Translations under genes and position numbers: made by a program | Part shown: positions 1-57,923 of the stretch, in pieces | How positions within the stretch are numbered: the stretch's first letter is position 1 | How the letters are laid out: each line of letters starts with the position of its first letter | The notes under the pieces: model-generated | What the model was told of the DNA's origin: nothing | Database searches by the model: none | The model's input: the letters and a program-made list of their open reading frames with translations, nothing else | DNA from: a bacterium | GTDB taxonomy: Bacteria; Patescibacteriota; Minisyncoccia; UBA6257; GWB1-50-10 | NCBI GenBank assembly: GCA_021824045.1 | Contig: JAKALR010000002.1 | Span: forward strand, 1 to 57,923 | Length of the DNA: 57,923 nt | Reading direction: 5' to 3'

Positions 1-800
1 ATGTTGATGAACTCAATGAGATACGAGATGAGGAGCAGGTTCAAAAGGATGGGAATCGCGATCCGTATGCCGCCGCCAATCTCTTTCATGAAATGCCTGG
101 CGTCGTCTTTCATCCGCCCCATCGCCGTCCTCTCATCAGGCTCCCGGGAGTTCATGATGATTTCGATCATGTTCGTGATGATGAATACGCCGAAAGCGAT
201 ATAGACCAGCGCGACGACATCGACGCTCCAGCTCCTCGATTCCTTGAGGACGAAGTTGAGATAGAACCAAAAGAGATTCTCCTTCGACGCGGGGAAAATA
301 TTTGAAAAATTCAGGAAGAGCGCGATGGGTGCCATGGCGAGCGCGGCGAGATAAAGGATTTTCTCGGTTTTCCTGAGAACGGTCGTTCCCGCCGGCCTCT
401 CCCGAATGATGCTGGTGTGGTATTTGTCCGGCCGGTGGGGAGGGAGGACAAAAAGTTCCGGCACCGGATTGAATCCGGCGAGTTCTTTCTCGAGCTCGGC
501 CCTGAGCGGCTCCTGGTCGTATCCGAGGGCAATCACGTCGGGCCGCTCCCCTTTCGCCGCCGCCCACGTCCCAAGTTCGGCATCCCCCGGCACGACCCGG
601 TCCGCGGCGCCGGACGACAGGATCATCTGGGATCGCTCCGCGAAATCCGCGTCGGGCCGCCGACCCTTCAATTTTTCGACGATCACATCCTGCGCCAAAA
701 CGACAACGAGCTCGTCGCCGAGCTTTTTCGCCTGCTTCAGGAACTTGCGGTGCCCCCGGTGGAGGCCGTCGAACACGCCGAAAACCAGAACTTTTTTCAT
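1..800 (-). CDS. Cytidylyltransferase-like (HxGH nucleotidyltransferase) protein with hydrophobic C-terminal region; partial, its 3' end runs off the window
   Basis: Hand translation of the minus strand from ATG 800-798 gives MKKVLVFGVFDGLHRGHRKFLKQAKKLGDELVVV..., then hydrophobic segments (ILYLAALAMAPIALFL, VVALVYIAFGVFIITNMIEII). The frame stays open to position 1. This ORF is not in the supplied track. Confidence 0.6.
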   Translation of the reverse strand, partial: MKKVLVFGVFDGLHRGHRKFLKQAKKLGDELVVVLAQDVIVEKLKGRRPDADFAERSQMILSSGAADRVVPGDAELGTWAAAKGERPDVIALGYDQEPLRAELEKELAGFNPVPELFVLPPHRPDKYHTSIIRERPAGTTVLRKTEKILYLAALAMAPIALFLNFSNIFPASKENLFWFYLNFVLKESRSWSVDVVALVYIAFGVFIITNMIEIIMNSREPDERTAMGRMKDDARHFMKEIGGGIRIAIPILLNLLLISYLIEFIN

Positions 801-804
801 AGAG

Positions 805-885
805 TGGGCAGGGAGGGGGTCGAACCCTCATGCCTTGCGGCGCTGGCTCCTAAAACCAGTGCGTCTGCCATTCCGCCACCTGCCC
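805..885 (-). tRNA. tRNA-Leu (anticodon TAG), class II with long variable arm
   Basis: Hand fold of the reverse complement: acceptor GGGCAGG/CCTGCCC+A, anticodon stem CTGGT/GCCAG, loop TTTAGGA, T arm GAGGG-TTCGACC-CCCTC. Confidence 0.85.
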
Positions 886-916
886 GTACCCCTTATAGTA
901 TCAAATCGGTTATGGT

Positions 917-945
917 TTGACAAATTGGATAAAATATTGTAATAT
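917..945 (+). promoter_or_regulatory. Sigma70-like promoter (TTGACA, 17 nt spacer, TAATAT)
   Basis: TTGACA at 917-922, 17 nt spacer, TAATAT at 940-945. It lies about 110 nt upstream of the ORF at 1058. Confidence 0.45.
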
Positions 946-1057
946 ATACATAAGCTTTTAAAGAAACAGCCCCCATAGTTTTCGGGGCTCATACCGGGCA
1001 AAAGAGTATTCGGTATCGAAATAAAAATCCAAAAAGTTTAAGAAGGAGAAGAAAAAA

Positions 1058-1690
1058 ATGGCTAAGCAACAACAGCAACAAACTGGCCAACAGCAAAATC
1101 TCTTTGTGTTGGCGATGGAATTTCTCGAGCCACAGCTTCAAAACAGTTCGTACATTCAGAGGGTGATGGTGCTCGCAATGACGCCGAACAATACCCCAAT
1201 CTACGGTAAGGTTATCCAGTTTCAGTTGGATGGCGTAGATTACGGCGGACCAGTCTCTTTGTCGCCTCAGGGCAGGGTAATGAAAGAAATAGTCGGTTTA
1301 ACGGCTGGCAAGGCGTATAACTTCGGAGCCCTGCTTTATGGTACATCTGCATCGGTCTCAGAGCCCAGGTTAATGCCAGCTTTGCCGCAGGAGAAACAAA
1401 AGAAGAAAACTCCGGCGGAACTCGTTGTCGATCCCGCGAGAGTGGGCAATAAGATAAGCCTATTTTTGCGAGTTCTCGATGAAGAAAAAGAGGGAGTTCC
1501 CTTAGCCAAACTCACCATAGTCGACAGTAAGAAGGGCATACAAATCAAGAAAACTGACGAGCGTGGAGAGTTTGAGTACAAAATAGCGCTTGAGGAAGAT
1601 GAAGAGCGTGAAATTCAAATCGTGGTCGCCGGCTACGGAGATCAATCCTTCCGCCGCACATTCAGAGGAAGAAGGCTGGAGGAAAAATGA
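1058..1690 (+). CDS. Hypothetical protein with Gln-rich N-terminus
   Basis: ORF with AAGGAG RBS 8 nt upstream. N-terminus is MAKQQQQQTGQQQ. I recognised no family motif. Confidence 0.6.
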   Translation: MAKQQQQQTGQQQNLFVLAMEFLEPQLQNSSYIQRVMVLAMTPNNTPIYGKVIQFQLDGVDYGGPVSLSPQGRVMKEIVGLTAGKAYNFGALLYGTSASVSEPRLMPALPQEKQKKKTPAELVVDPARVGNKISLFLRVLDEEKEGVPLAKLTIVDSKKGIQIKKTDERGEFEYKIALEEDEEREIQIVVAGYGDQSFRRTFRGRRLEEK

Positions 1691-1739
1691 AATGATTGGA
1701 AAAAATTTTTGAAGCAGTGAAAGAAAAAGGAGCTTAAAA

Positions 1740-2507
1740 ATGGAGATTCAAAACGTTCTCATGGTCGTTGTTCTGGTTTTAGGGACAGCGATCCTCTCAA
1801 TGCTTACCATGATTGCCGCAGCGGCTGTGCGCATTATTTCGAAAAAGAAGCGAATGGAAGCTGCGACGGTTATGAAACAAGCGCCTGAGAGGCCGAAAAA
1901 ACATTGGCTGAAAGAACTGCCTCTAGTTTCCTTCGGATTTCTAAGGAAAATGGCATCGCCGGAATGGAACAATTGGGTTTTGGGCATATTCTGGTCTGTA
2001 ACTTTTGTTCTATTCTTCTTTGCTATTTTTGCGAAACATCCCACGGGGTTTACTGCGTGGAATGATTTAACCAGTCCTCCGAAGGACCCATACTCGTCCT
2101 CTATTAATTATCTTGTGAGCGGGGGCACTGAGTTAGAATCCGTGCACATGCGTAATGAAGGTACTTATGGCTGGTTAATTGCTTTCGGAATTTCTTTATT
2201 CGTCTCACTCACCTGGATACCTATTGCTTTTAGGGACGAAGCGAGAGCCGCCTTTGATAAGGCAGCGGATCTTTGGGAACAAAGATCCGAGCGGATAAAA
2301 CTTACCGAGGAGGTTAAATCTCCCGTCGTATCCCCACAACCCGCAACCCAGTCGGCGACGATTATTGATGGTGCCGGTGGTAAATCGGGCGGCAAATTCT
2401 GGAAACGTTTCAAGGCTTTTCTGCCCGTTGAGATAACGGGAGAAATCATCGGTGAAACCGTGGAACATTTCGGAGCGGCGGTACTCAAAAAAGTGATTAA
2501 GAGGTGA
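1740..2507 (+). CDS. Hypothetical membrane protein
   Basis: ORF with AAGGAG-like RBS and several hydrophobic helices (VLMVVVLVLGTAILSMLTMIAAAAV, WVLGIFWSVTFVLFFFAIF, WLIAFGISLFVSLTWIPIAF). Confidence 0.6.
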   Translation: MEIQNVLMVVVLVLGTAILSMLTMIAAAAVRIISKKKRMEAATVMKQAPERPKKHWLKELPLVSFGFLRKMASPEWNNWVLGIFWSVTFVLFFFAIFAKHPTGFTAWNDLTSPPKDPYSSSINYLVSGGTELESVHMRNEGTYGWLIAFGISLFVSLTWIPIAFRDEARAAFDKAADLWEQRSERIKLTEEVKSPVVSPQPATQSATIIDGAGGKSGGKFWKRFKAFLPVEITGEIIGETVEHFGAAVLKKVIKR

Positions 2508-2511
2508 GAAA

Positions 2512-3354
2512 ATGAGAAAATTCTTTACGTTTGGCGCACTGTTGGTGCTCTTCAGTCTCTTTGTGATGCAATCGGTGTGGTGGCTTATTGTTGCGGCGGT
2601 AATCATGATGATGTGGAAGTTTTTCTTATCCACATTTCCTGATCATGCCCGGCTCATCAATTTCGCCGCCAAAACCCTTGTAGTATTGGCAATCGTGGGC
2701 GGTGTTTATAACCGCTATGTCGCTCCCAATACAGTGCTCACCAGAGCAGCTCTCTATCATGCGATGAAGGATGGAGATTTTCGGACTTTTCTGAAGATCG
2801 AACCCAAACTCATGGATGCAGATATGAATGTGGCCAATACCACAAAGAGGGTTGAACGCCTTTACACAGAGAGATCGGGTATTTCTTTATTGGAGATTGT
2901 AAATGCCTACGATTCAGGCAAGGTCTCAAGTGACTCGGTTATGGCGTTTCTCTACTCAAAAGCCGAACAGAACCGAAGAATGAGGAATAAAGAGGATTCG
3001 ATTTATACGAAGATTTCAGGGGCGTCAGCCAAGGTCCGGCCGGTTTCCTATCAGCCGGAAATTCAACCACCCCAACCTCAACCCATTTCTTCTACTCCTA
3101 CTCAGATGGCAGTTACTGTCTCCCATGGTGAAGTAAAAACCATCACGGTGGGAAAGGGGTTCACGGAAATTGAGAAGGTAGGCAACATTGGCATAAATTT
3201 CATGCCTTCCGATTCCATCTACGTCGTGAACGCCGATGGGAGCGGGCCGCACATCTCGACGCCGACCAGCCGTGCCAGTATGCCCTCATCGGATCGCTTT
3301 TTCATGCGATCCCTGAGCGGCAATCCGGTGGAGGTTACTCTCTCCGGATACTAA
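2512..3354 (+). CDS. Hypothetical membrane protein
   Basis: ORF starts 4 nt after the previous stop, with a GAGGTGA RBS. N-terminal TM helices are followed by a soluble C-terminal part. Confidence 0.6.
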   Translation: MRKFFTFGALLVLFSLFVMQSVWWLIVAAVIMMMWKFFLSTFPDHARLINFAAKTLVVLAIVGGVYNRYVAPNTVLTRAALYHAMKDGDFRTFLKIEPKLMDADMNVANTTKRVERLYTERSGISLLEIVNAYDSGKVSSDSVMAFLYSKAEQNRRMRNKEDSIYTKISGASAKVRPVSYQPEIQPPQPQPISSTPTQMAVTVSHGEVKTITVGKGFTEIEKVGNIGINFMPSDSIYVVNADGSGPHISTPTSRASMPSSDRFFMRSLSGNPVEVTLSGY

Positions 3355-3362
3355 AGATTCAA

Positions 3363-3394
3363 AAGCGCATCCAAGAAATTTCTTGGATGCGCTT
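3363..3394. terminator. Perfect 32 bp palindrome between convergent genes (bidirectional terminator candidate)
   Basis: AAGCGCATCCAAGAAA/TTTCTTGGATGCGCTT, with an A-run upstream and T-rich sequence downstream. Confidence 0.6.
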
Positions 3395-3412
3395 ACTGTT
3401 TTATAGTCAGTT

Positions 3413-3688
3413 TTACTGGAGAAGTTGCTGGACTAATGTCACGATGCCGGTTGCTAGAATGCCGATCGCGACTGCGACGGCTGCGTAGATGATTTGTTTT
3501 TTCCCCTTTTCGAATTTTTTCGCGTCGTCGCCCGCCGTGAGTATCTGAAAGGCGCCGATCAAGATGAAGAGGACTGCGAGGACCAGGAGGATCGAATACA
3601 GGATCCCTCCCAGCCGGGTGATGGCATCGATGACCCCCTGGGGCGTCGTTATCGAGCTTGTGGCGTAGGCCGTGTTTATCAAATTCAT
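3413..3688 (-). CDS. VirB2/TrbC-like (T4SS pilin-like) small membrane protein, paralog P1
   Basis: 91 aa with a two-helix hairpin: LLVLAVLFILIGAFQILTAGDDAKKFEKGKKQIIYAAVAVAIGILATGIV. It shares this core with four neighbouring ORFs. Confidence 0.7.
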   Translation of the reverse strand: MNLINTAYATSSITTPQGVIDAITRLGGILYSILLVLAVLFILIGAFQILTAGDDAKKFEKGKKQIIYAAVAVAIGILATGIVTLVQQLLQ

Positions 3689-3791
3689 CCCGTTAGAAAT
3701 AAACTAAATAACCCAGTTGACGAGAAAGGGTTTTGCGTTTCATCGCTTCATAGTGACGGTGTAAATTGATTGCGCGTTTATTTCTAACGGG
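3689..3791 (-). mobile_element. Family-1 TIR element, subtype A (103 bp), abutting the P1 start codon
   Basis: 16 bp TIRs CCCGTTAGAAATAAAC / GTTTATTTCTAACGGG, flanked on both sides by ATTCAT (ATGAAT on the coding strand) at 3683-3688 and 3792-3797. Confidence 0.75.
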
Positions 3792-3820
3792 ATTCATGGT
3801 TTTATTATATCAAAAGAAAT

Positions 3821-4420
3821 CTATTGAGGCTCTTGGCAGGTATGCAAAATTGCATCGCAATATCCGGAATAGCATTCTGTGGGGCTGCCGCACTGCTGGC
3901 CGATTCCCTTCTGGCACTCACCCGTTGTCTGGTTGCATATCTGGCCGGGCAATACGCAGCCGCTCACATTGCATCCTGAGACGAGCGGGGCCGGCGGTAC
4001 CGGATTTATGGAACCGTACGTCGTTGTCGGTACACCGCCGCTCGGCGTCGTACCGGAATTCGTCGCTGTGTCGAAGAACGAGGTCACGAGGAGAATGACG
4101 CCGCCGCAGAGGATGCCGATCACGAGCGCGATAATGGCATTTTTTATGATACCCCTCCCTTTCTTAATTTTGTTGTCGTCGCCGCCCGCAGTGAGAAAAT
4201 TGAATGCCCCGATTAAAATGAAAACGACGACGACGGCGAGCAGAATGCCGAAGAGCCAGTTCCTCGCCAGGTTTATGGTGCTGATGACGGCGCTCCAGCC
4301 GCTCTTTGAAATGCTGGTCTGCGGAGGGGCCGAGGCGATTTGCGCAAAAACCGATGCCGCCCAAGTGAGCGGCATCAAGGTTGTTACGATGAAAATTATT
4401 TTACGAACCAATTTGAGCAT
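3821..4420 (-). CDS. VirB2/TrbC-like pilin paralog P2 with Cys-rich C-terminal extension
   Basis: Signal-like N-terminus. Core is ILLAVVVVFILIGAFNFLTAGGDDNKIKKGRGIIKNAIIALVIGIL. C-terminal tail contains 8 Cys (GCNVSGCVLPGQICNQTTGECQKGIGQQCGSPTECYSGYCDAILHTC). Confidence 0.7.
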   Translation of the reverse strand: MLKLVRKIIFIVTTLMPLTWAASVFAQIASAPPQTSISKSGWSAVISTINLARNWLFGILLAVVVVFILIGAFNFLTAGGDDNKIKKGRGIIKNAIIALVIGILCGGVILLVTSFFDTATNSGTTPSGGVPTTTYGSINPVPPAPLVSGCNVSGCVLPGQICNQTTGECQKGIGQQCGSPTECYSGYCDAILHTCQEPQ

Positions 4421-4438
4421 CGCCGGCTTCAGATTGTA

Positions 4439-4819
4439 TTAGCCTTGGTTAAACGGATTGGTTGGGGTAGATCCGGCACTCTGACCCATAAAGGTTATGA
4501 TCAAGGACACGATGCCTTTCGCGAGTAAGCCCAACACGACGGCGATGATAGCGAACGTGATCATTGACTTCGCTTTCTTGACTTTCGCGTCGTCGCCGCC
4601 CGCGGTGATATAGCTGAAAGCCGCAATGAGGATCAGGACGACCGCGGCAGCGAGCAAAATGCCGAGAATCCAACTTGCGATGGTGCTGATGATCTGGATG
4701 ATGCCGCCGTAGGTCGTTATGCCCGACGGGACCGTGACCTGCGCCAATGTCAAAAGCGGCAAAGCGCCAACGCCGTATGCCAATACTTTAATGAACTTCT
4801 CTAAATTTAGCTTTTTCAT
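4439..4819 (-). CDS. VirB2/TrbC-like pilin paralog P3
   Basis: Signal-like N-terminus plus core ILLAAAVVLILIAAFSYITAGGDDAKVKKAKSMITFAIIAVVLGLL. Confidence 0.7.
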   Translation of the reverse strand: MKKLNLEKFIKVLAYGVGALPLLTLAQVTVPSGITTYGGIIQIISTIASWILGILLAAAVVLILIAAFSYITAGGDDAKVKKAKSMITFAIIAVVLGLLAKGIVSLIITFMGQSAGSTPTNPFNQG

Positions 4820-4882
4820 GATGTTATTTTCTTATCCCCCATGAGGATGTACGACCTTTTCTCTGCTTATCTAAACAGGAGA

Positions 4883-5272
4883 TTAACCGCTGAGTATCTT
4901 CTGTACGATGCTTATTATACCACTTCCTACGAGGATTATACCATAGCCCACTGCCGTGTAAAGAATAGTTTTCTTGCCTTTTTCGAACTTCGCGGGCTCG
5001 CCGCCGGAAACCAATATCTGAATGCCACCCACGATGACCATGAAAGCGGCAATCGGCGATCCGGCCATAATGAGCCACTGCATGATGTTCTGCAAAACAC
5101 TTCCGATATCGCTGTTGGCGCTCCCCAGAGGATTGATAAGGGTGATATTGACAGCGCTCGGACTCGGCGGATTGAGATCGGCGAGAACGATACTGCCCGA
5201 GGTGAAGATGAAGATGACGGCAATGAGAAACGCGAATTTTTTTATCCCGTTAGAAACAAAAAGTTTCTTCAT
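4883..5272 (-). CDS. VirB2/TrbC-like pilin paralog P4. Start is placed at the ATG inside the upstream repeat element; the ORF stays open to 5365
   Basis: MKKLFVSNGIKKFAFLIAVIFIFTSGSIVLA reads as a signal peptide. Core is FMVIVGGIQILVSGGEPAKFEKGKKTILYTAVGYGIIL. There is no ATG directly after the element (ATA instead). Confidence 0.6.
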   Translation of the reverse strand: MKKLFVSNGIKKFAFLIAVIFIFTSGSIVLADLNPPSPSAVNITLINPLGSANSDIGSVLQNIMQWLIMAGSPIAAFMVIVGGIQILVSGGEPAKFEKGKKTILYTAVGYGIILVGSGIISIVQKILSG

Positions 5273-5350
5273 AAGCCATTGCTTACGAAGCGCGGTTGAC
5301 TCGACTTCTTTTGTAATCATTTTTTCCATAGGTTTGTGGTTTCTCACGGG
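5246..5350 (-). mobile_element. Family-1 TIR element, subtype B (105 bp), in frame with P4
   Basis: TIRs CCCGTGAGAAAC (coding-strand upstream arm) and GTTTCTAACGGG (gene-proximal arm). The internal sequence is homologous to copies 6188, 7607 and 29320. Confidence 0.75.
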
Positions 5351-5380
5351 ATTCATTGATTTCATTATACCAAAAGAATA

Positions 5381-6187
5381 TTACCAAGAACCCTCCGCTC
5401 CGCCGAATGGACCGGAATGTGCTCCGTTGGTGGACATCTGAATGCAGGAACCATTCGCCTCGCAATCGGCCTGAGTCGTATAACAAGTATAAATCGTTGA
5501 GCTGCCAAAGGTAACAGACGAGGTTTGAACTGCCCAAACCTGCTCTGGGGAAACGGCCGGCTTGCCGCATGCCGACTTCGACCCCGCATATATCGCCGCA
5601 TTGCTACAGAATGTTCCCGAAAAGTCGCTCAAGCTCCACGTGACTCCGGTATTTGAGCAGGCGTAATTGCCATTGCCGGCAACCTTCATATAGGTGCTTG
5701 AGGAGTTTTGAAGACCAGGCGCGGAATTGATCGGCTGGAGCTGCTGGTTGTGCGTGCAGGAGATTTGATCCCACGGAAACGCGGAGCTGCCGGTCAAGAA
5801 CCGGATTACCGTCGAGACGATGATCCACGAAAGGAGAGCGATCGCGACGCCCGTCACCGCTTTGATGAGGGTTTTCTGCCCCTTCTTGAACGTATTCTCG
5901 TTTCCCGTCGCGATGATCATCGTGATGCCGCCGATCACGATCATGAGAGTTCCGATGACGAGGGAGAACTTGAAGAGCATCTGGATGATGTTGTTCGTGA
6001 CGATGATGGCGTCGCAGAAATCGCAGGGGCCCACCGGGCCGCCCGTCGTGCTCTGGGCCGCGCAGCTCGTGTTGGTCCAAATGCCCGTGCCCTGGGCAAG
6101 CGCGAGTCCGGAACTCGACAAAAAGAGAATTATAAAAAATCCGAAAGCGGATGTGATTGCCAGTTTTGCTGTGAACCTTCTCTTCAT
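5381..6187 (-). CDS. VirB2/TrbC-like pilin paralog P5 with Cys-containing N-region and long Cys-rich C-terminal extension
   Basis: Signal-like N-terminus. Core is LVIGTLMIVIGGITMIIATGNENTFKKGQKTLIKAVTGVAIALL. The roughly 135 aa tail has multiple Cys. Confidence 0.65.
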   Translation of the reverse strand: MKRRFTAKLAITSAFGFFIILFLSSSGLALAQGTGIWTNTSCAAQSTTGGPVGPCDFCDAIIVTNNIIQMLFKFSLVIGTLMIVIGGITMIIATGNENTFKKGQKTLIKAVTGVAIALLSWIIVSTVIRFLTGSSAFPWDQISCTHNQQLQPINSAPGLQNSSSTYMKVAGNGNYACSNTGVTWSLSDFSGTFCSNAAIYAGSKSACGKPAVSPEQVWAVQTSSVTFGSSTIYTCYTTQADCEANGSCIQMSTNGAHSGPFGGAEGSW

Positions 6188-6293
6188 CCCGTTAGAAATA
6201 AAACACTTTCTTCATAAGCAATTGCCTATGATGCATGATTAGCTCGACTTGATAAATGGCCATCTTTTTCATAAGGTTGTGATTTCTTACGGG
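6188..6293 (-). mobile_element. Family-1 TIR element, subtype B (106 bp), fills the SBP-P5 spacer
   Basis: TIRs CCCGTAAGAAAT / ATTTCTAACGGG. The upstream ATGAAT overlaps the SBP stop (TAATGAAT). The gene-proximal TIR abuts the P5 ATG at 6187. Confidence 0.75.
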
Positions 6294-6298
6294 ATTCA

Positions 6299-7606
6299 TT
6301 AGAATCCGCTATTCATTATACTCGTCACCTGGCCTTCTGCCTGCTTCACGGCGTTTTCCGGGGTGCTTTGGCTGGTTACGTACGCATCGATCATTTGTGA
6401 GAGAACGTTATTAATTGAGCTCCGTTGCGGCCCATACCACGACCGGGCGTAGAGAGCCTGCTTCGCGAAAACCGAAAGAGACGGATCATTCAGGGAGGCG
6501 TTGATTAGGGAAAGGAGCGCCGGAGGATTGCCGGAAGCTTTCAGATATAAGTCGGCGGAAGTTTGGTTGGCGGCCATGAATTGTATGAACTGCCAATCCA
6601 GCGTTTGGTATCTCGACTGGCGGGACACCACGTAGCCGGAATAGTTCGGATACGCGACGTAGACCGTGGATGACGCCGGCTGGGGCATCGGCGCGACGCC
6701 GTAATTCAAGAACGAGTTCTTCGCCTTCAACTGGCTCAGGGCCGATTCATAATCAAAAATCATCGCGACTTTGTTTCCCGCGAACGCGTCCAAGGAGTCA
6801 GGCATATTGTAATTCCAGGTATAGAGTTTGTTTGTGGGATTTGAGAATTGCGCGTAGAACTGCAGGGCACTAAATCCCGTCGGGGAAGCGAACGTCGCCT
6901 GGTTCGTCGAGGGATTCGTCATCGCCGTGCCGGTCTGGAGCATGAGGAGCGACAGGAGATCGGGAGCGTGGTCGATGTTCACGGCGGATGTTCCGATGGC
7001 CGCCGCCGACTGGTTCACGGTGCCGGTCGAAGAAATCTCTGTCAGGGACGGGATTATGCTGTCAAAGCTTTGCCAGGTTGTCGGCGGATAGACGATACCC
7101 GCCTTAGCGAAGAGATCCTTGTTATACAAAAGAGCCATGGTATCCACGGAAAGCGGCAGCCCGTAGACATATCCTCCGGAGACGAAGTCCTGCGAAACCA
7201 CCTGCGGGAAGTATTGCTGCAGCATGAAGGGTGAAAGTTGGGCCGGGTTTGCGGGGACGATCTTGTTCAAATACGCGGGAAGTTCCGTCGAGGGAATCAT
7301 GAAAATATCCGGCGATTGCCCCGACGCCATGGCCTCGAGGAGCGCCTGGGAATAGATCGTGTAATCACCGAATGACCGGACGTTCACCTTGACGTTGGGA
7401 TAGGTCGCCTTGAAAGAAGATATGATTTTGTCGTAGAAGGATGGCTGGTCGCCGTACACCCACATCGAGAGATTTCCCGCGATGTTCGCCGGGTTCGTCG
7501 TTGAGGTCTTCGCGCCCGGGAGGATACCCGCGAGAATGAGGAGGAGAACGATAACGCCGAGGCCGATGCCTCCGAAAATCAACAGTTTTGTTTTTGAGAG
7601 ATTCAT
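6299..7606 (-). CDS. Extracellular solute-binding protein (ABC-type, family 1-like)
   Basis: 435 aa with an N-terminal TM/signal. Overall resembles sugar-type SBPs. No permease or ATPase gene is adjacent. Confidence 0.6.
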   Translation of the reverse strand: MNLSKTKLLIFGGIGLGVIVLLLILAGILPGAKTSTTNPANIAGNLSMWVYGDQPSFYDKIISSFKATYPNVKVNVRSFGDYTIYSQALLEAMASGQSPDIFMIPSTELPAYLNKIVPANPAQLSPFMLQQYFPQVVSQDFVSGGYVYGLPLSVDTMALLYNKDLFAKAGIVYPPTTWQSFDSIIPSLTEISSTGTVNQSAAAIGTSAVNIDHAPDLLSLLMLQTGTAMTNPSTNQATFASPTGFSALQFYAQFSNPTNKLYTWNYNMPDSLDAFAGNKVAMIFDYESALSQLKAKNSFLNYGVAPMPQPASSTVYVAYPNYSGYVVSRQSRYQTLDWQFIQFMAANQTSADLYLKASGNPPALLSLINASLNDPSLSVFAKQALYARSWYGPQRSSINNVLSQMIDAYVTSQSTPENAVKQAEGQVTSIMNSGF

Positions 7607-7712
7607 CCCGTTAGAAATAAAGCGCCTTTTCCATAAGAGATTGCCTATGATGCGCGACCGACTCGACTTCTTTCGTGACCATCCTTTTCATAAGTTTGCG
7701 ATTTCTCACGGG
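7607..7712 (-). mobile_element. Family-1 TIR element, subtype B (106 bp), fills the gyrA-SBP spacer
   Basis: TIRs CCCGTGAGAAAT / ATTTCTAACGGG. The element begins 2 nt after the gyrA stop and ends at the SBP ATG (7606). Confidence 0.75.
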
Positions 7713-7714
7713 AT

Positions 7715-10159
7715 TTACAGGCATACAATGCCGACGAGCTTATCTCCTTTGTCCAAATTCATAATCTTGACTCCTTGGGTCGCTCTCCCGAGGATGCGCA
7801 CGTCTTTGAGGGGTATCTTGATGGCCTGTCCTTTCGAAGAGAAGGCGAGGAGTTCCATAATGTCGTCTCCCACGACGTGGGCGCCGATCACGACGCCGGT
7901 TTTTTCGGTGATATTCGCCGTCTTGATCCCGGAACCTCCCCTCCGTTGTATTTTATACTCCTTGAGGTTGGTTTGCTTGCCGAAGCCGTTCGCGGTCACG
8001 ACCAAAAGTTTCGACGTGGCAATCGATTTCGTGGGCACGATATCGGCGCCGCTCACGGTGTCGCTCTTCTTGAGACTGATGGCTTTCACGCCGCCGGCGG
8101 TTCTCCCCATGCTCCGGATGTCCTTTTCCTTGAATCGGATTGCTTGGCCCGAAGTCGTGGTGAGAATCACCTCGTCGTTTCCTTCGGAGAGTTTTACCCA
8201 GAGAAGTGCGTCGTCGCCTCCGAGCTTCACGGCAATGATGCCGGTCCGCCGGACGTTTCCGAAATCCCCGAGAAGCGTTTTCTTGATGATCCCCTTTCGG
8301 GTGATCATCACAAGGAAGCCTTCCGTCGTGTCTTTGGGGTAAGAAATAATCGCGCTCACCTTCTCGGTCGTCGGCACCTCAAGGAAGTTATAGATTGATT
8401 TCCCCTTCGAAGTGCGCGACGCTTCCGGTATCTCGTATGCCTTGGTCTGGAAAGCCCTCCCCTTGTTGGTGAAGAAGAGAATGTTGTCGTGCGTGGAGGC
8501 GTAAATAATCTGGGAAATCTTGTCTTCTTCCTTTAATTCAGCGCCAATGAGCCCCTTCCCGCCCCGCTTCTGGGCGCGGAACGTTTCTGGCGGCATCCGC
8601 TTGATGTAGCCGTCTTCGGAAATGGCAACAATGGAATCGCCTTCGGGAATGAGATCTTCCTCGTTGAACTCCTTGAGTCCTCCGGCAACCAGTTTTGTTT
8701 TCCGTCCGCTCACGAACGTTTTTTTCAGGTATTCCAAATCAGCTTCGATGATGGCGAGAATTCGCTTCGGATCCTTGAGGATGATCTTGAATTCCGCGAT
8801 CATTGTTTTCTTTTCCTTGAGTTCGTCTTCGAGTTTGATCCGCTCCAGGGCGGCCAGGGATTGCAGTTTCATTTCCAGTATCGCGTCGGCTTGGAGCGCC
8901 GAGAGTTTGAAATTTTTCATCAGGTTCACCTTGGCGGTTTCCCGGTCCTTGGATTTTTTGATTGTCGCGATGATCTTGTCGATGACATCGAGCGCGGTGA
9001 CCAATCCTTCCAGGATGTGCGCCCGCTCCTCCGCTTTCCTGAGATCGAACTCGGTCCTCCGCTTGATGATTAATTTTCGATGGTCGAGATAGTATGCCAG
9101 GACGTCTTTCAGGGAAAGCACCTGCGGCTGGATGCCTCCGACGAGGGCCAGCATGTTGTAGTAGAAATTCTTCTGCAGCTCGGTGTATTCGAAGAGCTGG
9201 TTCAGGATTTTTTGGGGGTTCGCGTCGGTCTTGAGTTCGATGACGATTCGAAGCCCTTCCCGGTCCGATTCATCCCGCACATCCCGGATGTTTTCTATTT
9301 TCTTTTCCTGCACCAGGTCGGCGATTTTCGTGATGAGATCCGATTTATTGACCTGATACGGGATCTCCGTGATGATAATTTGAAAACTCCCGCTCTTTCG
9401 CTCTTCAATCTCTGCCTTGGCGCGCATCGTGATGGATCCTTTGCCGGTTGAATACGCTTCTTCGAGTGATTTCTTGCCGTAGACAATTCCTCCCGTCGGG
9501 AAGTCGGGTCCCTGAATGAATTGCATGAGGTCTTTCACGGTCGCGTCCGGGTGCCGGGAGAGATGGATGACTGCGTCGGCAACTTCGCCGAGATTGTGGG
9601 GCGGGATTGAAGTCGCCATGCCGACGGCGATGCCGACGGTGCCGTTCAGGAGCAAATTGGGAAGTTTCGCGGGGAGGAATTGCGGCTCCTCGCGGGTCGA
9701 GTCATAGTTGGGTATCCAATTAACCGTTTCCTTCTCGATGTCCTCGAGCATTTCTTCGGCGATCCGCGAGAGCCGCGCTTCGGTGTATCGCATGGCGGCC
9801 GGGCTGTCGCCGTCGACGGATCCCCAGTTCCCCTGGCCGTCGATCAGCGGGTAGCGGAGGGAAAAATCCTGGGCCATGCGGGCCAGGGCGTCGTAGACCG
9901 CCATGTCGCCGTGCGGATGGTATTTGCCGAGTACTTCTCCCACGACATTCGCGGATTTTTTGAATTTGGCGCTGTGGGTGAGGCCGATGTCCCACATTGC
10001 CCAGAGGATTCTCCGTTGCACCGGCTTCAATCCGTCGCGGACATCCGGCAACGCGCGGGAAACGATGACGGACATCGCGTAATCGAGATAGCTTTCGGAA
10101 AGTTCCGCGGTTATTTCCTTATCTTCTATTTTTCCTTGTTCCCTTTTTTCGTCTTCCAT
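7715..10159 (-). CDS. gyrA: DNA gyrase subunit A
   Basis: 814 aa. N-terminus has [26 protein letters not shown] and KYHPHGD, with C-terminal beta-pinwheel repeats. Confidence 0.95.
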
Positions 10160-10253
10160 GCCGAGTATTTCCTCTTTCCCTTATTATCGGCGATTGCAGC
10201 CGAAGAATCAATATCAAAACAAGAAAAATACGCTGAGCGATGACTCGGAAAGA

Positions 10254-10313
10254 CGAAAAAGTGGGTAAGACTTGGCCAAGCGGCCCGGAGCGCACACTTT
10301 TTCGGCTTGCCGG
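10254..10313. repeat. 60 nt palindromic repeat, copy 1 (second copy at 18466-18526)
   Basis: CGAAAAAGTGGGTAAGAC..GGCCAAGCGGCC..GAGCGC.CACTTTTTCGGCTTGCCG. Outer stem is CGAAAAAGTG/CACTTTTTCG. Confidence 0.7.
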
Positions 10314-10321
10314 GCAGCGCC

Positions 10322-10804
10322 CTACGGCAGCGGCGTCGGGGGGACCGCTTCCAGGGTTCCGGTCGCCGGTTCGGTATCGGCGGCGGACGTCGTCGTTTCA
10401 TTCCCCTTTTGGATGCTGAAGGTGTTCGTTTTTTGCAGTTCTTTCCGGAGGCCGCTCCCCAAATTCGAGAAGAAATCGTCTATGTGGCCGAACGCGCTCC
10501 CGGCTCCGCCGGCAGCTCCGTTGTAGACCGCGGAAAATCCTCTTCCCAGCGTGGCAAAGAAAGAATTTCCGCTCGGTTGCGGCGTTTGCTGCGGAAGGTA
10601 GTTTATGGTCGTCGTTGTCGTGGTTGATGCTCCGCCGCCCGCGGTTTCGGCCGGCGGGATCGTGAGATTCAGATACGCGATCCACAGAGCGATGATGACA
10701 ATCATGGAAATCGACGAGGCGACGACGAGGTAGATCCGCTTCGTTTTTTCTTCTTTTCCCTGGAGTTCTTTTATGAAGTCTTTCGCCTTGCTTATTTTTG
10801 ACAT
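10322..10804 (-). CDS. Hypothetical membrane-anchored protein
   Basis: 160 aa with a single TM (IYLVVASSISMIVIIALWIAYL) and a low-complexity Thr/Gly/Ala-rich tail. Confidence 0.5.
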   Translation of the reverse strand: MSKISKAKDFIKELQGKEEKTKRIYLVVASSISMIVIIALWIAYLNLTIPPAETAGGGASTTTTTTINYLPQQTPQPSGNSFFATLGRGFSAVYNGAAGGAGSAFGHIDDFFSNLGSGLRKELQKTNTFSIQKGNETTTSAADTEPATGTLEAVPPTPLP

Positions 10805-10817
10805 GGAGAAACGGTGG

Positions 10818-11387
10818 TTATGCGATGAGCCACTTGACCGTCATTGCCTTGGGGGAAATATCTTTCTTCTTCAGGGTTAACTTTTCTTCCGGCTTGGCGT
10901 TTTCCTGTCCCAACTCCTTCAGGAGATCTTTGGGATTTTTAGCGAGGGACGGAATGACGATTCCCGGTTCGGTCTGCCGCACAATCTTCCCCACCGCGGA
11001 GGCGCCGAGATACGGTTCTCCCCCGCTCGGCACGATCAAGATGTCGCAGTCCTGGAGAATTTCCAGCGCTTTTGCATCGGGATCTTTTTTAATCGGGCCC
11101 AGAACGCCGATCACGATATCGTCGAAGTCGATCCGATAAACCGTTTTTTCGCCGTCGTCCTCGTGGGCGGCGGTCCTGCTTTCGATTCGTATCTCGGAAA
11201 TGTCATATTCGCCCTGGCTGTCGATGAAGAACGGGCCGTTCTCCTCGGGGTTTGTCGGAGAAGGCTTTACGGTGCTCAAGACCAGAAGCGATCCTTTGAA
11301 CGACCGCTGATTGTCGGGATCGATCAATATCGATTTTTCTCCGGATTGGAGTTTGAAGTAACTCCCGCCGTTGTACGTTATCACCAT
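10818..11387 (-). CDS. MBL-fold-like protein (UPF0173-like) with the His motif apparently degenerate
   Basis: N-terminus (ITYNGGSYFKLQSGEKSILIDP) resembles the metallo-beta-lactamase fold family. I could not find an HxHxDH motif. Confidence 0.4.
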   Translation of the reverse strand: MVITYNGGSYFKLQSGEKSILIDPDNQRSFKGSLLVLSTVKPSPTNPEENGPFFIDSQGEYDISEIRIESRTAAHEDDGEKTVYRIDFDDIVIGVLGPIKKDPDAKALEILQDCDILIVPSGGEPYLGASAVGKIVRQTEPGIVIPSLAKNPKDLLKELGQENAKPEEKLTLKKKDISPKAMTVKWLIA

Positions 11388-11518
11388 ATGGGTACATTTT
11401 AGCAGGAACTAGTAACAAGGAACAAGTAATGAGTAACTAATTACTGTTTACTTGTTATCGGTTATCTGGTATTATTTCTTCGCTTGGTGCCCTATCAACG
11501 GCATGCGGGCTCAAAAAA

Positions 11519-12616
11519 ATGGCGATCAACACGAAAGAAGAAGGAGGTCTCATTGAGCAGATTCTGAAAACGAATCACGCGTTTTTGCCGACGCTTCGGA
11601 TCGGCGATTTGGTCGAGGGGAAAGTTTTGGAGAAAAGTTCGGCAAAGCTTTTCATTGACCTCGGCAAGTACGGGACCGGCGCGGTATACCGCGGCGAACT
11701 CCAGAATGCGAAAGAGTACATCAAGAATCTCGCGGTGGGCGACGAAGTCCACGGCAAGGTCATCGATATCGACAACGACGAAGGTCTCGTTGAACTCTCG
11801 CTTTCCGAAGCTGACAAACAGAAGTCATGGACTGAGGCTCAGGAATTAAAAGAAAAGGACGAGGTATTGAAATTGAAGATAACCGGCTTCAATAAAGGCG
11901 GACTCATGACCGACATCAAGGGACTTCCCGCGTTCCTGCCGGTGTCGCAGCTCTCGCAGGAGCACTATCCCAAGGTGAGCGAAGAAGAGAAATCGAAAAT
12001 CGCCCAATCGCTCCAGCTTTTGGTCGGATCCGAGCTCGAGGTCAGAATCATCGATGTGAATCCCCGGACCTCCAAGCTCATCGTTTCCGAAAAGGCGGCT
12101 CAGGAAATGAGCGCGCGGGACTTGGCCAAAAACTACGCCGTCGGCCAGGTGGTTGAGGCCATTATTTCCGGCGTGGCGGATTTCGGCGCGTTCCTCCGAT
12201 TCACCGACAACCCGGCCGTGGAGGGCTTTGTGCATGTTTCTGAAATAGACTGGCGGATTATCGAAAATCCCAAAGAGGTCTTGAAAGTGGACGATGTAGT
12301 GAAGGCCAAGATCGTCGACATCAAGGACGGCAGAATCTCGCTTTCTCTGAAAGCGTTGAAAGAAGATCCGTGGACCGTCGTCGGCGAATACTTCAAAGAC
12401 GGCGAAGAAGTAACGGGCATGGTATACGTCCTGAACCAGTTCGGCGCCATCGTGAACCTGGATCACGATTTCCAGGGAGTTATCAGAATCACTGAATTCG
12501 GCGGTGTGGCGGAAATGAAAAAAGAACTCTCGCAAGGCGAAACATATTCCTTTATAATAGAAAATGTGAAGCCGGCGGAACGGAGAATTAATCTAAAACT
12601 AAAGAAAAGCGTTTAG
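11519..12616 (+). CDS. rpsA: 30S ribosomal protein S1-like (multiple S1 RNA-binding domains)
   Basis: 365 aa with repeated S1-domain signatures (GDLVEGKV, VHGKVIDID, VEAIISGVADFGAFLRF, VTGMVYVLNQFGAIVNL). Confidence 0.8.
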   Translation: MAINTKEEGGLIEQILKTNHAFLPTLRIGDLVEGKVLEKSSAKLFIDLGKYGTGAVYRGELQNAKEYIKNLAVGDEVHGKVIDIDNDEGLVELSLSEADKQKSWTEAQELKEKDEVLKLKITGFNKGGLMTDIKGLPAFLPVSQLSQEHYPKVSEEEKSKIAQSLQLLVGSELEVRIIDVNPRTSKLIVSEKAAQEMSARDLAKNYAVGQVVEAIISGVADFGAFLRFTDNPAVEGFVHVSEIDWRIIENPKEVLKVDDVVKAKIVDIKDGRISLSLKALKEDPWTVVGEYFKDGEEVTGMVYVLNQFGAIVNLDHDFQGVIRITEFGGVAEMKKELSQGETYSFIIENVKPAERRINLKLKKSV

Positions 12617-12672
12617 GGTTCGGGGGTTAGGGCATGGATCGAAAAAATCTATACCCCATACCCACACCCTAT
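12613..12672. repeat. G-rich arm / C-rich arm hairpin (TTAGGG-like motifs)
   Basis: TTAGGGTTCGGGGGTTAGGGCATGG ... ATACCCCATACCCACACCCTAT, located between the S1 stop and the ftsH start. Confidence 0.5.
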
Positions 12673-12690
12673 ATTCTATACTCTAAAACT

Positions 12691-14532
12691 ATGAACAAGT
12701 TTGTCAGGAGTTTCCTTATTGCCATCGCGATTCTGTTCACGGTCTCTTTTATATTCTCGTTTTTCACCGCTACCTCGGGACCGGCGCCGAAGAACGTGTC
12801 GATCGGTACGCTCGCGACCGACATCAGCGCCGGGAAAGTGAAAAGCATCACGGTGAACGGGAGTGATTTGAAGGTCGGCTTGTCGGACGGCAGTTCGGCC
12901 GTGTCCCAGAAAGAAACTGAGACCGGCGTCGTGGAAACGCTGAGGAGCTTGGGAGTTTCTTCCACGTCGCTTGCCGCGGTGAATATCACCGTCGAGAATC
13001 AGAGCGGGTTCAATTACTGGATGAGCATCATCGTCCCGCCGCTCCTCACGATCCTTGCCATGGCGGTACTCTTTTGGCTCATCTTCAGGCAGGCGAAAAA
13101 CGGAGCCAACCAAGCGTTCAGTTTCGGCAAGGTGAATATCCGCTTGTTTTCTTCTGACAAAGATAAAGTCACGTTCAAGGATGTCGCGGGACTCAAGGAG
13201 GCCAAGGAAGAATTGACGGAAGTCGTCGACTTCCTGAAGCACCCGCAAAAATTTTTGGAGATCGGCGCGCGGATTCCGCGGGGCGTCCTTTTGGTCGGCC
13301 CGCCGGGGACCGGCAAGACACTCCTCGCGCGCGCGGTTGCCGGCGAATCGAATGTTCCCTTCTTCCACATCTCCGCCTCCGAATTTGTTGAAATGTTCGT
13401 CGGGGTCGGCGCTTCCCGCGTGCGGGATCTTTTCCAGACGGCGAAAAAAGCAGCTCCCTCCATTATTTTCATCGATGAAATCGACGCCGTCGGCCGTGAG
13501 CGCGGCTCGGGTCTCGGCGGCGGACACGATGAGCGGGAGCAGACGCTGAACCAAATTCTTGTCGAAATGGACGGCTTCGACCGGGACACGAACGTCATCG
13601 TCGTGGCGGCCACGAACCGGCCCGATATCCTGGATTCGGCACTCCTCCGCCCCGGCAGATTCGATCGGCGCGTGGTTTTGGACGCCCCCGATATCAACGA
13701 CCGGGAAGAAATTTTAAAAATACATCTCAAGGGGAAAAAGTTGGACAAAAGCGTCGAGCCGCGGACCGTCGCGGTTCGGACGCCGGGATTCTCCGGTGCC
13801 GATTTGGCTAATCTCGTGAACGAAGCGGCGATTCTCGCCGCTCGGAAAAATCAAAAAGTCGTTCTGCAGCAGGATCTCCTTGATTCGATCGAAAAGGTGA
13901 TGCTCGGTCCCGAACGGAGAGGCCGGGCGATCTCCCAAAAGGAAAAAGAGGTGACGGCGTACCACGAGGCGGGTCACGCGCTCGTTGCCGCGATGCTCAA
14001 AGACGCTGATCCGGTCCACAAAGTTTCCATCATATCCCGGGGTATCGCCGGCGGCTACACCTTGAAACTCCCGCTCGAAGAACATCGCTTGAGAACTCGG
14101 TCGCAGTTTCTGGCAGATCTCGCGGTTTCGTTCGGCGGATATATCGCCGAGATGACCGTCTTCGGCGATGTGACAACCGGCTCTTCGTCGGATATCAGGA
14201 ACGCCACGGAAACGGCGAAGGAGATGGTGACGAACTACGGCATGAGCGAACTCGGCCCCCGGACATTCGGCAGAACGGAGGGGATGGTTTTTCTGGGGAG
14301 AGAAATTTCGGCCGAAAAGGATTACTCCGATGAGGTGGGGAATAAAATAGACGAAGCGGTGAACAACTTCGTCAAGAAGACGTTCGACGCCGCGAAAGGC
14401 ATCATTGTGAAAAATAAGAAAGCGTTGGATAAAATCGCCCAGGTTTTAATGGAAAAAGAGACCCTGGAGAAAGACGACTTCTACGCCATCGTGAAAAGTT
14501 TTGGCTTGAAACCGATAAGCATAAAGATATAG
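12691..14532 (+). CDS. ftsH: ATP-dependent zinc metalloprotease FtsH
   Basis: Walker [12 protein letters not shown] region, and HEAGHA zinc motif. Start is set at MNKFVRSF because the upstream extension runs through the repeat hairpin. Confidence 0.93.
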
Positions 14533-14547
14533 AATACCTGCGGAGAG

Positions 14548-14620
14548 CGGCACGTAGCATAGCGGCTAATGCAACGAGCTTATACCTCGTGGATCGTAGG
14601 TTCGAGTCCTACCGTGCCGA
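14548..14620 (+). tRNA. tRNA-Ile (anticodon TAT)
   Basis: Acceptor CGGCACG/CGTGCCG+A, anticodon stem ACGAG/CTCGT, loop CTTATAC, T arm GTAGG-TTCGAGT-CCTAC. Confidence 0.8.
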
Positions 14621-14633
14621 CTTGCCGGAATCA

Positions 14634-14705
14634 GGGCAGTTAGTTCAATGGTAGAACGTCTGTTTTACACACAGAAGGTTGTAGGTCCGATTCCTACACT
14701 GCCCA
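14634..14705 (+). tRNA. tRNA-Val (anticodon TAC)
   Basis: Acceptor GGGCAGT/ACTGCCC+A, anticodon stem TCTGT/ACAGA, loop TTTACAC, T arm GTAGG-TCCGATT-CCTAC. Confidence 0.85.
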
Positions 14706-14711
14706 CAAAAA

Positions 14712-14748
14712 CCTCCCGAGCGCCCCTGGTGCTCGGGAGGTTTTTGTT
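14712..14748 (+). terminator. Rho-independent terminator after the tRNA pair
   Basis: Stem CCTCCCGAGC/GCTCGGGAGG followed by TTTTTGTTT. Confidence 0.75.
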
Positions 14749-14807
14749 TATTGAGGAGGATTGCATGAGGGAAGTTTTTCATTGACAAAGGCAGTCCGCG
14801 GATTTAC

Positions 14808-14907
14808 CCCGTTAGATTTTGCGGCTTTTTGTTTTCGGGGCAAAGTTGAAAAGTGAGCTTTGTTGTGGTTCAATGAGAGCCATACCCCCGAAGGGAAATC
14901 TAACGGG
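14808..14907 (+). mobile_element. Family-1-related TIR element, divergent subtype D (about 100 bp)
   Basis: TIRs CCCGTTAGATTT / AAATCTAACGGG, flanked by TTTAC on both sides. It ends about 20 nt upstream of the ATG at 14928. Confidence 0.6.
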
Positions 14908-14927
14908 GTTTACCTTGAAAGATACGC

Positions 14928-15440
14928 ATGAATGAAAAAGACCTGAAATTCAATACCTCATACGGCCTCCAGGTGGATCTCGCTTCCGTCGCGGACGAGA
15001 TCGTCGCGTTCATGGAAGGAAAGCCGAAAGCGTCGTATCGGGTGACTATCGGCAGTGATTCGGAGCTTCTGGAAGACAAGATGGCCGATTTCGTGACCGC
15101 CGTTGTCGTTCACCGGATCGGAAACGGGGGAAGATATTTTTGGCGGCGCGTGAGGCTCGGGAAGTTCTATAATCTGCACGACCGGATTGTGCAGGAAGTG
15201 ATGTTTTCGATCGACGCGTCGAACGTCTTTTTGAACGTCTTGAAGACCAAGATACAATCGAAGGCAAAAGACGGGTTGAATTTCGATTGGAATTTCGAGA
15301 TCCACATCGATGTCGGCGAGAACGGTCCGACGAAGACACTGATTCAGGAGGTGGTCGGCATGGTCCGAGCGCACAATTTCGAACCGAAAACGAAGCCGGA
15401 GAGCTACGCCGCCTCGAACGTTGCGGACATTTATGCTTAG
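14928..15440 (+). CDS. YkuK/DUF458-like RNase H-fold protein
   Basis: 170 aa. The pattern ...VTIGSDSE...VTAVVVHRIGNGGRYFW... resembles the YkuK family. This is a from-memory assignment. Confidence 0.45.
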   Translation: MNEKDLKFNTSYGLQVDLASVADEIVAFMEGKPKASYRVTIGSDSELLEDKMADFVTAVVVHRIGNGGRYFWRRVRLGKFYNLHDRIVQEVMFSIDASNVFLNVLKTKIQSKAKDGLNFDWNFEIHIDVGENGPTKTLIQEVVGMVRAHNFEPKTKPESYAASNVADIYA

Positions 15441-15513
15441 GGATTAGGGTTTGGGGAATAGGGTTTAGGACAACCAATCGAACCCTATGCCCTAATCCCC
15501 CTACCCCATTCCC
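15437..15513. repeat. Telomere-like G-rich arm (G-quadruplex motif) plus complementary C-rich arm
   Basis: TTAGGGATTAGGGTTTGGGGAATAGGGTTTAGG ... AACCCTATGCCCTAATCCCCCTACCCCATTCCC. Four G-runs of 3 or more are separated by 3-4 nt. Confidence 0.6.
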
Positions 15514-15522
15514 TCGTAATCC

Positions 15523-16086
15523 ATGGATACCCTGGTCATCGACATTGAAACAAAAAATTCCTTCCAAGATGTCGGAGGAAGAGAAAACCTCAAGGATTTG
15601 GATATTTCCGTGATTGGGGTGTATTCCTATGCGGCAGATGAATACCGGGCTTTTGAAGAACACGAGTTCGCCGATCTCGGGAAAATGCTCCAGAAAACAC
15701 AGCTCATCGTGACGTTCGCCGGCAAACGCTTCGATCTCCCGGTCATGGAGAAATACTTCGCTTTCGACGTTCAGGCCATACCGCACTACGATATTTTGGA
15801 GGAAATCGAGGAAAAATACGGCCGCCGCATCGGTCTCGGGATCCTCGCCGAAGCCAACGTGGGAGCCGGAAAAACCGGCCACGGCATGGAGGCCATAGAG
15901 CTGTACGCGAAAGGAGAACTGGACAAGCTGAAAAATTATTGCCTGAATGATGTAAAATTAACCAGAGGATTGTATGAGCTGATCAAGAAGCAGGGGCATC
16001 TCTGGATCCCGCAGCGGGATTCCAGCGAAATGGTGAAAGTCGAAATCGCCCCCGCGGAAGAATCGAACCAACATCAACTGATTTAA
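15523..16086 (+). CDS. DnaQ-like / RNase H-superfamily 3'-5' exonuclease domain protein
   Basis: N-terminal VIDIET (ExoI-like DxE) and a later NDV.. motif. 187 aa. Confidence 0.55.
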   Translation: MDTLVIDIETKNSFQDVGGRENLKDLDISVIGVYSYAADEYRAFEEHEFADLGKMLQKTQLIVTFAGKRFDLPVMEKYFAFDVQAIPHYDILEEIEEKYGRRIGLGILAEANVGAGKTGHGMEAIELYAKGELDKLKNYCLNDVKLTRGLYELIKKQGHLWIPQRDSSEMVKVEIAPAEESNQHQLI

Positions 16087-16088
16087 AA

Positions 16089-16415
16089 ATGTTCAAATTA
16101 AAAAACAATCGGGTCGTGGTCGTGACGTTCGCGGTTATCATGGTTCTCTCGGTCATGGCTATTTATATTCCCCTCCTCTTCCCCTCCCCGAACCAGAATC
16201 TCGGGGCGCCGGCGGACACCGCGGGCGGATTCTCCATTTCGACCGGCACGGAGAGCGCCGCCGTCGCCGCAACGTCATCGACATCGACGCCGAACAAAAA
16301 AGTCACCGCGCCATCGACGTCGACTCAAAACCTCCCCTCCAGTTTGCAGGGCCTTTCGAGCGATGAGAACGCCCTGAATGATATTCAAAACAGTCTGCAG
16401 AACGGAAGTAAATAG
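16089..16415 (+). CDS. Hypothetical small membrane-anchored protein
   Basis: One TM (VVVVTFAVIMVLSVMAIYIPLLF) and a Ser/Thr/Ala-rich tail. Confidence 0.45.
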   Translation: MFKLKNNRVVVVTFAVIMVLSVMAIYIPLLFPSPNQNLGAPADTAGGFSISTGTESAAVAATSSTSTPNKKVTAPSTSTQNLPSSLQGLSSDENALNDIQNSLQNGSK

Positions 16416-16448
16416 ACACCGCGGATAGTAACGGATAAAAAGACAGCA

Positions 16449-17627
16449 ATGAAAGACAAGGAAATTGAAAAACTTATAAAGGAGGAGGGAGTGAGAGAGC
16501 GGAAAGTCGTGAATTTGATCGCTTCGGAAAATTTTGCCTCGGACGACGTCCGGGAAGCGCTCGGTTCTGTTTTCACGAATAAATACGCGGAAGGATATCC
16601 CGGCGGACGCTACTACGGCGGAACCGCGGTGGCGGACAAATTGGAAAATCTCGTGCGAAAGAGAGCTCTTGCAGTATTCAAACTATCGCCCGAAAAATGG
16701 GCGGTGAATGTGCAGCCGTATTCGGGATCGCCGGCGAATCTGGCGGTTTATCTGGCTCTCGTCTCTCCCGGCGAGAAAATCATGGGTATGAGTTTGAACA
16801 TGGGCGGACATCTGACGCACGGCCAGAAAGTCAGCATTACCGGAAAAATTTGGCACCAGATCCCCTACGGCGTTTCTCAAAAAACGGAAACTCTGGATTA
16901 TGGCGAGATCGGAGAAATCGCCGAAAAGGAAAAGCCTCGAATCATAGTAGTCGGATATACCGCCTATCCGCGCGTGATTGATTTCGGCAAGTTCAGGAAA
17001 ATAGCCGATAGCGTCGGAGCGATCCTCATGGTTGATATGTCGCACTTCGCGGGTCTCGTTGCCGGCGGTGCGTATCCGACGCCCTTTCGATACGCCGACG
17101 TCGTCATGACGACGACGCATAAAACGCTCCGCGGTCCGCGCGGCGCGATGATCTTTGCGAGGAAAATCAAAATAAATTCGAAATTGACGATTGCGGAAGC
17201 AATCGATAAGGCCGTGTTTCCGGGACTTCAAGGCGGACCGCACCTGAACGCGATCGCGGCGATCGGCGTCGCGCTCCGCGAAGCGGGACAGCCGTCGTTC
17301 AAAACATACGCGAAGCAAATCGTGAAGAACGCGAAAGTCCTCGCCGAAGAGCTGAAAAAACTCGGATGGAAAATCGTCTCCGGCGGAACCGACACCCACC
17401 TTCTCCTCGTCGATACCATGTCCCGCGGCATCGGAGGGAAGGAAGCGGCGGAAAAATTGGAGCGCGCGGGAATTATCGTGAACAAGAACGCCATTCCCTA
17501 TGATACGCGGAAACCGTCCGATCCTTCCGGCATCCGCCTCGGCACGCCGGCCGTGACGACGCGCGGCATGAAGGAAAAAGACATGAAAAAACTCGCGGCG
17601 AGAATTGATAATATCCTCAAAAGGTAA
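16449..17627 (+). CDS. glyA: Serine hydroxymethyltransferase
   Basis: NLIASENF, YPGGRYYGG, and the PLP-lysine region TTTHKTLRGPRG. Confidence 0.95.
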   Translation: MKDKEIEKLIKEEGVRERKVVNLIASENFASDDVREALGSVFTNKYAEGYPGGRYYGGTAVADKLENLVRKRALAVFKLSPEKWAVNVQPYSGSPANLAVYLALVSPGEKIMGMSLNMGGHLTHGQKVSITGKIWHQIPYGVSQKTETLDYGEIGEIAEKEKPRIIVVGYTAYPRVIDFGKFRKIADSVGAILMVDMSHFAGLVAGGAYPTPFRYADVVMTTTHKTLRGPRGAMIFARKIKINSKLTIAEAIDKAVFPGLQGGPHLNAIAAIGVALREAGQPSFKTYAKQIVKNAKVLAEELKKLGWKIVSGGTDTHLLLVDTMSRGIGGKEAAEKLERAGIIVNKNAIPYDTRKPSDPSGIRLGTPAVTTRGMKEKDMKKLAARIDNILKR

Positions 17628-17635
17628 TATTGCTT

Positions 17636-18463
17636 ATGGTGATCGATGGCAGGAAAATAGCGGCGGAGATCGTCGCGAAACTGAAACAAAAACCCGTGCC
17701 GCAGAAGTATCTGGCAGTTTTTTTGGTCGGCAGTGACCCGTCATCGGTAGGCTTCATCAAACAAAAGGAAAAGCTGGCCAAAGAACTTGGTGTCGATTTT
17801 CGCCTCTATAAATATAATGAGTCGACAACGCAGGACGAGCTCCGGAAAGAAATCCATAAGATCGGCGACGGGAAACCGTGCGGCGGCATTATTGTGCAGC
17901 TCCCGCTTCCCGGCTCGGCCGATCCGCAGTACGTTCTCAACGCCATGCCGCGGGAAAAGGATATTGACGTTTTGGGCGAGCGCGCTCTCGGCGCATTTTA
18001 CGCCGGCAGAAATATCATTTATCCTCCGTCCGTTGAGGTGGTGAAGGAGATAGTGGAAATTGAAAATTGCAAAATTGAAAATTGTACTGTTGCCGTAGTC
18101 GGCTTGGGCAAGCTTGTCGGCAAGCCCGTCCAAACGTGGCTCACGGGAAGATCGAAAGAAATCTCCCTCATCGATGAAGGGGGAAACTTTGATGTGTTAA
18201 AAAACGCCGATATCGTTGTTTGCGGTACGGGTGTTCCGGGACTCATCAAGCCCGAGATGCTCAAAGAGAACGCGCTCGTCATAGACTTCGGGTACGGTCT
18301 GAGCAGCGGAAAGCCCTCCGGCGATTTCGATGCCGACGAATTAAAAATTAAAAATGTAAAACTAAAAATTAGTTACACGCCGACGCCGGGTGGCACCGGC
18401 CCAATCTTGGTGGCGAAGATTTTCGAAAACTTCTATTCCCTAACCAAGGAGAAGACTCGGTAA
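17636..18463 (+). CDS. folD: Bifunctional methylene-THF dehydrogenase / methenyl-THF cyclohydrolase
   Basis: VIDGRKIA..., LPLP, VVGLGKLVGKP, TPTPGGTGP. Start is set at ATG 17636 rather than the TTG at 17630. Confidence 0.9.
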   Translation: MVIDGRKIAAEIVAKLKQKPVPQKYLAVFLVGSDPSSVGFIKQKEKLAKELGVDFRLYKYNESTTQDELRKEIHKIGDGKPCGGIIVQLPLPGSADPQYVLNAMPREKDIDVLGERALGAFYAGRNIIYPPSVEVVKEIVEIENCKIENCTVAVVGLGKLVGKPVQTWLTGRSKEISLIDEGGNFDVLKNADIVVCGTGVPGLIKPEMLKENALVIDFGYGLSSGKPSGDFDADELKIKNVKLKISYTPTPGGTGPILVAKIFENFYSLTKEKTR

Positions 18464-18465
18464 GG

Positions 18466-18526
18466 CGAAAAAGTGGGTAAGACCGGCCAAGCGGCCTTGG
18501 AGCGCGCACTTTTTCGGCTTGCCGAG
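18466..18526. repeat. 60 nt palindromic repeat, copy 2
   Basis: Near-identical to 10254-10313. It lies between the convergent folD and recA genes. Confidence 0.7.
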
Positions 18527-18534
18527 TTTTCTTG

Positions 18535-19584
18535 TTATTCCCCCTCGGTTGATTCGGATCCGGGCGCGCTCACAATGGGTTTCTTTTCAGCTGCCACCGA
18601 AGCGGCTTTTTTGATTTCGTTGAGAAGTTTTTTGTCTTCCTTGAGTTTTTCGCGGACATTGTCGAATCCGTTTCCGAGCTTCTCGCCGTTCATGGAGTAG
18701 CTCGCCCCGTTCTTGGAAACGACGCCGTACTTCACGGCGGTGTTCAGAACATCGGCTTCGTAGGAAATCCCCTCGCCGAACAAGATGTCGAATTCCGCTA
18801 TCCTGAAGGGCGGCGCCACTTTATTTTTGACCACTTTCGCTTTCACGCGGTTCCCGATGCTTTCATCTCCCTTCTTGATTTGGGCGATGCGCCGGATGTC
18901 GATCCGGACCGATGAATAGAATTTCAAAGCCAAACCGCCGGGTGTCGTTTCGGGATTCCCGAACATGATGCCGATCTTCATTCTCGTTTGATTGATGAAT
19001 ATGACGATGGTCCCGGATCGCGCGGCGACGGCGGTAATTTTCCTGAGCGCCTGGGACATCAAGCGCGCCTGGAGGCCCATTTGCTGCTGACCCATCTCCC
19101 CCTCTATTTCGGCGCGGGGCGTGAGGGCCGCGACCGAGTCGATGACGACGACATCGATAATCCCCGATCGAACGAGGCTTTCCATGATATTCAAAGCCTC
19201 TTCACCGCTGTCCGGCTGTGAGATGATGAGGTCTTTTACCTTAGCACCGATCCGTGCCGCATATTCCGGGTCGAGGGCATGTTCGGCGTCGATGAATGCA
19301 ACTTTGCCCCCCTTCTTCTGCGCTTCCGCGACGACGTGGAGCGCGAGCGTCGTCTTCCCCGAGCTTTCAGGTCCGAAAATCTCAACGATTCGTCCCTTCG
19401 GCAAGCCGCCGACGCCGAGCGCGATATCAAGCGAGAAAGAGCCGGACGAAATGACGTCGACGTTCGTTTTCTTGACGTCGCCGAGTTTCATGACCGACCC
19501 TTCGCCGAACCTCGACTGGAGCGACTCGAGGAGGGAATCAACGTTCTCCGATTTTTCTTCTTTTGCTTTTTTTGCTTGCGCCAT
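18535..19584 (-). CDS. recA: Recombinase RecA
   Basis: [12 protein letters not shown] Walker [20 protein letters not shown]. Confidence 0.96.
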
Positions 19585-19586
19585 AA

Positions 19587-20306
19587 TTATGGTTTTTGTT
19601 GCATAGTCGACGTTGTCGTGATGGTGGATGGTGTCGATGTCGGGAATGCCGCAGATGAGCTTCCTTCGAGTTGGAAGTAAACCTGCTTCGTCGTTGAAAA
19701 GGTCTTCCCGAGAATCTTTGACGCTTCGAAGTCGAAGGTGTTGAATCCCGGATTCAAAACGACTGCTTTTTCAAAGGCACCGTTCTTGTCGACGGTCATT
19801 GCTTCGCCGTTCATGGCTAAGCTGTCGCCGTTTCCGAGAACGCCCGTGATGGTGAAATTCTGATCTTTCGTCACCGTTATCCCGCCGGAGAGATCGCCGA
19901 ACGTGATGGTGGGAGTTCCGAGAATACTCGGCAGCCGCAGGGCGCCGTAGATCAGTACCACAACCACTCCCAGTATAACACCGGCGATTTTTTTATTCAC
20001 CCTGGGAATTTCGAACCGGTTGGGCGGTAAAACATCCCATTCTCCTGATTTCCTGATCTCGTCTTTTTCGCTCAAATACTCTTTCCAGACCCGCTCTCCG
20101 TCGAGATCCAGTGCTCCGCTGATCTTCATGAGGTAGCCGTGGATATACGGGGCCGCCGGCAGCTTGTCGAATTTTTCGTTAATCAAGAGGCCGATCACGT
20201 TCTCGGGGACGCCGGTCGTCTGCGACAGCTTTTCCACCGAGATGGATTTCATTTTGAGCGCCTCGATGAGAATATTCGCGAAATTTTTTCGGCCTTCGTC
20301 ACTCAT
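19587..20306 (-). CDS. RodZ-like HTH membrane protein
   Basis: N-terminal Cro/C1-type HTH with ...[16 protein letters not shown], a single TM, and an extracellular C-terminal domain. Confidence 0.55.
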
Positions 20307-22398
20307 GGTCGTCGTTGGTATAGAATACTTCCCGCGGCTTTGCGCCGTCGCCCGGCCCGATGATCCCCCGCTCCTCCATCATGTCGAGGAGCCGTGCAGC
20401 GCGGGCATAGCCGACCTTGAGGCGCCGTTGGAGGAGTGACGCGGAGGCCTTTCGGGCGGCCTTGACCGTTTCAACCGCTTCATCGAGAAGTTCGTCGTTG
20501 TCGTCATCGTTTCCCAACGCGTCGAAATCGAGGTTTGGTTGGCCGTCTTCTTCCCCCTCCTTCCCGCCGCCGCCGAATTCCAGTTCTTCGCCCGCGGTCT
20601 CGTTATTCTTACTGATAAAGTTTGAAACTTTTTTAATTTCCTCCTCCGAAATGAAAGCCCCCTGTACCCGGAGCGGTTTCGAAAGTTCGGCAGAGATGAA
20701 AAGTGCGTCTCCGTGGCCCAGGAGTTTTTCGGCGCCCGGCGTGTCGAGAATTGTGCGCGAATCGATTTGGCTCGCGACCTGGAGCGCGATTCTCGATGTG
20801 ATGTTTGCCTTGATGAGCCCGGTAATGACCTCGACGGACGGCCGCTGGGTCGAGACGATGAGGTGAATGCCCGTGGCCCGCGCCATTTGCGCGAGACGGA
20901 TGATTGATCCCTCGACCTCCCTGCCGTAGGATGTCATGAGGTCGGCTAATTCATCGATCACGATTACGATGTACGGCATCGATCTCCCGCCGCTGTTGTA
21001 GCTCTTGATGTCGCGGGAACCGGCCTCGAGGAGCAATTGGTAGCGTCGGTCCATTTCCTGGATCGCCCATCGGAGGACGCCGATGGATTTTTTGTTTTCG
21101 GTGATGACCGGCGAGAGGAGATGCGGGATACCGTCATAAACGGAAAGCTCGACGCGCTTCGGATCGATCATGAGGAGTCGGAGCGTCTCGGGAGAATTTT
21201 TAAAAAGCAAAGACAAGATGAGCGAATGAATCATGATGGATTTCCCGCTGCCGGTCGCGCCGGCGATCAAAAGGTGGGGCATCTTGGCGACGTCCTTGAA
21301 TATCGGTTCGCCGGAAACGTTCCGGCCGAGGGCGAATCCCAAGGGGCCGCTCTTCCCGAAGTCTTCGTAGAGGAGAAGGCTCCCGAGCCGCACGACGGCA
21401 GCCGATTTGTTGGGGACTTCGATGCCGACGAGCGATTTCCCCGGGATGGGGGCCTCGATGCGAATCGGATGCGCCGCCAAGGAAAGCGCCAGGTCCTGGT
21501 TCAGCGACGTGAGGCGCGAGAGCTTGATGCCCTCCGCCGGCTTCAGGGTGTAGCGCGTGACCGTCGGTCCCACGTTGATCTCCCCCATCTCGACGGGAAT
21601 GCCGAAACTTTCGAGCGTCCGCTTGATCACGTTCGCGTTCGCGCGGAGATCGCCGATCGTCGGTTTGTCCACCTGCGACGCGAGGAGGTTCAGGGGCGGC
21701 GCCACGTAATTTTTGAATTGTTTTGCGGAAGAAGTTTTGAGTTCCGGGATGCTGTCTTCGTGCGTTTTGATTTCCAATTCCTTCTCTTTCCGGTTCTTCG
21801 GTTTTTCTTCCTCGATTTTTTGCGGTTCCGGCGCCGAAGGAGCGGTCACGATTGTTTCTTCCATTTCCCCTTCCTCTGCTTCGGCCTTCTCCCGCTTCGG
21901 CAAACGGAGCGGTTTGTTCATAATCATGAGGAACGAGATCACCATGATGGTTATGGTTATGACGATACCGCCCGGCACGCTGAACGGCGTCTTGATTGCT
22001 CCCGCGATGCCGCCAACAATGCCGCCGTTCCCCGGGCTCACGATATCGATGAACCCCAGCGCCGAAAGGATGAACAGCGCGCCGCCGATGAGGGAAAATC
22101 CAATCACTTCTTTTTTATCCCTGGAGAGGAGCGTCGCCGCGATGAGAAGTGAAATAGCCGGCAAGAGGTAGTAACCGATACCGAAGAGCGTCGTGAAAAA
22201 TCCGAAGATACCGTTCCCCCACGGCCCCGCGAGTTTCAGCGCCGAGAGCAAAAAGATGACCGTGAGCGCGATGAAGACAATGGACCAGATGCTCTGCTTG
22301 GTTTCTGGATGGAGCGGAGATTGTCTCCCGTACTCCCCCCGTTCTTTTTTATCCCTCTTTTCAATCCGCCTTTTCTCCGTATTGGATTTTTTTGCCAT
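20299..22398 (-). CDS. ftsK: DNA translocase FtsK/SpoIIIE
   Basis: N-terminal TM helices, Walker A GATGSGKS, and a C-terminal gamma winged-helix (LLQRRLKVGYARAARLLD). Confidence 0.93.
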   Translation of the reverse strand: MAKKSNTEKRRIEKRDKKERGEYGRQSPLHPETKQSIWSIVFIALTVIFLLSALKLAGPWGNGIFGFFTTLFGIGYYLLPAISLLIAATLLSRDKKEVIGFSLIGGALFILSALGFIDIVSPGNGGIVGGIAGAIKTPFSVPGGIVITITIMVISFLMIMNKPLRLPKREKAEAEEGEMEETIVTAPSAPEPQKIEEEKPKNRKEKELEIKTHEDSIPELKTSSAKQFKNYVAPPLNLLASQVDKPTIGDLRANANVIKRTLESFGIPVEMGEINVGPTVTRYTLKPAEGIKLSRLTSLNQDLALSLAAHPIRIEAPIPGKSLVGIEVPNKSAAVVRLGSLLLYEDFGKSGPLGFALGRNVSGEPIFKDVAKMPHLLIAGATGSGKSIMIHSLILSLLFKNSPETLRLLMIDPKRVELSVYDGIPHLLSPVITENKKSIGVLRWAIQEMDRRYQLLLEAGSRDIKSYNSGGRSMPYIVIVIDELADLMTSYGREVEGSIIRLAQMARATGIHLIVSTQRPSVEVITGLIKANITSRIALQVASQIDSRTILDTPGAEKLLGHGDALFISAELSKPLRVQGAFISEEEIKKVSNFISKNNETAGEELEFGGGGKEGEEDGQPNLDFDALGNDDDNDELLDEAVETVKAARKASASLLQRRLKVGYARAARLLDMMEERGIIGPGDGAKPREVFYTNDDHE

Positions 22399-22473
22399 TA
22401 CGCGTCTATTTTACCCCATTTGTCGCTTCTCTTCAATGAAAATAATCGCTCATCCCGCAGATGAATGTGGACA

Positions 22474-22502
22474 TTGACAATAAATAATAATTATGATACT
22501 AT
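22474..22502 (+). promoter_or_regulatory. Sigma70-like promoter (TTGACA, 17 nt spacer, TACTAT)
   Basis: Spacing counted by hand. It lies upstream of the ORF at 22553. Confidence 0.4.
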
Positions 22503-22552
22503 ATGAAATCTAAGAATAGCACACAAACAAAAAAAAGAATGGAGGCATCAAA

Positions 22553-22870
22553 ATGGAACTCGTCGGATTTTTCTTCTGCGTCGCAGCACTTCTCCTCACC
22601 GGTTCGTCTTATTACGACGTCAACCTTGAGGAGGGCCAGGTGGAGGCGGTGAAAAAAATACAACGGCGATTCGTCGTAATGCGGATCGCGTTCATTTTTT
22701 TCACGACCGGATTCCTCATTGTCATGGGAACCTGGAGTTTCAAAAGTGCTCCATTCCCCTTCCACGCCTTCACGACGATGGTCGTGGTGGGGCTGGCCAT
22801 TGCTTATGGTCAATACTCGGCGAGGATGGAATTCCTCGCGTGGCGGAGAGGAGAGAACGGGATGGGATAG
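22553..22870 (+). CDS. Hypothetical small membrane protein
   Basis: GGAGG RBS. 105 aa with three hydrophobic helices. Confidence 0.5.
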   Translation: MELVGFFFCVAALLLTGSSYYDVNLEEGQVEAVKKIQRRFVVMRIAFIFFTTGFLIVMGTWSFKSAPFPFHAFTTMVVVGLAIAYGQYSARMEFLAWRRGENGMG

Positions 22871-23058
22871 TCCCAAGGTTTTTAGGGCACGAATCATAAT
22901 CATGATCCGTGCCCTCTTTCTTATCCCCAGACGTTAGGCCCCCCGCTCTCCTTTAAAGCCCCCGGGGGGCCAAAATTTTGGGGATAACTTTTGATGGAAA
23001 ACTGGGAAAGGGGGGGAAAGCTCAAAAAACTCGGAAAACCCGATAAACCCGGTAAATT

Positions 23059-23100
23059 GAAAAACCAGCCTGTAAAACACTCAAAATGTTTTACAGGCTG
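23059..23100 (-). terminator. Rho-independent terminator downstream of the LAGLIDADG ORF
   Basis: 14 bp stem CAGCCTGTAAAACA/TGTTTTACAGGCTG, followed on the minus strand by GTTTTTC. Confidence 0.6.
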
Positions 23101-23173
23101 ATAATGCGATGAAACCTACACTTTTCATTTTTCGATGAAAATTTTGTAATTCGTGAAACATTTTGAAACAAAT

Positions 23174-23617
23174 TTAAGGTACAAAATTTCTGTTAAAAAA
23201 ACCACTTTTGTATAACCTATGAAGAAATTTAGTCTTTTCGCTCGTATCTTCGTCTCCCATTTTTTCGAGCCATTCCTTGAACTGCTTGCCCTTGTTCCCA
23301 TGCAATTTGTTATAAAAGAATGGAATTATTATGTTCTTGATTTGCGGGAATTCTCTAACTATAAGCATTGCCTGGCTGCCATGGTTTGGTTTCCTGGTTG
23401 ATGGGGAATAATAGTTATAGACTCTATTTGTTAATCCAAGCTTGTTTCTGACGGATTTTATCAGATCTTCGTCGCGTTCATGCATCTTTAGTGCAAACGC
23501 AGGGACTTTAACTTTTTTAATAGTTCCATCTTTTAATCTTGTGCTGGTTGTGGAGAAAGTAAAAGTACCTTCGCCTTCGACGAGACCTCTGATATATTCA
23601 TCGCTCAAAACCCCCAT
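23174..23617 (-). CDS. LAGLIDADG-family homing endonuclease-like protein (single motif), free-standing
   Basis: 147 aa. YIRGLVEGEGTF matches the LAGLIDADG motif. The gene sits in visibly AT-richer DNA than its neighbours. Confidence 0.65.
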   Translation of the reverse strand: MGVLSDEYIRGLVEGEGTFTFSTTSTRLKDGTIKKVKVPAFALKMHERDEDLIKSVRNKLGLTNRVYNYYSPSTRKPNHGSQAMLIVREFPQIKNIIIPFFYNKLHGNKGKQFKEWLEKMGDEDTSEKTKFLHRLYKSGFFNRNFVP

Positions 23618-23787
23618 TTACCCCGCACCGAGCCGAGCACTACAACGCCCTTTTGTATTTTTACTATTTTCATCGCAGTTGAAATAATTCTGTAAATTAG
23701 TTGCGGATTATTCTGCCAATTTAGGGCGCTGGAAGCGAAGTGCTTGATCTGGTGACGGGGTTTATTTAATTATAACTCTTTGGGATA

Positions 23788-24159
23788 ATGGGTTTAATGA
23801 CATATCGCCAAGACGTTGGCAGGAAGGGGGAAGATTTTGCGGTGGAGTATTTGAAAAAGAAGGGATATCGGATTATCGGAAGAAACGAGGAGAAGAAGTG
23901 GGGAGAACTCGATATCATAGCCATAGCTCCGGACAAGACGCTGGTTTTCGTCGAGGTGAAGACGGTAGGGGGATGGGACGTTGAGGCGGAGGAGCAGATG
24001 ACCGAATCGAAGATAAAAAAGTTTACGAGGGCAGCCGAGATATACGCGGGCGTGCACGAAGAACTGATTGATGATAAAAAGGGATGGCGCCTCGATGTCC
24101 TGGCGCTCACCGAGAAGGATGACGGGAAATTCAACACGAATCATTATGAAAATATCTGA
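23788..24159 (+). CDS. yraN: YraN-family endonuclease (UPF0102)
   Basis: GRKGEDFAVEYLKKKGYRIIGRN...GELDIIA...VFVEVKT. Confidence 0.85.
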   Translation: MGLMTYRQDVGRKGEDFAVEYLKKKGYRIIGRNEEKKWGELDIIAIAPDKTLVFVEVKTVGGWDVEAEEQMTESKIKKFTRAAEIYAGVHEELIDDKKGWRLDVLALTEKDDGKFNTNHYENI

Positions 24160-24784
24160 AAACGAAATTTTCGCGGTGTGGAAACCGAAAGGACCGACTT
24201 CAGCGCATTTTCTGAATTCTTTGAAGAAAAAATTGGGCGCGCAAAAAATGGGCCACGCCGGAACTCTCGATCCCTTGGCGTCCGGCATCCTCGTTGTCGG
24301 CATCGGGAAGGGGACGAAGAAATTGAAGGAAGCGGCGGGAGCCGAGAAGGAATATGTCGCGAAGATAAAATTCGGCGAACGGAGCGCGACGGACGACGGG
24401 GAGGGGGAGAAGGAAATCTGCGCAGTGGAAGAAATCCCGAAACTCGACGATGTCGAACGAGCGATCGGAAAATTCATCGGCAACATTGACCAAGTGCCGT
24501 CGGATTACAGCGCGGCGAAAGTGGGCGGTGTCCACGCGTATCGGCTGGCGAGGAAAGGAAAAGAAACTCATTTGCAATCGCGCGCGGTGAAAATTTTTTC
24601 AATTGAGATCATGAAATACGACTGGCCGTTTTTGGATGCGCGGGTTGTGACCGGCCCCGGGGTGTACGTGAGAGCTCTGGCGCGCGATTTGGGCGAAGCG
24701 CTCAGCGTCGGCGGCTACATCGCTGAACTCACGAGGACGAGAGTGGGGGATTTCACGAAAGAAGATACGGCGGATATACCATAG
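24146..24784 (+). CDS. truB: tRNA pseudouridine(55) synthase TruB (short form)
   Basis: KPKGPTSAHF, GHAGTLDPLASGILVVGIG. Start is set at MKISENE, giving a 14 nt overlap with yraN. Confidence 0.85.
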   Translation: MKISENEIFAVWKPKGPTSAHFLNSLKKKLGAQKMGHAGTLDPLASGILVVGIGKGTKKLKEAAGAEKEYVAKIKFGERSATDDGEGEKEICAVEEIPKLDDVERAIGKFIGNIDQVPSDYSAAKVGGVHAYRLARKGKETHLQSRAVKIFSIEIMKYDWPFLDARVVTGPGVYVRALARDLGEALSVGGYIAELTRTRVGDFTKEDTADIP

Positions 24785-24858
24785 AGACAGAGTGGATAGA
24801 GATAAATGCAAAGAGAAAAAATAAACAGAGATAGGCAGATACCCATAGAAATTATACA

Positions 24859-24915
24859 GGCGCTTCGATTAATCGAAGCGCCTCACTTTTTCCCGTACGG
24901 GCAAAAGTGAGGCGC
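24859..24915. other. Two overlapping near-perfect palindromes (24 bp and 38 bp) that share GCGCC
   Basis: GGCGCTTCGATTAATCGAAGCGCC at 24859-24882. GCGCCTCACTTTTTCCCGT/ACGGGCAAAAGTGAGGCGC at 24878-24915, with one mismatch. Confidence 0.6.
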
Positions 24916-25036
24916 GTGCTAAAAATGTGTCCGGCCCCACGATTCCGCGATTATCCCCCTTATTCGCTATAGCGGATAAGGGGGACAGATGAAAAATCAA
25001 GATCAAAAAACCCAGTACTTGGATTCGTTCTTTGTA

Positions 25037-25065
25037 TTGACAAATACTTGAAATTGATGTACAAT
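25037..25065 (+). promoter_or_regulatory. Sigma70-like promoter (TTGACA, 17 nt spacer, TACAAT)
   Basis: Spacing counted by hand. It lies about 70 nt upstream of the Nudix ORF. Confidence 0.5.
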
Positions 25066-25135
25066 GCAAAACATAAAGAGTTTGTTCTTTAAGAAAGTTT
25101 TTTCAAAAACAAAAAAATAAAGAAGGAGGTCTGCC

Positions 25136-25528
25136 ATGGCAAAGGGCCATGCGACTGCAGTGATGATTATTGCCCCCGAAGGGATTCCGATGGTGCGGGA
25201 TCCCAAGAAACAGCCGCCGCTGTTCTGGAAAGTCCCCGGTGGCAGGGGGGATGCAACCGAAACGGCAAGGCAGTGCGCTTGCCGGGAGATTAGAGAGGAG
25301 CTTGGTATTACTCTTCAGGAAAGCGATCTTAGTATCGCTTATGAAGAGGATAAGGGGAGTCACCTGCTCACCCTCTTCGTAGTAAGACTGCCCGTCCTCC
25401 CGAAATTAAAGGAGGTCGGGAATGAAGGAGAAGAAATAAAAATTTTCTCTCCGCGCCAACTCCTCGGTATGATTGATTTTTTCCCGAATCACCGGAGGGT
25501 TTTTGAGAAGTATCTCAGAAATCTTTAG
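25136..25528 (+). CDS. Nudix hydrolase
   Basis: Nudix box GGRGDATETARQCACREIREELGI (GX5EX7REUXEEXGU). Confidence 0.85.
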   Translation: MAKGHATAVMIIAPEGIPMVRDPKKQPPLFWKVPGGRGDATETARQCACREIREELGITLQESDLSIAYEEDKGSHLLTLFVVRLPVLPKLKEVGNEGEEIKIFSPRQLLGMIDFFPNHRRVFEKYLRNL

Positions 25529-25576
25529 TCGGATGGCCTGAGCATGCCCTTGAAAACTGCTCTTTTTTGTTACTTG

Positions 25577-25636
25577 CCAGGTAGTGAAAACTCGATTAGC
25601 TACCGCATGAAGTGAAATCGAGCTTCTACTACCTGG
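25577..25636. mobile_element. Family-2 inverted-repeat element, short copy (60 bp), possibly acting as a terminator hairpin
   Basis: Ends are CCAGGTAGTGAAAA...CTTCTACTACCTGG, with CTTG on both flanks and TCTTTTTTG on both sides. Confidence 0.5.
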
Positions 25637-25792
25637 CTTGTCTTTTTTGCGGGGTTGTGGTAGAGTATATACATCAAGGCCGCTCATTCGAGTGGCTGTC
25701 GTTTTTAAAGGTCCTTCCAGTTTGAAAATTTGGTCATTGAAAATTGATTAAAAATTAAAAATTGGAGATTAAAAATTTTTAACGCTATGGAT

Positions 25793-25914
25793 CCCGTTAG
25801 AAATCGCGGACGCGGATCAAATAAGAAATATGAATAAAAAATCAAATAAAAAGGTCAAAATCAAAAACAATGGATGTGATGCGCTTTGCGCGTCCGCGTC
25901 CTATTTCTAACGGG
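25793..25914 (+). mobile_element. Family-1 TIR element, subtype C (122 bp), abutting the nusA start
   Basis: TIRs CCCGTTAGAAAT / ATTTCTAACGGG, extended by GGACGCGGA repeats. ATGGAT is present at 25787-25792 and 25915-25920. Confidence 0.75.
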
Positions 25915-27219
25915 ATGGATTTAAAAGAATTAGCAAGCGCGGTCGAGCAGATATCGGCCGAAAAAGGAATCGCCCCCGAGAAAGTTCTCGGAGCGATTGA
26001 ATCGGCTATCGCCGCCGCGTACAAAAAGGAGTATCGGAAGAAGTCGGAAGTCATTCGGGCCAAGTTCAATCTGAAAACCGGAGAACTGGAATTCTTCCAG
26101 GTGAAAGCCGTCGTTGATCCGTCGGAGGTTACAATCGTCGAAGAGGAGGAGGGACCGGTCGAAAAGCCCGCCGACGCTAAGGCTGTGGCGGATAAGCCCG
26201 AAAAGGCAGAGGGGGAAGAAACACTCCCGCGCTTCAACGCGGATCGGCAGATCCTCGCGGAGGACGCGAAGAAAATAAAAGCGGACGCTAAATCCGGCGA
26301 CGAGCTGGAGTTCCCACTCGAGGGGAAGAGCGACTTCGGTCGCATCGCGGCCCAAACCGCCAAGCAGGTGGTTCTGCAGTCCATTCGCGAAGCGGAGCGT
26401 TCTTCCATTAAGGATGAGTTCTCGAGCAAGGAAGGAGAAATCATGAGCGGGCAAATCCAGCGGTTTGAGCGCGGGAACGTGTACGTGAACCTCGGACGCG
26501 CCTTGGGAATTATGTATCCCAATGAAAGCATCCCGGGAGAACATTACCGGGTCGGCGATCGAATGCGGTTCTATGTCCTGGCCGTTCAGGATGACGCCCG
26601 GCGTCCGGGCATCGTTTTATCGCGTTCGCACCCGAACTTCGTCAGGAAACTTTTCGAACTTGAAGTTCCGGAAATAGCGGACGGAACCGTCGTTATTAAG
26701 GAGATTTCACGGGAAGCGGGTTCGCGCACCAAAGTCGCCGTCGCCTCCAATGAAGAGGGCATCGATCCGGTGGGAGCCGCCGTCGGCCAGCGGGGGACGC
26801 GGGTGATGGCGGTCACGAACGAACTTGGCAATGAGAAAGTTGATGTCATCGAATGGTCCGATGATCCGGCGAAATTCATCCCGAGTGCTCTCTCGCCGGC
26901 GAAGGTGAAATCAATCGAGGTGTTGCCGAGGAGGGAAGCGAGGGTTCTGGTCCCCGAGGATCAGTTGAGCTTGGCTATCGGCAAGGGCGGGCAAAACGTC
27001 CGGCTCGCCGCGAAATTGACCGGCTGGAAAATTGATGTCCGCTCTCAATCAAATCCGGAAGAAGTCCAGGAGGGCGGTATCGCGGCCAGTGAGGTAAAGC
27101 ACGGGGGAGGAGAAGAAGCGGCGAGTGAAGCGATCGAACCCGCCGCCCACGATGACGAAGACGAAGACAATCCGAAACTGGACGTTGAAGTTTTAAATAA
27201 GGCAGTCGAAGAAAAATAA
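25915..27219 (+). CDS. nusA: Transcription termination/antitermination factor NusA with acidic C-terminal tail
   Basis: [19 protein letters not shown], an S1 domain, and KH domains ([22 protein letters not shown]). Start is set after the repeat element. Confidence 0.92.
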
Positions 27220-27229
27220 TACAACCACC

Positions 27230-29197
27230 ATGAATTACTTGATTTTCGGTCCCATTGTTCTCGCGGTGCTCTACACCGCCTATCTGTCGTTCTGGCTGAA
27301 GAAGCAGGATTCGGGGAATGAAAAAATGAAAGAGATATCGAAGGCAATCCAGGAGGGATCTTCGGCGTATCTCGGCAGGCAGTATAAGACGGTCGGCGTG
27401 GTCGCGCTCGTCCTCTTTGCGGTCATTTATTTCGCGCTCGGATGGCTCACGGCCCTCGGATTCTTTGTCGGCGCGGCCGCTTCGGCCCTCGCCGGATTCC
27501 TCGGTATGGGCGTCGCGGTTCGTTCGAATTCGAAGACGACAAGCGCGGCGAGTCGGGGACTCAAACCGGCTCTCTCGCTGGCTTTCAAAGCCGGTTCGGT
27601 AACCGGTTTTCTGGTTGTCGCGCTGGGCCTTCTCTCGGTCTCGGGATTTTTTCTTTTGACGCACGACGTGAGGGCTTTGATCGGCCTGGGATTCGGCGCG
27701 AGCTTGATTTCGGTCTTCGCCCGCCTCGGCGGTGGCATCTTCACGAAGGCGGCTGACGTCGGTACGGATTTGGTCGGGAAAGTCGAAGCCGGCATTCCGG
27801 AGGACGACCCGCGGAATCCGGGTGTTATCGCGGACAACGTCGGCGACAACGTCGGCGATTGCGCCGGCATGGCAGCCGATCTTTTCGAAACGTATGCGGT
27901 GACCCTGACCGCCGCTATCTTGATTGGGAGCGCCCTGGCTCTTTCGGGAGCTCAGCTGATCTTTCCGCTTGTCTTGGGCGGTCTCGCCATCATCGCGTCC
28001 ATCGTCGGAAGTTTCTTCGTGAAATTGGGGAAGAGCGGATCGATCATGGGGGCGCTCTACAAGGGACTCATCGCGGCCTTGATCGTTGCGGCGATCCTCT
28101 TCTATTTCGCGGCTGAAGTTTTCATGGCGGGGAACTCATTGAATATATTCTTCTCGAGCGTAATCGGGTTGGCCGTGACGGCCCTGATGGTCGTCATCAC
28201 CGACTACTACACGTCAAAGAAATACCGGCCGGTCAAAAGCATCGCTGACGCTTCGAATTCCGGTCACGGGACGAACATCATTATCGGCCTTTCGGTCGGC
28301 ATGGAAGCGACCTTCCTCCCGATCCTCGTCATCGTCGGCGGCATCGTTGGATCGTATCTCCTCGCTGGCATTTACGGCGTCGCGATTGCGGCGGTTTCCA
28401 TGCTCTCCGTCGCGGGGATTATCATTTCCATCGATTCCTTCGGACCGATTACCGACAACGCCGGCGGGATTGCCGAGATGTCCGGAGCTTCGGAAGACGT
28501 GCGGAAAATAACCGACGCCTTGGATGCCGTTGGGAATACCACGAAAGCGGTGACCAAGGGATATGCCATCGTATCGGCGGGCCTTGCGGCTCTGGTGCTC
28601 TTCAGCGCGTATACGGACGCGATTGCGAAAATTTCGTCTCATGTCGCTTTCGACATTCAGAATCCCTATGTCTTGATCGGGCTCATTTTGGGGGCGGCCG
28701 TCCCGTACCTCTTCGGGTCCATGGCGATGCGGTCGGTCGGGAAGGCGGCCGGGTCCATCGTTGAAGAAATTCGGAGGCAATTCCGGGAAATCCACGGGCT
28801 CTTGGAAGGATCGGCGAAGCCGGATTACAAAAAAGCTGTCGATATCGTGACGAAATCGGCGCTTCGGGAAATGATCGTTCCGGCGCTTTTGCCGATCGTG
28901 ATGGTCCTCCTCGTCGGATTCATTTTCGGAAAAGAAGCGCTCGGCGGATTCCTGATCGGCACAATCGTCTCGGGGCTCTTCGTCGCGATTTCCATGACCT
29001 CCGGCGGAGCGGCGTGGGACAACGCCAAGAAATACATTGAGTCCGGCAACCACGGCGGTAAGGGATCGGAAGCTCACAAGGCAGCCATAACCGGCGATAC
29101 CGTCGGCGACCCGTACAAGGATACCGCGGGTCCGGCGATCAATCCGCTCATCAAGGTTATCAATATCGTTGCCCTCCTCATCGTCCCGTTTTTATAG
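27230..29197 (+). CDS. hppA: Membrane-bound proton/sodium-translocating pyrophosphatase
   Basis: [21 protein letters not shown] and [22 protein letters not shown]. 655 aa and polytopic. Confidence 0.95.
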
Positions 29198-29240
29198 ATT
29201 CCGGGAGAAGATTATTGTCTTCTCGTTGTGATGATAAAGC

Positions 29241-29278
29241 AGACAGGTGGTATACTATAGTATACCACCTGTCTTTTA
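29241..29278 (+). terminator. Rho-independent terminator (perfect 34 bp palindrome plus T-tract)
   Basis: AGACAGGTGGTATACTA/TAGTATACCACCTGTCT followed by TTTT. Confidence 0.8.
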
Positions 29279-29319
29279 TGCGTCGGATTCTTTAGTATAG
29301 AAGGTAATACGCTATAGAT

Positions 29320-29425
29320 CCCGTTAGAAACCGCAAACTTATGGAAAAAATAATTACGAAAGAAGTCGAACTAGCCGCGCATGATGCGCCATCGCTTGCG
29401 AAGAATGCGTTTTGTTTCTAACGGG
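29320..29425 (+). mobile_element. Family-1 TIR element, subtype B (106 bp), abutting the murD start
   Basis: TIRs CCCGTTAGAAAC / GTTTCTAACGGG. The internal sequence is homologous to copies 5246, 6188 and 7607. Confidence 0.75.
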
Positions 29426-30871
29426 ATGAATTTCAAGGACAAGAAAGTTTTAGTGATGGGGCTCGGGACCCTGGGCGGCGGGATCGCCGCGGCAAAGTGG
29501 TTTGTGCGGCAGGGCGCGCGGGTCACCGTGACCGACACGCGGCCGGAGAAGAATCTCGCGGCCTCGGTGAGGGCGCTCGGCGGAGCGGCGAAGAAAATCA
29601 CCTTCATTTTCGGAGAACATCGGGAAGAGAATTTCAAGGAAAATGATGTCATTGTCGTGAACCCGGCCGTTCCGCGGGAAAGCAGATATCTCGCGATCGC
29701 GAAAAAAAACCGGAAACTCCTGGTGAACGACGCTCGGGTTTTTTTTGATGTCGTGAAAAACCCCGTCATCGCGGTCACGGGGACCCGGGGGAAAACGACG
29801 ACGACGAACTGGATAGCCCATTTTCTAAAAGTGAAAAACGGGAATGTCGTCGCGGCCGGGAATTCTTCCGATGTCGCTCTTTTGGATCTCGCGGATAAGC
29901 TGAACGATAAAAAAGAGCCGGTAGTCGTCGAGCTTTCGTCGTGGCAATTGGAGCTTTTGCCGGGAGCACGGCGCGCGCCCGACATCGCGGTTATCACCAA
30001 CCTCCATCCGGACCATTTGAACCGGTATCACGGGATTAAAGCGTACGCCCTCGCCAAGGCGAATATTTTCCGGGGACAGAAGAGGAGCCAAAAATTGATC
30101 CTGAACGGCGACAGTCCATGGACGGAATTCTTTTTGCGATTGCGGCCGAAATCGTCGATCTTTTTCTTTTCTCTCCGGCAGTTGCCGAAAAACAGGAACG
30201 GAATTTTCCTGAAAGAGGGAGTAATTTTCTTCCGGTTCGGGGGAGTGTCCGCGCCGGTGGTCGCGAAAGAAGCCGTCTCGAGTGTCGCGGGGAAAGGGGA
30301 GCATAACGTCGCGAATTTCATGGCCGCAGCGCTTGCCGCGCATCTCGCGGGCGTTCCGTGGTCCGCGATAGCGCGAGCGGCGGGAAAACTGCCGCAGATA
30401 CGATATCGAGAGGAAATTGTTGTACAAAAAAAGAATTTCACGGTGGTAAACGACTCCACAGCCACTTCGCCCGACGCCGTCATTGCCGCCATCCGCCGCT
30501 TTAAGAGCCGAGGTGATTTGATTCTCATAACCGGCGGGACGGATAAAAATCTCGATTTTGAACAACTTGCCGAAGAAATAAAAAAGACGCTCCCGCCGGA
30601 AGACGTTTTTTTGTTGAACGGCAGCGCCACAAGAAAACTTGTAACTGAGTTGAAAAAGATGAAGTATTTTAATGAACAAAAACCTCAGCTTTTCGAAAAC
30701 CTCGAAGATATTCTAAGGGAAATTAAGTCCCTATACGCTATACCCCACACCCTAACCTCTCGTATCATTCTCTTTTCTCCCGGTGCCGCGAGTTTCGAAA
30801 AATTCAAGAATGAATTCGACCGCGGGGAAAAATTCGATGGATACGCGAAAAAGGTATTCAGACAGAAATAG
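29426..30871 (+). CDS. murD: UDP-N-acetylmuramoylalanine--D-glutamate ligase
   Basis: VMGLGTLGGGIAAAKWF and TGTRGKTTT. Start is set at MNFKDKK after the repeat element. Confidence 0.88.
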   Translation: MNFKDKKVLVMGLGTLGGGIAAAKWFVRQGARVTVTDTRPEKNLAASVRALGGAAKKITFIFGEHREENFKENDVIVVNPAVPRESRYLAIAKKNRKLLVNDARVFFDVVKNPVIAVTGTRGKTTTTNWIAHFLKVKNGNVVAAGNSSDVALLDLADKLNDKKEPVVVELSSWQLELLPGARRAPDIAVITNLHPDHLNRYHGIKAYALAKANIFRGQKRSQKLILNGDSPWTEFFLRLRPKSSIFFFSLRQLPKNRNGIFLKEGVIFFRFGGVSAPVVAKEAVSSVAGKGEHNVANFMAAALAAHLAGVPWSAIARAAGKLPQIRYREEIVVQKKNFTVVNDSTATSPDAVIAAIRRFKSRGDLILITGGTDKNLDFEQLAEEIKKTLPPEDVFLLNGSATRKLVTELKKMKYFNEQKPQLFENLEDILREIKSLYAIPHTLTSRIILFSPGAASFEKFKNEFDRGEKFDGYAKKVFRQK

Positions 30872-30934
30872 ATAAAAACTGATACCTACGGATAGTATCT
30901 CCTTATCTCTATTTATCTCCACTCCGTATCCGTC

Positions 30935-31408
30935 CTAGTCCGCTGCCTTTACTTTCAATTTCTTTGCCTTGGAACGGTTGAGCTTCGGCATCCGGATCGT
31001 GAGAACCCCCTTTGAGAGATTGGCCGTCGAATGGTCCGGATCGACTTCCTGGGGAAGGATAATCGATCGCGAGAATGTCCCCCAGAAAAGCTCCTGGTAG
31101 AAATAATTTTTCTCTTCCACCTTCTTTTCCTGTTTTCTCGTTCCCTTCACGGTTACCGATTCGGTTGTGATGTTGATCTCGAGGTTGTCGTCGTCGACGC
31201 CGGCAACGGTCGATTGGACGACGATGTCATCTCCGTCGTCGTAGACGTCAACGGTCAACGTCCCCTCGCCTTCATCGGAAGCAACAAGTTTCCCTTTTTC
31301 CTCCCGGTCTTCTTTTTCATTTTCCTCGATTTTGATGGGAACCGGCTCGCTCTTCACCTTCGCCAATTCCACGAAAATATCGTTATCTTTGTTTTCAAAA
31401 TTTTCCAT
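30935..31408 (-). CDS. Hsp20/alpha-crystallin family small heat-shock protein
   Basis: Alpha-crystallin domain ...FSRSIILPQEVDPDHSTANLSKGVLTIRMPK. Confidence 0.85.
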   Translation of the reverse strand: MENFENKDNDIFVELAKVKSEPVPIKIEENEKEDREEKGKLVASDEGEGTLTVDVYDDGDDIVVQSTVAGVDDDNLEINITTESVTVKGTRKQEKKVEEKNYFYQELFWGTFSRSIILPQEVDPDHSTANLSKGVLTIRMPKLNRSKAKKLKVKAAD

Positions 31409-31529
31409 AGTTTTAGTACCTTGAAACTTTTCTCAATTATAGCACAAGAAAGAAGGGATAGGGATGGAAATAAGTAGAGGTAGGTAGATAGGGATTATAA
31501 CGGCCCTCCCCGTGTACATCTAGTTATCT

Positions 31530-32234
31530 CTATTGTGTATCCGTTGACTTTCTCTTCAATTTCTCGAAATCCGTGAGCACCCAGAAGGCGATAAATACCA
31601 GGAAAAAGGTCGGATAGAAAATGTCGGTTGTCTGGAATTGCACCACGAAAAAGTTGAATATCGCATGCACCGCGACGGCGATGAGGAGGCCGATCCAGAT
31701 AGCGTTTTTGGATTTTTTGAAAAAGCTGAGCGCCCAGGAGTAGCCGACGATGCCGGAGGCGAGCGCGTGGAGAAGTGTCGCGCCGATGAATCGCAGAGAA
31801 ACGGCGTTCAGCATATCGAAGATCGTTTTGAGCGTTACGACGTCGAGGCTGTTTTTGACGACAAAGAAATTTTCAATTGTGGCGAATCCGAGTGCTGCCG
31901 TGATCATGTAGATCATGGCGTCCACCGGTTCGTCAAAATACCTGCTCTTCTCATTCACGAGGTATGCCGCCAGGAATTTGAAGATCTCTTCGATAATCGC
32001 GATGCCGATGATGAACAGGAGAAAGCTGTGGAGCGGCGTGACGGCTATTTTTTGAAATACCAACTCGAGGAACAAGACGGGGATGCTCGAGAGTATGCCC
32101 ATGAGGAATGTCAGGGCAAGCATCCTTTTCGGCTCCGGATGCATATCCTCCCTGATGAAGAAGAGAAGCCAAATCAGCGCCGGAATCGCGGCGATGACGA
32201 ACGCCAGGATGATGTTCAGGTAATTGGTTACCAT
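31530..32234 (-). CDS. prsW: PrsW-family intramembrane protease
   Basis: IIEEIFKFLAA (EExxK), ALGFATIENF, and ATLLHALASG motifs. Polytopic. Confidence 0.75.
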   Translation of the reverse strand: MVTNYLNIILAFVIAAIPALIWLLFFIREDMHPEPKRMLALTFLMGILSSIPVLFLELVFQKIAVTPLHSFLLFIIGIAIIEEIFKFLAAYLVNEKSRYFDEPVDAMIYMITAALGFATIENFFVVKNSLDVVTLKTIFDMLNAVSLRFIGATLLHALASGIVGYSWALSFFKKSKNAIWIGLLIAVAVHAIFNFFVVQFQTTDIFYPTFFLVFIAFWVLTDFEKLKRKSTDTQ

Positions 32235-34432
32235 GCGGTTATCATGAGAAATTCATCCCCCGCGCTCTTGAGGTTTTGATGGATCGCTTCGGTCACGAAC
32301 GGCATGAAGGGATGGAGGAGGATGAGGGATTCCCCGATCGTCGCGGTGAGGATGGCCTTCGTCGTTTCTTCCGTGTCTTTGTTCGCCAGCTGTTTTTTCG
32401 ATTCTTCCAGATAAACATCGCAGAAATCGTGCCAGAAGAAATCGTAAAGATTCTGGAGCGCTTTCGCGAATTCGAATTGTTCTATGGATTTTTCTGTTTC
32501 TTTTTTAATTTTCGCCAGCTTACCGAGAATCTCTTTGTCGGCTGTCGTTTGAGGTTTAGCATTGCCCCCTTTCGCCAAGGCTGCGGAGGATGGCTCGTTT
32601 TGCAGGACAAAACGAGCCGCGTTCCAAATTTTGTTGCAGAACTTGCGTCCCGCCGCGACTGCCGCCTCATCCCAATGGATATCCTGACCGGTCGCCTGCC
32701 AGACGACGGCAAAGCGGGTTGCGTCCGCGCCGTATTGTTCGATGTATTTCAGGGGATCAACGCCCGTTCCCAGACTCTTCGACATTCGCCTGCCGTCCTT
32801 CGTGAGGATGGTTCCGTTGATGAAAACATCACTGAAGGGAACTTTCCCCATGAATTCGATGCCGGAGAATATCATGCGGGTGATCCACGGGTTGATGATA
32901 TCGCGGGCCGTGATGACCGCGTTGCCGGGATAGTACTTCTTCCGGTCGCTTGCGGAAAGTCCGGCGAACGGCCAGAGCGCGGACGAGAACCAGGTATCCA
33001 AAACATCGACCGACTGAACCATGTCGCAATTTTTACAAATTGGACACGCTGCCGGTTTTTTCACGGACACCACGAAATCTTCGGCCGATGAATTTTTAAT
33101 TTTTAATTTTAAATTTTTATTGGAAATTGGAAATTGAGAATTGGAAATTTCAGTTTGATTTTTACAGAACCAAACCGGCAACTGATGCCCCCACCACAGC
33201 TGGCGCGAGATTGTCCAATCGCGGATGTTGAGGAGCCAGTCAAAATACGTTTTCTCGAAGTTTTCGGGGCGGATTTTCACCTTCCCGCTCTTCGCGGCTT
33301 TCACGGCATTCTTGGCGAGAGTTTCCATTTTGAGAAACCACTGCGTCGAGGGGATTGGTTCAATCACGTGGCCGCAGCGGTAGCAGACAGCGACGTTATG
33401 CGCGTACGGTTCCTTGTTCTCTAAGAATCCGCCGTCCTGCAATTTCGCCGCGACCGCCGCGCGGGCCTCTTCCGTTTTCAGGCCGGCATATTCGCCGGCA
33501 TTCTCATTCATCTTTCCCCGGTCGTCGATGACTTGGATTGTTTCGAGATTGTGCCGCTGGCCGATCTCGAAATCGAGGATGTCGTGAGCCGGCGTGACCT
33601 TCACGGCGCCCGTTCCGAAGCTCGGGTCGATCTTCAAATCTTCGACGATCGGTATTTCACGGCCCGTGAGCGGAAGTTTCACCGTTTTGCCGACAAGCTT
33701 CGCATACCGCTTGTCTTTCGGATTCACCGCAACGGCCGTGTCGCCGAGCATCGTTTCGGGACGCGTCGTGGCGACGACGATTGATCCGGATCCGTCCGCG
33801 AGCGGATATTTTAAATACCAAAGCGTTCCCTGATCTTCCCGGTGTTCAAGCTCGAGTTCCGAGAGGCTGGTGCCGCACCGGGGGCACCAATTCACGGTGC
33901 GGAGACCGCGGTAAATCCAGCCCTTGTCGTAGTAATGAACGAAGGCGGCAAGAACATCCTTCGCGTACGCTTCATCCATGGTGAAGCGGAGCCGCGACCA
34001 ATCGGCCGAAACGCCGAGTTTTTTGAGCTGGTCCAGGATGATTCCGCCGTATTCCTCCTTCCATCGCCAAACATGTTCGACAAACTTCTCGCGGCCGAGT
34101 TCGAAGCGTGAGGTATCTTTTTTCCGCAATTCTTTTTCCACCTTGTACTGGGTGGCGATACCGGCATGGTCGGTTCCGGGAAGCCACAGCGTTCGATACC
34201 CCCGCATGCGATGGTAGCGGACAATGATGTCCTGGAGCGTGTTGTTGAGTGCGTGCCCCATATGGAGCGTCCCCGTCACGTTCGGGAGGGGCATATACAC
34301 GATGTAATTTTTAATTTTTAAACTTTTAATTTTTAAATTATCCGGATTGAAATAACCGGAATCGAGCCATTGCTGGTATATCTCCGGCTCAACCAGTTTC
34401 GGATCGTACGGTTTCGAAAAATCAGTTTTCAT
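32228..34432 (-). CDS. valS: Valine--tRNA ligase (compact, 734 aa)
   Basis: PNVTGTLHMGHAL (HIGH-type) and RMSKSLGT (KMSKS-type). Confidence 0.93.
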   Translation of the reverse strand: MKTDFSKPYDPKLVEPEIYQQWLDSGYFNPDNLKIKSLKIKNYIVYMPLPNVTGTLHMGHALNNTLQDIIVRYHRMRGYRTLWLPGTDHAGIATQYKVEKELRKKDTSRFELGREKFVEHVWRWKEEYGGIILDQLKKLGVSADWSRLRFTMDEAYAKDVLAAFVHYYDKGWIYRGLRTVNWCPRCGTSLSELELEHREDQGTLWYLKYPLADGSGSIVVATTRPETMLGDTAVAVNPKDKRYAKLVGKTVKLPLTGREIPIVEDLKIDPSFGTGAVKVTPAHDILDFEIGQRHNLETIQVIDDRGKMNENAGEYAGLKTEEARAAVAAKLQDGGFLENKEPYAHNVAVCYRCGHVIEPIPSTQWFLKMETLAKNAVKAAKSGKVKIRPENFEKTYFDWLLNIRDWTISRQLWWGHQLPVWFCKNQTEISNSQFPISNKNLKLKIKNSSAEDFVVSVKKPAACPICKNCDMVQSVDVLDTWFSSALWPFAGLSASDRKKYYPGNAVITARDIINPWITRMIFSGIEFMGKVPFSDVFINGTILTKDGRRMSKSLGTGVDPLKYIEQYGADATRFAVVWQATGQDIHWDEAAVAAGRKFCNKIWNAARFVLQNEPSSAALAKGGNAKPQTTADKEILGKLAKIKKETEKSIEQFEFAKALQNLYDFFWHDFCDVYLEESKKQLANKDTEETTKAILTATIGESLILLHPFMPFVTEAIHQNLKSAGDEFLMITAW

Positions 34433-34527
34433 TGGTTTTATTATGGCCGATTTTCACTTTAAAATGAAGCTCCCCGGGCCAATACCCGGGGTATTCTCGC
34501 GTAAGCGGGTAAGGTTTTGAATGAGGA

Positions 34528-35598
34528 TCAGAGACTGAGGTTCGCCTGGGCGGTGATGCGGCGATTCTTCTTTTTGAGTGTTTGAATGTATGCGGCGGCG
34601 GCGATCATCGCGGCATTATCGGTGTTGTATGCCATGGGCGGCGCGAAGAAATTCACGCCGAGTTTCTTGCTTTCGGCGGTGAGCGCTTCCCGAAGCGCTT
34701 GATTGGCGGCAACACCCCCGGCCAAAATGATGGATTTCGCCTTGCATTCTTTCACGGCGCGGGCCGTTTTATATACCAAGGTCTCGACAGCGGCGGCCTG
34801 GAAACTTGCTGCAATATCCTCGATGAAATTTTTGTTCCTTGATTGCCCCCTATGATCTCTTATATAGTAGAGCACCGACGTTTTGAGGCCGGAGAAGCTG
34901 AAGTCATAGTTTTTATCCTTCATCATCGGGCGGGGAAAATTCACGGACGTCGGGTTTCCAAGGGCGGCCGCTTTTTGGATCTCCGGTCCGCCGGGATAGG
35001 GGAGCCCCAACATCCGCGCAACTTTATCGAATGCTTCTCCAACGGCATCATCCCGCGTTTCGCCGAGTTTTTTCCACGTCGTAAGCGATTTGAGGAGCAG
35101 GAGGATCGTGTGCCCCCCGGAAACCACGAGGCCGATGGCCGGATACATCTTGGAATTTGTAATTTGCTTGCCCTCCGAAGCTTTAGCGAAGGAGGGGAAT
35201 TGAGCTTTTTGCATAAGCAAAAAGCTGTAGAGGTGTCCTTCCATGTGATTTACGCCGACGAGCTTGGCTTTCGGAAAGTAGTTCTTGTGGATTTCTTTCG
35301 CGAAATTGACGCCGGTCCAGAGCGCCGGCTCGAGGCCGGGGCCTACCGTCACGGCGACAACATCGGGGGATAGGGAATGGAGTTTAGGGTATAGGGCATT
35401 GAAGATCAGCGGTAAATTTTTCAGGTGTTCCCGTTTCGCGATGTTGGGAACCACGCCGCCGAATGGCGCGTGGAGCGCGATCTGCGAAGAAACGATATTT
35501 TTCAAAACGGTAAAGCTCGGATTTTTCATTCCGCCGGACGCCTCCACGAGCGCCAGGGCCGTTTCGTCGCAACTCGTTTCTATCGATAAGATTTTCAT
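34528..35598 (-). CDS. tsaD: tRNA N6-adenosine threonylcarbamoyltransferase TsaD
   Basis: IETSCDETA, VSGGHT, and GLPYPGGP motifs. Confidence 0.92.
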   Translation of the reverse strand: MKILSIETSCDETALALVEASGGMKNPSFTVLKNIVSSQIALHAPFGGVVPNIAKREHLKNLPLIFNALYPKLHSLSPDVVAVTVGPGLEPALWTGVNFAKEIHKNYFPKAKLVGVNHMEGHLYSFLLMQKAQFPSFAKASEGKQITNSKMYPAIGLVVSGGHTILLLLKSLTTWKKLGETRDDAVGEAFDKVARMLGLPYPGGPEIQKAAALGNPTSVNFPRPMMKDKNYDFSFSGLKTSVLYYIRDHRGQSRNKNFIEDIAASFQAAAVETLVYKTARAVKECKAKSIILAGGVAANQALREALTAESKKLGVNFFAPPMAYNTDNAAMIAAAAYIQTLKKKNRRITAQANLSL

Positions 35599-35668
35599 GA
35601 AGGGTGAATAATAGGTAAGGTACCAAGGAACTGGAAATCGGTAAAGAGGAGAGGTATACTATCCGCAT

Positions 35669-36073
35669 ATGATTCAATTTTTACTGATTTGGAGCGATTG
35701 GGGGATCTTGCTCGTGAGAGTGGTTTTGGGCTTGATTCTCATGGGGCACGGACTGCCCAAATTAAAAAATCTGAAGGCAGCCGGTGAAAACTTTCAAAGC
35801 ATGGGATTCAAACCGGGACCTTTCTGGGGGACGCTCGTCGCGCTCCTCGAAGTTTTCGGCGGGCTAGCCCTAATACTCGGCTTCCTCACCCAAATATTCG
35901 CCGCGTTCGTCGTGATCGAGTTCATCGTGATTCTCTCGACAATCAAGCGGAAGAGCGGATTCGTCGGCGGGTACGAGCTTGATCTTCTCATCTTAGCCGT
36001 GGCGGTGCTTCTGGTTTTCGTGGGGAGCGGGTCCGTGAGCATCGATAACATGCTCGGTCTTCTCATCTTTTAA
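35669..36073 (+). CDS. DoxX-family membrane protein
   Basis: 134 aa with four TM helices. RVVLGLILMGHGLPKL is typical of DoxX. Confidence 0.7.
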   Translation: MIQFLLIWSDWGILLVRVVLGLILMGHGLPKLKNLKAAGENFQSMGFKPGPFWGTLVALLEVFGGLALILGFLTQIFAAFVVIEFIVILSTIKRKSGFVGGYELDLLILAVAVLLVFVGSGSVSIDNMLGLLIF

Positions 36074-36078
36074 CGGTT

Positions 36079-37557
36079 ATGCGGATCTTTGAATTGATCC
36101 CCGGTGCGGCCGCTTGGATCACCTTATTGGGTTTGATTTTTCTCTCCTGGAAATTGCCCCAAGTGGTGGTCATTTTTATATTGCTCTACGACCTGTATTG
36201 GCTGCTGAAGCTGTTTTACCTCTTTTTGCATCTCCGGTACGCCTTTTCGAAGACGAGAAAAAATCTGCGCACCGATTGGTTGCGGAAATTGAAGGCGGAA
36301 GGCTTGGATTGGGAAAGGATTCGTCATCTCGTCATTCTCCCCACGTACCGGGAGCCGTATGTGGTGGTCGAAAAAAGTTTCGCGAGTCTCGCGGCGGCAA
36401 ATTATCCCCAGGAGAACATGCTGGTCGTTCTGGCTTCCGAAGAGCGGGGCGGGGTGGGCGATCGGGAAACGGCGGCGAGAATCCGGGAAAAATTCGGCGG
36501 AGTGTTCGGCGGCTTTCTCCTGACGTTTCATCCGGCGGGCATCGCGGGCGAACTGCCGGGGAAGGGATCGAATGAAACCTGGGCCGCGCGGAGGGGAGTT
36601 GAAGAACTGATCGACCGGCGGGGAATCCCGCACGAAGATGTCATCGTCTCGGTTTTTGATGTGGATACGAGGACCGAAAAAGATTACTTCGGAGTCTTGT
36701 CCGATTCATTTCTCAGGGCCGAACATCCGCTCCACTCGAGCTATCAGCCGATACCGCTTTTTACGAATAATTTGAAAGAAACGAAATTTTTCGCCCGCCT
36801 CATCGGCTTCTCGTCGACGTTCTGGCAGTTGATGCAGTCGTCGCGGCCCGAACAGCTCGTCACCTTCTCGTCGCACAGCATTCCGCTCCCGGCTTTGATC
36901 GACGTCGGATTTTGGGAAACGAACCTCGTCTCCGAAGATTCGCGGATATTCTTCCAGTGCCTCGCGCATTACAACGGTGACTGGCGGACCGTGCCGCTCT
37001 TCTATCCGGTTTCCATGGACGCCGTGGTCGGCAAAACGTTCTGGGAATCGATGAAAAATCTCTACCGGCAGCAGCGGCGGTGGGCGTGGGGATCGGAAAA
37101 TTTTGCGTATCTCATGAGAGATCTTAAAAAGAATAATAAAATACCACGGAAGGTAAAACGGTTTTGGACGTGGACGATGTTCGACGGATTCTATTCGTGG
37201 TCGACCAGCTCATTTATCATATTCTTGTTCGGCCTCCTGCCGAACGTTTTGGGGAACGAACATTTCAAGAGTTCGCTTCTGTCGTATAACCTGCCGCGGA
37301 TGACCGGCATTATTTTGAATTTGAGTACCATCGGCATCATCGTGTCTGCGGTTTTGAGCCTGATTCTTATGGCTCCGCGGATTGAGGGCTTCAAGAAACG
37401 CCACTATCTCTACTATCTCGTTGAGTGGGCGCTGATGCCGCTTGTTTTCATCTTTTTTGGAGCGATTCCGGCCCTTGATGCCCAAACCAGACTGATGATC
37501 GGCGGCAAGGCGCGCCTCGGTTATTGGAGAACCCCCAAGGCGACAAAAAACAGTTAA
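36079..37557 (+). CDS. Family 2 glycosyltransferase, membrane-embedded (processive-type QxxRW)
   Basis: ILPTYREP, VFDVDT, and QQRRWAWG motifs, flanked by TM helices. Confidence 0.7.
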   Translation: MRIFELIPGAAAWITLLGLIFLSWKLPQVVVIFILLYDLYWLLKLFYLFLHLRYAFSKTRKNLRTDWLRKLKAEGLDWERIRHLVILPTYREPYVVVEKSFASLAAANYPQENMLVVLASEERGGVGDRETAARIREKFGGVFGGFLLTFHPAGIAGELPGKGSNETWAARRGVEELIDRRGIPHEDVIVSVFDVDTRTEKDYFGVLSDSFLRAEHPLHSSYQPIPLFTNNLKETKFFARLIGFSSTFWQLMQSSRPEQLVTFSSHSIPLPALIDVGFWETNLVSEDSRIFFQCLAHYNGDWRTVPLFYPVSMDAVVGKTFWESMKNLYRQQRRWAWGSENFAYLMRDLKKNNKIPRKVKRFWTWTMFDGFYSWSTSSFIIFLFGLLPNVLGNEHFKSSLLSYNLPRMTGIILNLSTIGIIVSAVLSLILMAPRIEGFKKRHYLYYLVEWALMPLVFIFFGAIPALDAQTRLMIGGKARLGYWRTPKATKNS

Positions 37558-37575
37558 CCCTTTCAATTTTGAACT

Positions 37576-38115
37576 ATGTCAGAATATGTCACCAGGGCCA
37601 TCGTTCTCGGCTTCCGGGACAGTAAGGAGCACGATAAAGTCTTCGATCTTTACACGGAAAGCTTCGGGAGAATACGGGTCAGGGCGCCGGGAGGAAGGAA
37701 GATCGTCTCAAAACTCTCTCCGCATTTGGATGTCATGAATCTCGCGACCGTGAAGGTGGTGGAGAAAAACGCGTTAACGCTGACCGACGCGATTCTGGAA
37801 AATAATTTTCAATCATTGAAGAGCAATCCCGTTTCCTTCGGGAAGGCGCTCCGGGCGCTCCGGGCGCTTTCGTTTCTCTCTCCGGAAGCCGTTCCCGATC
37901 AGACACTCTGGAATTTTCTTCTGGATTCGCTCGGCGCCGGAACAATGAATCCCGTCGAGATGGTCTCTGTTTTGGGATACGATCCCCGGCACGCTTCCTG
38001 CGAGCTGTGCGGCGGGAAAGACGTCGCGTTCTTCGACGAGGGGAATCAGGGATTCCTGTGCGAACCATGCAGTTCAAAAGTGAAGGGAAATCATTTACTA
38101 TATTTAGAACGGTGA
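37576..38115 (+). CDS. recO: DNA repair protein RecO (short)
   Basis: OB-fold N-terminus (AIVLGFRDSKEHDKVFDLYTESFGRIRVRAPG) and a C-terminal CxxC...CxxC. Confidence 0.75.
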   Translation: MSEYVTRAIVLGFRDSKEHDKVFDLYTESFGRIRVRAPGGRKIVSKLSPHLDVMNLATVKVVEKNALTLTDAILENNFQSLKSNPVSFGKALRALRALSFLSPEAVPDQTLWNFLLDSLGAGTMNPVEMVSVLGYDPRHASCELCGGKDVAFFDEGNQGFLCEPCSSKVKGNHLLYLER

Positions 38116-38124
38116 AAAATCTCC

Positions 38125-39924
38125 ATGTCCCTCTCCACCATAGAAAAAAGATTGAAAAAATATAAAAAATTCGGCGCGGCGAAAAGCGATTACCTGCCCG
38201 GTTGGCTCCGGAAGGTGCTCTGGGGGAGTATCGTCGTGGGACTCGCCGTCATCGTCGCGGGCGTCGCGTTCATTTTCTACTCCGTGAATCAGTCGAAGGG
38301 AGTCGATTTGGAGGTTTCGTCGCCGACCGACGTTTCGCGGGGCGTTCCCTTCGAACTCGATGTGAATATCACGAATCTGTCGGGCACTCCCGTCAATAAC
38401 TCGTCGCTCACCATCACCTTGCCCAGCGGACTGCTGCTGTGGGGTCCGTCGGTGAACGGGAGCGTTTATTCCGAGAGTATGGGGAACGTGGTTGCCGGGA
38501 ATTTGTACCGGAAGAATTATAAAGTTGTCGCGGTCGGCGATCTGCATTCCACGCAGACGCTCGAGGTTTCGTTCTCGTATTTCAACCAAACCGGAAGCCG
38601 CTTTGAAGTCAAGCAGGAAGTGCCCGTCACCATTACCGATTCGGTCATCGCCATGAGTGTTTCGAAGCCGGATCAGATTTTGAACGGATCGTCATTCTCT
38701 TTCAACGTCGATTACGCCAACAATTCCGATTTCGATTTTCCCAGCATGATTCTCGAGGCCGATTTTCCCAGCTCGTTCCAGTTCGATTCGTCGTCGATCC
38801 CGCCGGCGTCACTCGCGAACACCTTTGCGCTCGGCCCCGCACTCGCGAACGCGACGGGCACGATAGCCATCAAAGGTGAATTCGCCGATTCGAGCGTTTC
38901 TTCATTCACCATACCCCTGAAACTCTACGCAGTCCTGAACAACCAAAACTACGAAGTGGCCGACTACGATGCGACGTTTTCCCTCTCGCCGTCGCCGATC
39001 GGTATCAGTGTTTCCGTGAACGGTTCGGACAGCTATATCGCGAAGCCGGTAGATACGCTGAATTATTCCATTCAATACCTGAACCAGAGCGGCATTGCTC
39101 TCAAGGATGTCGTCGTGAAAGCGGTTTTGAGCGGTTTCGCGAATTGGTCGGATGTGAAGACCGACGGTGTCTACCATCCGTCGATGAGGACGGTCACCTG
39201 GGATTCGTCGACGACCCCCGCGCTCGGATTCGTTGAGCCGGGAGCGGTCGGGAATTTGAATCTGAACCTCACGACCAGCCTCAGCGCCCCAACGTCTCTC
39301 CAGGGATTGTCGAATAAAAATCTGTACGTCAAGGCGGACATTTCCTTGTCGTCGCCGTCGGTGCCCTATTACCTTTCAGGCAATCAAACGTTCGCCGAAA
39401 CGGTGAAGGAAACGAAAATCGCGAGCCTGATTTATTTCAACACGAAAGCGTACTTCCGCGACCCGGCCGGGAAAATAACAAACACAGGTTCCTTTCCTCC
39501 GGTTGCCGGCAGTCCGACGGAGTACACGGTCCATTGGCAAATCAGCGATTTCGGAAACGATCTGAGCGATGTGACGGTATCGGCCCCGCTCCCCCCGGGC
39601 GTTACGTTCACGGGAGTTTCTTCCAACACCGTCGCTTCGTCGTCGATTGCCTATGACACGTCGACCGAGAGTGTGGTGTGGAATATCGGGGACTTGTTTG
39701 CGGGGAGCGGTTTCTTGAACGGGCCAATCGAAGGAGTGTTCCAGATTGCGGCAACTCCCGACGCGGGCGGAGTCGGCTCCTATGAGAATCTTTTGGGAGC
39801 GAGTACGCTCCAGGCGACCGATAACTTCACGGGGGGCAGTGTGAATATCTCCAGTGATCCGGTAACGACGCTCCTGCCGGACGACCCGACGGTTGCTTCC
39901 GGCGGCGGAATCGTCGGCCAGTAG
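38125..39924 (+). CDS. Hypothetical large membrane-anchored extracellular protein (beta-rich, repetitive)
   Basis: 599 aa with an N-terminal TM. Ser/Thr/Asn/Val-rich repeats suggest stacked beta-sandwich domains. Confidence 0.55.
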   Translation: MSLSTIEKRLKKYKKFGAAKSDYLPGWLRKVLWGSIVVGLAVIVAGVAFIFYSVNQSKGVDLEVSSPTDVSRGVPFELDVNITNLSGTPVNNSSLTITLPSGLLLWGPSVNGSVYSESMGNVVAGNLYRKNYKVVAVGDLHSTQTLEVSFSYFNQTGSRFEVKQEVPVTITDSVIAMSVSKPDQILNGSSFSFNVDYANNSDFDFPSMILEADFPSSFQFDSSSIPPASLANTFALGPALANATGTIAIKGEFADSSVSSFTIPLKLYAVLNNQNYEVADYDATFSLSPSPIGISVSVNGSDSYIAKPVDTLNYSIQYLNQSGIALKDVVVKAVLSGFANWSDVKTDGVYHPSMRTVTWDSSTTPALGFVEPGAVGNLNLNLTTSLSAPTSLQGLSNKNLYVKADISLSSPSVPYYLSGNQTFAETVKETKIASLIYFNTKAYFRDPAGKITNTGSFPPVAGSPTEYTVHWQISDFGNDLSDVTVSAPLPPGVTFTGVSSNTVASSSIAYDTSTESVVWNIGDLFAGSGFLNGPIEGVFQIAATPDAGGVGSYENLLGASTLQATDNFTGGSVNISSDPVTTLLPDDPTVASGGGIVGQ

Positions 39925-39975
39925 AGCCGCTTATTGGCGGATTTTTATTTTTCATGTACCATTGAGTAAATGGAT

Positions 39976-40078
39976 CCCGTTAGAAATAAACACGCAATTT
40001 ATTTATATCGTTATTATGAATCGGTTCAATGCAACAGCTTTTCCAGTCGGCCGAGTTATTTAGTTTATTTCTAACGGG
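39976..40078 (+). mobile_element. Family-1 TIR element, subtype A (103 bp), abutting the glyQS start
   Basis: The 16 bp TIRs are identical to those of copy 3689-3791. ATGGAT is present at 39970-39975 and 40079-40084. Confidence 0.8.
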
Positions 40079-41416
40079 ATGGATATTGGGGAAAAAATAA
40101 CTGCTCTCGCGAAGCGCCGGGGGTTCGTATACCCGGGTTCCGAGATCTACGGCGGGCTTGCCGGCACGTGGGATTACGGGCCTTTGGGCGTCGAATTGAA
40201 GCGCAATTTGAAGAACGAGTTTTGGAAATCGATGGTGCAGGAGCGGAGCGATATCGTGGGACTCGACGCCGCGATCATCATGAGCCCGAAGGTGTGGGAA
40301 GCCTCCGGCCACTTGACGTCGTTTTCCGATCCGCTCGTCGAGTGCAAAAAATGCCATCACCGTTTCCGCGCTGATACCCTGATTTCTAAACCCGGAACCC
40401 CAAACCCTGTGGCTTGCCCCGATTGCGGCGGGGAACTCACCGCCCCCAAGCAGTTCAATTTGATGGTGGAAACCTATCTCGGCGTCATTGAGGGAGAAAA
40501 ACTGAAGACATATCTCCGGGGAGAGATTACGCAAGGCGTGCACGTCAATTTCAAAAACATCCTCTCGTCCACGCGCGTCAAAATTCCCTTCGGCGTCGCG
40601 CAAATCGGCAAAGCATTCCGGAACGAGATAACACCCGGCGGTTTCACGTTCCGATCGCGCGAGTTCGAACAAATGGAACTCCAGTACTATGTGAAGCCGG
40701 ACATGAAGGAATCCATGAAGCAGTTTGAGTATTGGAAAAAGGAAAGGATGGCTTGGTATGTCTCGCTCGGCATGAAGAAGGGGAACTTGCGGTTCAAGGA
40801 GCATGCCAAGGACGAGTTGGCGCATTATGCAAAAGCCGCTTTTGATATCGAGTACTATGCCGAAGGGGAATGGAAAGAAATGGAAGGAATCCACCACCGC
40901 GGCGACTGGGACGTGCGGCGCCACCAGGAGTTTTCGGGCGAGGATATGACGTACCTCGACGAAGAGGCCAAGGAAAAATTCCTTCCCTTCATCATTGAAA
41001 CATCCGGCGGCGTCGATCGGGCGGCGCTCTTCTTCCTCATGGACGCCTATGAAGAGGAAAAAACAAAAGATGGGGAAACGAGGACGGTGCTCCATTTGCA
41101 TCCCAAGCTTGCGCCGTACAAAGTTGCCGTGTTTCCGCTCTTGGCGAATAAACCAAAGCTCGTCGACGTCGCAAGGAAAATTTATGACGATCTGAAAAAA
41201 GATATGATGGTTGCCTGGGACGACCGGGGGAACATCGGCAAGCGGTACCGCGCGCAGGACGAAGCCGGTACCCCCTATTGCGTTACCGTCGATTTCGACA
41301 GTTTGGAAAGTCCGCCGGCCGGCGGAGATGTCACGGTCCGCGACCGCGATACCATGAAACAGGAACGGGTGAAGATTAAGGCACTCGGCGATTATTTGAA
41401 AGAAAAATTAATATAA
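40079..41416 (+). CDS. glyQS: Glycine--tRNA ligase (dimeric class II type)
   Basis: RRGFVYPGSEIYGG, FRNEITPG..FRSREFEQME, and GGVDRAALFFL. Confidence 0.93.
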   Translation: MDIGEKITALAKRRGFVYPGSEIYGGLAGTWDYGPLGVELKRNLKNEFWKSMVQERSDIVGLDAAIIMSPKVWEASGHLTSFSDPLVECKKCHHRFRADTLISKPGTPNPVACPDCGGELTAPKQFNLMVETYLGVIEGEKLKTYLRGEITQGVHVNFKNILSSTRVKIPFGVAQIGKAFRNEITPGGFTFRSREFEQMELQYYVKPDMKESMKQFEYWKKERMAWYVSLGMKKGNLRFKEHAKDELAHYAKAAFDIEYYAEGEWKEMEGIHHRGDWDVRRHQEFSGEDMTYLDEEAKEKFLPFIIETSGGVDRAALFFLMDAYEEEKTKDGETRTVLHLHPKLAPYKVAVFPLLANKPKLVDVARKIYDDLKKDMMVAWDDRGNIGKRYRAQDEAGTPYCVTVDFDSLESPPAGGDVTVRDRDTMKQERVKIKALGDYLKEKLI

Positions 41417-41421
41417 AACAA

Positions 41422-42690
41422 ATGACAAAACCGCAGAAATTCAAGTTGAAGAACGGTCTCCGGGTGATTTTGGTGCCGGAGCCGCAGAACCTGACGACGA
41501 CCGTCATGGTTTCCGTCGAAGCCGGTTCGGAATACGAGACAAAGAATATCAACGGCCTCTCGCATTTCCTGGAGCACATGTGCTTCAAGGGGACGCACAA
41601 GCGGCCGACGGCGATGGATATCGCTTCCGAGCTCGACGGGCTCGGGGCTCAGTACAACGCATTCACGTCCCAGGAGTTCACGAGTTACTACGCCAAGGCG
41701 AAGAACGAAAATGCCGGCGAGATACTGGACGTTGTCGCCGATATGTATCTGGACCCGACGTTCGAACACGGCGAGATAGAGAAAGAACGCGGCGTCATTA
41801 TTCAAGAGCTCAATATGTACGAAGACACCCCCATGCGGAAGGTGGCAGATCTCTTCATGGATGTCGTCTACGGCGATCAGCCGGCCGGATGGGATATCGG
41901 CGGAAGCAAGGACGTTATCAGGAAACTTACCCGGGATGATTTCGTCAAGTATCGAAGTAAGCACTACCTCCCGCAATCGACAGTCGTGACGATTTCCGGC
42001 GGCCGCGCGACGAAAGAATTATTGCAGAAAGCCGAAGGGTACTTCAAGGAATTGCCGAGCGGGAAAAAGGGGACGAAGCCGAAAACGAAAGAATCGCAAA
42101 AAAAGCCGGCGGAACTCGTCTCGTTCAAGGATGTTGATCAATCACATTTGGTTTTGGGATTCAGGGCATTCGATGTGTACGACGAGCGGAAATATGCCCT
42201 GCAGGTTGCCGCCGATATCCTGGGCGGCGGCATGAGCTCGCGGCTGTTCCAGAAGGTGCGGGAAGAACTCGGCGCCGCGTATTACGTGCGGGCCGACGCA
42301 GACCTTTATCTCGACCACGGCCTCTTTGCAATGGCTGCCGGCGTGGAGCATGAGAAAATCGACATGGTATTGAAAGCGACGTTGAAAGAATTTGACCGGT
42401 TGAAAGAAGAAAAAGTTGGCATTCAGGAATTGAAGCGCGCCAAGGAACATCTGATCGGGAATTTATTCATGTCCCTCGAAGGATCCGATGAGCTGGGATC
42501 CTTCTACGCGGCCCAGGAGATCTTTGGTTTAAAACTCTCGACGCCGCAGGAATTCGCGAAAAAGATCGACCGGGTGACGATAGATCAAATCCAAAGCGTT
42601 CTGCGGCAGATTGTGAAGAGGAATCGGCTGAACTTGGCCGTCATCGGACCCTTTAAGAAACGCAGTTTTCTTGATATATTAAAAGGGTGA
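41422..42690 (+). CDS. M16-family (pitrilysin-like) zinc peptidase
   Basis: HFLEHMCFKGT (HxxEH inverted zinc motif). 422 aa. Confidence 0.88.
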   Translation: MTKPQKFKLKNGLRVILVPEPQNLTTTVMVSVEAGSEYETKNINGLSHFLEHMCFKGTHKRPTAMDIASELDGLGAQYNAFTSQEFTSYYAKAKNENAGEILDVVADMYLDPTFEHGEIEKERGVIIQELNMYEDTPMRKVADLFMDVVYGDQPAGWDIGGSKDVIRKLTRDDFVKYRSKHYLPQSTVVTISGGRATKELLQKAEGYFKELPSGKKGTKPKTKESQKKPAELVSFKDVDQSHLVLGFRAFDVYDERKYALQVAADILGGGMSSRLFQKVREELGAAYYVRADADLYLDHGLFAMAAGVEHEKIDMVLKATLKEFDRLKEEKVGIQELKRAKEHLIGNLFMSLEGSDELGSFYAAQEIFGLKLSTPQEFAKKIDRVTIDQIQSVLRQIVKRNRLNLAVIGPFKKRSFLDILKG

Positions 42691-42832
42691 CCAGGTAGTA
42701 GAAATGCGATAAGATTAAATTCAAATCGTGCTTAATGCCTGGATTACCAAACAATGGAAAGGTCTTCAATTCATGATTTGTGTTTGCAAGCGAATTTAAT
42801 CACGATTTGCAATCGCATTTTCACTAACCTGG
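42691..42832. mobile_element. Family-2 inverted-repeat element (142 bp) with 5 bp GGTGA target-site duplication
   Basis: Ends are CCAGGTAGTAGAAATGCGAT ... ATCGCATTTTCACTAACCTGG. GGTGA is present at 42686-42690 and 42833-42837. Confidence 0.75.
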
Positions 42833-42833
42833 G

Positions 42834-43865
42834 GTGAGTCAGTCACCGCAAAAATTAGAAGTCAGCTGGACGGCGCTCTGGCGTGTTTTCATTTTCGTTG
42901 GATTCGGACTCCTCTTGTATTTCGCGCGGGACGCTTTCGCGGTCTTTCTCGTCGGCGTCGTTTTGTCGCTTGGCATGGAACCAGTCGTCGGTTTTTTGAG
43001 CGATAAGTTGAAACTGGGGAGGATTCTCGGCACGATCGCCGTTTTCTTCCTCTCGGTTTCTTTCGTGGGCCTCTTCCTCTATCTCATCATTCCCGTCCTC
43101 ATTGTCGAATTTACCGGCTTCGTCGCGCGGCTGAACCAGATCATCCCCACGCTGCCGGGGATCAAGTTCGTGCTCCCTTCCGTTCAAAACGTCCAATCGG
43201 GATTGGGCCAGATCTCCACGTTCCTCTCATCGGTTAATTTTTCCGTCACGGCGACATTTTGGTCGCTCATCACGAATATCGTTCTCGTTTTCTCCGCCAT
43301 CATCGTCACGCTGTACCTGTCGGTGGAACGGCATGGCGCCGAGCGGATGCTCGAAGTCATCCTGCCCGACTCCTACGAACGTTCGGTGATGACCGTTTTC
43401 AAGAATTATGAGCAGAAGATGAGGAGATGGTTCGCGACTCAGCTGACCTTGAGCATTTTCGTCGGCACAGCCGTTTTTCTCGGTATGTTTATGATTGGTG
43501 TCAGATATCCGATTCTCTTGGGCGTTATCGCCGGCGTTTTGGAGATCGTGCCGATCGTCGGTCCAATCATCACGGGACTTCTGGCGTTCGTCATTGCCGC
43601 ATCAGATTCCGTCAGTATCGCCATCTACGCGGTTGTCTTCTTTCTGCTCGTTCAACAGCTGGAAAACCATGTTTTAATACCGCTCTTCGTCGGCAAAGGT
43701 ATGCGGGTGCACCCCGTGATTGTCCTAGTCTCGGTTCTCGCGGGAGGCGAGATTGCCGGATTCACGGGGGTGCTCCTTTCAGTGCCCATCGCGGTCCTCG
43801 TTCAGGAGATCTTCAACTACCTCGCCGAGCGCAAATCGAAGCGGCTGGAATTAGACCTTGAGTAA
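42834..43865 (+). CDS. AI-2E family transporter (PerM-like)
   Basis: 343 aa, polytopic, GTG start. The C-terminal LSVPIAV.. region is typical of the family. Confidence 0.8.
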   Translation: MSQSPQKLEVSWTALWRVFIFVGFGLLLYFARDAFAVFLVGVVLSLGMEPVVGFLSDKLKLGRILGTIAVFFLSVSFVGLFLYLIIPVLIVEFTGFVARLNQIIPTLPGIKFVLPSVQNVQSGLGQISTFLSSVNFSVTATFWSLITNIVLVFSAIIVTLYLSVERHGAERMLEVILPDSYERSVMTVFKNYEQKMRRWFATQLTLSIFVGTAVFLGMFMIGVRYPILLGVIAGVLEIVPIVGPIITGLLAFVIAASDSVSIAIYAVVFFLLVQQLENHVLIPLFVGKGMRVHPVIVLVSVLAGGEIAGFTGVLLSVPIAVLVQEIFNYLAERKSKRLELDLE

Positions 43866-45353
43866 ATGGACAAAAAGAACTTTTATCTTACCACCACACT
43901 CCCGTATGTGAATGCGGCGCCGCACATCGGTTTTGCCCTGGAACTCGTCCAGGCGGACATTATCGCTCGCTGCCGCAGAAAAGCGGGCGATGATGTCGTC
44001 TTCAATACCGGCACGGATGAGCACGGGCAGAAGATCTATCAAAACGCCGAGAAGGAAGGGAAAAACGTGCGGGACTACGTGCGGGAGAATGCCGAGAAGT
44101 TCAGAGAGCTGGCGGAGAAGCTCGACATCAGCTTCACGAATTTCATCCGGACGACCGATGAGTCTCACATGAAAGCAGCGCAGGAGTTTTGGCGTCGGTG
44201 CGACGCGACGGGAGATATCTACAAGAAGAACTACCAAATAAAATATTGCGTCGGATGCGAGTTGGAAAAAACGGAATCCGAACTCGTGGACGGCAGGTGC
44301 CCAATCCATCCGAATATGAAGCTTGAAATCATCGAGGAAGAGAACTATTTCTTCCGGTTTTCAAAATACCAAAACCAACTTCTTGAATTGTACGAGAAGT
44401 ATCCGGATTTCATCGTGCCGGCCCACCGGCTGACGGAAATGAGGAATTTCGTCACGGCGGGACTCCAGGATTTCAGCATTTCACGCCTGAAGAGCAAGAT
44501 GCCGTGGGGCGTGCCGGTGCCGGGCGACGACAACCAGGTGATGTATGTCTGGTTCGATGCGCTCGTCAATTACGTTTCGACGCTCGGCTGGCCCCCCTCC
44601 GCCGAGGCTACGGAGGGCAAACTGTCCCCATTTGAGAGATTTTGGGGGACGAAAGAACATCCGAACGCTTTCCAGGTCGCGGGCAAGGATAATTTACGCC
44701 AGCAGGCGGCAATATGGCAGGCAATGCTTCTGTCGGCCGGCCTTCCGACGTCGCGGCAAATTTTAATCCACGGGTTTATCAACTCAAACGGCCAAAAAAT
44801 GTCAAAGAGCTTGGGAAACGTCGTCGACCCGTTCGAGGTCATCGCAAAATACGGCACGGACGCTCTCCGCTTCTGGCTCGCGCACGACTTAAATCCTTTT
44901 GAAGACGGTGATTTTACGTGGGACAAGTTCAAGGAAAGTTACAATGCCCATCTTGCAAACGGCTTAGGTAATTTCGCTGCGCGCGTTTTGACGCTCGGAG
45001 AGAAAACAAAGATTGACCGTTTAATGTCCTTAACTCCGGTTGTGGATCAGAACATTTCTCAAGCAAGGCGAACGGTGGAAGAAAAAACGGGGGTATATAA
45101 ATTCAATGAAGCATTGGAAGCAATCACAAATCTCGTTTCATTTGGAGACGCTTACGTGAACGAAAAAAAACCGTGGGAAACGTCGGATATCGCGGTGCTA
45201 TTCGACTTGATATCCATTTTAGATAACGTTGCGGCGATGCTCGAACCCTTCTTGCCGGGAACGGCTCAAAAGATAACGAAGAACATTCAGTGGGACAAGA
45301 GCGGCACGGTGAAAGTAAAGAAGGGAGAAATTCTTTTTCCGCGGATCAAATGA
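43866..45353 (+). CDS. metG: Methionine--tRNA ligase
   Basis: [14 protein letters not shown] (HIGH-type), KMSKSLGN, and a CxxC...C..H knuckle. Confidence 0.93.
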
Positions 45354-45354
45354 T

Positions 45355-46296
45355 ATGGAGGTAAAATTTTTCGATGCACACACGCACGCCCATTTCGCCG
45401 CGTTCAAAGATGATTATAGAGAAACAATCCGCCGGGCGCTCGTCACCGGTATTGGCTTGGTGAACGTGGGAACCCAGCGGGACACGTCGCGCCGCGCCGT
45501 CGAGGTAGCGCATGAATTCGAGAACGAGCCGGTTTATGCCGCGATAGGTCTCCACCCTATCCATACCGCGAAGTCGCATCACGACGAGAACGAACTCGGC
45601 GGCGGCGAATCGGCGAAAGCGTTTACGAGCCGGGGCGAAGAGTTCGATTATGAGTATTACAAAAAGCTGGCACTCGATCCGAAGACAGTCGCAATTGGGG
45701 AATGCGGACTCGACTATGCCGCTTTTGTCCGCGAGGAACACGAGCGGCTACAAAAGCGAGCATCCGCCGAAGCCTCGCGCGAAGGCGGATTAACTGATGA
45801 TGAGATAAAACTACGGAAGGAAAAACAAATCGTTGCCTTCATTGAGCAAATAAAACTGGCGCATGATGTCGGGAAACCCCTGATGATCCATTGCCGGGAC
45901 GCCTTTAAGGATTTAATCGATATGCTCACCGCTAATCACCAAATACTGAATACCAATAACCCCGGTATCATTCACTTCTTCACCGGGACGACGGACGACG
46001 CGAAAAAACTTTTGGATTTAGGATTCAGTTTCACATTCGGCGGCACGGTGACGTACCCGCCGAAGGCCGGGATGCCGGACTATAGAGCGCTCGTAAAATA
46101 CCTCCCCCCCGACCGGATCCTCTCGGAAACCGACGCGCCGTACGTCGCTCCCGTCCCGCACCGGGGGAAGCGGAACGAACCCGCATACGTCGTGGAAACG
46201 GTGAAGAAACTTGCTGAGATTAAAGGAATTTCCCTCGAAGCAATGGCGGGGCAGATTTTGAAAAACGCGGAGCGGATTTTCGGAATACAAAAATAA
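45355..46296 (+). CDS. tatD: TatD-family metal-dependent hydrolase
   Basis: FFDAHTHAHF, GECGLDY, IHCRDA, and SETDAPY. Confidence 0.88.
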   Translation: MEVKFFDAHTHAHFAAFKDDYRETIRRALVTGIGLVNVGTQRDTSRRAVEVAHEFENEPVYAAIGLHPIHTAKSHHDENELGGGESAKAFTSRGEEFDYEYYKKLALDPKTVAIGECGLDYAAFVREEHERLQKRASAEASREGGLTDDEIKLRKEKQIVAFIEQIKLAHDVGKPLMIHCRDAFKDLIDMLTANHQILNTNNPGIIHFFTGTTDDAKKLLDLGFSFTFGGTVTYPPKAGMPDYRALVKYLPPDRILSETDAPYVAPVPHRGKRNEPAYVVETVKKLAEIKGISLEAMAGQILKNAERIFGIQK

Positions 46297-46373
46297 AAAA
46301 GCGACGTATTACTACGCCGCTCAATTGCTTATTCCTCACTACTTGCCGACTTTTCCCGGTCGGTACGGTTTTA

Positions 46374-46715
46374 TTAGTGACTGTTTGCCACAATTAACAG
46401 TACAACGAAAATCACTATCGGAAATAGGAAAAGGGAAAAACCTATACCGCGGATCATGGCCGATGTCGGTTTTTGATCGGTTACCTCATACGGAATGTTT
46501 CCGCTACCGGTTCTCTCCCAGTGTGTTACAGCGTACTTCGTCGAGGTCATACTCATAATGAACCCCGTGAACCACGCCACTAATAATGCCGTAAGTGCAA
46601 TCCCGGAAAGGTCCTGACTTTGATATATCACCCCCGAATACACGCCTGCCGCAAGAAGCAGTACGACTAGAGCCCCCACTAGCCATCCTTTCCAAAAGCC
46701 AGAGAGTTTCATCAT
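46374..46715 (-). CDS. Hypothetical small membrane protein
   Basis: 113 aa with four hydrophobic helices and AT-rich flanks. Confidence 0.5.
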   Translation of the reverse strand: MMKLSGFWKGWLVGALVVLLLAAGVYSGVIYQSQDLSGIALTALLVAWFTGFIMSMTSTKYAVTHWERTGSGNIPYEVTDQKPTSAMIRGIGFSLFLFPIVIFVVLLIVANSH

Positions 46716-46862
46716 AACCTCCTTAAATTATTAATTAATATAGAAGAAAATTTTAATTTTATATTTCCCCTAATTTTCTAGGTAAATTTTAACACAAAAG
46801 AACATTAAAGTCAATATGTAAATATCCTCATCAATGCCGCATAATACGGTGGATATACAACT

Positions 46863-47534
46863 ATGCAGGCAGTCATTTTAGCCGCCGGTTTGGGAACCCG
46901 GATGCGAGAGCTTACATCCTCGACGCCGAAGCCGCTCCTCAAAATCGGCGATAAGACGCTCTTGGAATACAAGCTCCAGAATCTTCCCGACGAGATCGAC
47001 GAGGTAGTCATGGTCATCGGATACCTCGGCGACCAGATCAAGTCGACCTTCGACGGAGTGTACGCCGGCAAAAAAATAACCTATATTGAGCAAAAGGAAC
47101 TCAAGGGTACGGGCCATGCTCTTTCGCTTTGCCAATCCTTATTGAAGGGCAGGTTTCTCGTTTTGATGGGGGATGATTTATATGCCAAAGAAGATCTGGA
47201 AAAACTGGTAAGCTATCCCTTGTCCGTTTTGGCGTGCGAACTCGACCGAGATATCCCCGGCGAAAAGAGAGCCGAGATAAAAGTCGATTCTTACGGAAGG
47301 GTCATTGAGATAAATGAAAGCGCGCTGGCGCTTAAGGGAATACTTGAAAACGCGGCGGCCTACGTCTTGGACAAAAGCTATTTCGATTATCCGCTTAAAC
47401 CGGCCGATTCAAACTCGAAGGAGTTCGGTTTGCCGCAGACCATGACTCAAATGGTTAAGGACGGCAAAGACATCAAGATAGTTAAAGCGACGTGGTGGAA
47501 GAAGGTGAGCGCGCCGGAAGACCTCACCTTCTAG
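46863..47534 (+). CDS. Sugar-phosphate nucleotidyltransferase
   Basis: MQAVILAAGLGTRMRELTSSTPKPLLKI (GxGTR...PK signature). Confidence 0.8.
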   Translation: MQAVILAAGLGTRMRELTSSTPKPLLKIGDKTLLEYKLQNLPDEIDEVVMVIGYLGDQIKSTFDGVYAGKKITYIEQKELKGTGHALSLCQSLLKGRFLVLMGDDLYAKEDLEKLVSYPLSVLACELDRDIPGEKRAEIKVDSYGRVIEINESALALKGILENAAAYVLDKSYFDYPLKPADSNSKEFGLPQTMTQMVKDGKDIKIVKATWWKKVSAPEDLTF

Positions 47535-47757
47535 ATTACCGAGCGCCTCCGCGTTGTTCAAATTTCTCGCAGACCCGCGTCGGTCCGCCCCAGCCGGCGG
47601 CCCGCGCTTATCCTCGACCTCGCTCCCCTTCGACTTCGCTCAGGGACCATGCCCGCTCGGTCTCCGAATGGTCCGCTCGAAACTTGAGTAACGCGACGGC
47701 AATAGGGGCATGGGAATCCTTTTAAAAGAGGTCTTTTTTGGTTACTATAGTTAAATC

Positions 47758-50589
47758 ATGGCGAAGTACGATTTCAAGAAGATAGAGAAAAAGTGGCAGA
47801 AAGAATGGGAACGGCAGAGTATCGGGAAAGCTGTCGATTTCTCCAAGAAGAAAAAGTGGTATTCGCTCATCGAGTTCCCGTACCCGTCCGGCCAGGGGCT
47901 CCACATCGGCCATATCCGGAGCCTTACGGCCATGGATATCATATCTCGGAAGCGGCGGATGGAAGGATATAACGTGCTCTATCCGATCGGATGGGACGCG
48001 TTCGGACTCCCGACGGAGAACTATGCCATCAAGACCGGCGTCGATCCGCGTGTTGCGACGAAGAAAAATACCGACACCTTCCGGAAGCAGCTGAAGGGGT
48101 TGGGATTTTCATTCGATTGGAGCCGCGAAGTGAATACGACTGATCCGAAGTATTACCGGTGGACACAGTGGCTCTTCCTTCAATTTTTCAAAAAAGGTTT
48201 GGCGTACAAAGCGGAGATCGACATCAATTGGTGCCCGAATGACAAAATCGGCCTCGCGAACGAGGAGGTGATCGGAGGCAAATGCGAACGGTGCGGCGCG
48301 GAAGTCGAAAAGCGGAAGAAGGCGCAGTGGATGCTCAAGATCACGGCATACGCCGATAAGCTCCTGAAGGGCTTGGAGAAGGTGGACTACTTGGACGAAA
48401 TCAAGGCGCAACAAATAAACTGGATCGGCAAATCGGAAGGAGCTCTCATTGACTTCGAGTTACCGGATGCAAGTTACAAGATACAAGTTTTCACAACAAG
48501 ACCCGATACGCTCTTCGGGGCGACGTACCTTGTTTTGGCGCCCGAGCATGAGCTCGTCGCGAAACTCAAAAATCACATTTCAAACTTCAAAGAAGTCGAG
48601 GCGTACGTGAAAACCGCGAGAAAAGAAACGGAAGAGGAGCGAACGGCTGAAAACAAAGAAAAGACCGGCGTGGAACTCAAGGGCGTGAAAGCGGTGAATC
48701 CGGCGACCGGCGGGGAGTTGCCGGTTTGGATCGCCGACTATGTTCTCGCCGAATACGGCACGGGCGCCATCATGGCGGTTCCCGCGCACGACGAGCGCGA
48801 TTATGATTTTGCGAAGAAATTCAATTTGCCGGTCACGTATGTCATTGCTCCATATTTTCTCGACGAGAAAGATCCGCCGCGGAAGGGAATGCCCATGGTA
48901 TTCCGGAAAGCGGTGAACTGCTACATAAAAAACCCGAAGACCGGAAAATATCTTTTTCTCGAGTGGAAAGCAACGTCGTGGAAAGGGCCGGTTTCGGGTG
49001 GCATCGAAGAGGGCGAGGATGCCGTTGGAGCAAGCTTGCGCGAAATCCGCGAGGAAACCGGCTACACGCACCTGAGATTTAAGCGATATCTCGGGAGTCC
49101 CATCCGTGCCGATTTCTATCATCCTGCCAAGAAGGAAAACCGCGCTGCGGAATTCATCGGCCTCTTGTTTGAGCTTGAGGATGAAACACGCGAAGCGGTC
49201 GAGGATGGCGAAAGAGATCGCCATGTGCCGGTATGGATTCCCGAAGAAGAAGCCTTGAAATTTCTGAATACCGGCATGACCTTCTTTGAAAGAATTTTCG
49301 AGCACAATCTCTGTTATACCGACGGCGGAAGATTGGTGAATTCAGGAAAATTCTCCGACATGGATTCCGAGAAGGCCAAAGGAGAAATCACGAAGTTCGT
49401 CGGGGGGAAGAAAACGGTGAACTATCACCTGCGCGACTGGGTCTTTTCGCGCCAAAGGTACTGGGGCGAGCCGATTCCAATCATTCACTGCGAAAAATGC
49501 GGGTATGTCCCCGTGCCGGAAAACAATCTGCCAGTTGTTCTTCCGTCCGTCAAAAACTACCAACCCCGCGACGACGGTGAATCGCCCTTGGCGTCTGTCT
49601 CCTCGTGGGTGAATGTGAAATGTCCGAAGTGTAAGAATCCCGCAAAGCGCGAGACGGACACGATGCCAAACTGGGCCGGATCGAGCTGGTATTTCTTGCG
49701 GTATGCGGATCCGAAGAATTCCAAAGAATTTGCTTCCATGAAAAAACTGAACTACTGGATGCCGATCGACTGGTACAACGGCGGCATGGAGCATGTAACA
49801 CTCCATCTGCTCTACTCGCGTTTTTGGAATATCTTTCTCCACGACCAGGGGCTCGTCCCAACAAGCGAGCCGTACCGGAAGCGGACGGCGCAGGGGATGA
49901 TTCTCGGGGAAGGAGGGGTCAAAATGTCCAAATCGAAAGGCAACGTCGTGAATCCCGATACCATCGTTCATGCCTATGGCGCGGACGTTGCGCGGATCTA
50001 TGAAATGTTCATGGGGCCTTTCGATCGGGCAATCGCCTGGGATGCAAAAGGGATCGAAGGAGTGAAGCGGTTCCTGTGGCGCGTGTGGGATATCGCCCGC
50101 GGCGAGAAGATTTCGAGAACGAAGAATGAAAAACTCGAGAAGCTTCTCGCCGCCACGGTGAAGAAGGTCGGGGAGGATATCGAGAAGATGGCTTTCCACA
50201 CGGCCGTGAGTGCCATGATGATTTTTATCAACGCCGCTGGCGACGAAGAAATCATACCCGTCCGCGTGTGGAGTGATTTCTTGAAAATTCTCGCCCCCTT
50301 CGCGCCGCACCTGGCAGATGAATTGTGGTACGAGCTGAAGAATAAGAAATCGGTGCATCTCGAATCGTGGCCCGCGTATGATCCAAAATTATTGAAGGAA
50401 GATACCGTTGAGATCGTTGTCCAGGTGAACGGTAAGCGGCGGGGAAGTGTCTTCGCGGCGGCGGATGCCGGCGAGGATGAAGTGAAAAAAGCGGCTTTGG
50501 GACTTCCGAACGTCGCAGCTGCGCTCGGTGGAGCCGCAGTGAAAAAGGTGGTATACGTTAAAGGGAGGATTATCAACCTCGTTATGTAA
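47758..50589 (+). CDS. leuS: Leucine--tRNA ligase with an inserted Nudix-like domain
   Basis: PYPSGQGLHIGH, an editing domain (TTRPDTLFGATY), and VKMSKSKGN. 943 aa. An extra segment at about 48850-49320 carries GGIEEGEDAVGASLREIREETGY. Confidence 0.93.
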   Translation: MAKYDFKKIEKKWQKEWERQSIGKAVDFSKKKKWYSLIEFPYPSGQGLHIGHIRSLTAMDIISRKRRMEGYNVLYPIGWDAFGLPTENYAIKTGVDPRVATKKNTDTFRKQLKGLGFSFDWSREVNTTDPKYYRWTQWLFLQFFKKGLAYKAEIDINWCPNDKIGLANEEVIGGKCERCGAEVEKRKKAQWMLKITAYADKLLKGLEKVDYLDEIKAQQINWIGKSEGALIDFELPDASYKIQVFTTRPDTLFGATYLVLAPEHELVAKLKNHISNFKEVEAYVKTARKETEEERTAENKEKTGVELKGVKAVNPATGGELPVWIADYVLAEYGTGAIMAVPAHDERDYDFAKKFNLPVTYVIAPYFLDEKDPPRKGMPMVFRKAVNCYIKNPKTGKYLFLEWKATSWKGPVSGGIEEGEDAVGASLREIREETGYTHLRFKRYLGSPIRADFYHPAKKENRAAEFIGLLFELEDETREAVEDGERDRHVPVWIPEEEALKFLNTGMTFFERIFEHNLCYTDGGRLVNSGKFSDMDSEKAKGEITKFVGGKKTVNYHLRDWVFSRQRYWGEPIPIIHCEKCGYVPVPENNLPVVLPSVKNYQPRDDGESPLASVSSWVNVKCPKCKNPAKRETDTMPNWAGSSWYFLRYADPKNSKEFASMKKLNYWMPIDWYNGGMEHVTLHLLYSRFWNIFLHDQGLVPTSEPYRKRTAQGMILGEGGVKMSKSKGNVVNPDTIVHAYGADVARIYEMFMGPFDRAIAWDAKGIEGVKRFLWRVWDIARGEKISRTKNEKLEKLLAATVKKVGEDIEKMAFHTAVSAMMIFINAAGDEEIIPVRVWSDFLKILAPFAPHLADELWYELKNKKSVHLESWPAYDPKLLKEDTVEIVVQVNGKRRGSVFAAADAGEDEVKKAALGLPNVAAALGGAAVKKVVYVKGRIINLVM

Positions 50590-50594
50590 AGCAC

Positions 50595-51524
50595 ATGGGA
50601 AGATATTTATTTTTAGCCATCGTCCTCATTGTGATCGCCGTCGCCCTGGTGGATGTCGCGGCCCAGTTGAAAGGTTCCTTCAAGTTGGAGAACCTGAGTT
50701 CAATTTTCAAATTCCAGGCACCGTCGGTACAGAACAACGGGACACCCTCGGTGTCGATTGGGAAAAACACGACAACGAGCGGCGCCAGTTATATCAGTAG
50801 GAATTCCGCGCCGACGTCAAAACCCGTGGCGCCGGTTGCGCCGGCGCCCCAGCCGCCCGCCGGATTCACCGTCGCGGATCTTTCCCCGTTTTACGGAAAA
50901 ATCAGGATAGGGACAGTGTACGTTTCATCATATGGGACAAACCAAGTTTCTTTGACCGCTTCATACGGCGGATCGCCGATTGACGTGACCGGTTGGAAAA
51001 TAAAATCAAACAGAGGAGAAATTTTGATTCCGCAGGCTGTCGCCGATTTCAATCCCTATGGATTCGGATTGGATGGGGATATTGTGCTCGGCTCCGGAGG
51101 CCGCTTGGATATTTACAGCAGCGTAAGCCCCATCAGTAAAAATTTAGAGATCAACGAATGCATGGGATATTTGAATAATACGTATCAGTTTACCCCCCGT
51201 CTTCAATGCAGCTCGGTCAACATGTATGATCGTTCCGAAATATCGGCGTTCTCTGGCGCCTGTCAAAACTACATCATGTCCCTTGGGAACTGCAGTGTGC
51301 CCACGCCCGATAAATTGAATTCTTTCTCAAACGAACCGGCGTGCCAATCATTCCTGCAGAGATTCAATTACGCCGGATGCTATAACTTAAACAGAAGTTC
51401 GTCAGACTTTTTTACCGGTAGGTGGATCGTGTGGATGCCGGGAATTTGGTCTTTTGACCAAAGCCACGATAGGGTGCTTCTCCTTGATCAGAACGGGCTC
51501 CTCGTCGATGAACGCGTGTATTAA
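50595..51524 (+). CDS. Hypothetical membrane-anchored secreted protein with Cys-containing C-terminal half
   Basis: N-terminal TM (YLFLAIVLIVIAVALVDVAA). I recognised no motif with confidence. Confidence 0.5.
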   Translation: MGRYLFLAIVLIVIAVALVDVAAQLKGSFKLENLSSIFKFQAPSVQNNGTPSVSIGKNTTTSGASYISRNSAPTSKPVAPVAPAPQPPAGFTVADLSPFYGKIRIGTVYVSSYGTNQVSLTASYGGSPIDVTGWKIKSNRGEILIPQAVADFNPYGFGLDGDIVLGSGGRLDIYSSVSPISKNLEINECMGYLNNTYQFTPRLQCSSVNMYDRSEISAFSGACQNYIMSLGNCSVPTPDKLNSFSNEPACQSFLQRFNYAGCYNLNRSSSDFFTGRWIVWMPGIWSFDQSHDRVLLLDQNGLLVDERVY

Positions 51525-51529
51525 TCGCT

Positions 51530-52564
51530 TTATTTCCTTTCCGTGAGAGTGACGTTCGTTTCGAATTCCTTGCCGTTTCTCACGATTTTCAGCTTCACCT
51601 CGTCGCCGACGTTCGAATTTTCCAAAAGTTCCTGGACGGAATCATTCCGTATCGGCTTGCCGTTCCATGTCACGATGATGTCCCTTTCCCGAATGCCCGC
51701 CAGGGAGGCCGGGCTTCCCGATATCACTGCCTCATCCATCGGATGTTCTTTGGTGACATACACGCCGTGATCCAGCGCAAGGTGCATGGTGCGGCTCACG
51801 TCGTCGTCCAAGACCACGTAGCGGATGCCGAGAAGCGGTCGGCGTATCCGCCCGAACTTTTTAAGATCCTGGACATCGCGTTTCGCGGTGTTGATCGGTA
51901 TGGCGAAGTTGATGTTCTGGGCTCCGGCGACAACGGCGGCATTGATGCCGATGACGCGCCCCGCCGCGTCAACGAGCGGGCCTCCCGAATTCCCGGGATT
52001 GATGGCGGCATCGGTTTGGATGAGCCCTCGCATTTCTTGGGCGGGTTTTTGAGGGTCGGGTTTCGCCTTGACCGATCGCGAGAGCCCGGAAATGATTCCC
52101 ATGGAAACCGTGTTTTTGAAAATACCCAAAGCGTTCCCGATCGCGAGAACGGTTTGCCCGAGATCGAGATTAGAAGAATCGCCGAGTTTTAAAAAGGGAA
52201 ATCGTTCTCCGCCGGTATTCTCGATTTTCAATATGGCGACGTCGTTGATCGGATCGCGCGCGACAAGTTCCGCATCGAAAGTTTTTTCGCCGTCGGTCGT
52301 CACTTTGTAGGTGACGTTCGATTCGGCGATGACGTGCTTGTTGGTGAGGACGATGCCGGAAGCATCGACGAAGAATCCCGAACCGCCGCCGATTTCGACG
52401 GTGCCGTCCGAAGTTATTTTATCTTCCGGTATGGTAATGTTCTTTTTCCCGAATTTGCCGCCTCCCAGTTCTTTTTTCAAATCATCGACGTTCTTGGAAA
52501 GGATGATTGAAACGACCGCCGGCATCGTCTTCTTTATTATTTTGATTGTTTTCAGATCGTTCAT
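51530..52564 (-). CDS. HtrA/DegP-family serine protease with PDZ domain
   Basis: TNKHV, D..ILKI, and GNSGGPLVD catalytic triad regions, with a C-terminal PDZ domain. Confidence 0.9.
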   Translation of the reverse strand: MNDLKTIKIIKKTMPAVVSIILSKNVDDLKKELGGGKFGKKNITIPEDKITSDGTVEIGGGSGFFVDASGIVLTNKHVIAESNVTYKVTTDGEKTFDAELVARDPINDVAILKIENTGGERFPFLKLGDSSNLDLGQTVLAIGNALGIFKNTVSMGIISGLSRSVKAKPDPQKPAQEMRGLIQTDAAINPGNSGGPLVDAAGRVIGINAAVVAGAQNINFAIPINTAKRDVQDLKKFGRIRRPLLGIRYVVLDDDVSRTMHLALDHGVYVTKEHPMDEAVISGSPASLAGIRERDIIVTWNGKPIRNDSVQELLENSNVGDEVKLKIVRNGKEFETNVTLTERK

Positions 52565-52596
52565 GGTTCTTAATTCTATTTTATCAGAAATCGCGG

Positions 52597-52632
52597 ATAA
52601 AAAATAACCACCCCGCTTTGGGCGGGGTGGTT
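52597..52632 (-). terminator. Rho-independent terminator (minus strand)
   Basis: Stem AACCACCCCGC/GCGGGGTGGTT, followed on the minus strand by ATTTTTTA. Confidence 0.7.
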
Positions 52633-52643
52633 AAAGAAGCAGT

Positions 52644-52724
52644 CTATCTCCTTTTGCTGCTTTTCTTGGCCTTTTTCGAAGACTTCTTTTTCGTCGTCTT
52701 CTTGGCCTTTTTCTTTGCTGCCAT
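52644..52724 (-). CDS. Candidate 26-aa lysine-rich micro-protein
   Basis: Hand translation gives MAAKKKAKKTTKKKSSKKAKKSSKRR*. A terminator follows directly. No obvious SD. The ORF is below the ORF-track size cutoff. Confidence 0.35.
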   Translation of the reverse strand: MAAKKKAKKTTKKKSSKKAKKSSKRR

Positions 52725-52878
52725 TGTTTTTTTGTTTTTCGTTTACAAAACGCAATGTTGGACTGTCGACTCCTCAATCGCCTTGCGTTTCTTTATCTCT
52801 ATTCATTATAGAGTTTTTTGTTGGAAAAATCTGTGGATAACTCCGAAAGACGAATTTTTAGTTTAAAATTTTTAATTT

Positions 52879-53289
52879 TTATGACTCGCCGAAGAGACGA
52901 TAATGGTGGACGAGTTCGAGATACGCGAAGGCGCACAGGAAAAACGCGAGAAGGCCGACACCGATCGCGGCCTTCGATCCGATCTTCGGCGCGAGGATCG
53001 CGACCAAAACCATGTAGGGGACCCAGGAGACGATGGTGCCGATAAGCACGAACCAGGCGTGCTGTCCGACGGCCGCGCCGCCTCTCGACTCGCCGATGAA
53101 GAAGTAGGCGACAAGCGTGAAGACGGGGATCAGCGTCGCGAATCCGGAAAGGAGACGCTCGCCGTTCTCTTCAAGCGCGACGATGAGCGTGGTGAAGATG
53201 CCGCCCGTCAGGAAATAAATCCCGTAACTTTTTATGAAATGCCACATATGGTTATTGTATTGCACGATGCTATAATGAAGCAACTTCAT
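52879..53289 (-). CDS. Hypothetical small membrane protein
   Basis: 136 aa with four hydrophobic helices. The true start may be the internal MWHF at 53247. Confidence 0.5.
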   Translation of the reverse strand: MKLLHYSIVQYNNHMWHFIKSYGIYFLTGGIFTTLIVALEENGERLLSGFATLIPVFTLVAYFFIGESRGGAAVGQHAWFVLIGTIVSWVPYMVLVAILAPKIGSKAAIGVGLLAFFLCAFAYLELVHHYRLFGES

Positions 53290-54706
53290 GGGAATATTTC
53301 GCCACCCCGTGCCCCTATGGGCAGTCGTTGTAACCCTCGTAATCGTTGCGGGGATTTTATTTGGAGCGTTCGCGTTCTACCGCGAGATCGTCTACAACTA
53401 CGAAATCAGCCTTCCTGCGGGAACGCCCGGCGGCATCGTGTTCCACTATGGTTCTTGGCCGGCTCTTTCGAACGCGAATTTTTACGAACAGGTCCTGGGA
53501 ACGCTCGTCGACGAGAAAGCGACATTCATCTACGTCAACCTCTCAACGATGCAGTTGCAATTCTATGAGAACGGCGTTGTCGCGGAAAACGTGCCGGTGC
53601 TCTCGAAGGGGAAGCCGGGATCGTGGTGGGAGACGCCGACGGGTTTGTACAAAGTTGAGGCGAAAATTCCAAGCGACTACTCGAGCATCGCGCATGTGTA
53701 TAGCCCCTGGGCCTTGGATTTTCAGGGGAACTTTCTGATCCACGGCTGGCCGTACTATCCGGACGGCACGCCGGTCGGCTCGACGTATTCCGGCGGATGT
53801 ATCCGCCTCTCGACTGACAATGCGAAAACGCTCTACGATGCCGTCCCCGTCGGGACGCCGGTCTTGGTCGTGAGCGACGATTTCAAAAGCGATAACTTCC
53901 AGGAATCGGTGCAGGGGCCGCCAATCGGCGCCCGGAGCTATCTTGCGGCCGATCTCGAGAGCAACTTTGTGATGTCGGAGAAGAATCCCGACGAAGTGCT
54001 CCCCGTCGCGTCCTTAACGAAGCTCATGACCGCGCTCGTTGCGGTGGAATACGTAAACATCGAGCACACGATCACGGTCGCGCCCCCCATGATCGTTCCG
54101 ACATCCATCCCGCGACTTGAAGTCGGCGAAATACTTTCCCTGTATGATCTTTTGCAGCCGCTCCTCAAAGAATCGTCGAATGAGGCAGCTGTCGCGATTT
54201 CCTATTTCCTCGGGCCGAAGTACTTTGTGAATTTAATGAATCAGACCGCCCAGTCGATCGGCATGACGCAAACGCATTTCGTGGACGTCTCGGGGAGCGA
54301 CTGGGGCGACGTCTCGACGGCGCATGACCTCTACCTCTTCGCGCGGTATCTCTACAACAACCGGAGTTTCATTTTGAAGATGACGACGGACAATAACGAT
54401 TCCAACGCGTACGGGCCGAGTGCCTTCCCGAACCTCCAAAACTTCAATATCTTCGCCGACAACCCCGATTTTGTGGGCGGGAAGGTCGGCCAGAACGGCG
54501 CCGCGAGCGGAACTATCATCTCGATATTCAACGGGGCATTCCCGATCCTCAATGCGACAACATCGGCAACTTCTGCCGTAACGTCCACGGCTACATCGAC
54601 TGCTCCAACAGAAGACCGGCCGTATGTCATCATCGTTCTCGGATCGGGCGACTATGCGAAAGACGCCGAGAATCTCCTTTCGTGGATTAAGACGACGTAT
54701 CAATAA
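53288..54706 (+). CDS. Fusion protein: L,D-transpeptidase (YkuD) domain plus D-alanyl-D-alanine carboxypeptidase (S11) domain
   Basis: N-terminal TM. YkuD motif is FLIHGWP...YSGGCIRL. S11 motifs are SLTKLMT (SxxK), SSNEA (SxN), and GKVG (KTG-like). Confidence 0.8.
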   Translation: MGIFRHPVPLWAVVVTLVIVAGILFGAFAFYREIVYNYEISLPAGTPGGIVFHYGSWPALSNANFYEQVLGTLVDEKATFIYVNLSTMQLQFYENGVVAENVPVLSKGKPGSWWETPTGLYKVEAKIPSDYSSIAHVYSPWALDFQGNFLIHGWPYYPDGTPVGSTYSGGCIRLSTDNAKTLYDAVPVGTPVLVVSDDFKSDNFQESVQGPPIGARSYLAADLESNFVMSEKNPDEVLPVASLTKLMTALVAVEYVNIEHTITVAPPMIVPTSIPRLEVGEILSLYDLLQPLLKESSNEAAVAISYFLGPKYFVNLMNQTAQSIGMTQTHFVDVSGSDWGDVSTAHDLYLFARYLYNNRSFILKMTTDNNDSNAYGPSAFPNLQNFNIFADNPDFVGGKVGQNGAASGTIISIFNGAFPILNATTSATSAVTSTATSTAPTEDRPYVIIVLGSGDYAKDAENLLSWIKTTYQ

Positions 54707-54717
54707 GAAAATTCTGT

Positions 54718-54747
54718 ATTTGCGGAGGGTACAGGATTGGAATCTGT
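54718..54747 (-). pseudogene. Duplicated 3' fragment of tRNA-Ser(CGA) (T-arm, acceptor 3' strand and 5 nt of trailer)
   Basis: 28 of 30 nt identical to 54896-54925. No matching 5' tRNA half lies upstream on the minus strand. Confidence 0.6.
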
Positions 54748-54863
54748 CGCGAGTCGCTCTACAGCAACTCACTCCCTGACACCTTGCGGTTTCAGTACTT
54801 CCACAACGGGAAAACTCCCGTTTTCCCGACCCCTTTCCCAGGTTCAAATCCTGTCCCAAAACC

Positions 54864-54894
54864 AAAACGAGGCAGCATAAAGTTACCTCGTTTT
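54864..54894. terminator. Bidirectional terminator-like hairpin
   Basis: AAAA-CGAGG...CCTCG-TTTT, with A/T tracts on both sides. Confidence 0.55.
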
Positions 54895-54900
54895 GATTTG

Positions 54901-54987
54901 CGGAGGGTACAGGATTCGAACCTGTGAGGGGATCTCTCCCCAAGCGCATTTCGAGTGCGCCGCACTAGACCACTATGCGAACCCTCC
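54901..54987 (-). tRNA. tRNA-Ser (anticodon CGA), class II
   Basis: Acceptor GGAGGGT/ACCCTCC+G, anticodon stem GCGCA/TGCGC, loop CTCGAAA, long variable arm, T arm ACAGG-TTCGAAT-CCTGT. Confidence 0.85.
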
Positions 54988-54999
54988 GTTTAATGCCGG

Positions 55000-55071
55000 T
55001 GCCCTCGCGAAGAATCGAACTTCGATCCGCGCGTTAGGGGTGCGCTGTTCTGTCCGTTGAACTACGAGGGC
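55000..55071 (-). tRNA. tRNA-Arg (anticodon CCT) with apparent C33
   Basis: Acceptor GCCCTCG/CGAGGGC+A, D arm GTTC..GAAC, anticodon stem GCGC(A)/(C)GCGC, loop CCCCTAA, T arm CGAAG-TTCGATT-CTTCG. Confidence 0.65.
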
Positions 55072-55694
55072 GCTATTTCTTCTGTTATTTTATCAATAAT
55101 CGCAGAAAATTTCTTAAGAAGCAAGCCACTCTTACGGACGCGGATTCGGCACATCCCGTACTTTAATTTCCCATTTTTGGATCCCTTGAGGACATTTACG
55201 CTCGTTTTTCTCGTTGTCAGATTAACGCCGGTTACTTGCGACCAATAGGTGAGGCAAACCTTTTTGTCCAAGTCCTCGTAGATGCGGAGTGATATTTTTA
55301 GATCGTCGTTTGCAACTTGAAAAATATCTTTCAAAATAGTGATGAAAACTCGAACCATTCGAGAATCGGTGTTTGAAAACGTAAAATCCCGTTTGGCACC
55401 CTCAGCCCAGTAGAGAGAAACTCCAATAAGTGACAGTTCTTTTCTTGTGAGTTTATTCACCAAGGCATCGGCGGTTTCTCTGGCTTTCTCCCAGTTTCTT
55501 TCGGACATAATTTTACTGGTATTACGGCGTTCTAGCCATCTTTTTAGATGTTGTTTCTTTATAATAATGCCCCTAATGTATCGGGATGCTGTTGCGGGAG
55601 AAATCCTACATTCCTTACTAATCTCTGAAATACTATGGCCCGTTACCCGCAATCTCTTTATTTTGGATACCATCTCTCTGTCTATAGGTTTCAT
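55062..55694 (-). CDS. HTH plus LAGLIDADG-like domain protein (paralog A)
   Basis: N-terminal HTH (GHSISEISKECRISPATASRYI) and LYWAEGAK (LAGLIDADG-like). The 3' end overlaps the tRNA-Arg 5' end by 10 nt. Confidence 0.6.
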   Translation of the reverse strand: MKPIDREMVSKIKRLRVTGHSISEISKECRISPATASRYIRGIIIKKQHLKRWLERRNTSKIMSERNWEKARETADALVNKLTRKELSLIGVSLYWAEGAKRDFTFSNTDSRMVRVFITILKDIFQVANDDLKISLRIYEDLDKKVCLTYWSQVTGVNLTTRKTSVNVLKGSKNGKLKYGMCRIRVRKSGLLLKKFSAIIDKITEEIAPS

Positions 55695-55776
55695 ACACTT
55701 TCATTATAATGGAATAGACAATATCGTCCAAATACTGCTTTGGATGTATCAATGAATTTTATGATACCATGATTCC

Positions 55777-56094
55777 ATGGCCATTAGGCGGGAAATGCCC
55801 GAGCGGGAAGGATTAAAGATCTCCCGGGAAACCGAAGAAAAAGTGAAGCGAACTATCGCCCGGCTGCGGGATGAAGGATTTGAATTCGACTTCGACGAAA
55901 CGCCGGACACCTACATCATCACAACGAAGGACGAGAACGGAAGGGAAAAGAGCACCCACCTCATGAAGTTGGGCAGCGTCTTGCCGTCCGGAAGTTCTTC
56001 ATATGATATCGAAGGATTCATCGAAGCCCGCTTGCGCTATCCCGATGATGACATTAATATAGCTGTTAGGAAATTGAAGGAAGAAAAGGAATAG
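55777..56094 (+). CDS. Hypothetical acidic protein
   Basis: 105 aa ORF with no recognised motif. Confidence 0.4.
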   Translation: MAIRREMPEREGLKISRETEEKVKRTIARLRDEGFEFDFDETPDTYIITTKDENGREKSTHLMKLGSVLPSGSSSYDIEGFIEARLRYPDDDINIAVRKLKEEKE

Positions 56095-56099
56095 TATAT

Positions 56100-56171
56100 G
56101 CGCCCATAGCTCAGTGGTAGAGCGTTTGCACGACACGCAAAAGGCCCAAGGTTCAATCCCTTGTGGGCGCA
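56100..56171 (+). tRNA. tRNA-Val (anticodon GAC) with apparent C33
   Basis: Acceptor GCGCCCA/TGGGCGC+A, D arm GCTC..GAGC, anticodon stem TTTGC/GCAAA, loop ACGACAC, T arm CAAGG-TTCAATC-CCTTG. Confidence 0.7.
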
Positions 56172-56217
56172 CACCAAGGTGTTTCACATTGATACCCTCT
56201 ATGGTACAATATAATCA

Positions 56218-56901
56218 ATGGAGAGGAAGGTGCTGCGACAAAAAGCAGTGCAATTACGAAAAGAGGGGAAGACATATACCGAGATCCGGAAAATCACCGG
56301 CGCTTTTAATTTGTCTAAAAGCACACTTTCATATTGGTGTGGTGGAATTCCTTTAACTGAGGAGCTCAAAAGAAAAATTGATTCACTGCGAGCCGAGGGT
56401 TCGAGGCGAGGTAGAACGAAAGCAATTGTGACTAATAGGGTTAGGCGGGAGGTTTATTTAAAATCAATCGAGAATAGAATTAGTCATCTTGCTAAGTCTT
56501 TATCTGGGGTGGATACTAAGAAACTTCTCTTGGCCATGCTTTACCTTGGCGAGGGAGCGAAGTGGCGATCTCATCGCAGCTTGCAACTTGGAAATGCAAA
56601 TCCAGAAGTTATTAAACTCTACCTCAATCTTCTAGAAAACTGCTACGGGGTAGATAGGAAAAAATTGAGCGCTATGATTTTTCATAGAGCAGATCAAGAT
56701 TTAACCAAGCTCATTGAGTTTTGGTCCGATACGTCGGGCATACCGATAAAGAATTTTTATTGGAACAAACCGGATTCACGAACGATTGGAAAACCGACGA
56801 CAGCTAACTATTATGGCGTATGCGCCATTTTCGGTCCCAATACGGATATCCAACTGGAATTAGAAGCAATTGCTAAAATGTTCTTTAATGTTTTAAACTA
56901 A
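56218..56901 (+). CDS. HTH plus LAGLIDADG-like domain protein (paralog B)
   Basis: N-terminal HTH (GKTYTEIRKITGAFNLSKSTLSYW) and LYLGEGAKW. Same architecture as 55062-55694. It is sandwiched between two tRNA genes. Confidence 0.6.
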   Translation: MERKVLRQKAVQLRKEGKTYTEIRKITGAFNLSKSTLSYWCGGIPLTEELKRKIDSLRAEGSRRGRTKAIVTNRVRREVYLKSIENRISHLAKSLSGVDTKKLLLAMLYLGEGAKWRSHRSLQLGNANPEVIKLYLNLLENCYGVDRKKLSAMIFHRADQDLTKLIEFWSDTSGIPIKNFYWNKPDSRTIGKPTTANYYGVCAIFGPNTDIQLELEAIAKMFFNVLN

Positions 56902-56908
56902 TCCACAT

Positions 56909-56980
56909 GGGCCTATAGTAAAATGGCTATTACGGGTGCATGGCATGCACCAGGTCGGGGTTCGATTCCCCGTAGGTCCA
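56909..56980 (+). tRNA. tRNA-Ala (anticodon GGC)
   Basis: Acceptor GGGCCTA/TAGGTCC+A with a G3:U70 pair, anticodon stem GGTGC/GCACC, loop ATGGCAT, T arm CGGGG-TTCGATT-CCCCG. Confidence 0.85.
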
Positions 56981-56990
56981 CAAAAACAAA

Positions 56991-57018
56991 ACACCCCGTC
57001 CTTCGACGGAGTGTTTTG
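56991..57018 (+). terminator. Rho-independent terminator after tRNA-Ala
   Basis: Stem CACCCCGTC/GACGGAGTG with one mismatch, followed by TTTT. Confidence 0.55.
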
Positions 57019-57031
57019 GTATAATCAATCT

Positions 57032-57406
57032 ATGGAAGAAAACAAACATATCGTCGCGGCGTCGGGATGGTCGTGGGGAGCGTTCCTCTTCAGTGTGCCC
57101 TTTTTGGTCGGCATTAAAAAATACAAGATGCTTTGGTGGTATCTCCTCGCGCTTGTTCCGTTCGTGAATGTCGCGTTCTGGATCATCTTCGTGGTGTATC
57201 TCGGGGTGAAGGGTCACGATCTTGCGGCAAAGAGCCCGCAGTTCAGTCATCAAGCCGAATATGATGGATTCTTTAAGGTATTCGATCACGCGGGGAAGAT
57301 CCTTGTCGTGGTTGTGGTAATCATTCTCCTTGTCTTCGCCATTTTGAGCATTGCGGGCATCGCCGGGACTTTCTTTGGTCGCTTCGGCTATCACCGCCCG
57401 TTCTAA
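57032..57406 (+). CDS. DUF2628-like small membrane protein
   Basis: Start is set at MEENKHIV. GWSWGAFLFSVPFLVGIKKYKMLWWYLL resembles DUF2628. The upstream part of the track ORF overlaps tRNA-Ala. Confidence 0.5.
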   Translation: MEENKHIVAASGWSWGAFLFSVPFLVGIKKYKMLWWYLLALVPFVNVAFWIIFVVYLGVKGHDLAAKSPQFSHQAEYDGFFKVFDHAGKILVVVVVIILLVFAILSIAGIAGTFFGRFGYHRPF

Positions 57407-57454
57407 GAACTTTTCTTGATATCGTTCTCTGGCTGATTTATCATACCCAGCACT

Positions 57455-57530
57455 GGGAGGCGTGCGCGAGCGGGTTCGATAACGCCGAACGGGTTCTAAA
57501 AAAGAACCCCGGGCAACCCGAGCGCACACA
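57455..57530 (+). other. Hairpin/terminator-like structure whose 5' arm duplicates the first 16 nt of tRNA-Ser(TGA)
   Basis: GGGAGGCGTGCGCGAG at 57455-57470 equals 57576-57591. The outer stem GTGCGC/GCGCAC is followed by ACAGTTTTTT. There is no T arm. Confidence 0.5.
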
Positions 57531-57576
57531 GTTTTTTGATCGAGGCTCTGCCGAGGAAACTGAAGGTTTACAATAG

Positions 57577-57666
57577 GGAGGCGTGCGCGAGTGGTTGAAA
57601 CGGACGGTCCTGAAAACCGTTATGCCCGCAAGGGCATCGAAGGTTCGAATCCTTCCGCCTCCGCCA
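57577..57666 (+). tRNA. tRNA-Ser (anticodon TGA), class II, CCA encoded, apparent C33
   Basis: Acceptor GGAGGCG/CGCCTCC+G+CCA, anticodon stem ACGGT/ACCGT, loop CCTGAAA, variable arm ATGCCCGCAAGGGCATC, T arm GAAGG-TTCGAAT-CCTTC. Confidence 0.75.
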
Positions 57667-57923
57667 AAATTGGAAGTCCGAATCGGAAGCCGAAATTGGG
57701 TCGGCGCGAAGCGCCGACACAGAGGCATTCCCGCCAAAAATTCCCGAATCCAAAAGGTTTTTCCACGCTCCGCGTGGCTCAAAAAGTACGGTTCGATCCT
57801 TAATTTGAAAGTTCGAACCGACTTTTTTGAACAAATGAAGATTTTCTTCATTTGTTCGGTCGTTTGCCAATTCCATATTGTATTTCAAAAACTTTTCGGT
57901 AAGTTCGAACCGATTATTCGCTT

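Follow-up and report, generated by a model that had tools for sequence, protein, structure and literature searches.

Short elements that rebuild host start codons are probably non-autonomous members of a widespread family of tiny mobile elements

Eight short elements in the stretch of bacterial DNA analysed here (57,923 nt, referred to as the window) are mobile, duplicate 4 bp of their target and, where they adjoin the start of a gene, rebuild its start codon, and the family to which they belong is biased in both position and orientation. Based on sequence comparisons, we propose that the window copies are probably gene-less, non-autonomous members of a widespread family of tiny mobile elements, which rebuild the host ATG and would thereby spare the host gene while capturing its expression signals. 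The same ends, duplications and sites are found in units of about 276 bp that contain a gene for an 84-residue GIY-YIG nuclease (UPF0213-like), and the window copies appear to be the non-autonomous relatives of these units.

Three pattern scans of the window agreed on the eight elements reported by an earlier sequence-only reading, at the positions given in the table. TTTCTAACGGG with at most one mismatch gave 14 matches in the window against 1.4 expected from shuffles, a search with CCCGTTAGA returned 16 paired termini and no solo ends, and a generic scan of the window for CCCG…CGGG inverted repeats recovered these eight and no others. The elements are 100-122 nt long, corresponding to eight copies in 58 kb, and the ORFs inside them are short and unconserved. 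The subtype sizes were likewise confirmed: two copies of subtype A (103 nt), four of subtype B (105-106 nt) and one each of C (122 nt) and D (100 nt). The repeat ends are as first described, except that one further complementary pair had been overlooked, T…A in seven copies and C…G in D. Inverted repeats of 12-13 bp, perfect or with one mismatch, bound all eight copies. Each copy is also flanked by a 4-bp direct repeat. In five cases this is perfect (TGAA twice, TGGA twice, TTTA); in the other three, a single base differs.

Table. Elements and associated reading frames in the window, in window coordinates.
Feature	Coordinates	Strand	Description	4-bp duplication
Element A1	3688..3792	-	103-nt core 3689-3791 plus terminal T/A pair; host pilin P1, ORF 3413-3688	TGAA (3793-3796 and 3684-3687)
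Upstream reading frame, P1	3693..3797	-	original P1 start through A1 to TAA; translation MNPVRNKRAINLHRHYEAMKRKTLSRQLGYLVYF, then stop	
Pilin P4 ORF	4883..5365	-	37-codon N-terminal insertion encoded by B3 (MKSMNPVRNHKPMEKMITKEVESTALRKQWLMKKLFVSNGIKKFAFL...)	
Element B3	5245..5351	-	105-nt core 5246-5350; host pilin P4	
Element B2	6187..6294	-	106-nt core 6188-6293; start codon of pilin-like P5, ORF 5381-6187	TGAA
Upstream reading frame, P5	6192..6299	-	duplicated ATG through B2 to TAA in 3' repeat; translation MNPVRNHNLMKKMAIYQVELIMHHRQLLMKKVFYF, then stop	
Element B1	7606..7713	-	106-nt core 7607-7712; gyrA stop 7715-7717, SBP ORF 6299-7606	left copy TAAA, right copy TGAA
Reading frame, SBP	7611..7724	-	former SBP start (ATGCCTGTAAAT…) through B1 to TAA in 3' repeat; 37-residue translation	
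Element D	14807..14908	.	100-nt core 14808-14907; termini C…G; repeats CCCGTTAGATTT/AAATCTAACGGG	TTTA
Element C	25792..25915	+	122-nt core 25793-25914; nusA start codon, ORF 25915-27219	TGGA
Element B4	29319..29426	+	106-nt core 29320-29425; murD start codon, ORF 29426-30871	
Element A2	39975..40079	+	103-nt core 39976-40078; glyQS start codon, ORF 40079-41416	TGGA
Upstream reading frame, glyQS	39970..40074	+	duplicated ATG through A2 to TAA in 3' repeat; translation MDPVRNKHAIYLYRYYESVQCNSFSSRPSYLVYF, then stop	

A search for empty orthologous sites in relatives, as had been suggested, was successful for five of the eight window sites, at which the genome stretches L120, L122 or L124 carry a single copy of the 4-mer. 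These three stretches keep the gyrA-SBP-P5-pilins-P1 order with no element. The P1 site (A1) reads tataataaaaccaATGAACTTGATAAAC in L120, the P4 site (B3) gatataATGAAATCAATGAAAAAAATAGCG in L122, the P5 site (B2) ggattctaATGAAAAAGG in L124, ctgATGAAACGG in L122 and ctgATGAAAAAATCC in L120, and the site of element D ATTGACAaaggtactccccggaTTTACCttgaaagatacttATG in L122. In L124, whose solute-binding protein (SBP) is 94% identical at the amino acid level, the SBP site (B1) is the uninterrupted ATGCCTGTAAATCTCTCAAAAAC; the blastn alignment of the window with L124 (91% nucleotide identity) breaks exactly at B1, with a 4-nt overlap in the subject. Empty sites in relatives as close as this imply that the window insertions are recent. 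Since empty sites and 4-bp duplications together establish that the elements are mobile, the opposition between mobile insertion and function drawn in the sequence-only reading does not hold.

Seven copies lie at first codons, in agreement with that reading: six end exactly at an ATG opening a long ORF, and ATA follows the P4 copy (B3). Pfam identified the six hosts as pilin P1 (a T4SS_pilin match), pilin P5, the SBP, NusA, MurD and GlyRS. The ATG does adjoin the element, but the original ATG upstream and the duplication had been missed, and with them the fact that the adjoining start codon is rebuilt by the insertion itself. At A1, for example, the terminal A of the element supplies the A of the pilin P1 ATG. 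The original start codon (ATGAAT or ATGGAT) is kept upstream of the P1, P5, nusA and glyQS copies, being ATGGAT at element C, and has decayed to ATAGAT at B4. P4 retains ATG in the upstream of its two start-codon copies, while the downstream one has decayed to ATA. For SBP, the older start is an ATG situated 12 nt upstream of B1, and the present ATG may have been created by an A-to-G change in the right duplication copy. As claimed before, B1 begins 2 nt after the gyrA stop and an ATG overlaps the SBP stop, the SBP/P5 junction reading TAATG; it is the duplicated upstream ATG of P5 that is involved here. Between element D and the ATG of an RNaseH-like gene (14928-15440, Pfam PF04308) there are 20 nt, and the element probably lies inside the promoter of that gene.

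In five of the seven window copies, the frame opened by the old start either stops at a TAA of the 3' repeat or continues into the gene, as verified by translation, which fits the earlier suggestion of a portable translational-coupling cassette. The 3' repeat supplies the TAA that terminates the P1 upstream frame, 4 nt short of the rebuilt ATG; a TATAAT lies 6 nt upstream of its start, so the old P1 start is probably leaderless. In B4, inspection of the sequence by eye reveals an ATG inside the element, at 29341, whose frame ends at TAA 29419-29421 in the 3' repeat, and element C contains an in-frame ATG at 25870. Pilin P4 includes the translated B3 as an in-frame segment, and Pfam places its pilin domain at residues 47-112 of the part downstream of B3.

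At least 119 genome stretches, belonging to many phyla, contain the same ends, (T/C)CCCGTTAGA…TCTAACGGG(A/G), giving 140 copies in a scan that demanded perfect ends and is thus biased to young, intact copies. The bases at -1 and +1 are complementary in 96% of 138 copies (C-G 73, T-A 57). Positions -5 to -2 match +2 to +5 in 74-87% of copies and the next positions outward in 44-51%; a perfect 4-mer duplication was present in 87 of 136 copies, most often TGAA (32) or TAAA/TTTA (23). Enrichment at starts extends beyond the window, 59 of the 140 copies (41%) adjoining the start codon of an ORF of at least 70 codons. This fraction was 56% in Patescibacteria (45/81) versus 16% in other phyla (7/44; p=2e-5), and within Patescibacteria 40 of 48 T…A copies were on starts compared to 5 of 28 C…G copies. 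Copies are also seen at -35 boxes and stop codons and in the space separating convergent genes. In the window, 30 of the 93 ATGRR sites that are non-coding or at start codons are start codons, while all seven T…A-type copies sit on one. Neutral insertion explains neither this position bias, as had been argued, nor the orientation bias. The common orientation relative to the gene noted earlier was borne out, being uniform within subtypes A and B in the window and the same in 14 of 14 homologous pairs.

Across the family, runs of at least five T occur on the sense strand of 8 copies versus the antisense strand of 23, and in 20 of 45 copies the frame stays open as far as the 3' end, versus 10 of 45 with the element flipped (p=0.04). 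Lengths of 1 mod 3 were found for 29/59 start-codon copies versus 25/81 others. Upstream of the old ATG, -10-like hexamers peak at 6-7 nt (17/47), and Shine-Dalgarno-like motifs were seen in 3/47. In-frame fusion to the host protein occurs in 2 of 45 start-codon copies, and in 25 of 45 the frame dictated by the old ATG is interrupted by an early stop, so that a translational hand-over cannot work alike everywhere. No interior is conserved, the 140 copies falling into 103 clusters. The extended stem of element C (CGCGGACGC/GCGTCCGCG) is also present in copies from other genomes. The repeats remain perfect while interiors have diverged beyond alignment, a perfection that is partly an artefact of the search pattern.

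Units with these ends in the genome stretches L035 and L069 enclose a GIY-YIG ORF (PF01541, E=6e-14 and 4e-16). A protein-based search, run without reference to the DNA ends, yielded 80 loci, 70 of which have 11-nt inverted repeats around the ORF. The 57 non-redundant units are 273-283 nt long, with T-A termini in 37 and C-G in 18, and TGAA is their commonest duplication; short elements and nuclease units thus have common ends, including the repeat variants TTAGAGAT, TACGAAAT and TTAGAAAT. A host start at +1, co-oriented with the nuclease ORF, was found in 27 of 52 units and on the antisense side in 0 of 49. The last codons of the ORF are the 3' repeat, and its stop codon usually overlaps the host ATG; the duplication provides this stop as TGA or TAA in 36 units, whereas 10 units use the repeat's own TAA. 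The proteins are 85-94% identical across many genomes. Y4, Y6, Y17, G19, R27, H31, E46, E51 and E63 are invariant across 22 of them, and the invariant Tyr, Arg, His and Glu agree with conserved GIY-YIG residues whose catalytic roles we take to be those generally assigned to them. Residues 2-67 match PDB 1ZG2 (E=4e-8). By PF01541, 1ZG2 and the invariant residues, the full-length units qualify as GIY-YIG of the UPF0213 type, with predicted activity. The nuclease gene was not found in the window and so could not be seen by the sequence-only reading; for this genome, the link to the nuclease is by family only.

The following working model would account for these arrangements. The autonomous form would be about 276 bp long and encode a single protein, the 84-residue UPF0213/YhbQ-type nuclease. 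Insertion duplicates a 4-bp T-N-N-A target, mostly TGAA; in Patescibacteria this is usually TGAA, TGGA or TGAG following the A of a start codon. The left duplication copy leaves the original ATG with its own signals, mostly a -10 box 6-7 nt upstream, which implies a leaderless mRNA, or else a stop codon of the preceding cistron that overlaps it. At the other end, the terminal A (or G) of the element and the duplicated TG together restore the host ATG (or GTG). The old ATG would then become the start of a frame crossing the element. In autonomous units this would be the nuclease ORF, or lead into it; in the window copies it would encode a meaningless peptide of 34-37 residues. This frame would end at the TAA within the 3' repeat (TAACGGGATG) or at a TGA overlapping the host start (ATGA), and ribosomes would be passed to the host gene by termination-reinitiation; where the length is a multiple of three, the element would be read into the host protein, as in pilin P4. 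We infer the choice of target and the passage of ribosomes from these sequence arrangements. Position and orientation bias would follow from the start-codon and frame arrangement, probably helped by a directional target preference. Counting against the hand-over, two bases of the host AUG, its A and U, lie paired within the basal stem of the predicted RNA fold, which should hinder initiation.

Mobility itself may be driven by the nuclease. That the 84-residue protein is the mobility enzyme of the 276-bp unit, with the window copies as its non-autonomous riders, is a tentative proposal that we rate below even chances. If true, no smaller autonomous DNA transposon would be known, and the unit would be the first in prokaryotes to move by cut- or copy-and-paste with a GIY-YIG nuclease as driver. 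It would exploit the start codon, promoter and ribosomes of the host, rebuild the host ATG with its own last base and draw its stop codon from the target duplication. To our knowledge, GIY-YIG enzymes are nucleases and not strand-transfer enzymes. Inverted repeats combined with a short duplication of fixed length classically point to a DDE transposase, and the copies could instead be ordinary MITEs moved in trans by such an enzyme, for example an IS1380/piggyBac-like one. The GIY-YIG gene would be a passenger and the start-codon excess survivorship, the duplication happening to restore the start and deletions of such copies killing the gene. IS1380 has a 4-5 bp duplication and CC ends and piggyBac a TTAA target and CCCTAGAAAG ends, which the inverted repeats, the fixed T..A duplication and the CC(C) ends of the present family (CCCGTTAGAAA) partially resemble; TTAA, however, is not among its common duplications. 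Insertions away from start codons and the low start-codon share outside Patescibacteria, as expected if host translation biology filters insertions, are also in line with this explanation. We nevertheless consider it unlikely. No transposase recurs in the roughly 0.9 Mb around the 119 genome loci, and none of the piggyBac/IS1380 type with these ends was found there or in the window, where Pfam, in agreement with the sequence-only reading, detected no transposase among about 60 ORFs. A passenger would hardly be built into the ends, with its last codons in the repeat, its stop from the duplication, a tightly held size and a 27:0 orientation towards the host. If survivorship were the only cause, about 32% of copies in the window would be expected at start codons rather than seven of seven, and separate insertions on one start codon (window and L125; L019 and L051), together with several elements piled on a single host ATG in L167, point to a hotspot.

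The elements could also have been co-opted as structured RNA, either as a helix cut by RNase III or another nuclease or as a regulated leader masking the AUG. A terminal helix including the A and U of the AUG dominates the fold (-28 to -49 kcal/mol, z-scores to -6.3), and cutting its 14-18 bp basal part would give mRNAs starting at or near the AUG, useful in hosts that look leaderless. The perfect repeats around diverged interiors would fit as well, were their perfection not partly due to the search pattern, and RNase III acts on such hairpins in the Correia elements of Neisseria (PMC2649163). Insertions that are polymorphic among close relatives, unconserved interiors, and identical ends around a nuclease gene, at promoters and at stop codons make this account improbable; Rfam, too, placed only tRNAs above the gathering score in the window and nothing on the elements even at E<=1. 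Spread of the nuclease units by homing, in which the empty site is cut and repair copies the element in, with the short copies as immobile dead relics, appears very improbable. GIY-YIG domains are typical of homing endonucleases, the sole NCBIfam match of the nuclease is to group I intron endonucleases (weak, below cut-off), and its high identity over many genomes would suit such spread. Yet homology-directed copying cannot explain insertions in unrelated genes without common flanks and does not predict regular 4-bp duplications, and short copies inserted in the window after the split from the 94%-identical relative must still be mobile.

Compared with known systems, the family shares with MITEs and their parent insertion sequences (PMC3184786) inverted repeats, a fixed-length duplication, empty and filled sites, multiple copies without internal transposase, and ends as in a longer coding element, here the 273-283 nt GIY-YIG units outside the window. 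The longer element is, however, no larger than about 276 bp, and its product is a GIY-YIG nuclease in place of a DDE, HUH, serine or tyrosine enzyme. In addition, DNA and profile comparison revealed no detectable similarity of the short-element interiors to the nuclease gene or protein, so derivation of these interiors from the longer element by deletion, as in MITEs, is not detectable. The small UPF0213/YhbQ GIY-YIG proteins 1ZG2 and 1YWL are deposited in the PDB as hypothetical proteins with no mobile context given; the element protein matches 1ZG2, and Tyr, Tyr-x-Gly, Arg, His and Glu are invariant among the element proteins aligned. REP/RAYT elements were excluded by the 4-bp duplication, and no Y1 (RAYT) gene lies in the window or recurs near copies. 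Integron attC sites (RYYYAAC … GTTRRRY) were rejected on the reverse stem polarity seen here (GTTAGAA…TTCTAAC) and on the location of copies before housekeeping genes, unlike cassette arrays adjoining an integrase. Repeats that are read into proteins, such as the palindromic elements of Rickettsia (PMC3184786), have a counterpart in B3 within pilin P4, which is an exception here.

Correia elements (PMC2649163) are likewise gene-adjacent, co-transcribed inverted-repeat elements of about 100-150 bp that form a long RNA hairpin, and are known to change the expression of neighbouring genes. They differ in their 26-bp repeats and TA duplication, supply promoters, IHF and RNase III sites in one genus, and do not rebuild start codons; identity is excluded by the 12-13 bp repeats, the 4-bp duplication and the hosts, Patescibacteria and other phyla. 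[quoted passage not shown] 1997, summarised in PMC12548453 and PMC3184786), apparently mobile elements of 40-100 bp that insert at start codons. The present family agrees with the MIRU definition given there in its start-codon insertion, its flanking tetranucleotide direct repeats and a small co-oriented ORF coupled to the downstream gene via overlapping stop and start, and the hosts of both are alike in having, or appearing to have, many leaderless mRNAs. The inverted repeats of MIRUs are only imperfect, and the units frequently stand in tandem arrays; they are restricted to mycobacteria, and no autonomous partner of theirs is known, whereas the present family, compared by description only, has strict 12-13 bp repeats, spans several phyla and includes a nuclease-encoding full form.

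A scan of the whole window for CCCG…CGGG inverted repeats spaced by 25-200 nt returned exactly the eight elements that the sequence-only reading had proposed, A1, A2, B1-B4, C and D. The 11-mer TTTCTAACGGG, with at most 1 mismatch, has 14 matches in the window (1.4 in shuffled sequence), and the shorter CCCGTTAGA marks 16 paired termini and no solo ends. The proposed coincidence of the gene-proximal ends with start codons was confirmed: six copies end at the ATG of a long ORF and the copy at pilin P4 ends at ATA, while copy D ends 20 nt before an ATG. Pfam supports the names given to the downstream genes (T4SS-type pilins, solute-binding protein (SBP), NusA, MurD and GlyRS) and identifies the gene 3' of copy D as RNaseH-like. 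The base preceding CCCG is complementary to the one following CGGG (T…A in seven window copies, C…G in D), and this terminal pair is in turn flanked by a direct repeat of 4 bp, which is TGAA, TGGA or TTTA. Where the direct repeat starts with TG, the upstream flank of the element therefore still reads ATGAAT or ATGGAT; the downstream flank is A+TGAA, so that the ATG is restored. The eight-element feature is real and mechanistically richer than first described.

The empty orthologous sites that had been suggested as a check were found in relatives identified via the SBP, whose contigs keep the gyrA-SBP-P5-pilins-P1 order. These contigs are element-free over 2.5 to 21 kb, and each matching junction holds a single copy of the 4-mer (Table). 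In the closest relative, L124 (94% protein and 91% DNA identity), the gyrA/SBP junction is uninterrupted (ATGCCTGTAAATCTCTC), and the pairwise alignment with the window is interrupted at the element, where its two parts overlap by 4 nt. The right-hand 4-mer at the SBP junction of the window is TGAA instead of TAAA, which implies that the SBP start in use today arose by one A-to-G change. The previous start (ATGCCTGTAAAT) reads into element B1, and the SBP is two N-terminal residues shorter than in L124 (435 aa vs 437 aa). At pilin P4, the 105-nt element B3 is fused into the protein, whose own ATG has become ATA and which has gained a 37-residue N-terminal insertion. The window thus shows side by side one insertion that was repaired and one that was turned into protein. 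On the same gyrA/SBP start codon, a 77% relative (L125) carries another, 126-nt element with the ends CCCGCACCTTTAGAGAAT and the flanks ATGAAT…ATGAAC. This insertion is independent of B1 and, because its ends differ, the wider family has more end variants than our search pattern caught. Together, our data show that the window repeats are mobile and recently inserted, that they duplicate 4 bp and that they rebuild the host start codon.

Scanning species-representative genomes with the pattern CCCGTNAGAAA-N70-100-TTTCTAACGGG yielded at least 119 stretches. Among the matches listed, most came from Patescibacteria, and further hosts included Deltaproteobacteria/Thermodesulfobacteriota, Planctomycetota, Omnitrophota, Nitrospirae and more phyla. 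A slightly relaxed pattern applied to the listed loci and the window gave the 140 copies used for counting. In these listed copies, the four bases beyond the terminal pair form direct repeats (74-87% per position), and 87/136 duplications are perfect, with TGAA foremost (32) and TAAA/TTTA following (23). A 6-bp duplication was rejected because the next outer positions match in only 44-51% and the -1/+1 bases are complementary in 96%. The interiors are very diverse: the 140 listed copies fall into 103 similarity clusters, and two orthologues with 50% protein identity (L019 and L051) each have a 106-nt start-codon copy with unalignable interiors. Rfam returned only tRNAs at gathering score and nothing for the elements at E<=1. 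Identification of the elements as attC sites or REP elements was also rejected, and carriage by phages or plasmids was rejected because no match was found in 2.9 million viral contigs or in plasmids.

Paired ends 1-3 kb apart in the loci, considered in the search for a transposase, were attributed to chance; one such pair (L032) falls within dnaE. In L007, two inverted copies with inverted flanks (GTAAACATACAG…CTGTATGTTTAC) bracket the gene of a 686-aa secreted protein, with no transposase encoded between them, an arrangement that may be composite. Mini-hairpins of ~30 nt, consisting of the two repeats and a 6-8 nt loop, occur in three other stretches and suggest that the repeats are able to persist or move on their own.

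The enrichment at start codons extends beyond the window. An ATG, GTG or TTG that begins an ORF of 70 codons or more stands at +1 in 59/140 listed copies, and 26 more lie within 20 nt of a start. Among the listed copies, this start-codon class is concentrated in Patescibacteria (45/81 vs 7/44 elsewhere, p=2e-5), where it comprises 40/48 T…A copies vs 5/28 C…G copies. Upstream of the retained old ATG, the original start of the host, -10-like hexamers peak at a 6-7 nt gap (17/47) and Shine-Dalgarno-like motifs are rare (3/47); other window genes have a similar mixture, with corresponding counts of 14/46 and 8/46. The usual target is therefore the initial codons either of a leaderless gene or of a translationally coupled cistron. 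The orientation bias likewise held, since 14/14 homologous start-codon pairs point in the same direction relative to the gene (~12 independent comparisons, p about 2e-4).

A search for longer elements with the same ends revealed units of 276-279 nt in L035 (Omnitrophota) and L069 (Parcubacteria), each containing an 84-89-aa GIY-YIG ORF. A protein-only search of metagenome contigs gave 425 relatives, and in the best 80 of these 425 loci 11-nt inverted repeats surround the ORF in 70, with the strict CCCGTNAGR/YCTNACGGG at both ends in 41. Other nuclease loci have co-varying end variants, such as CCCGTACGAAAT/ATTTCGTACGGG and CCCGTTAGAGCC/GGCTCTAACGGG. The 57 non-redundant units drawn from the best 80 are mostly 273-283 nt long, terminate in T…A (37) or C…G (18) and have TGAA as the commonest duplication. 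A host start lies at +1, co-oriented with the nuclease, in 27/52 units and on the other side in 0/49. The 3' repeat itself encodes the C-terminus of the nuclease (…RFLSLTG); the stop codon comes from the duplication (TGA or TAA) in 36 units and is the repeat's TAA in 10. Pfam classes the protein as GIY-YIG, it also matches the UPF0213 structures 1ZG2 and 1YWL, and invariant Tyr, Arg, His and Glu positions were found in 22 aligned sequences. It is abundant (1246 clusters; top 120 matches 85-94% identical) and has only generic database annotation; some entries have 92 aa instead of 84 aa, perhaps because their start was placed at the host's ATG. Three of the units' repeat variants also bound short copies, devoid of an ORF, in the same loci. 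A single host ATG in L167 carries a GIY-YIG unit, a short copy and a second short copy nested within, and tandems of unit and short copy were also present in L154, L156, L169, L174, L177, L187 and L188. We thus showed that the window repeats are members of a family that spans phyla and has its ends, duplication, sites and orientation in common with a 276-bp nuclease unit, and we infer that the nuclease drives mobility. A further GIY-YIG ORF, in L001, lacks the usual ends; a direct repeat (GGGCCCATAG) flanks it and a tRNA-like sequence precedes it, and its insertion site may have been a tRNA gene.

Alternatively, a conventional transposase could move the elements in trans, with survivorship explaining the bias. 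As had been noted, the window has no transposase (0 among ~60 ORFs scanned), and no protein family recurs near the copies in the listed loci. The nuclease gene is likewise absent from the window; descent of the short-copy interiors from it is not detectable, and an origin of the short copies by deletion was rejected for want of support. Regarding survivorship, ATGRR occurs in the window at 414 coding sites, 63 non-coding sites and 30 start codons, 7 of which are occupied. From the latter two counts, loss of coding insertions alone would leave ~32% of survivors at starts; 7/7 were observed, and neutral insertion is inadequate, as the sequence-only reading had argued. Target choice is probably directional in part. 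Homing is a further alternative. Away from start codons, some listed copies split -35 boxes (right side G+TTGACA, with a -10 hexamer 17 nt beyond) and others sit on stop codons.

The elements could also have been taken over as RNA processing or masking signals. In the predicted RNA fold the terminal helix dominates, and two bases of the host AUG, A and U, are paired in it. A gene-specific regulator was rejected because the downstream proteins are unrelated save three pairs, and a promoter within the 3' repeat for a leaderless start was rejected because no acceptable -10 hexamer lies at the right distance. 

In our preferred reading, the unit exploits the host's start signals and would then hand ribosomes to the host gene. 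From the old ATG onwards, the frame reads the 5' repeat as CCC-GTT-AGA. In elements with a length of 1 mod 3, it reaches the TAA of TTTC-TAA-CGGG, 4 nt ahead of the host ATG; with 2 mod 3, the frame stops at the TGA of ATGA, and with 0 mod 3 it runs into the host protein. Translation of A1, A2, B1 and B2 gave open frames of 34-37 codons to the repeat's TAA; in B4, read by hand, the upstream ATG is now ATA and an internal in-frame ATG leads to the same TAA. A conserved peptide was rejected because B-type peptides are alike only as far as the DNA predicts (hand count). Among the listed copies, the frame is open to the element end in 20/45 vs 10/45 when flipped (p=0.04), lengths of 1 mod 3 are enriched at start codons (29/59 vs 25/81 others), and T-runs are scarcer on the sense strand (8 vs 23). 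The frame, length and T-run effects are all modest, and since 25/45 copies have premature stops, hand-over is plausible but not general. In essential genes, e.g. nusA, murD and glyQS, a 100-nt hairpin separates the old from the new start and is tolerated. This implies that reinitiation, read-through or processing is efficient in these organisms, which seem to be mostly leaderless, and it makes the genes natural test cases for translation biology. For gene callers, wrong starts or false N-terminal extensions are expected at hundreds of Patescibacteria genes.

The window has other features (Table). One ORF, for a free-standing LAGLIDADG endonuclease, might be the sign of an inserted intron or intein-like sequence; Rfam detected no intron at this position. 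A second repeat family looks like a terminator because its inverted repeat ends in a T-run.

Junctions, elements and other features with their positions (window coordinates unless a contig is named)
Feature	Position	Strand	Observation
Empty site, pilin P1			TATAATAAAACCA-ATGAAC
Empty site, pilin P4			ATGAAATCA-ATGAAAAAA
Empty site, pilin P5			TA-ATGAAAAAG
Empty site, copy D			GGA-TTTA-CCTTG
Fusion of B3 into pilin P4	5245-5365		
SBP start region	7606-7724		
Internal ATG of B4	29341		
Element at gyrA/SBP junction	L125 1500-1625		
Three elements on one host ATG	L167 1486-1915		
Inverted copies	L007 2167-2258, 4942-5033		
Mini-hairpins	L075 6817-6846, 7024-7053; L079 ~3979-4012; L115 ~4278-4304		
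GIY-YIG ORF without usual ends	L001 4427-4651		
LAGLIDADG ORF	23174-23617	-	Pfam E=1e-11
Neighbours of LAGLIDADG ORF	22499-22903, 23794-24486		No Pfam match
Leucyl-tRNA synthetase	47758-50589	+	NUDIX domain inserted, residues 382-500, Pfam E=5e-11
74-nt repeats	10239-10312, 18451-18524		81% identical; each holds a 26-nt inverted repeat (18450-18475 / 18507-18532)
AAAATTG/AAAATTA-type short arrays	18053-18084, 18340-18371, 25722-25778, 33091-33151, 34305-34348, 52850-52881		AT-rich, intergenic; one directly upstream of the nusA element

In an incompletely covered literature, we found no account of inverted-repeat-bounded GIY-YIG mini-genes or of this repeat, whose sequence gave only chance primer matches, and nothing relevant on such elements in Patescibacteria. 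If the nuclease is indeed the mobility enzyme, what is seen here may be only one part of a novel mobile-element class, and a self-contained 276-bp unit with a GIY-YIG nuclease alone would widen the repertoire of transposition enzymes. It could also offer a testable role for some members of UPF0213, a widespread family in which the structures solved so far carry the label hypothetical. Correia elements are a precedent for hairpin repeats that alter the expression of neighbouring genes (PMC2649163). Among described elements, the mycobacterial MIRU comes closest, and the MIRU passage of a published account cites Supply et al. 1997 (PMC12548453); filled MIRU sites have tetranucleotide direct repeats (earlier review, PMC3184786). 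As a gene-less mobile repeat, the element is a variant of an already known kind, and the variant is new.

Follow-up and report, generated by a model that had tools for sequence, protein, structure and literature searches.

Mini-ORFs of probable miniature mobile elements in start codons may pass ribosomes on to the interrupted genes

Bacterial MITEs such as the Correia elements of Neisseria, the Rickettsia palindromic elements (RPEs) and Chunjie of Geobacter are about 100-250 bp long, have terminal inverted repeats and a short target duplication and are dispersed in many copies; they are tolerated beside or in genes, RPEs can be read in frame, and Chunjie lies inside an operon that it leaves unbroken (PMC10969869). 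That review contains no MITE that inserts into or rebuilds a start codon, carries a stop in its repeat, keeps a frame open or has a GIY-YIG parent. In operons, as at trpB-trpA, translational coupling is efficient at short distances, independent of an SD sequence and achieved by unfolding or reinitiation; the stop lies near the next start or overlaps it (ATGA), and that start is SD-less and buried (PMC12548453). Mini-ORFs opened by a 5'-terminal AUG (5'-uAUG) are described for E. coli (PMC4965119), where this AUG recruits ribosomes ahead of the main gene.

The stretch of DNA analysed here (the window) comprises 57,923 nt of a Patescibacteriota contig, JAKALR010000002.1, and holds seven elements of 103-122 nt, a density of 7 copies per 58 kb. 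They carry 13-bp terminal inverted repeats, YCCCGTTAGAAA...TTTCTAACGGGR, and all seven point the same way as the gene downstream. The initial annotation had reported five copies; these are real, but the count was incomplete, and two more lie at 25793-25914 (+) and 5246-5350 (-). The seven copies are as follows.

29319 to 29426, + strand: subtype B copy at the murD start codon, with its core at 29320-29425 flanked by a terminal T and A; the murD ATG (29426-29428) takes its A from the final base of the copy, and of the two targets the left one (29315-29318) now reads TAGA through decay and the right one (29427-29430) TGAA.
39975 to 40079, + strand: subtype A copy at the start codon of the glycyl-tRNA synthetase (GlyRS) gene; TGGA is duplicated (39971-39974 and 40080-40083).
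25792 to 25915, + strand: copy of a third subtype with a 122-nt core (25793-25914), at the nusA start codon; TGGA is duplicated.
7606 to 7713, - strand: subtype B copy between gyrA (7715-10159) and a solute-binding-protein gene (6299-7606).
6187 to 6294, - strand: subtype B copy at the start codon of a pilin-like gene (5381-6187).
5245 to 5351, - strand: subtype B copy whose core (5246-5350) has 105 nt, 1 nt less than in the other B copies; the gene downstream starts with ATA.
3688 to 3792, - strand: subtype A copy with a duplicated TGAA, at the start codon of a pilin-like gene (3413-3688).

The repeat is not a chance feature of the window, because its 12-mer (up to 2 mismatches) occurs 15 times there versus 5.3 ± 2.4 times in shuffles. 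All 7 copies in the window and more than 240 copies outside it have terminal inverted repeats of 11-13 bp. The same ends occur in Patescibacteria, Omnitrophota, Desulfobacterota, Planctomycetota and Nitrospirota, which points to wide horizontal spread.

All seven window copies are located at start codons, though the window offers about 100 intergenic TGRA/TYCA sites, and the genes affected include those for NusA, MurD, GlyRS, pilins and the solute-binding protein. An ORF of at least 60 codons (lowered to at least 20 where the contig ends first) adjoins 63 of 126 copies from an unbiased scan and 115 of 122 copies with a downstream ATG. The duplicated target is TGRA in the window. Among 118 genome copies, 76 have a perfect 4-bp duplication, the 4-mer itself being variable (TGAA, TGGA, TGAG, TGCG, TTTA and others), and the terminal base pair is T..A in 55 and C..G in 59. 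A 6-bp duplication of ATGRAT was rejected: it fits just 19 of those 76 copies, and 4 bp plus a terminal base pair borne by the element fits better. The new ATG of the host gene is made of the final A of the element and the duplicated TG. In agreement with that scheme, an upstream ATG is paired with a downstream GTG in five copies that have C..G ends, which shows the new start codon to be chimeric.

Insertion is also shown by relatives that lack the element. At the orthologous loci L123, L124 and L125, the GlyRS start is an empty site with the same upstream sequence as in the window, and GlyRS orthologues of 83-87% identity without the element read ...TACAATTGAGTAC ATGGAC.... No copies were found in four syntenic loci of relatives, 18-21 kb each. 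The elements therefore resemble MITEs in their terminal repeats, their duplication of fixed length and variable sequence, their empty sites, their many copies and a size that leaves no room for the gene of a mobilising enzyme. In contrast to MITEs, they insert at the start codon itself, which their terminal base rebuilds.

The initial annotation had described five mini-ORFs, at 29341-29421 (+), 7611-7691 (-), 6192-6272/6299 (-), 3693-3797 (-) and 39970-40074 (+), and these translate exactly as it gave them. All five stop at the TAA of TTTCTAACGGG, 4 nt ahead of the ATG of a long ORF, and the arrangement TAA-CGGG-ATG is present in 6 of the 7 window copies. The reading frames and their translations are given below.

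29341 to 29421, + strand: mini-ORF MEKIITKEVELAAHDAPSLAKNAFCF, terminated by the TAA of the 3' repeat, with 4 nt between this stop and the murD ATG.
39970 to 40074, + strand: mini-ORF MDPVRNKHAIYLYRYYESVQCNSFSSRPSYLVYF, 34 codons, from the original host ATG to the repeat's TAA.
25830 to 25910, + strand: mini-ORF MNKKSNKKVKIKNNGCDALCASASYF, 26 codons, ending at the repeat's TAA before nusA.
7611 to 7691, - strand: mini-ORF MKRMVTKEVESVAHHRQSLMEKALYF.
6192 to 6299, - strand: mini-ORF MNPVRNHNLMKKMAIYQVELIMHHRQLLMKKVFYF, 35 codons from the host ATG; an internal ATG gives the 26-codon form, 6192-6272.
3693 to 3797, - strand: mini-ORF MNPVRNKRAINLHRHYEAMKRKTLSRQLGYLVYF, 34 codons from the host ATG.
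4883 to 5365, - strand: fused ORF containing MEKMITKEVESTALRKQWLMKKLFVSNGIKKFAFLIAV, which reads through the element in frame into the pilin-like gene.

At the murD copy (29320-29425), decay has turned the host ATG into the ATA at 29314, with which the mini-ORF shares its frame, and no ribosome-binding site is evident for the internal ATG. At the nusA copy, a short ORF from the host ATG at 25787, MDPVRNRGRGSNKKYE, overlaps the start of the mini-ORF, and a two-step relay is therefore possible there.

Frame conservation was quantified in 136 non-identical copies that keep the host start codon, taken from two public collections. These fall into three unequal length classes of 69, 39 and 28 copies (p = 5e-5). 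The frame from the host start was open and ended at the repeat's TAA in 44 of 69 copies (64%), and was open to an ATGA overlap or slightly beyond in 21 of 39 (54%), versus only 3 of 28 (11%) where fusion to the protein would result (Fisher p = 3e-6 for the contrast between length classes). Shuffled interiors left this frame open in 13-14%, and antisense frames showed no excess of open frames. When ATG-initiated ORFs were counted that span 20 codons or more and stop at the repeat's TAA, 63 start-codon copies (57 from the genome collection and 6 from the window) yielded 29 in sense and 0 in antisense, compared with 4.9 ± 2.0 for shuffled interiors; a separate metagenome sample (n = 115) yielded 57 sense and 2 antisense ORFs, compared with 9.6 ± 2.8. 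The data showed that the mini-ORF is not a chance feature.

The peptide itself showed no such constraint. Substitutions between related copies were spread as 61/61/63 over the three codon positions, codons with a single change comprised 19 synonymous and 62 non-synonymous cases, near random expectation, and conservation was confined to residues that the repeats encode, MxPVRN at the N-terminal end and YF at the C-terminal end. Given the excess of open frames and the even substitutions over codon positions, selection appears to act on the open frame, or on the act of translation, and not on the peptide. The initial annotation had read the layout as termination-reinitiation coupling or as a leader peptide that melts the repeat stem, and had proposed both the many-copy frame comparison and the synonymous versus non-synonymous comparison. 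The former found the host-start frame open above shuffled and antisense controls when it ends at or on the host ATG, the latter found evenly spread changes, and the frame tests favour coupling or stem melting. That annotation had also named frequent interruptions of the mini-ORF as evidence against its reading, and early stops inside the element come near to this, being present in about 45% of copies that keep the host ATG (24/46 and 43/89); only about half of the copies family-wide show the intact arrangement. Under a relay model, the host ATG is reached in 28 of 46 copies, versus 9.9 ± 2.7 for shuffled interiors, and 28-39% of copies stay unexplained.

Many host start codons look leaderless, judging from -10 boxes and their spacing, and the hosts appear to use leaderless genes often. 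The GlyRS locus provides an example.

39957 to 39962, + strand: -10-like hexamer TACCAT, 7 nt upstream of the original GlyRS ATG.

At the matching position, the orthologous locus L125 has TACAAT, and the terminator-like hairpin of the gene upstream of GlyRS lies at 39927-39940. TACCAT is a putative promoter for a transcript without a leader; the scan detected no -35 hexamer to go with it. TATAAT is located at 3804-3809 (-), 6 nt upstream of the host ATG of the mini-ORF at 3693-3797. Across copies, TANNNT peaks at -13/-12 (16 of 46) and occurs at -14 to -12 in 31 of 89, SD-like motifs are scarce (4 of 46), and a sigma-70 two-hexamer scan upstream of the tested copies found no promoter. The rebuilt AUG has no SD sequence, and the repeat stem, often longer than 13 bp, pairs it in 63 of 63 predicted folds; in the murD copy, the stem is present in the minimum-energy fold.

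Taken together, we consider it probable that the mini-ORFs lie in the non-autonomous representatives of a family of tiny mobile elements that enter start codons, keep a frame open and pass ribosomes to the interrupted gene. Patescibacteria copies sit in start codons (A|TGRA), leaving the original ATG, with its promoter or its coupling to the upstream gene, 5' of the element, and a new ATG or GTG arises at the 3' side from the terminal A or G of the element and the duplicated TG. In short copies, the nuclease gene would have been lost, and selection would keep open a frame that begins at the host ATG, or at an ATG inside the element, and runs to the TAA or the ATGA overlap. Ribosomes would initiate at the old start codon, with which a leaderless mRNA would often begin, cross the element while unwinding the repeat stem that buries the new AUG, terminate beside that AUG and then reinitiate. 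A stem of at least 13 bp that begins 5-6 nt from the 5' end of a leaderless mRNA could interfere with initiation by 70S ribosomes. Because the frame rather than the peptide seems to be selected, the layout fits either termination-reinitiation or unfolding of the stem.

The predicted hand-over shares with operon coupling the position of the stop and the SD-less, buried start. In contrast to operon coupling, the predicted coupling would have as its upstream cistron not a gene but a filler ORF that lacks conservation and comes from a mobile element. Compared with the E. coli 5'-uAUG mini-ORFs, where the main gene retains an SD-led start, the main start here is SD-less, and the 5' AUG is the gene's own former start codon. 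The elements also differ from MITEs in that their repeat holds a stop 4 nt upstream of the start and the frame through them appears to be selectively kept open.

Longer relatives of 276-279 nt, with the same ends or one-base variants, encode a single 84-aa GIY-YIG nuclease. The nuclease gene lies between these repeats at L061, L030, L246, L256, L265, L267 and L271, and the repeats of L265 are identical to those in the window. The protein matches PF01541 (E = 3.6e-16, 59.6 bits, cut-off 22.6) and is a bare catalytic domain of 84 aa with no second domain; its closest solved structures are the UPF0213 proteins 1ZG2 and 1YWL, and its score for TIGR01453 (19.6, cut-off 56) is below the threshold of that group I intron endonuclease family. 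The gene is read from the host start codon or just after and terminates at the TAA that the 3' repeat contains, with 4 nt between this stop and the rebuilt host ATG. Among the best 120 homologues, 116 end in ASYL or ASYF, which the repeat encodes, and 14 start with M-x-(P/T)-V-R-D, corresponding to the host ATG plus the 5' repeat in frame. The next gene begins 4-5 nt past the nuclease stop in 5 of 5 loci examined, and the genes occupied are unrelated (VirD4-like, TraG/VirB4-like, RuvX and BipA). The reading in the initial annotation lacked the transposon-like insertion into start codons that mostly look leaderless or stop/start-coupled, the rebuilt ATG and the TAA shared with this nuclease gene.

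The nuclease-bearing form is probably the autonomous parent, and its nuclease may mobilise the elements. The window contains no nuclease gene, and interiors of short elements gave no sense-strand hmmsearch match to the nuclease at E <= 1; since these interiors lack detectable similarity to it, the descent of the short copies from the long form is only inferred. Several candidate links were set aside: hmmsearch was negative for homology of mini-ORFs or intermediate-size elements to the nuclease, the resemblance RIGFG...SASYF is accordingly not claimed as homology, and the repeat pairs of 136-283 nt that were examined as partial nuclease genes were mostly tandem insertions or decayed copies. Carriage by viruses was rejected, as neither the short nor the long form had a match among 2.9 million viral contigs.

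The long relatives leave room for an account in which the mini-ORF is a functionless remnant of the nuclease gene and the downstream gene initiates directly at the rebuilt AUG or from another transcript. Their nuclease ORF does stop at the identical TAA, and the roughly half of copies without an intact frame still precede essential-looking genes. However, the interiors have no detectable similarity to the nuclease gene or, mostly, to each other, and neutral decay should therefore leave frames at the shuffled 13-14%. The host-ATG frame is also enriched in the ATGA class (54%), where it is not the nuclease frame, and not enriched where it would fuse to the protein (11%); the SD-less, stem-paired AUG likewise speaks against direct initiation. 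We regard this account as unlikely.

Somewhat less probable still is a leaderless mRNA beginning at the rebuilt AUG, produced by RNA processing (for example, an RNase III cut in the stem) or by a promoter in the element, with the mini-ORF irrelevant. The stem predicted in every fold and the apparent use of leaderless genes by the hosts would suit it. Against a new transcript, the repeat-fixed sequence TATTTCTAACGGG upstream of the rebuilt ATG is, by direct reading, a poor -10 element, and promoter scans found no element-borne promoter facing the gene except one 9/12 match inside copy 29320, which is at chance level. Both versions leave the frame-specific excess of open frames unexplained.

A regulatory leader peptide acting as an attenuator is very improbable. 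The order of leader peptide and structured RNA is attenuator-like, and copy 5246-5350 contains a terminator-like hairpin with a T run, but the other six copies have no terminator-like site, and a terminator was rejected as a family feature (1/7). Moreover, peptides are unrelated between subfamilies and have no conserved regulatory codons, the downstream functions are unrelated (pilins, solute-binding protein, NusA, MurD, GlyRS, RuvX and BipA), and no Rfam leader family matched. A functional micro-protein, despite the frequent sense-strand ORFs of 26-40 codons, is already close to refuted by the equal differences at the three codon positions, the 19 to 62 ratio of synonymous to non-synonymous changes and the restriction of conservation to repeat-encoded residues.

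Further candidates were rejected. Rfam 15 returned only tRNAs at the gathering threshold and chance hairpin-type matches at E <= 1, and a riboswitch or other established RNA family was rejected. A programmed bypass by ribosomes from one duplicated codon to the other was discarded, as there is no stop after the take-off codon and no conserved nascent peptide, and a tyrosine-recombinase-like 11-6-11 circle junction was dropped as unsupported.

The preferred reading, a start-codon element with a probable nuclease-bearing parent, can be set against two further groups of mobile genes. Free-standing GIY-YIG homing genes, such as seg and mob of T4-like phages, are small, wedged between host genes and host-expressed; homing endonuclease genes have no terminal inverted repeats or target duplication and one cognate site each. 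The long relatives likewise carry a small GIY-YIG gene wedged among host genes and apparently expressed from host signals, whereas their ends and 4-bp duplication are found at many unrelated genes. PiggyBac has the terminal sequence CCCTAGAAAGATA and duplicates TTAA. The 4-bp duplication and the 13-bp repeats starting CCC...TAGAAA recall piggyBac and IS1380-type transposons, a possible lead; in contrast to that group, no DDE transposase accompanies these repeats in about 1.7 Mb of loci, and the sole gene found between them is the GIY-YIG nuclease. An autonomous DDE element with these repeats was rejected, as no long element with matching duplication was found in 245 loci (1.68 Mb). In the same respect the elements differ from MITEs, their candidate parent encoding a GIY-YIG nuclease and not a DDE transposase.

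We know of no DNA transposon that uses GIY-YIG chemistry, and the open-access literature yielded no paper that gives the repeat sequence in a bacterial context and none on MITEs in start codons or on GIY-YIG elements bounded by repeats. We tentatively raise, while leaning slightly against it, the idea that the 276-279-nt relatives form a new class of autonomous prokaryotic transposon. Its sole gene would be the 84-aa GIY-YIG nuclease; it would live in the start codons of leaderless or coupled genes, borrowing the host promoter and start, with the repeat stop handing ribosomes back, and the window elements would be its offspring. Insertion would be actively targeted to positions +1 to +5 of start sites, beyond any filtering of insertions by selection. 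The repeat-bounded 84-aa gene points to a possible new class of DNA-transposition enzyme.

If the preferred reading holds, this is a transposable element built to do no damage where a gene is most sensitive. Its hundreds of independent insertions would be a natural repeated experiment on SD-independent reinitiation and leaderless translation in a major uncultivated phylum where, to our knowledge, neither has been studied. It would also explain why some gene calls in Patescibacteria show unusual gaps of about 100 nt or spurious extensions at the N terminus, and would offer compact parts for synthetic coupling.

Three minus-strand copies show how the junctions vary. In copy 6187-6294, the preceding gene and the upstream ATGAAT overlap at that gene's stop codon (TAATG). 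In copy 7606-7713, the left target now reads TAAA and provides the gyrA stop, and the original junction was probably GTGA. In copy 5246-5350, the ORF reads TCT AAC GGG ATA, the pilin ATG having changed to ATA, and the resulting ORF at 4883-5365 is a natural variant with fusion in place of coupling.

The short ORF reported inside the elements in the initial annotation was confirmed, and the five listed peptides agreed exactly with its text on translation. In the copy at 29320-29425, which has the ends CCCGTTAGAAAC and GTTTCTAACGGG, the host ATG has decayed to ATA and the ATG of a 481-aa MurD homologue lies directly 3'. A search for the 12-mer repeat with up to two mismatches gave 15 occurrences in the window versus 5.3 ± 2.4 in shuffles, and 14 of the 15 formed seven inward-facing pairs with a spacing of 103-122 nt. 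Two copies had been overlooked earlier:

25793-25914: third-subtype copy before nusA; its 26-codon ORF (25830-25910) ends at the repeat TAA
5246-5350: B copy, 1 nt shorter; its ORF continues through TCT AAC GGG into the downstream pilin-like ORF as a fusion, and the ATG of the latter has become ATA

All seven copies have the orientation of the following gene, and the genes concerned encode three T4SS-type pilins, a solute-binding protein, NusA, MurD and GlyRS. The copies at 7607-7712 and 6188-6293 are of the stop/start-junction type.

An exact-pattern scan with one genome per species returned at least 119 loci; the matches listed came mostly from Patescibacteria, and also from Omnitrophota, Desulfobacterota, Planctomycetota, Nitrospirota and others, each with short direct repeats of the flanks. 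Among the 118 copies analysed from these matches, the base outside CCCG...CGGG was T..A in 55 and C..G in 59, and is part of the element. The target duplication is 4 bp, perfect in 76 of the 118 copies, of which only 19 are compatible with a 6-bp duplication. It is TGAA, TGAG, TGGA or TGCG in T..A-ended copies and mainly TTTA/TAAA, TGAA or TTGA in C..G-ended ones. Given an element-owned terminal base and a 4-bp duplication, the downstream start codon is therefore chimeric, composed of the element's A or G and the duplicated TG; in line with this model's prediction, the codon is ATG upstream but GTG downstream of five C..G-ended copies.

GlyRS orthologues with 83-87% identity on syntenic contigs lack the element: the relative L125 reads TTTTTCATTTACAATTGAGTAC-ATGGACATT, versus TTTTTCATGTACCATTGAGTAA-ATGGAT[element]ATGGATATT in the window. 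These empty orthologous sites show that the element is mobile. The loci of four syntenic relatives (18-21 kb each) contained no copies, and the expansion is therefore lineage-specific. Interiors have diverged so strongly that only 12 of about 2000 copy pairs align; in 11 of these, both members face the same way with respect to the host gene. No Rfam family matched the elements, and 2.9 million viral contigs contained no copies. Copies with a length that is a multiple of three also lie within long ORFs without interrupting the frame, on contigs of Omnitrophota, Syntrophorhabdus and Phycisphaerae (L011 4499-4603, L050 1733-1837 and L062 975-1094), and these may be translated as in-frame insertions.

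The position of copies relative to start codons was assessed in two scans. In the unbiased genome scan (matches listed, plus window copies), 63 of 126 copies, including about 45 of the 55 T..A-ended ones, adjoined a start codon with 60 or more codons after it. A second scan, of metagenomes, demanded no more than a downstream ATG; of its 122 distinct copies, 115 abutted an ORF of 60 codons or more (20 or more if the contig ended first), and 89 of those 115 had retained an ATG located 6 nt 5' of the element. TGRA/TYCA sites number about 1160 in the window, with about 100 in intergenic DNA, yet all seven copies are at start codons. Tandem double elements at one start codon, with ATGAT/ATGAAT common to both elements, were seen in four fetched loci (L158 6132-6366, L190 1072-1292, L215 1588-1828 and L010 7674-7895); that the same start codon was struck twice argues for a real target preference.

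Upstream of the retained ATG, a Shine-Dalgarno (SD)-like motif was present in 4 of 46 copies, and TANNNT peaked at -13/-12 (16 of 46, against a background of about 1 per position) and occurred at -14 to -12 in 31 of 89, often with a TGn extension. With this spacing, transcription would begin at the A of the host ATG. A retained start codon and 300 nt or more of upstream sequence were available for 125 copies: 41% had a -10 box at that spacing, 54% had a co-oriented ORF ending within 30 nt upstream of the start codon or overlapping it, and only 8% had an SD-like motif. Many element-free genes in the window's genome share the -10 spacing. Host start codons with a -10 box are probably leaderless. 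A two-hexamer promoter scan upstream of the copies gave no match. A terminator-like hairpin lies directly 5' of the GlyRS promoter region, and a long near-perfect palindrome with a T run at 29234-29279 (15 base pairs as scanned), which immediately follows the H+-pyrophosphatase gene and lies just upstream of the murD element, is a strong candidate for an intrinsic terminator.

We further examined the open frame in a first sample of 63 copies at start codons, of which the genome scan (matches listed) contributed 57 and the window six. In 29 of 63, an ATG-initiated ORF of 20 codons or more stopped at the repeat TAA in sense, versus none in antisense (shuffled interiors, 4.9 ± 2.0). The TAA frame was open over the whole element in 25 sense copies versus 6.4 ± 2.3 expected, and in 5 antisense versus 7.8; copies away from start codons had no such excess (13 and 5 versus about 8). 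A metagenome sample of 115 copies in 110 clusters, only two identical to the first sample, replicated the result (57 sense versus 2 antisense; null 9.6 ± 2.8), and in 46 of 89 copies the frame from the host ATG reached the host start (null 11.1 ± 3.0). The most telling control was element length (L), in 136 non-identical copies.

Openness of the host-ATG frame by element length
L = 1 mod 3: frame ends at repeat TAA; open 44/69 (64%); shuffled 9.5 ± 2.6
L = 2 mod 3: frame ends at TGA of aTGA; open 21/39 (54%); shuffled 5.1 ± 2.0
L = 0 mod 3: frame would fuse 35-40 residues to the protein; open 3/28 (11%); shuffled 3.6 ± 1.7

The first two classes differed from the third (Fisher p = 3e-6), and the class sizes of 69, 39 and 28 were themselves skewed (p = 5e-5). 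Differences among related copies fell evenly on the codon positions (61/61/63), codons with a single change were 19 synonymous to 62 non-synonymous, and the only conserved peptide residues were repeat-encoded. The conserved feature is therefore the open path from the old to the new start and not a peptide.

In the minimum-energy fold, the two repeats paired in all 63 first-sample copies, and flanking AU usually lengthened the helix, so that the rebuilt AUG is predicted to be base-paired; interiors exceeded shuffles only slightly in structure (mean z = -1.2). Fold and layout fit both accepted coupling models, unfolding by an upstream ribosome and reinitiation by a terminating one. Either is most effective when the distance is very short, and both have been reported also without an SD sequence (PMC12548453). 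A stem so near a leaderless 5' end may hinder initiation. The coupling interpretation of the initial annotation gained strong comparative statistics, but about 45% of copies have an in-element stop in the host-ATG frame. Relays via nearby internal ATGs, exemplified by 25793-25914, raise the reachable fraction to 61-72% versus 21-28% in shuffles, and do not account for the rest. The comparative data support translational coupling at the rebuilt start codon as the probable reading.

Structurally, the elements match MITEs, and their layout matches translational coupling. They did not fit leader-peptide attenuators, homing endonuclease genes, DDE elements or Rfam families. In the open-access literature, we found no account of start-codon-targeting MITEs that also rebuild the codon and bring along a coupling stop, and none of inverted-repeat-bounded GIY-YIG genes with target duplications.

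Screening the fetched loci for longer repeat pairs revealed elements of 276 nt in L061 (a Parcubacterium) and 279 nt in L030 (Omnitrophota), with ends CCCGTTAGAGAT...ATCTCTAACGGG. Both encode an 84-aa GIY-YIG nuclease (PF01541, E = 3.6e-16). Among solved structures it comes closest to the UPF0213 proteins 1ZG2 and 1YWL, and its stop codon is the TAA of the 3' repeat. A protein search with the nuclease gave 374 clusters. Among the best 120 of these, 93 were exactly 84 aa long and 116 ended in ASYL or ASYF, encoded by ...TCC TAT CTC/TTC TAA; 14 were 92 aa long and began M-(D/N/S/G)-(P/T)-V-R-D, which corresponds to the host ATG, two bases, then T + CCC GTT AGA GAT in frame. At all five loci looked up, a co-oriented host gene (VirD4-like, hypothetical protein, RuvX, TraG/VirB4-like ATPase or BipA) followed 4-5 nt after the nuclease stop. 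At the nuclease loci the undecayed duplication was TGGA, and at some of them a -10 box preceded the upstream ATG by 6-8 nt. The nuclease element in L265 has repeats identical to the window's AGAAA type; AGAAA/AGAGA hybrid repeat pairs were also found, and those inspected span decayed adjacent copies and no single element.

On the simplest reading, the window elements would be non-autonomous members of the nuclease family and the TAA in the repeat would be the parent's design. The host-ATG frame of the L = 2 mod 3 class differs from the candidate parent's nuclease frame, and the nuclease profile matched no short-element interior. The mini-ORF finding opens onto a family of start-codon-resident micro-elements with a GIY-YIG nuclease element as candidate parent; whether this parent is a new class of transposon we regard as possible, leaning slightly against. 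GIY-YIG genes are among those predicted to have been transferred from Patescibacteria to other bacteria (PMC12455944), which fits the cross-phylum spread.

Small GIY-YIG genes without terminal repeats also lie between duplicated tRNA gene segments in Patescibacteria loci (L001 4454-4645, L109 5217-5432, L230 1175-1402 and L200 2171-2392); here this type of gene occupies another niche. Other GIY-YIG genes, lacking repeats of their own, lie directly upstream of a mini-element (L203 1573-1809 and L057 5098-5274); in L203 the nuclease ORF enters the 5' repeat and stops at a TAG there.

Several further features were observed in the window. The tRNA gene at 54998-55071 (minus strand), next to tRNA-Ser(CGA), has CUA as its anticodon and would read amber codons. 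TAG remains a frequent stop, ending 17 of 54 long ORFs, and has therefore not been reassigned across the genome. The ORF at 16089-16415 ends in TAG, the same frame stays open for 403 further codons, and it is therefore in frame with the ORF 16449-17627; 16089-17627 (plus strand) may be one gene in which the CUA tRNA reads through the TAG. The window also has another family of small repeats (10239-10312 and 18451-18524; 74 nt, 81% identical), with an internal inverted repeat (18450-18475 / 18507-18532). Intergenic AT-rich phased tracts of the ATTAAAAATTAAAAAT type occur on both strands, at 18053-18084, 18340-18371, 25722-25777, 33091-33151, 34305-34348 and 52850-52881.

Follow-up and report, generated by a model that had tools for sequence, protein, structure and literature searches.

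Mobile hairpin elements that sit mostly on start codons in Patescibacteria and rebuild a start codon on their far side

Eight short repeat elements were detected in the window, the whole 57,923-nt stretch of Patescibacteriota DNA analysed here (contig JAKALR010000002.1). They are 100-122 nt long and bounded by CCCGTTAGAAAT/ATTTCTAACGGG, and seven of them abut a gene start. The first-pass annotation had reported that several copies are flanked on both sides by a hexamer, ATGRAT, containing the start codon; this observation is real, and every coordinate it gave was confirmed. ATGGAT lies at 39970-39975 and 40079-40084 (glyQS) and at 25787-25792 and 25915-25920 (nusA), whereas ATGAAT lies on the coding (minus) strand at 3797-3792 and 3688-3683. 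The copy at 6188-6293 has ATGAAT/ATGAAG, the copy near gyrA at 7607-7712 has GTAAAT/ATGAAT, and the murD copy has ATAGAT/ATGAAT. Two copies had been missed: 5246-5350 (ATGAAT/ATAAAA) and 14808-14907 (variant ends CCCGTTAGATTT, flanks ATTTAC/GTTTAC). The 12-nt end occurs 18 times in the window at up to 2 mismatches, a number that none of 100 shuffles reached.

Three copies lie on the forward strand at gene starts. Copy 8 (39975-40079; family B, 13-nt terminal repeats T-CCCGTTAGAAAT/ATTTCTAACGGG-A) is inserted at the glyQS start, with the target-site duplication (TSD) TGGA at 39971-39974 and 40080-40083 and the rebuilt ATG at 40079-40081. An upstream ORF of 34 codons (39970-40074, MDPVRNKH...LVYF*) opens at the original glyQS ATG and ends at a TAA inside the right terminal repeat, 4 nt before the rebuilt ATG, and a -10-like TACCAT, a leaderless-type promoter, lies 7 nt before this original ATG. 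Copy 6 (25792-25915; family C, 122+2 nt) lies at the nusA start, with TSD TGGA at 25788-25791 and 25916-25919 and two relayed small ORFs, 25787-25837 and 25830-25910, the second of which ends at the repeat's TAA. Copy 7 (29319-29426; family A) lies at the murD start, where the upstream TSD copy has decayed (TAGA, 29315-29318) while the downstream copy is TGAA (29427-29430), and an internal 26-codon ORF at 29341-29421 ends at the repeat's TAA.

Four further start-associated copies lie on the minus strand. Copy 4 (7606-7713; family A) lies between the gyrA stop and the solute-binding-protein gene, with TAAA at 7717-7714 and TGAA at 7605-7602; a 37-codon ORF at 7724-7611 opens at the native ATG, which overlapped the gyrA stop, and ends at the repeat's TAA 4 nt before the new ATG (7606-7604). 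Copy 3 (6187-6294; family A) lies at the start of a 268-aa pilin-like gene, with TGAA at 6298-6295 and 6186-6183 and a 35-codon ORF at 6299-6192 that ends at the repeat's TAA. Copy 1 (3688-3792; family B) lies at the start of a 91-aa pilin-like gene, with TGAA at 3796-3793 and 3687-3684 and a 34-codon ORF at 3797-3693 that likewise ends at the repeat's TAA. Copy 2 (5245-5351; family A, 105 nt between the flanks) lies in front of a pilin-like gene and differs in that the upstream TSD is TGAA (5355-5352) but the downstream copy is TAAA (5244-5241), so the junction reads ATA, not ATG; here the element is in frame and open, giving an N-terminally extended ORF (4883-5365). The eighth, copy 5 (14807-14908; family D, ends C-CCCGTTAGATTT/AAATCTAACGGG-G with compensatory changes), is intergenic, 20 nt upstream of the gene at 14928, with TSD TTTA at 14803-14806 and 14909-14912, and is not at a start codon.

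The flanking hexamer had been read as a possible 5-6 bp target-site duplication preferring ATGRAT or, speculatively, as matched take-off and landing sites for translational bypassing; this interpretation was partly supported, because the duplication is real but differs in length and composition, and bypassing is not supported. Comparison with orthologous loci lacking the element had been proposed as the check for a duplication, and such empty sites, each with a single copy of the motif, were found in relatives for six of the window copies, which proves insertion with target duplication. We denote loci retrieved from other genomes by L numbers. At glyQS, orthologs 83-87% identical (L121-L125) carry a single ATGGAT, the upstream atgtaccattgag in L121 is conserved with the window, and L126 also lacks the copy. 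At murD, L128 and L129 are empty, with a single ATGAAT or ATGGAC and TATAAT 5-9 nt upstream, whereas L127 (MurD 71% identical) has an element at the same position that is 82% identical, although the flanking intergenic DNA looks unalignable by eye. Two empty sites come from L131, whose ortholog is 94% identical: that of copy 3 is ggattctaATGAAaaagggg and that of copy 4 is gtatgcctgTAAAtctctc. The absence of two copies from L131 indicates recent activity. The empty sites of copies 2 and 1 are gatataatgaaatcaATGAAAAAAATAGCG (L130) and tataataaaaccaATGAACttgataaac (L132), respectively.

The duplication is not chance. In 89 start-associated copies from the window and over 100 other genomes, the central four flank bases were identical left and right in 60, compared to a mean of 31.5 and a maximum of 42 in 1000 shuffles of partners, and rare bases at position 4 were matched on both sides (G 9/10, C 5/6, T 1/1). 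Only positions 2-5 of the hexamer are duplicated: identity by position was 69, 80, 69, 70, 74 and 29 of 89 in the start class and 18, 41, 37, 34, 40 and 19 of 49 in the non-start class. The hexamer is composite, made of a native base, a 4-bp duplication (TNNR, usually TGAA or TGGA) and one element base. This last base, touching CCCG or CGGG, belongs to the element, as the two flanking bases pair as T-A or C-G in 89/89 start-class copies and are Watson-Crick in 46/49 non-start copies, and when the new start is GTG the left flank ends in C while the old start stays ATG. In L131, the T next to CCCG (copy 3) and the A next to CGGG (copy 4) are absent from the empty site. The A of the new ATG at copy 4 is thus element-derived, whereas its G comes from an A-to-G difference in the right TSD copy; the native start there was ATGCCTGTAAAT, which now opens the small ORF. 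We initially considered G-U wobble in the flanking pair as evidence of RNA-level selection, but it is explained by the purine at TSD position 4. The true terminal repeat is 13 nt, Y-CCCGTTAGAAAT, and the element's terminal purine plus the TG of the duplication recreates ATG or GTG.

The same ends occur in more than 100 species, mostly the ultra-small Patescibacteria. The non-Patescibacteria host labels (Planctomycetota, Omnitrophota, Deltaproteobacteria and Nitrospirae) rest on record titles only, and mis-binning was not excluded. In the window plus 120 loci from over 100 species we found 138 copies of 94-124 nt; all pair at repeat positions 1-5, 7-10 and 12, with isolated non-Watson-Crick pairs at positions 6 and 11, though the set was selected with up to 2 mismatches per arm. 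Of these, 89 (64%) sit exactly on a start codon, and in the window 6 of 14 genes beginning xTGAA carry a copy. The target is TNNR preceded by a purine, which ATGAA and ATGGA fit, as do GTAAA sites that are not start codons. Copies within a subfamily are related, so these counts are not independent events. One rival reading is a purely selfish miniature transposon without adaptation, in which the association follows only from a 5-nt target preference (purine-T-R-A-A, of which ATGAA is one form) plus loss of insertions inside genes, the downstream AUG is used directly or after RNA processing at the foot of the hairpin makes a new leaderless 5' end, and the small ORFs are incidental. In its favor, a 5-nt ATGAA target predicts about 60% of tolerated sites at gene starts in this compact genome (8.3% intergenic), close to the observed value, and by construction the repeat closes two frames near the junction and leaves the third in frame.

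However, the element is strand-biased relative to its host gene, which is not expected from a symmetric insertion without selection, and we consider the purely selfish reading unlikely. A TCCT bulge sits on the gene side 25 times against 1 (p = 8e-7), and interior similarity between copies was found in 16 pairs in the same orientation and 0 in the opposite one. ATG-initiated ORFs of at least 10 codons ending at the repeat's TAA, 4 nt before the rebuilt start, occur in 33/89 copies in the sense direction against 5/87 antisense (Fisher p = 3e-7), whereas the other two frames show no strand bias. Element length is 1 mod 3 in 44/89 copies, more often than expected (p = 0.002). In the window, six of the seven start-associated copies have such an ORF, and the seventh is copy 2, whose loss of the junction ATG and open in-frame fusion argues that ribosomes do read through from upstream. 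Nevertheless, 20 of 89 copies have lost the upstream start codon, 41 of the 69 that keep one have an early stop in that frame, and only about 45% of all start-associated copies have a long UAA-terminated ORF, so coupling cannot be the universal route. With regard to initiation context, a TAnnnT box lies 6-8 nt before the old ATG in 33/89 copies, and only 8/47 other window genes have an SD-like motif. No TAnnnT box lies at that spacing inside the element, including the 6-7 nt typical of the native leaderless promoters, and an internal promoter was rejected as a general mechanism. In-frame N-terminal extension as the rule was also rejected, since in-frame internal ATGs show no strand bias (20 against 20), and splicing or intron-like removal was rejected because copies are almost never inside ORFs and copy 2 is read through in frame.

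Programmed translational bypassing, in which ribosomes would start at the upstream AUG and hop over the hairpin to an identical landing site, fits the geometry of three window copies, where identical AUG-containing hexamers stand at the two feet of a 14-18 bp stem. Hexamer position 6 matches only at chance level (29/89), however, so full codon-2 identity is seen in only about a quarter of copies, and the upstream start is missing from the 20 copies noted above. The codon after the would-be take-off is always CCC and not a stop, and only two residues precede it, so a nascent-peptide signal is impossible. Many copies have an open frame running through the would-be gap to a conserved UAA, the opposite of a skipped gap, and the downstream ORF is complete from its own ATG or GTG and aligns from residue 1 with orthologs that lack the element. 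We regard bypassing as very unlikely. A cis-regulatory RNA hairpin (a thermosensor or protein-binding leader) hiding the start codon and recruited as a regulon signal, with mobility secondary, is similarly doubtful. The AU of the AUG is always paired at the stem base, 19 of 20 deviations at repeat positions 10-12 are two-sided, many copies have an internal partial copy of the right arm that could form an alternative 5' hairpin, and the murD copy shared with L127 is conserved relative to its diverged surroundings; as a caveat to the transposon reading, the co-varying arms could reflect selection for a hairpin rather than transposase binding. Yet the host genes are unrelated in function (pilins, NusA, MurD, GlyRS, S17 and a transporter subunit), close relatives lack the copies, the interior is highly variable, and no result suggests a binding protein or ligand. 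Only tRNAs reached the Rfam gathering score in the window, and a permissive scan of the glyQS copy (E up to 10) returned nothing meaningful.

No autonomous copy or transposase was found in the window, where about 50 ORFs were searched against Pfam, in about 1 Mb of retrieved loci, or among IMG/VR viral contigs, by searching for orphan ends and for inverted repeats 0.7-3 kb apart. Whole genomes were not scanned for ends more than 600 nt apart, so the existence of a cognate autonomous element is neither supported nor excluded by these searches. The PF04308 RNase H-like gene next to copy 5 was considered as the mobilizing enzyme but has no homolog in any of the other retrieved loci (L001-L132). 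We also considered a site-specific recombination cassette, in which the two 12-13-nt arms around the hexamer form a lox/dif-like site (arm, 4-6 bp core, arm) once the element is circularized, and a tyrosine recombinase supplied in trans inserts and excises it at sequences matching the core. Tandem copies do share a single hexamer between CGGG and CCCG (for example GTTCAC in L035 and ATTCAT in L007), giving exactly an inverted-arm, 6-bp spacer architecture, and the target resembles the flank sequence across copies. Against this, one interior family (B) has perfect duplications of two different cores, TGAA and TGGA, as expected if the repeat comes from the target, and the empty sites have no arm-like sequences. 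A 4-bp duplicated core does not match tyrosine recombinases (6-8 bp overlap) or serine recombinases (2 bp), no recombinase lies nearby, and the junction pattern was not found in viral contigs, making this reading improbable. Integron attC sites were rejected because the order of the GTT/AAC core sites is reversed.

We suggest with reasonable confidence that these are copies of a non-autonomous DNA transposon (a MITE) of about 95-125 bp that is tolerated, perhaps adapted, at start codons through translational coupling. After insertion the original start codon stays upstream with its promoter or coupling context, while the element's end and the duplicated TG rebuild a start directly in front of the intact reading frame. 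These genomes start translation mostly at the 5' end of leaderless mRNAs or by coupling to an upstream ORF, and only rarely through a Shine-Dalgarno site, so the inferred route is that ribosomes would still load at the original start and read into the element, melting the 14-18 bp hairpin that holds the new AUG. In many copies they would stop at the UAA built into the gene-side repeat and restart at the new AUG. Our analysis demonstrates the transposon anatomy, the 4-bp duplication, the empty sites, how the start codon is rebuilt, the strand bias and the enrichment of the UAA-terminated small ORF; that termination-reinitiation keeps the host gene expressed, and that a piggyBac/IS1380-like transposase moves the element, are inferences, made without transcript or ribosome data. 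More tentatively, the element may be a portable translational-coupling cassette that evolved to colonize start codons in genomes lacking Shine-Dalgarno-led initiation, its ends supplying the purine of a new start codon, a stop codon 4 nt upstream of it and an open frame continuous with the old start, so that any leaderless or coupled gene becomes a two-cistron relay. Because the hairpin would hide the new AUG until the small ORF is translated, hundreds of genes across Patescibacteria, including nusA, murD, glyQS and rpsQ, would then share one translational control point, and the element may be mobilized by a bacterial piggyBac-like enzyme capable of seamless excision.

Patescibacteria have tiny, tightly packed genomes in which mobile DNA is thought to be rare, yet here one family sits at about one copy per 7 kb and occupies the first codon of essential genes. 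It also offers a natural, replicated experiment on how these organisms start translation (leaderless starts, reinitiation after a short ORF, a hairpin-masked AUG), a question that has been hard to approach because so few of them are cultured. In practice, gene callers extend ORFs into the element: the window's MurD was called 15 residues too long, and an ORF opening at the in-frame ATG at 25870 inside the element would add 15 residues to NusA, so annotation pipelines for these phyla should mask the family. The family appears not to have been described before, as literature searches on the exact end sequence, on MITEs at start codons in CPR and on leaderless initiation in CPR, together with MITE surveys and a Patescibacteria review, turned up no description of it.

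Several known systems share some of these features. The T4 gene 60 and mitochondrial byp elements are short inserts with a hairpin and matching sequences at both feet that are also thought to be mobile (bioRxiv 10.1101/2022.08.31.505936; PMC5009743), but the defining features of bypassing were not observed here. Rickettsia palindromic elements are palindromic mobile elements tolerated inside essential genes of reduced genomes (PMC10969869), but they are translated in frame inside proteins, whereas here only a few copies are in-frame fusions (copy 2, L066 and L088) and the rest lie before the protein; in-frame fusion or read-through was seen in about six of our 138 copies. REPIN/RAYT systems have paired REP hairpins, no target duplication and a RAYT gene, whereas the 12-nt ends here are not themselves palindromic, a 4-bp duplication is present and no HUH gene lies in the window. 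Bacterial MITEs co-transcribed with genes, such as the Correia (CREE/NEMIS) elements of Neisseria, are also about 100-150 bp, with terminal inverted repeats, target duplication, many copies next to genes, hairpins in mRNAs and presence/absence differences between strains (PMC2649163; reviews PMC2229807 and PMC10969869). Correia elements, however, have 26-bp repeats, duplicate TA and act through promoters, IHF and RNase III, whereas here the repeats are 13 bp, the duplication is 4 bp (TNNR), most copies sit on a start codon that the element rebuilds, and many carry a UAA-terminated small ORF; the 2024 MITE review does not contain the phrase "start codon".

The ends resemble those of the piggyBac/IS1380 superfamily, which has a 4-bp duplication with T...A ends and termini that begin CCC...GGG and contain TAGA(AA). 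The piggyBac end is TTAA-CCCTAGAAAGATA (PMC7351741), ISEcp1 has the IRL CCTAGATTCTACGT with 5-bp repeats (PMC6061673), and the element here reads CCCGTTAGAAAT; some piggyBac elements use TAAA, GTAA or TCAA (PMC10813416). However, one extra base pair (T/A or C/G) lies between the duplication and CCC, and the target is not fixed as TTAA but reads TNNR (TGAA, TGGA, TAAA and others). No candidate gene for a DDD/DDE transposase of that family was found, a feature not assessed further here, so this is a resemblance and not a demonstrated membership. The logic of the insertion parallels that of the introner elements of algae and other eukaryotes, transposons that build a splice site from their target duplication (Huff, Zilberman and Roy 2016). 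In both, a non-autonomous DNA transposon becomes harmless, or near-neutral, inside a gene because an element end plus the target duplication recreates the signal the gene needs, but in introners this signal is a splice site and the element is removed from the RNA, whereas here it is a start codon and the element stays in the mRNA as a leader with a small ORF.

The hexamer repeats that the first-pass annotation described at the two ends of several elements, with the start codon inside them, are present in the sequence as described. We detected eight elements of 100-122 nt in the window, bounded by CCCGTTAGAAAT ... ATTTCTAACGGG, of which six had been listed before; the other two are a copy at 5246-5350 and a variant at 14808-14907. 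The 12-mer occurs 18 times at up to two mismatches, a number that none of 100 shuffles reached. Read in the direction of the adjacent gene, the left and right flanks are ATGAAT and ATGAAT for the copy at 3689, ATGAAT and ATAAAA for 5246, ATGAAT and ATGAAG for 6188, GTAAAT and ATGAAT for 7607, ATTTAC and GTTTAC for 14808, ATGGAT and ATGGAT for the nusA copy, ATAGAT and ATGAAT for the murD copy, and ATGGAT and ATGGAT for the glyQS copy. Seven of the eight end exactly where a gene begins, and these genes encode NusA, MurD, GlyRS, a solute-binding protein, and three small type IV secretion pilin-like proteins. The last three belong to a cluster of four or five such pilin-like genes at 3413-6187 on the minus strand; in the two relatives examined, several of these genes have their own TATAAT box 6-7 nt before the ATG, and the orthologs of the three element-bearing genes in these relatives (contigs L130 and L132) carry no element.

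A scan of a one-genome-per-species collection for the two 12-mers spaced 70-100 nt apart returned at least 120 loci. Most are from Patescibacteria of many lineages, including Saccharibacteria, Parcubacteria groups, Kazan, Doudnabacteria, Kaiserbacteria, and Jorgensenbacteria, while a minority carry the labels Planctomycetota, Omnitrophota, Deltaproteobacteria, or Nitrospirae, which we did not check. Together with the window this gives 138 copies, of which 89 abut an ORF of at least 50 codons whose ATG or GTG is the first base after CGGG. None was found in 2.9 million viral contigs. Other architectures of the same family were seen among the loci recovered (L042 at 3950-4015, L035 at 3882-3889, L007 at 7789-7796, and L080 near 1079): a mini-hairpin in which the left and right repeats are separated by 2 nt, lying between rpsS and rplV, and tandem copies that share one hexamer between CGGG and CCCG. 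L042 also has a full copy on the start of ribosomal protein S17. Longer members of 276-278 nt, with ends CCCGTTAGAGAT / ATCTCTAACGGG, were present at L035 3889-4164 and L085 1336-1613; these were not examined for coding remnants of a parent element.

Left/right identity across the hexamer is 69, 80, 69, 70, 74, and 29 of 89 in the start class and 18, 41, 37, 34, 40, and 19 of 49 in the other copies, so only positions 2-5 are duplicated. The central four bases are identical in 60/89 copies, whereas with shuffled partners the mean is 31.5 and the maximum 42. The bases touching CCCG and CGGG pair with each other, as T-A or C-G in 89/89 and as Watson-Crick pairs in 46/49. When the downstream start is GTG, the left flank ends in C while the upstream start stays ATG, an ATGAAC/GTGAAN pattern that occurs about ten times. 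The simplest parse is a 13-nt terminal repeat (Y-CCCGTTAGAAAT) and a 4-bp duplication of TNNR, with TGAA, TGGA, TGAG, and TGCG occurring at starts and TAAA/TTTA, TTCA, CATG, CTGA, CGAG, and others occurring elsewhere.

The comparison with loci lacking the element, which had been put forward in advance as the test of target duplication, was run on six window copies. For GlyRS, orthologs 83-87% identical have a single ATGGAT, and one of them keeps the upstream 'atgtaccattgag'. Several GlyRS orthologs (proteins P0005, P0007, P0025, P0026, and P0041) also carry in-frame inserts of 20-30 residues at two different positions, with similar peptides (…QNSKFEIRNS…, …IPNSKFQIPN…); in the ortholog locus L125 (around 1790-1890) the insert is encoded by AAATTC-rich repeats, so this may be another insertion family that is translated in frame. 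For MurD, the ortholog loci L128 and L129 have a single ATGAAT or ATGGAC with TATAAT 5-9 nt upstream, while L127, whose MurD protein is 71% identical, has a family-A element at the same position that is 82% identical, although the flanking intergenic DNA looks unalignable by eye. About 45 nt upstream of the murD element in the window, at 29241-29274, lies a perfect 34-bp palindrome, AGACAGGTGGTATACTA|TAGTATACCACCTGTCT, that contains an extended -10-like TGGTATACT on both strands and may be a bidirectional promoter or an operator.

The contig L131, whose solute-binding protein is 94% identical, lacks two copies. At 7607 the empty site reads gtatgcctgTAAAtctctc, where the window reads gtatgcctgTAAAt[element]aTGAAtctctc, and at 6188 the empty site reads ctaATGAAaaagggg, where the window reads ctaATGAAt[element]aTGAAgagaagg. 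Taken together, the L131 sites show that the T and the A next to the element core are not in the target, and the duplication is therefore 4 bp, not the 5-6 bp first proposed. At 7607 the new ATG is made of the element's A, the T of the duplication, and a G where the target has A. Copies 5246 and 3689 have empty sites in L130 and L132. Insertion with target duplication is therefore demonstrated, and the family has been active both recently and long ago in this lineage.

We next asked why the insertions fall on start codons. The window is 8.3% intergenic and has 379 intergenic TNNA sites and 25 gene starts of the form xTGNA, so a plain TNNA preference would put about 6% of tolerated insertions at starts, against 7/8 observed in the window and 64% overall. 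A purine is preferred before the duplication, A at starts and G in most GTAAA-class sites, and a 5-nt ATGAA-like target would predict roughly 60%. Six of the 14 window genes that begin xTGAA carry a copy. Target preference plus loss of insertions inside genes can thus account for the association with starts, but it does not account for the strand bias described below.

The DNA before the old (upstream) ATG often has a TAnnnT box 6-8 nt away (33/89), as in TATAAT-aaaacc-ATG and TACCAT-tgagtaa-ATG, which is the layout of leaderless genes. No such box lies at that spacing inside the element. Two window copies sit at starts that overlap the stop of the preceding gene, namely gyrA followed by the binding protein, and the binding protein followed by a pilin-like gene, and only 8 of 47 other window genes have an SD-like motif. 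So ribosomes reach these starts either at the 5' end of the mRNA or by coupling to an upstream ORF.

With symmetric ends, orientation should be random at insertion, but it is not. A TCCT bulge precedes the gene-side repeat 25 times and its mirror appears once (p = 8e-7), and interiors that resemble each other are in the same orientation relative to the gene in 16 pairs and opposite in none. Strand-specific interior motifs recur across subfamilies, for example at window 7650-7665 and 25855-25865 and in the loci L013, L024, L028, L099, and L111: AGTCGA/GGTCAAAAT (16:2 sense to antisense) and ATAGGGTTCGG (17:1), though our data do not show whether they act as RNA, peptide (…RIGFG…), or protein-binding DNA. 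The gene-side repeat contains TAA 4 nt before the rebuilt start, and ATG-ORFs of at least 10 codons ending at that TAA occur in 33/89 copies on the sense strand but in 5/87 on the antisense strand, which has the same terminal sequence (Fisher p = 3e-7). The other two frames show no strand difference. Length is 1 mod 3 in 44/89 copies (p = 0.002), which puts the old ATG in frame with the TAA.

In the window, six of the seven start-associated copies have such an ORF, with nusA using two overlapping small ORFs. The seventh copy (5246-5350) is 105 nt, open and in frame, and its junction codon has decayed to ATA, which makes sense only if ribosomes read through from upstream. Between the window and L127, the five differences in the first 11 codons of the murD small ORF are all synonymous, but the second half is not conserved, so this is a weak hint. 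ORF calls also run into the element (29381-30871 and 25870-27219): the public MurD call for this contig (P0121, 496 aa) starts at an in-frame ATG inside the element, 15 residues upstream of the conserved N-terminus, and the longest ORF for nusA likewise opens at an in-frame ATG at 25870 inside the element.

Each copy folds into a basal stem of 14-18 bp that includes the AU of the downstream AUG (z-scores -1.3 to -5.3). At repeat positions 10-12, 19 of 20 deviations are two-sided, which fits either selection for a hairpin or co-evolution of both ends with a lineage-specific transposase, two possibilities that we were not able to separate. Two other hairpins, at the ends of unrelated genes (10246-10312 and 18450-18532), share the arms CGAAAAAGTG / CACTTTTTCGGCTTGCCG and may represent a second small repeat family or a shared terminator. 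Elsewhere in the window, a free-standing LAGLIDADG homing-endonuclease ORF of 147 aa lies at 23174-23617 on the minus strand, with no rRNA or group I intron detected around it by Rfam. The leucyl-tRNA synthetase at 47758-50589 is 943 aa and has a NUDIX domain inserted at residues 382-500, whereas the syntenic ortholog in the related contig L126 is 795 aa and its Pfam listing shows no NUDIX hit.

The analysis establishes a MITE with 13-bp repeats and a 4-bp duplication, the rebuilt start codon, the retention of the old start with its initiation context, and the strand-biased small ORFs that end at a repeat-encoded UAA. From these we infer, without having observed it, that ribosomes load at the old start, melt the hairpin while translating, terminate at the UAA, and restart at the adjacent AUG. 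About 55% of start-associated copies lack a long UAA-frame ORF and 20/89 lack an upstream start, so direct initiation at the junction AUG must also be possible.

The interpretation offered in the first-pass annotation was thus partly supported: the target-site duplication holds, but the alternative of programmed translational bypassing, raised there as speculative, is not supported, because the features that define gene-60-type or byp-type bypassing are absent. Codon 2 matches at chance level, no stop follows the take-off codon, there is no room for a nascent-peptide signal, and the supposed gap is frequently an open frame ending at a conserved stop.

Literature searches for the end sequence, for MITEs at start codons, and for Patescibacteria repeats found no description of this family in the library searched. 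MITEs as such are already known; what is unusual here is the way in which this one is tolerated, by start-codon rebuilding plus a built-in coupling stop, and its breadth across Patescibacteria. No transposase was found in the sequences searched. The ends resemble those of piggyBac (TTAA-CCCTAGAAAGATA, PMC7351741) and of the bacterial IS1380 family (ISEcp1 IRL CCTAGATTCTACGT, 5-bp repeats, PMC6061673). One extra base pair separates the duplication from CCC, however, and the target is not fixed, so we record this resemblance as a lead and not as membership. The features shared are a CC(C)...TAGA terminus and a 4-bp T...A duplication, and IS1380 serves as outgroup in piggyBac phylogenies (PMC10813416).

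Follow-up and report, generated by a model that had tools for sequence, protein, structure and literature searches.

A Nudix hydrolase domain nested in the CP1 editing domain of a patescibacterial leucyl-tRNA synthetase

Few enzymes have been studied as thoroughly as the aminoacyl-tRNA synthetases, and their accessory domains (editing domains, tRNA-binding appendages and eukaryotic signalling modules) have repeatedly revealed new biology. Synthetases also make Ap4A from aminoacyl-adenylate and ATP. Among class Ia synthetases, catalytic accessory domains have a precedent in NCBIfam NF040702 (isoleucine--tRNA ligase, N-acetyltransferase domain-containing); its accessory domain is a GNAT rather than a Nudix domain, and the leucyl-tRNA synthetase (LeuRS) described here scores 76 bits against that model's cutoff of 1999. 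In bifunctional Nudix fusions such as NadM-Nudix of Synechocystis (NADM_SYNY3, mentioned in PMC5389931) and MutT1 (Nudix plus histidine phosphatase), a Nudix domain is joined covalently to an adenylate or nucleotide enzyme, as it is in this LeuRS. Our literature search for a synthetase-Nudix fusion found none; a comprehensive Nudix survey (PMC5389931) makes no mention of tRNA or synthetase, and the lone "Nudix" in a paper on IleRS was an item in its reference list. We found no characterised precedent for a conserved, apparently active pyrophosphohydrolase nested in a proofreading domain. Such an arrangement is present in the LeuRS gene of the window, by which we mean the whole 57,923-nucleotide stretch of DNA analysed here.

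A Nudix domain inserted in CP1

The host protein is a canonical bacterial LeuRS, from a Paceibacteria-type (Patescibacteria/CPR) bacterium, with 992 bits against TIGR00396 (leuS_bact; cutoff 548) and T. thermophilus LeuRS (1h3n) as its best PDB match (E=2.8e-223). In an alignment of 71 LeuRS sequences (A3), residues H49, G51 and H52 of HIGH and K722, S724, K725 and S726 of KMSKS were invariant, as were T246, T247, R248, D250 and T251 of TTRPDT, which we take from established literature to have a role in LeuRS editing, and H344 and D345 of AHDERD. The alignment shows the signatures of the synthetic and editing sites to be both intact. The coordinates of these features are listed in Table 1.

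Table 1. Features of the LeuRS gene and its Nudix insert; positions are those of the window.
Feature	Residues (aa)	Position	Strand	Basis or remark
LeuRS gene, host of the insert	943 aa + stop	47758..50589	+	ORF call
HIGH signature, class I synthetic site	49-52	47902..47913	+	motif search
CP1 editing domain, part upstream of insert	221-365	48418..48852	+	PF13603
Thr-rich editing-site motif TTRPDT	246-251	48493..48510	+	motif and alignment A3
Codon of conserved editing-site Asp in AHDERD	345	48790..48792	+	motif search; 20 residues before insertion point
Inserted Nudix domain and short linkers	366-518	48853..49311	+	alignment to insert-less relatives and 1h3n, Pfam, AlphaFold, Foldseek
Nudix box GGIEEGEDAVGASLREIREETGY, metal-binding catalytic helix	414-436	48997..49065	+	exact fit to GX5EX7REUXEEXGU
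CP1 editing domain, part downstream of insert, including GRLVNSGKF	519-547	49312..49398	+	PF13603 after in-silico excision
KMSKS loop	722-726	49921..49935	+	motif search

We located the insert by alignment and by its effect on the editing-domain model. Residues 363 and 519 correspond to residues 362 and 376 of 1h3n, with 155 residues in place of 13, and natural relatives that lack the insert have a 10-residue linker at this point. The PF13603 match (212.8 bits) pairs model positions 2-143 of 185 with residues 221-366 and is broken at model position 143 by the Nudix insert. When residues 368-516 were removed in silico, the match became contiguous over model positions 2-183 of 185, the same as in an insert-less relative (P0013). 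Both alignments agree with the earlier note's claim of about 150 extra residues, and the coordinates it gave, 48850-49320 (aa 365-521), proved right to within a few residues. According to the note, the insert lay where the editing domain ends; the PF13603 interruption and the excision put it within CP1. The result is a clean domain insertion in a surface loop of CP1, 20 residues past the editing-site Asp.

The identity of the insert was consistent across profile and structural methods. The earlier note had reported a complete Nudix box and had suggested a profile search and a structure prediction as checks. The box GGIEEGEDAVGASLREIREETGY satisfies every position of its consensus. The Pfam NUDIX model (PF00293, cutoff 21.1) matched residues 382-500 with a score of 43.3 bits for the full-length protein; the 48850-49320 segment alone gave 48.9 bits (E=8e-13). 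AlphaFold modelled the insert confidently both on its own (pLDDT 94.7, pTM 0.87) and in the full-length protein, where the mean pLDDT was at least 90 in each 10-residue block of residues 360-530; the insert model has the alpha/beta/alpha sandwich of the Nudix fold. A Foldseek search of the PDB with this model gave 529 matches at E<=0.001, and all 50 matches listed were Nudix proteins with probability 1.00. The best was 2azw (TM 0.72/0.80, E=2.8e-10), followed by RppH, the Aquifex Ap4A hydrolase 3i7u and the MutT1/Rv2985 diadenosine polyphosphatase, with sequence identities of 15-24% throughout.

The nearest LeuRS relatives (80-87% identity over the protein body) have no insert, as might be expected if an assembly chimera or a frameshift artefact had fused a Nudix gene with LeuRS, the possibility that the earlier note had named as fatal to its claim. 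We give this explanation practically no weight. A chimera is ruled out by the recovery of the identical 943-residue protein from three contigs that were assembled independently of one another (ENA ERZ27237554; NCBI GCA_027347265.1; one longer). The reading frame is unbroken across LeuRS and insert with both junctions in frame, the GC content is uniform with no anomaly at the insert, and more than 100 homologues carry an insert at the same position. Sequence and predicted fold, together with conservation and the independent assemblies, thus upheld the claim of a complete Nudix domain within LeuRS.

Conservation, spread and turnover of the insert

An insert occurs at the same site in 108 of the 120 top LeuRS homologues, and these inserts are approximately 35-66% identical to that of the window over their whole length. 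Residues G414, E429, E433 and G435 were conserved in all 108, and G415 and E432 in 99%. Beyond the box, a family-specific set (R383, K458, N461, R462, E485, H489, W493 and an aromatic at +17/+18) is conserved in over 100 divergent homologues. When species-representative genomes were scanned with a narrow alignment of the insert family (A2), at least 155 relatives were found. Approximately 68 of the best 80 loci lay inside LeuRS ORFs, from Paceibacterota, Nomurabacteria, Kaiserbacteria, Taylorbacteria, Berkelbacteria and others, and 183 clusters at 50% identity matched the family at E<=1e-30. The LeuRS-embedded Nudix domain is common to hundreds of species of Patescibacteria. The survey of phylogenetic distribution that the earlier note had recommended shows a widespread insert that the closest relatives lack.

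We considered whether the insert could be a non-catalytic structural or regulatory module, serving either as a nucleotide sensor or as a prop that adjusts how CP1 swings between its synthetic and editing states. The host domain, CP1, is mobile, the linkers of the insert are confidently modelled as part of a compact unit, and departures from the catalytic consensus do occur: one subclade has Gln for the Glu of GX5E with R428 also replaced, and a copy embedded in ProRS has GX5D and KE in place of RE. Against this, the REUXEE glutamates and the glycines next to them show 99-100% conservation across 108 sequences, in a domain otherwise only approximately 40% identical, which is the pattern expected for catalysis, and the free-standing homologues described below cannot serve as CP1 props. 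A non-catalytic module is therefore very unlikely in our judgement. The insert appears to be a self-contained, catalytically competent pyrophosphohydrolase domain, and we hold with high confidence that it is a real, active Nudix module.

The family is not restricted to this site. Three Nudix insertion sites are known in LeuRS, all in or adjoining CP1, and some LeuRS relatives carry two or three copies of the insert's family. The same family also occurs within a class II ProRS. A complete small protein (P0194) joins an insert-family Nudix domain to an N-terminal region resembling the anticodon-binding domain of a ProRS (35% over 86 aa). Homologues with 40-46% identity also exist as free-standing proteins encoded by separate genes; many are approximately 160 aa long and without an RNA-binding partner, and their neighbours are house-cleaning hydrolases (Ham1, HAD, His-phosphatase and other Nudix genes). 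The domains of the family are acidic, with pI values of 4.7-6.4. The window itself has a separate Nudix gene at 25136-25528, which the earlier note had also reported and which PF00293 confirms (49.8 bits). We rejected this gene as a paralogue of the insert since the match between the two is confined to the Nudix box region (34% over 62 aa, E=8e-4).

Close to the window's lineage, the insert appears to have come and gone. In a neighbour-joining tree of LeuRS, 12 insert-less sequences form one clade with the LeuRS of the window (100% bootstrap), and the insert-less relatives are in full synteny with the window. Two members of this otherwise insert-less clade have a Nudix domain at the identical site. 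The insert of another LeuRS, P0012, was rejected as near kin of the window's, given an identity of 26-30% and a database search that returned no close relative. We also rejected fission, in which the Nudix domain of insert-less relatives would have moved to a neighbouring gene: the stand-alone Nudix on a syntenic contig (L005), 8 kb downstream of LeuRS, did not match the insert, and compared with a free-standing member of the insert family (P0004) it gave only a 19-residue match (E=0.84). We infer that the module is accessory and that the LeuRS clade nearest to the window's protein has lost it. The absence of the insert from that clade suggests re-acquisition in the window's LeuRS, where, most parsimoniously, the module was regained by recombination.

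This turnover bears on a neutral explanation, in which CP1 loops merely tolerate in-frame domains and the Nudix domain is a house-cleaner (e.g., a sanitiser of the NTP pool) that is uncoupled from aminoacylation and gains only co-expression or stability. Unrelated domains (a PF06821 serine hydrolase, a DUF559 Vsr-like endonuclease and a Ham1 ITPase) do occupy the same LeuRS region in relatives, the insert was lost without visible compensation in the closest clade, and the free-standing homologues lie among house-cleaning genes. However, most Paceibacteria-type LeuRS have kept the insert with its catalytic residues intact, the same family has been inserted repeatedly, at the three LeuRS sites and in the unrelated ProRS, and the two same-site inserts of the otherwise insert-less clade are only 26% identical. 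This retention, repeated insertion and divergence argue for selection on the association itself, and we consider the neutral explanation unlikely.

Candidate substrates and proposed role

We compared the insert with the described Nudix subfamilies. NADH, CoA and ADP-ribose pyrophosphatases were rejected because the inserts lack their signature motifs. The NudC-type motif SQPWPFPxS after the box was found in 0 of 108 inserts, as was the CoA pyrophosphatase motif LLTxR[SA]x3Rx3Gx3FPGG before the box, with FPGG alone also absent from them. The Pro that ADP-ribose pyrophosphatases have approximately 15-16 residues past the box was replaced by A/S/K/V at +15 and E/F/D at +16; the only Pro was at +12, in 29 of 107 inserts. 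With a profile of the insert family, the first match in the PDB was the lupin Ap4A hydrolase (E=2e-9 over 72 residues) and the Aquifex Ap4A hydrolase also matched (E=1.1e-6), both matches being weak and centred on the box; 2azw was second best, with a match over nearly the full length.

The ApnA hydrolases have a conserved X-loop Tyr approximately 17 residues past the Nudix box (Dunn 1999, summarised in PMC5389931). In 102 of 107 inserts the residue at +17 is aromatic (F in 65, Y in 37), and K is found at +22 in 95 of 107; in the window's insert, F453 stands at +17 and Y454 at +18. The agreement of +17 with the position of the ApnA Tyr we counted in favour of a lean towards Ap4A, and the excess of Phe over Tyr there we counted against it. 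On the same side, we came upon no direct evidence of significant Ap4A synthesis by LeuRS in these organisms.

RNA was considered as the alternative target. An RppH-like 5'-pyrophosphohydrolase or decapping module near the acceptor end of the bound tRNA would turn 5'-triphosphate or capped tRNA or RNA ends into 5'-monophosphate ends. The only NCBIfam matches of the insert were RppH models, E. coli RppH structures were among the top Foldseek matches, and some copies of the family have weak Nudt16-like (decapping) Pfam matches. Every host binds tRNA, the three LeuRS sites repeatedly favour CP1, the domain that deals with the 3' end of tRNA, and P0194 adds a link to an anticodon-binding-like region. 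We nevertheless regard an RNA-directed role as distinctly unlikely. The best RppH score (PRK00714 models) was 23.7 bits against cutoffs of 116-259, and the insert reached no curated NCBIfam threshold for a substrate. The acidity of the domains is unlike a typical RNA-binding surface, and many free-standing members lack an RNA-binding partner. In addition, tRNA genes of the window stand in tandem with spacers of 10-12 nt (14548-14706; 54900-55071), so their 5' ends must come from endonucleolytic processing, which gives a monophosphate, and not from leaderless transcription. Genome-wide UAG recoding was rejected as the explanation of a tRNA with a CUA anticodon because TAG ends 12 of 42 long ORFs.

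The earlier note had offered three functions for the insert: clearance of Ap4A, proofreading of adenylates and regulatory sensing. Nudix enzymes cleave pyrophosphate bonds and not acyl-phosphate anhydrides, which makes adenylate proofreading chemically unlikely. A purely regulatory sensor is disfavoured by the approximately 100% conservation of the catalytic glutamates. Clearance of Ap4A appears to be the best surviving of the three, because the lupin Ap4A hydrolase is the top PDB profile match, an aromatic is present at +17 and the same family occurs in the unrelated class II ProRS.

Our preferred reading, to which we give a probability of roughly 0.55, is a normal LeuRS with a CP1-inserted Nudix domain acting as a tethered, autonomous nucleoside-polyphosphate hydrolase. 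The inserted domain would work independently on a small nucleoside-5'-polyphosphate, for which an Ap4A-type dinucleoside polyphosphate would be the leading candidate and a non-canonical NTP the alternative. The synthetase would act as a permissive tether, through which the hydrolase is positioned at the aminoacylation machinery or produced together with it, and the inserted domain would take no part in post-transfer editing chemistry. Autonomy and a small-molecule substrate are favoured by the free-standing genes next to house-cleaning hydrolases and by the acidity of the domains; a general link to synthetases is favoured by the ProRS copy, by the LeuRS with two or three copies and by the Ham1 ITPase found inside another LeuRS. 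That the substrate is a small-molecule polyphosphate we think rather probable; that it is specifically Ap4A-like is a tentative suggestion.

A bolder reading would make this an undescribed synthetase-associated Nudix family of ultra-small symbiotic prokaryotes (Patescibacteria and probably DPANN-type archaea). Such a family would have been captured repeatedly, at three sites in the class I LeuRS, in the class II ProRS and by fusion to an anticodon-binding-like region, and would remove a product or substrate of the aminoacylation cycle at its source. Ap4A/Np4N alarmones could be its target, as could damaged ATP or a tRNA whose 5' end is non-standard. We consider this reading possible but doubtful.

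The consequences differ between these readings. If the substrate is Ap4A-like, this would be the first synthetase equipped to destroy its own alarmone by-product, with a bearing on the long debate over Ap4A as a signal or as a product of damage. A true synthetase-associated family would represent a third, nucleotide-directed quality-control site on a synthetase. Mere tethered house-cleaning would be an example of genome-reduced CPR bacteria consolidating functions onto essential proteins, with the LeuRS CP1 as a natural insertion-tolerant scaffold. The recurrence of the domain (in hundreds of species, in multiple copies and sites, and in a second, unrelated synthetase) makes a functional link to aminoacylation testable by simple biochemistry.

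Comparison with known enzymes

Relative to canonical LeuRS (T. thermophilus 1H3N, E. coli 4AQ7), the LeuRS of the window has every LeuRS signature and editing-site residue. Its body is colinear with 1H3N, with two differences: the region of the leucine-specific domain of the T. thermophilus enzyme (approximately residues 591-637) is missing, and approximately 150 extra residues stand where 1H3N has a 13-residue CP1 loop.

The best structural match of the insert is the Enterococcus faecalis MutT/Nudix protein 2AZW (18% identity), a structural-genomics entry that is uncharacterised and therefore gives no clue to the substrate. The Ap4A hydrolase/RppH group (lupin 1F3Y, Aquifex 3I7U, E. coli RppH/NudH, and M. 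tuberculosis Rv2985/M. smegmatis MutT1) gave the best, though weak, combined profile and structure matches. The insert shares with this group the full Nudix box, the same alpha/beta/alpha fold (TM 0.6-0.8) and an aromatic approximately 17 residues past the box that is followed by conserved basic residues. It differs from the members of that group in its low identity to them (15-24%), in having mostly Phe rather than Tyr at +17 and in being embedded in another enzyme instead of free-standing. The embedding also sets it apart from the bifunctional Nudix proteins: NadM-Nudix and MutT1 are end-to-end fusions, whereas the Nudix domain of the window is nested inside a domain of its host, and that host is an aminoacyl-tRNA synthetase.

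The Nudix insert and its place in the editing domain

The host of the insert is a bona fide bacterial leucyl-tRNA synthetase (LeuRS), scoring 992 bits against TIGR00396 leuS_bact (cutoff 548), with T. thermophilus LeuRS (1h3n) as its best solved relative (E=2.8e-223). The leucine-specific domain segment of 1h3n (about residues 591-637) is absent from this LeuRS and its relatives, and KMSKS directly follows.

An earlier note, made from the sequence alone, had proposed a Nudix hydrolase domain inside this protein at 48850-49320, and both profile searches and the alignment to 1h3n bear it out. PF00293 (NUDIX, gathering score 21.1) matched aa 382-500 with 43.3 bits within the full LeuRS and with 48.9 bits (E=8e-13) when the interval was searched alone. 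In the alignment to 1h3n, positions 363 and 519 of the query correspond to residues 362 and 376, leaving 155 residues where T. thermophilus has 13. The complete Nudix box and the separate stand-alone Nudix gene that the note had described are both present (see table). That gene shares 34% identity over 62 aa with the insert (E=8e-4) and is unrelated to it beyond the box.

The position had been given as downstream of the editing domain (CP1), which must be corrected. PF13603, the Pfam model of CP1, matched the intact LeuRS only at model positions 2-143 of 185, stopping at aa 366; once aa 368-516 were excised in silico, the match was contiguous (2-183 of 185), the same as in P0013, a natural insert-less relative. 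The insert is thus nested within CP1, 20 residues past D345 of the invariant AHD motif. Because D345 and the Thr-rich TTRPDT motif are invariant among 71 aligned LeuRS sequences, the editing site looks intact.

An assembly chimera is ruled out by the identical 943-aa protein on three independently assembled contigs with the same neighbours (an ENA megahit assembly, NCBI GCA_027347265.1, and one longer contig), together with a GC content over the insert (0.52-0.54) that equals that of the remainder of the gene. Structure prediction gave a Nudix fold: for aa 362-527, AlphaFold with a 57-sequence alignment reached a mean pLDDT of 94.7 and a pTM of 0.87. Foldseek gave 529 PDB matches at E<=0.001, and the best 50 of these 529 were Nudix proteins throughout, led by E. 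faecalis 2azw (TM 0.72/0.80) and followed by E. coli RppH, Aquifex Ap4A hydrolase 3i7u (rmsd 2.5 Å) and M. smegmatis MutT1, with M. tuberculosis Rv2985 diadenosine polyphosphatase and NudI among further matches. In the full-length model (pLDDT 88.1, pTM 0.77), pLDDT averaged at least 90 in each 10-residue block over 360-530, including the linkers, and the insert is therefore predicted to fold compactly, its entry and exit strands lying close together as nesting requires. By its box, its Pfam score and its fold, the insert belongs to the Nudix superfamily, and the identity of both parts, host and insert, is secure.

Features of the window and of related contigs, with the basis of each assignment
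Feature	Location	Strand	Size	Basis or remark
LeuRS gene, long ORF	47758-50589	+	943 aa	ORF call, TIGR00396, 1h3n match
HIGH	aa 49-52 of LeuRS	+		motif search
Nudix box GGIEEGEDAVGASLREIREETGY	aa 414-436 of LeuRS, nt 48997-49065	+		every position fits GX5EX7REUXEEXGU
KMSKS	aa 722-726 of LeuRS	+		motif search
Stand-alone Nudix gene	25136-25528	+	130 aa	PF00293, 49.8 bits; own complete box
Tandem tRNA pair, Ile-UAU/Val-UAC	14548-14706			spacer within 10-12 nt
Tandem tRNA pair, Ser-CGA/CUA-tRNA	54900-55071			spacer within 10-12 nt
tRNA-Ser(CGA)	54900-54987			10 nt from CUA-tRNA
CUA-anticodon tRNA, amber-reading	54998-55071	-		Rfam tRNA, 55.7 bits; ARAGORN label 'tRNA-Pyl'
P0012, LeuRS with divergent Nudix at same CP1 site	L008:1429-4275			sequence comparison
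P0266, class II ProRS, complete gene	L091:2906-4837 (JGI 3300036940 Ga0377182_005565)		643 aa	tRNA-synt_2b, HGTP_anticodon, ProRS-C_1
P0254, N-terminal region + same Nudix family	L092:4001-4699		232 aa	
P0194, N-terminal region + same Nudix family	L093:197-952		251 aa	

Conservation and probable gain and loss of the insert

Alignment to other LeuRS and a survey of distribution, two further checks named in the note, extended the finding well beyond the window. Inserts of 153-174 residues occupied the same position in 108 of the 120 best LeuRS homologues, 95 of them with the strict Nudix-box pattern. Across the 108 inserts, G414, E429, E433 and G435 were fully conserved and G415 and E432 reached 99%. 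Outside the box, R383 (99%), K458 (99%), N461 (96%), R462 (94%), E485 (98%), H489 (88%) and W493 (100%) stood out, and L473 was likewise conserved. In one subclade the Glu of GX5E is Gln and R428 is also replaced, but E429, E432 and E433 are kept. Identity to the window's protein was 35-66% for the insert as a whole and about 66-69% for the LeuRS body. At the level of sequence, low overall identity combined with fixed catalytic residues marks an active site under purifying selection, and this conservation pattern disfavours a purely regulatory role for the insert.

Scanning one genome for each GTDB species gave at least 155 relatives; among the best 80 loci, about 68 lay within LeuRS ORFs (936-1735 aa), 6 were cut by contig ends and about 6 were free-standing. 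When 1.84 billion cluster representatives were searched exhaustively with the profile, 183 clusters scored E<=1e-30, and the top 149 included 109 with LeuRS flanks and about 27 free-standing proteins of at most 210 aa. By record name (some automatic labels are implausible), the lineages in the species scan are Paceibacterota, Parcubacteria, Nomurabacteria, Kaiserbacteria, Taylorbacteria, Zambryskibacteria, Adlerbacteria, Buchananbacteria, Falkowbacteria, Berkelbacteria and Patescibacteria group.

The insert is absent from the LeuRS closest in body (P0013-16, P0018, P0032 and others, 69-87% identical), which uniformly have a linker of 10 residues there, for example GGTPGELWEG or GQKEKLYEG. The P0013 contig shows full synteny with the window (TatD, NTP-transferase, LeuRS, a protein of about 310 aa, HtrA). 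A neighbour-joining tree of LeuRS bodies places the window's protein and P0012 inside a clade with 12 such insert-less sequences; bootstrap support is 100% for this clade and for each of two inner nodes. The body of P0012 is 85% identical to the window's and its Nudix domain only 26%; no close relative of that domain was found in a 5.8-billion-protein database. The nearest relative of the window's insert is that of another LeuRS, P0017 (66% identity). The 15-20 residues to the left of the insert are also nearer to P0017 than to P0013, and on the right P0017 is no more distant, whereas in every adjacent block beyond these flanks P0013 is far nearer.

The most parsimonious history is one loss at the base of the clade, recombination with another Paceibacteria LeuRS that restored it in the window's lineage, and a separate event in P0012, an order read from a distance tree, which cannot decide it rigorously. 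The alternative is three or four parallel losses, each leaving the same linker. Over the first part of CP1 (48416-48650, aa about 220-297), the DNA is 55-75% identical to that of the insert-less, syntenic contig L005, below the 85-95% of the upstream catalytic core; this drop could reflect faster evolution or a recombination tract wider than the insert.

Other hosts and other passengers

Longer LeuRS relatives carry extra domains in or beside CP1, after query residues 207 and 235. Further in-frame domains occur in P0038, P0052, P0055, P0099, P0120, P0122, P0164, P0131, P0132 and P0141, and ORFs with extra domains reach 1735 aa (in L021). Some have a second Nudix copy of the same family, and P0131, P0132 and P0141 have three copies each; the first copy of P0029 shares 51% identity with the free-standing P0004. 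Other embedded domains are a PF06821 serine hydrolase that retains its GHSLG motif, a DUF559 Vsr-like endonuclease and, in P0164, a Ham1 ITPase at the junction of catalytic core and anticodon-binding domain.

The same Nudix family also occurs in a prolyl-tRNA synthetase, P0266, where it separates the anticodon-binding domain from the C-terminal one (profile E=5.7e-37) and shows the signatures FY..HK..NR and E...H...W. The Nudix box of P0266 departs slightly from the consensus (GX5D; KE for RE). Among its closest Nudix relatives are two complete small proteins, P0194, whose N-terminal part is about 35% identical to the ProRS anticodon-binding domain, and P0254, whose gene neighbours (prefoldin, IF-2B, DHH) look archaeal, perhaps DPANN. 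Free-standing members (P0001-P0010, 40-46% identical) are genuine separate genes. Around P0004 (L001:545-10375) lies a cluster of small hydrolases with four Nudix genes, Ham1, HAD, histidine phosphatase, LDcluster4 (LOG-like) and a PF06821 serine hydrolase that shares 30-40% identity with those embedded in LeuRS.

Putative function and comparison with known systems

The insert is not demonstrably in any characterised Nudix subfamily. None of the curated NCBIfam subfamilies was reached; only RppH models matched, at no more than 23.7 bits against cutoffs of 116-259. Neither the NADH motif SQPWPFPxS nor the CoA pyrophosphatase motif occurred in any of 108 inserts, and the conserved Pro at +15/+16 of ADP-ribose pyrophosphatases was not found in them. 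The best PDB matches of the family profile were lupin Ap4A hydrolase (E=2e-9), 2azw, the decapping effector AvrM14 and Aquifex Ap4A hydrolase. ApnA hydrolases have a specificity Tyr in the X-loop about 17 residues downstream (PMC5389931). Counted from the end of the box, 102 of 107 inserts have F or Y at +17, and 95 of 107 have K at +22.

We infer that the insert would act as an autonomous small-molecule pyrophosphohydrolase on a nucleoside 5'-polyphosphate, since the catalytic residues are intact, several basic residues are conserved, hosts belong to both synthetase classes, free-standing homologues lie in house-cleaning neighbourhoods and Ham1 ITPase is a fellow passenger. We regard this mechanism as only moderately supported. 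Ap4A-type dinucleoside polyphosphates would be the likeliest single substrate, being, to our knowledge, the one nucleotide by-product that LeuRS and ProRS chemistry share. Proofreading of aminoacyl-adenylates, which the note had also entertained, is unlikely on chemical grounds.

A tRNA-directed, RppH-like role draws some support from the choice of CP1 as insertion site and from the P0194 fusion, but we consider it less likely: the Nudix domains are acidic (pI 4.7-6.4), and the short spacers of the window's tandem tRNA genes point to co-transcription and ordinary endonucleolytic 5' maturation. The CUA-tRNA of the second pair may be a suppressor tRNA or have a misread anticodon; an alternative register of its loop would give CCU (Arg). 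Genome-wide UAG recoding is excluded because TAG terminates 12 of 42 long ORFs.

The Nudix-in-LeuRS finding is real and robust, and richer than first suspected. Full-text literature searches turned up no account of a synthetase with an internal Nudix domain, and the words tRNA and synthetase are absent from the comprehensive 2017 survey of the Nudix clan (PMC5389931). Since public databases annotate Pfam domains on these proteins, the architecture is visible there, though apparently unstudied. Known Nudix fusions such as NadM-Nudix and MutT1 are end-to-end, whereas the window's Nudix is nested inside LeuRS. A precedent for an accessory catalytic domain on a class Ia synthetase is the IleRS with a GNAT domain in NCBIfam.
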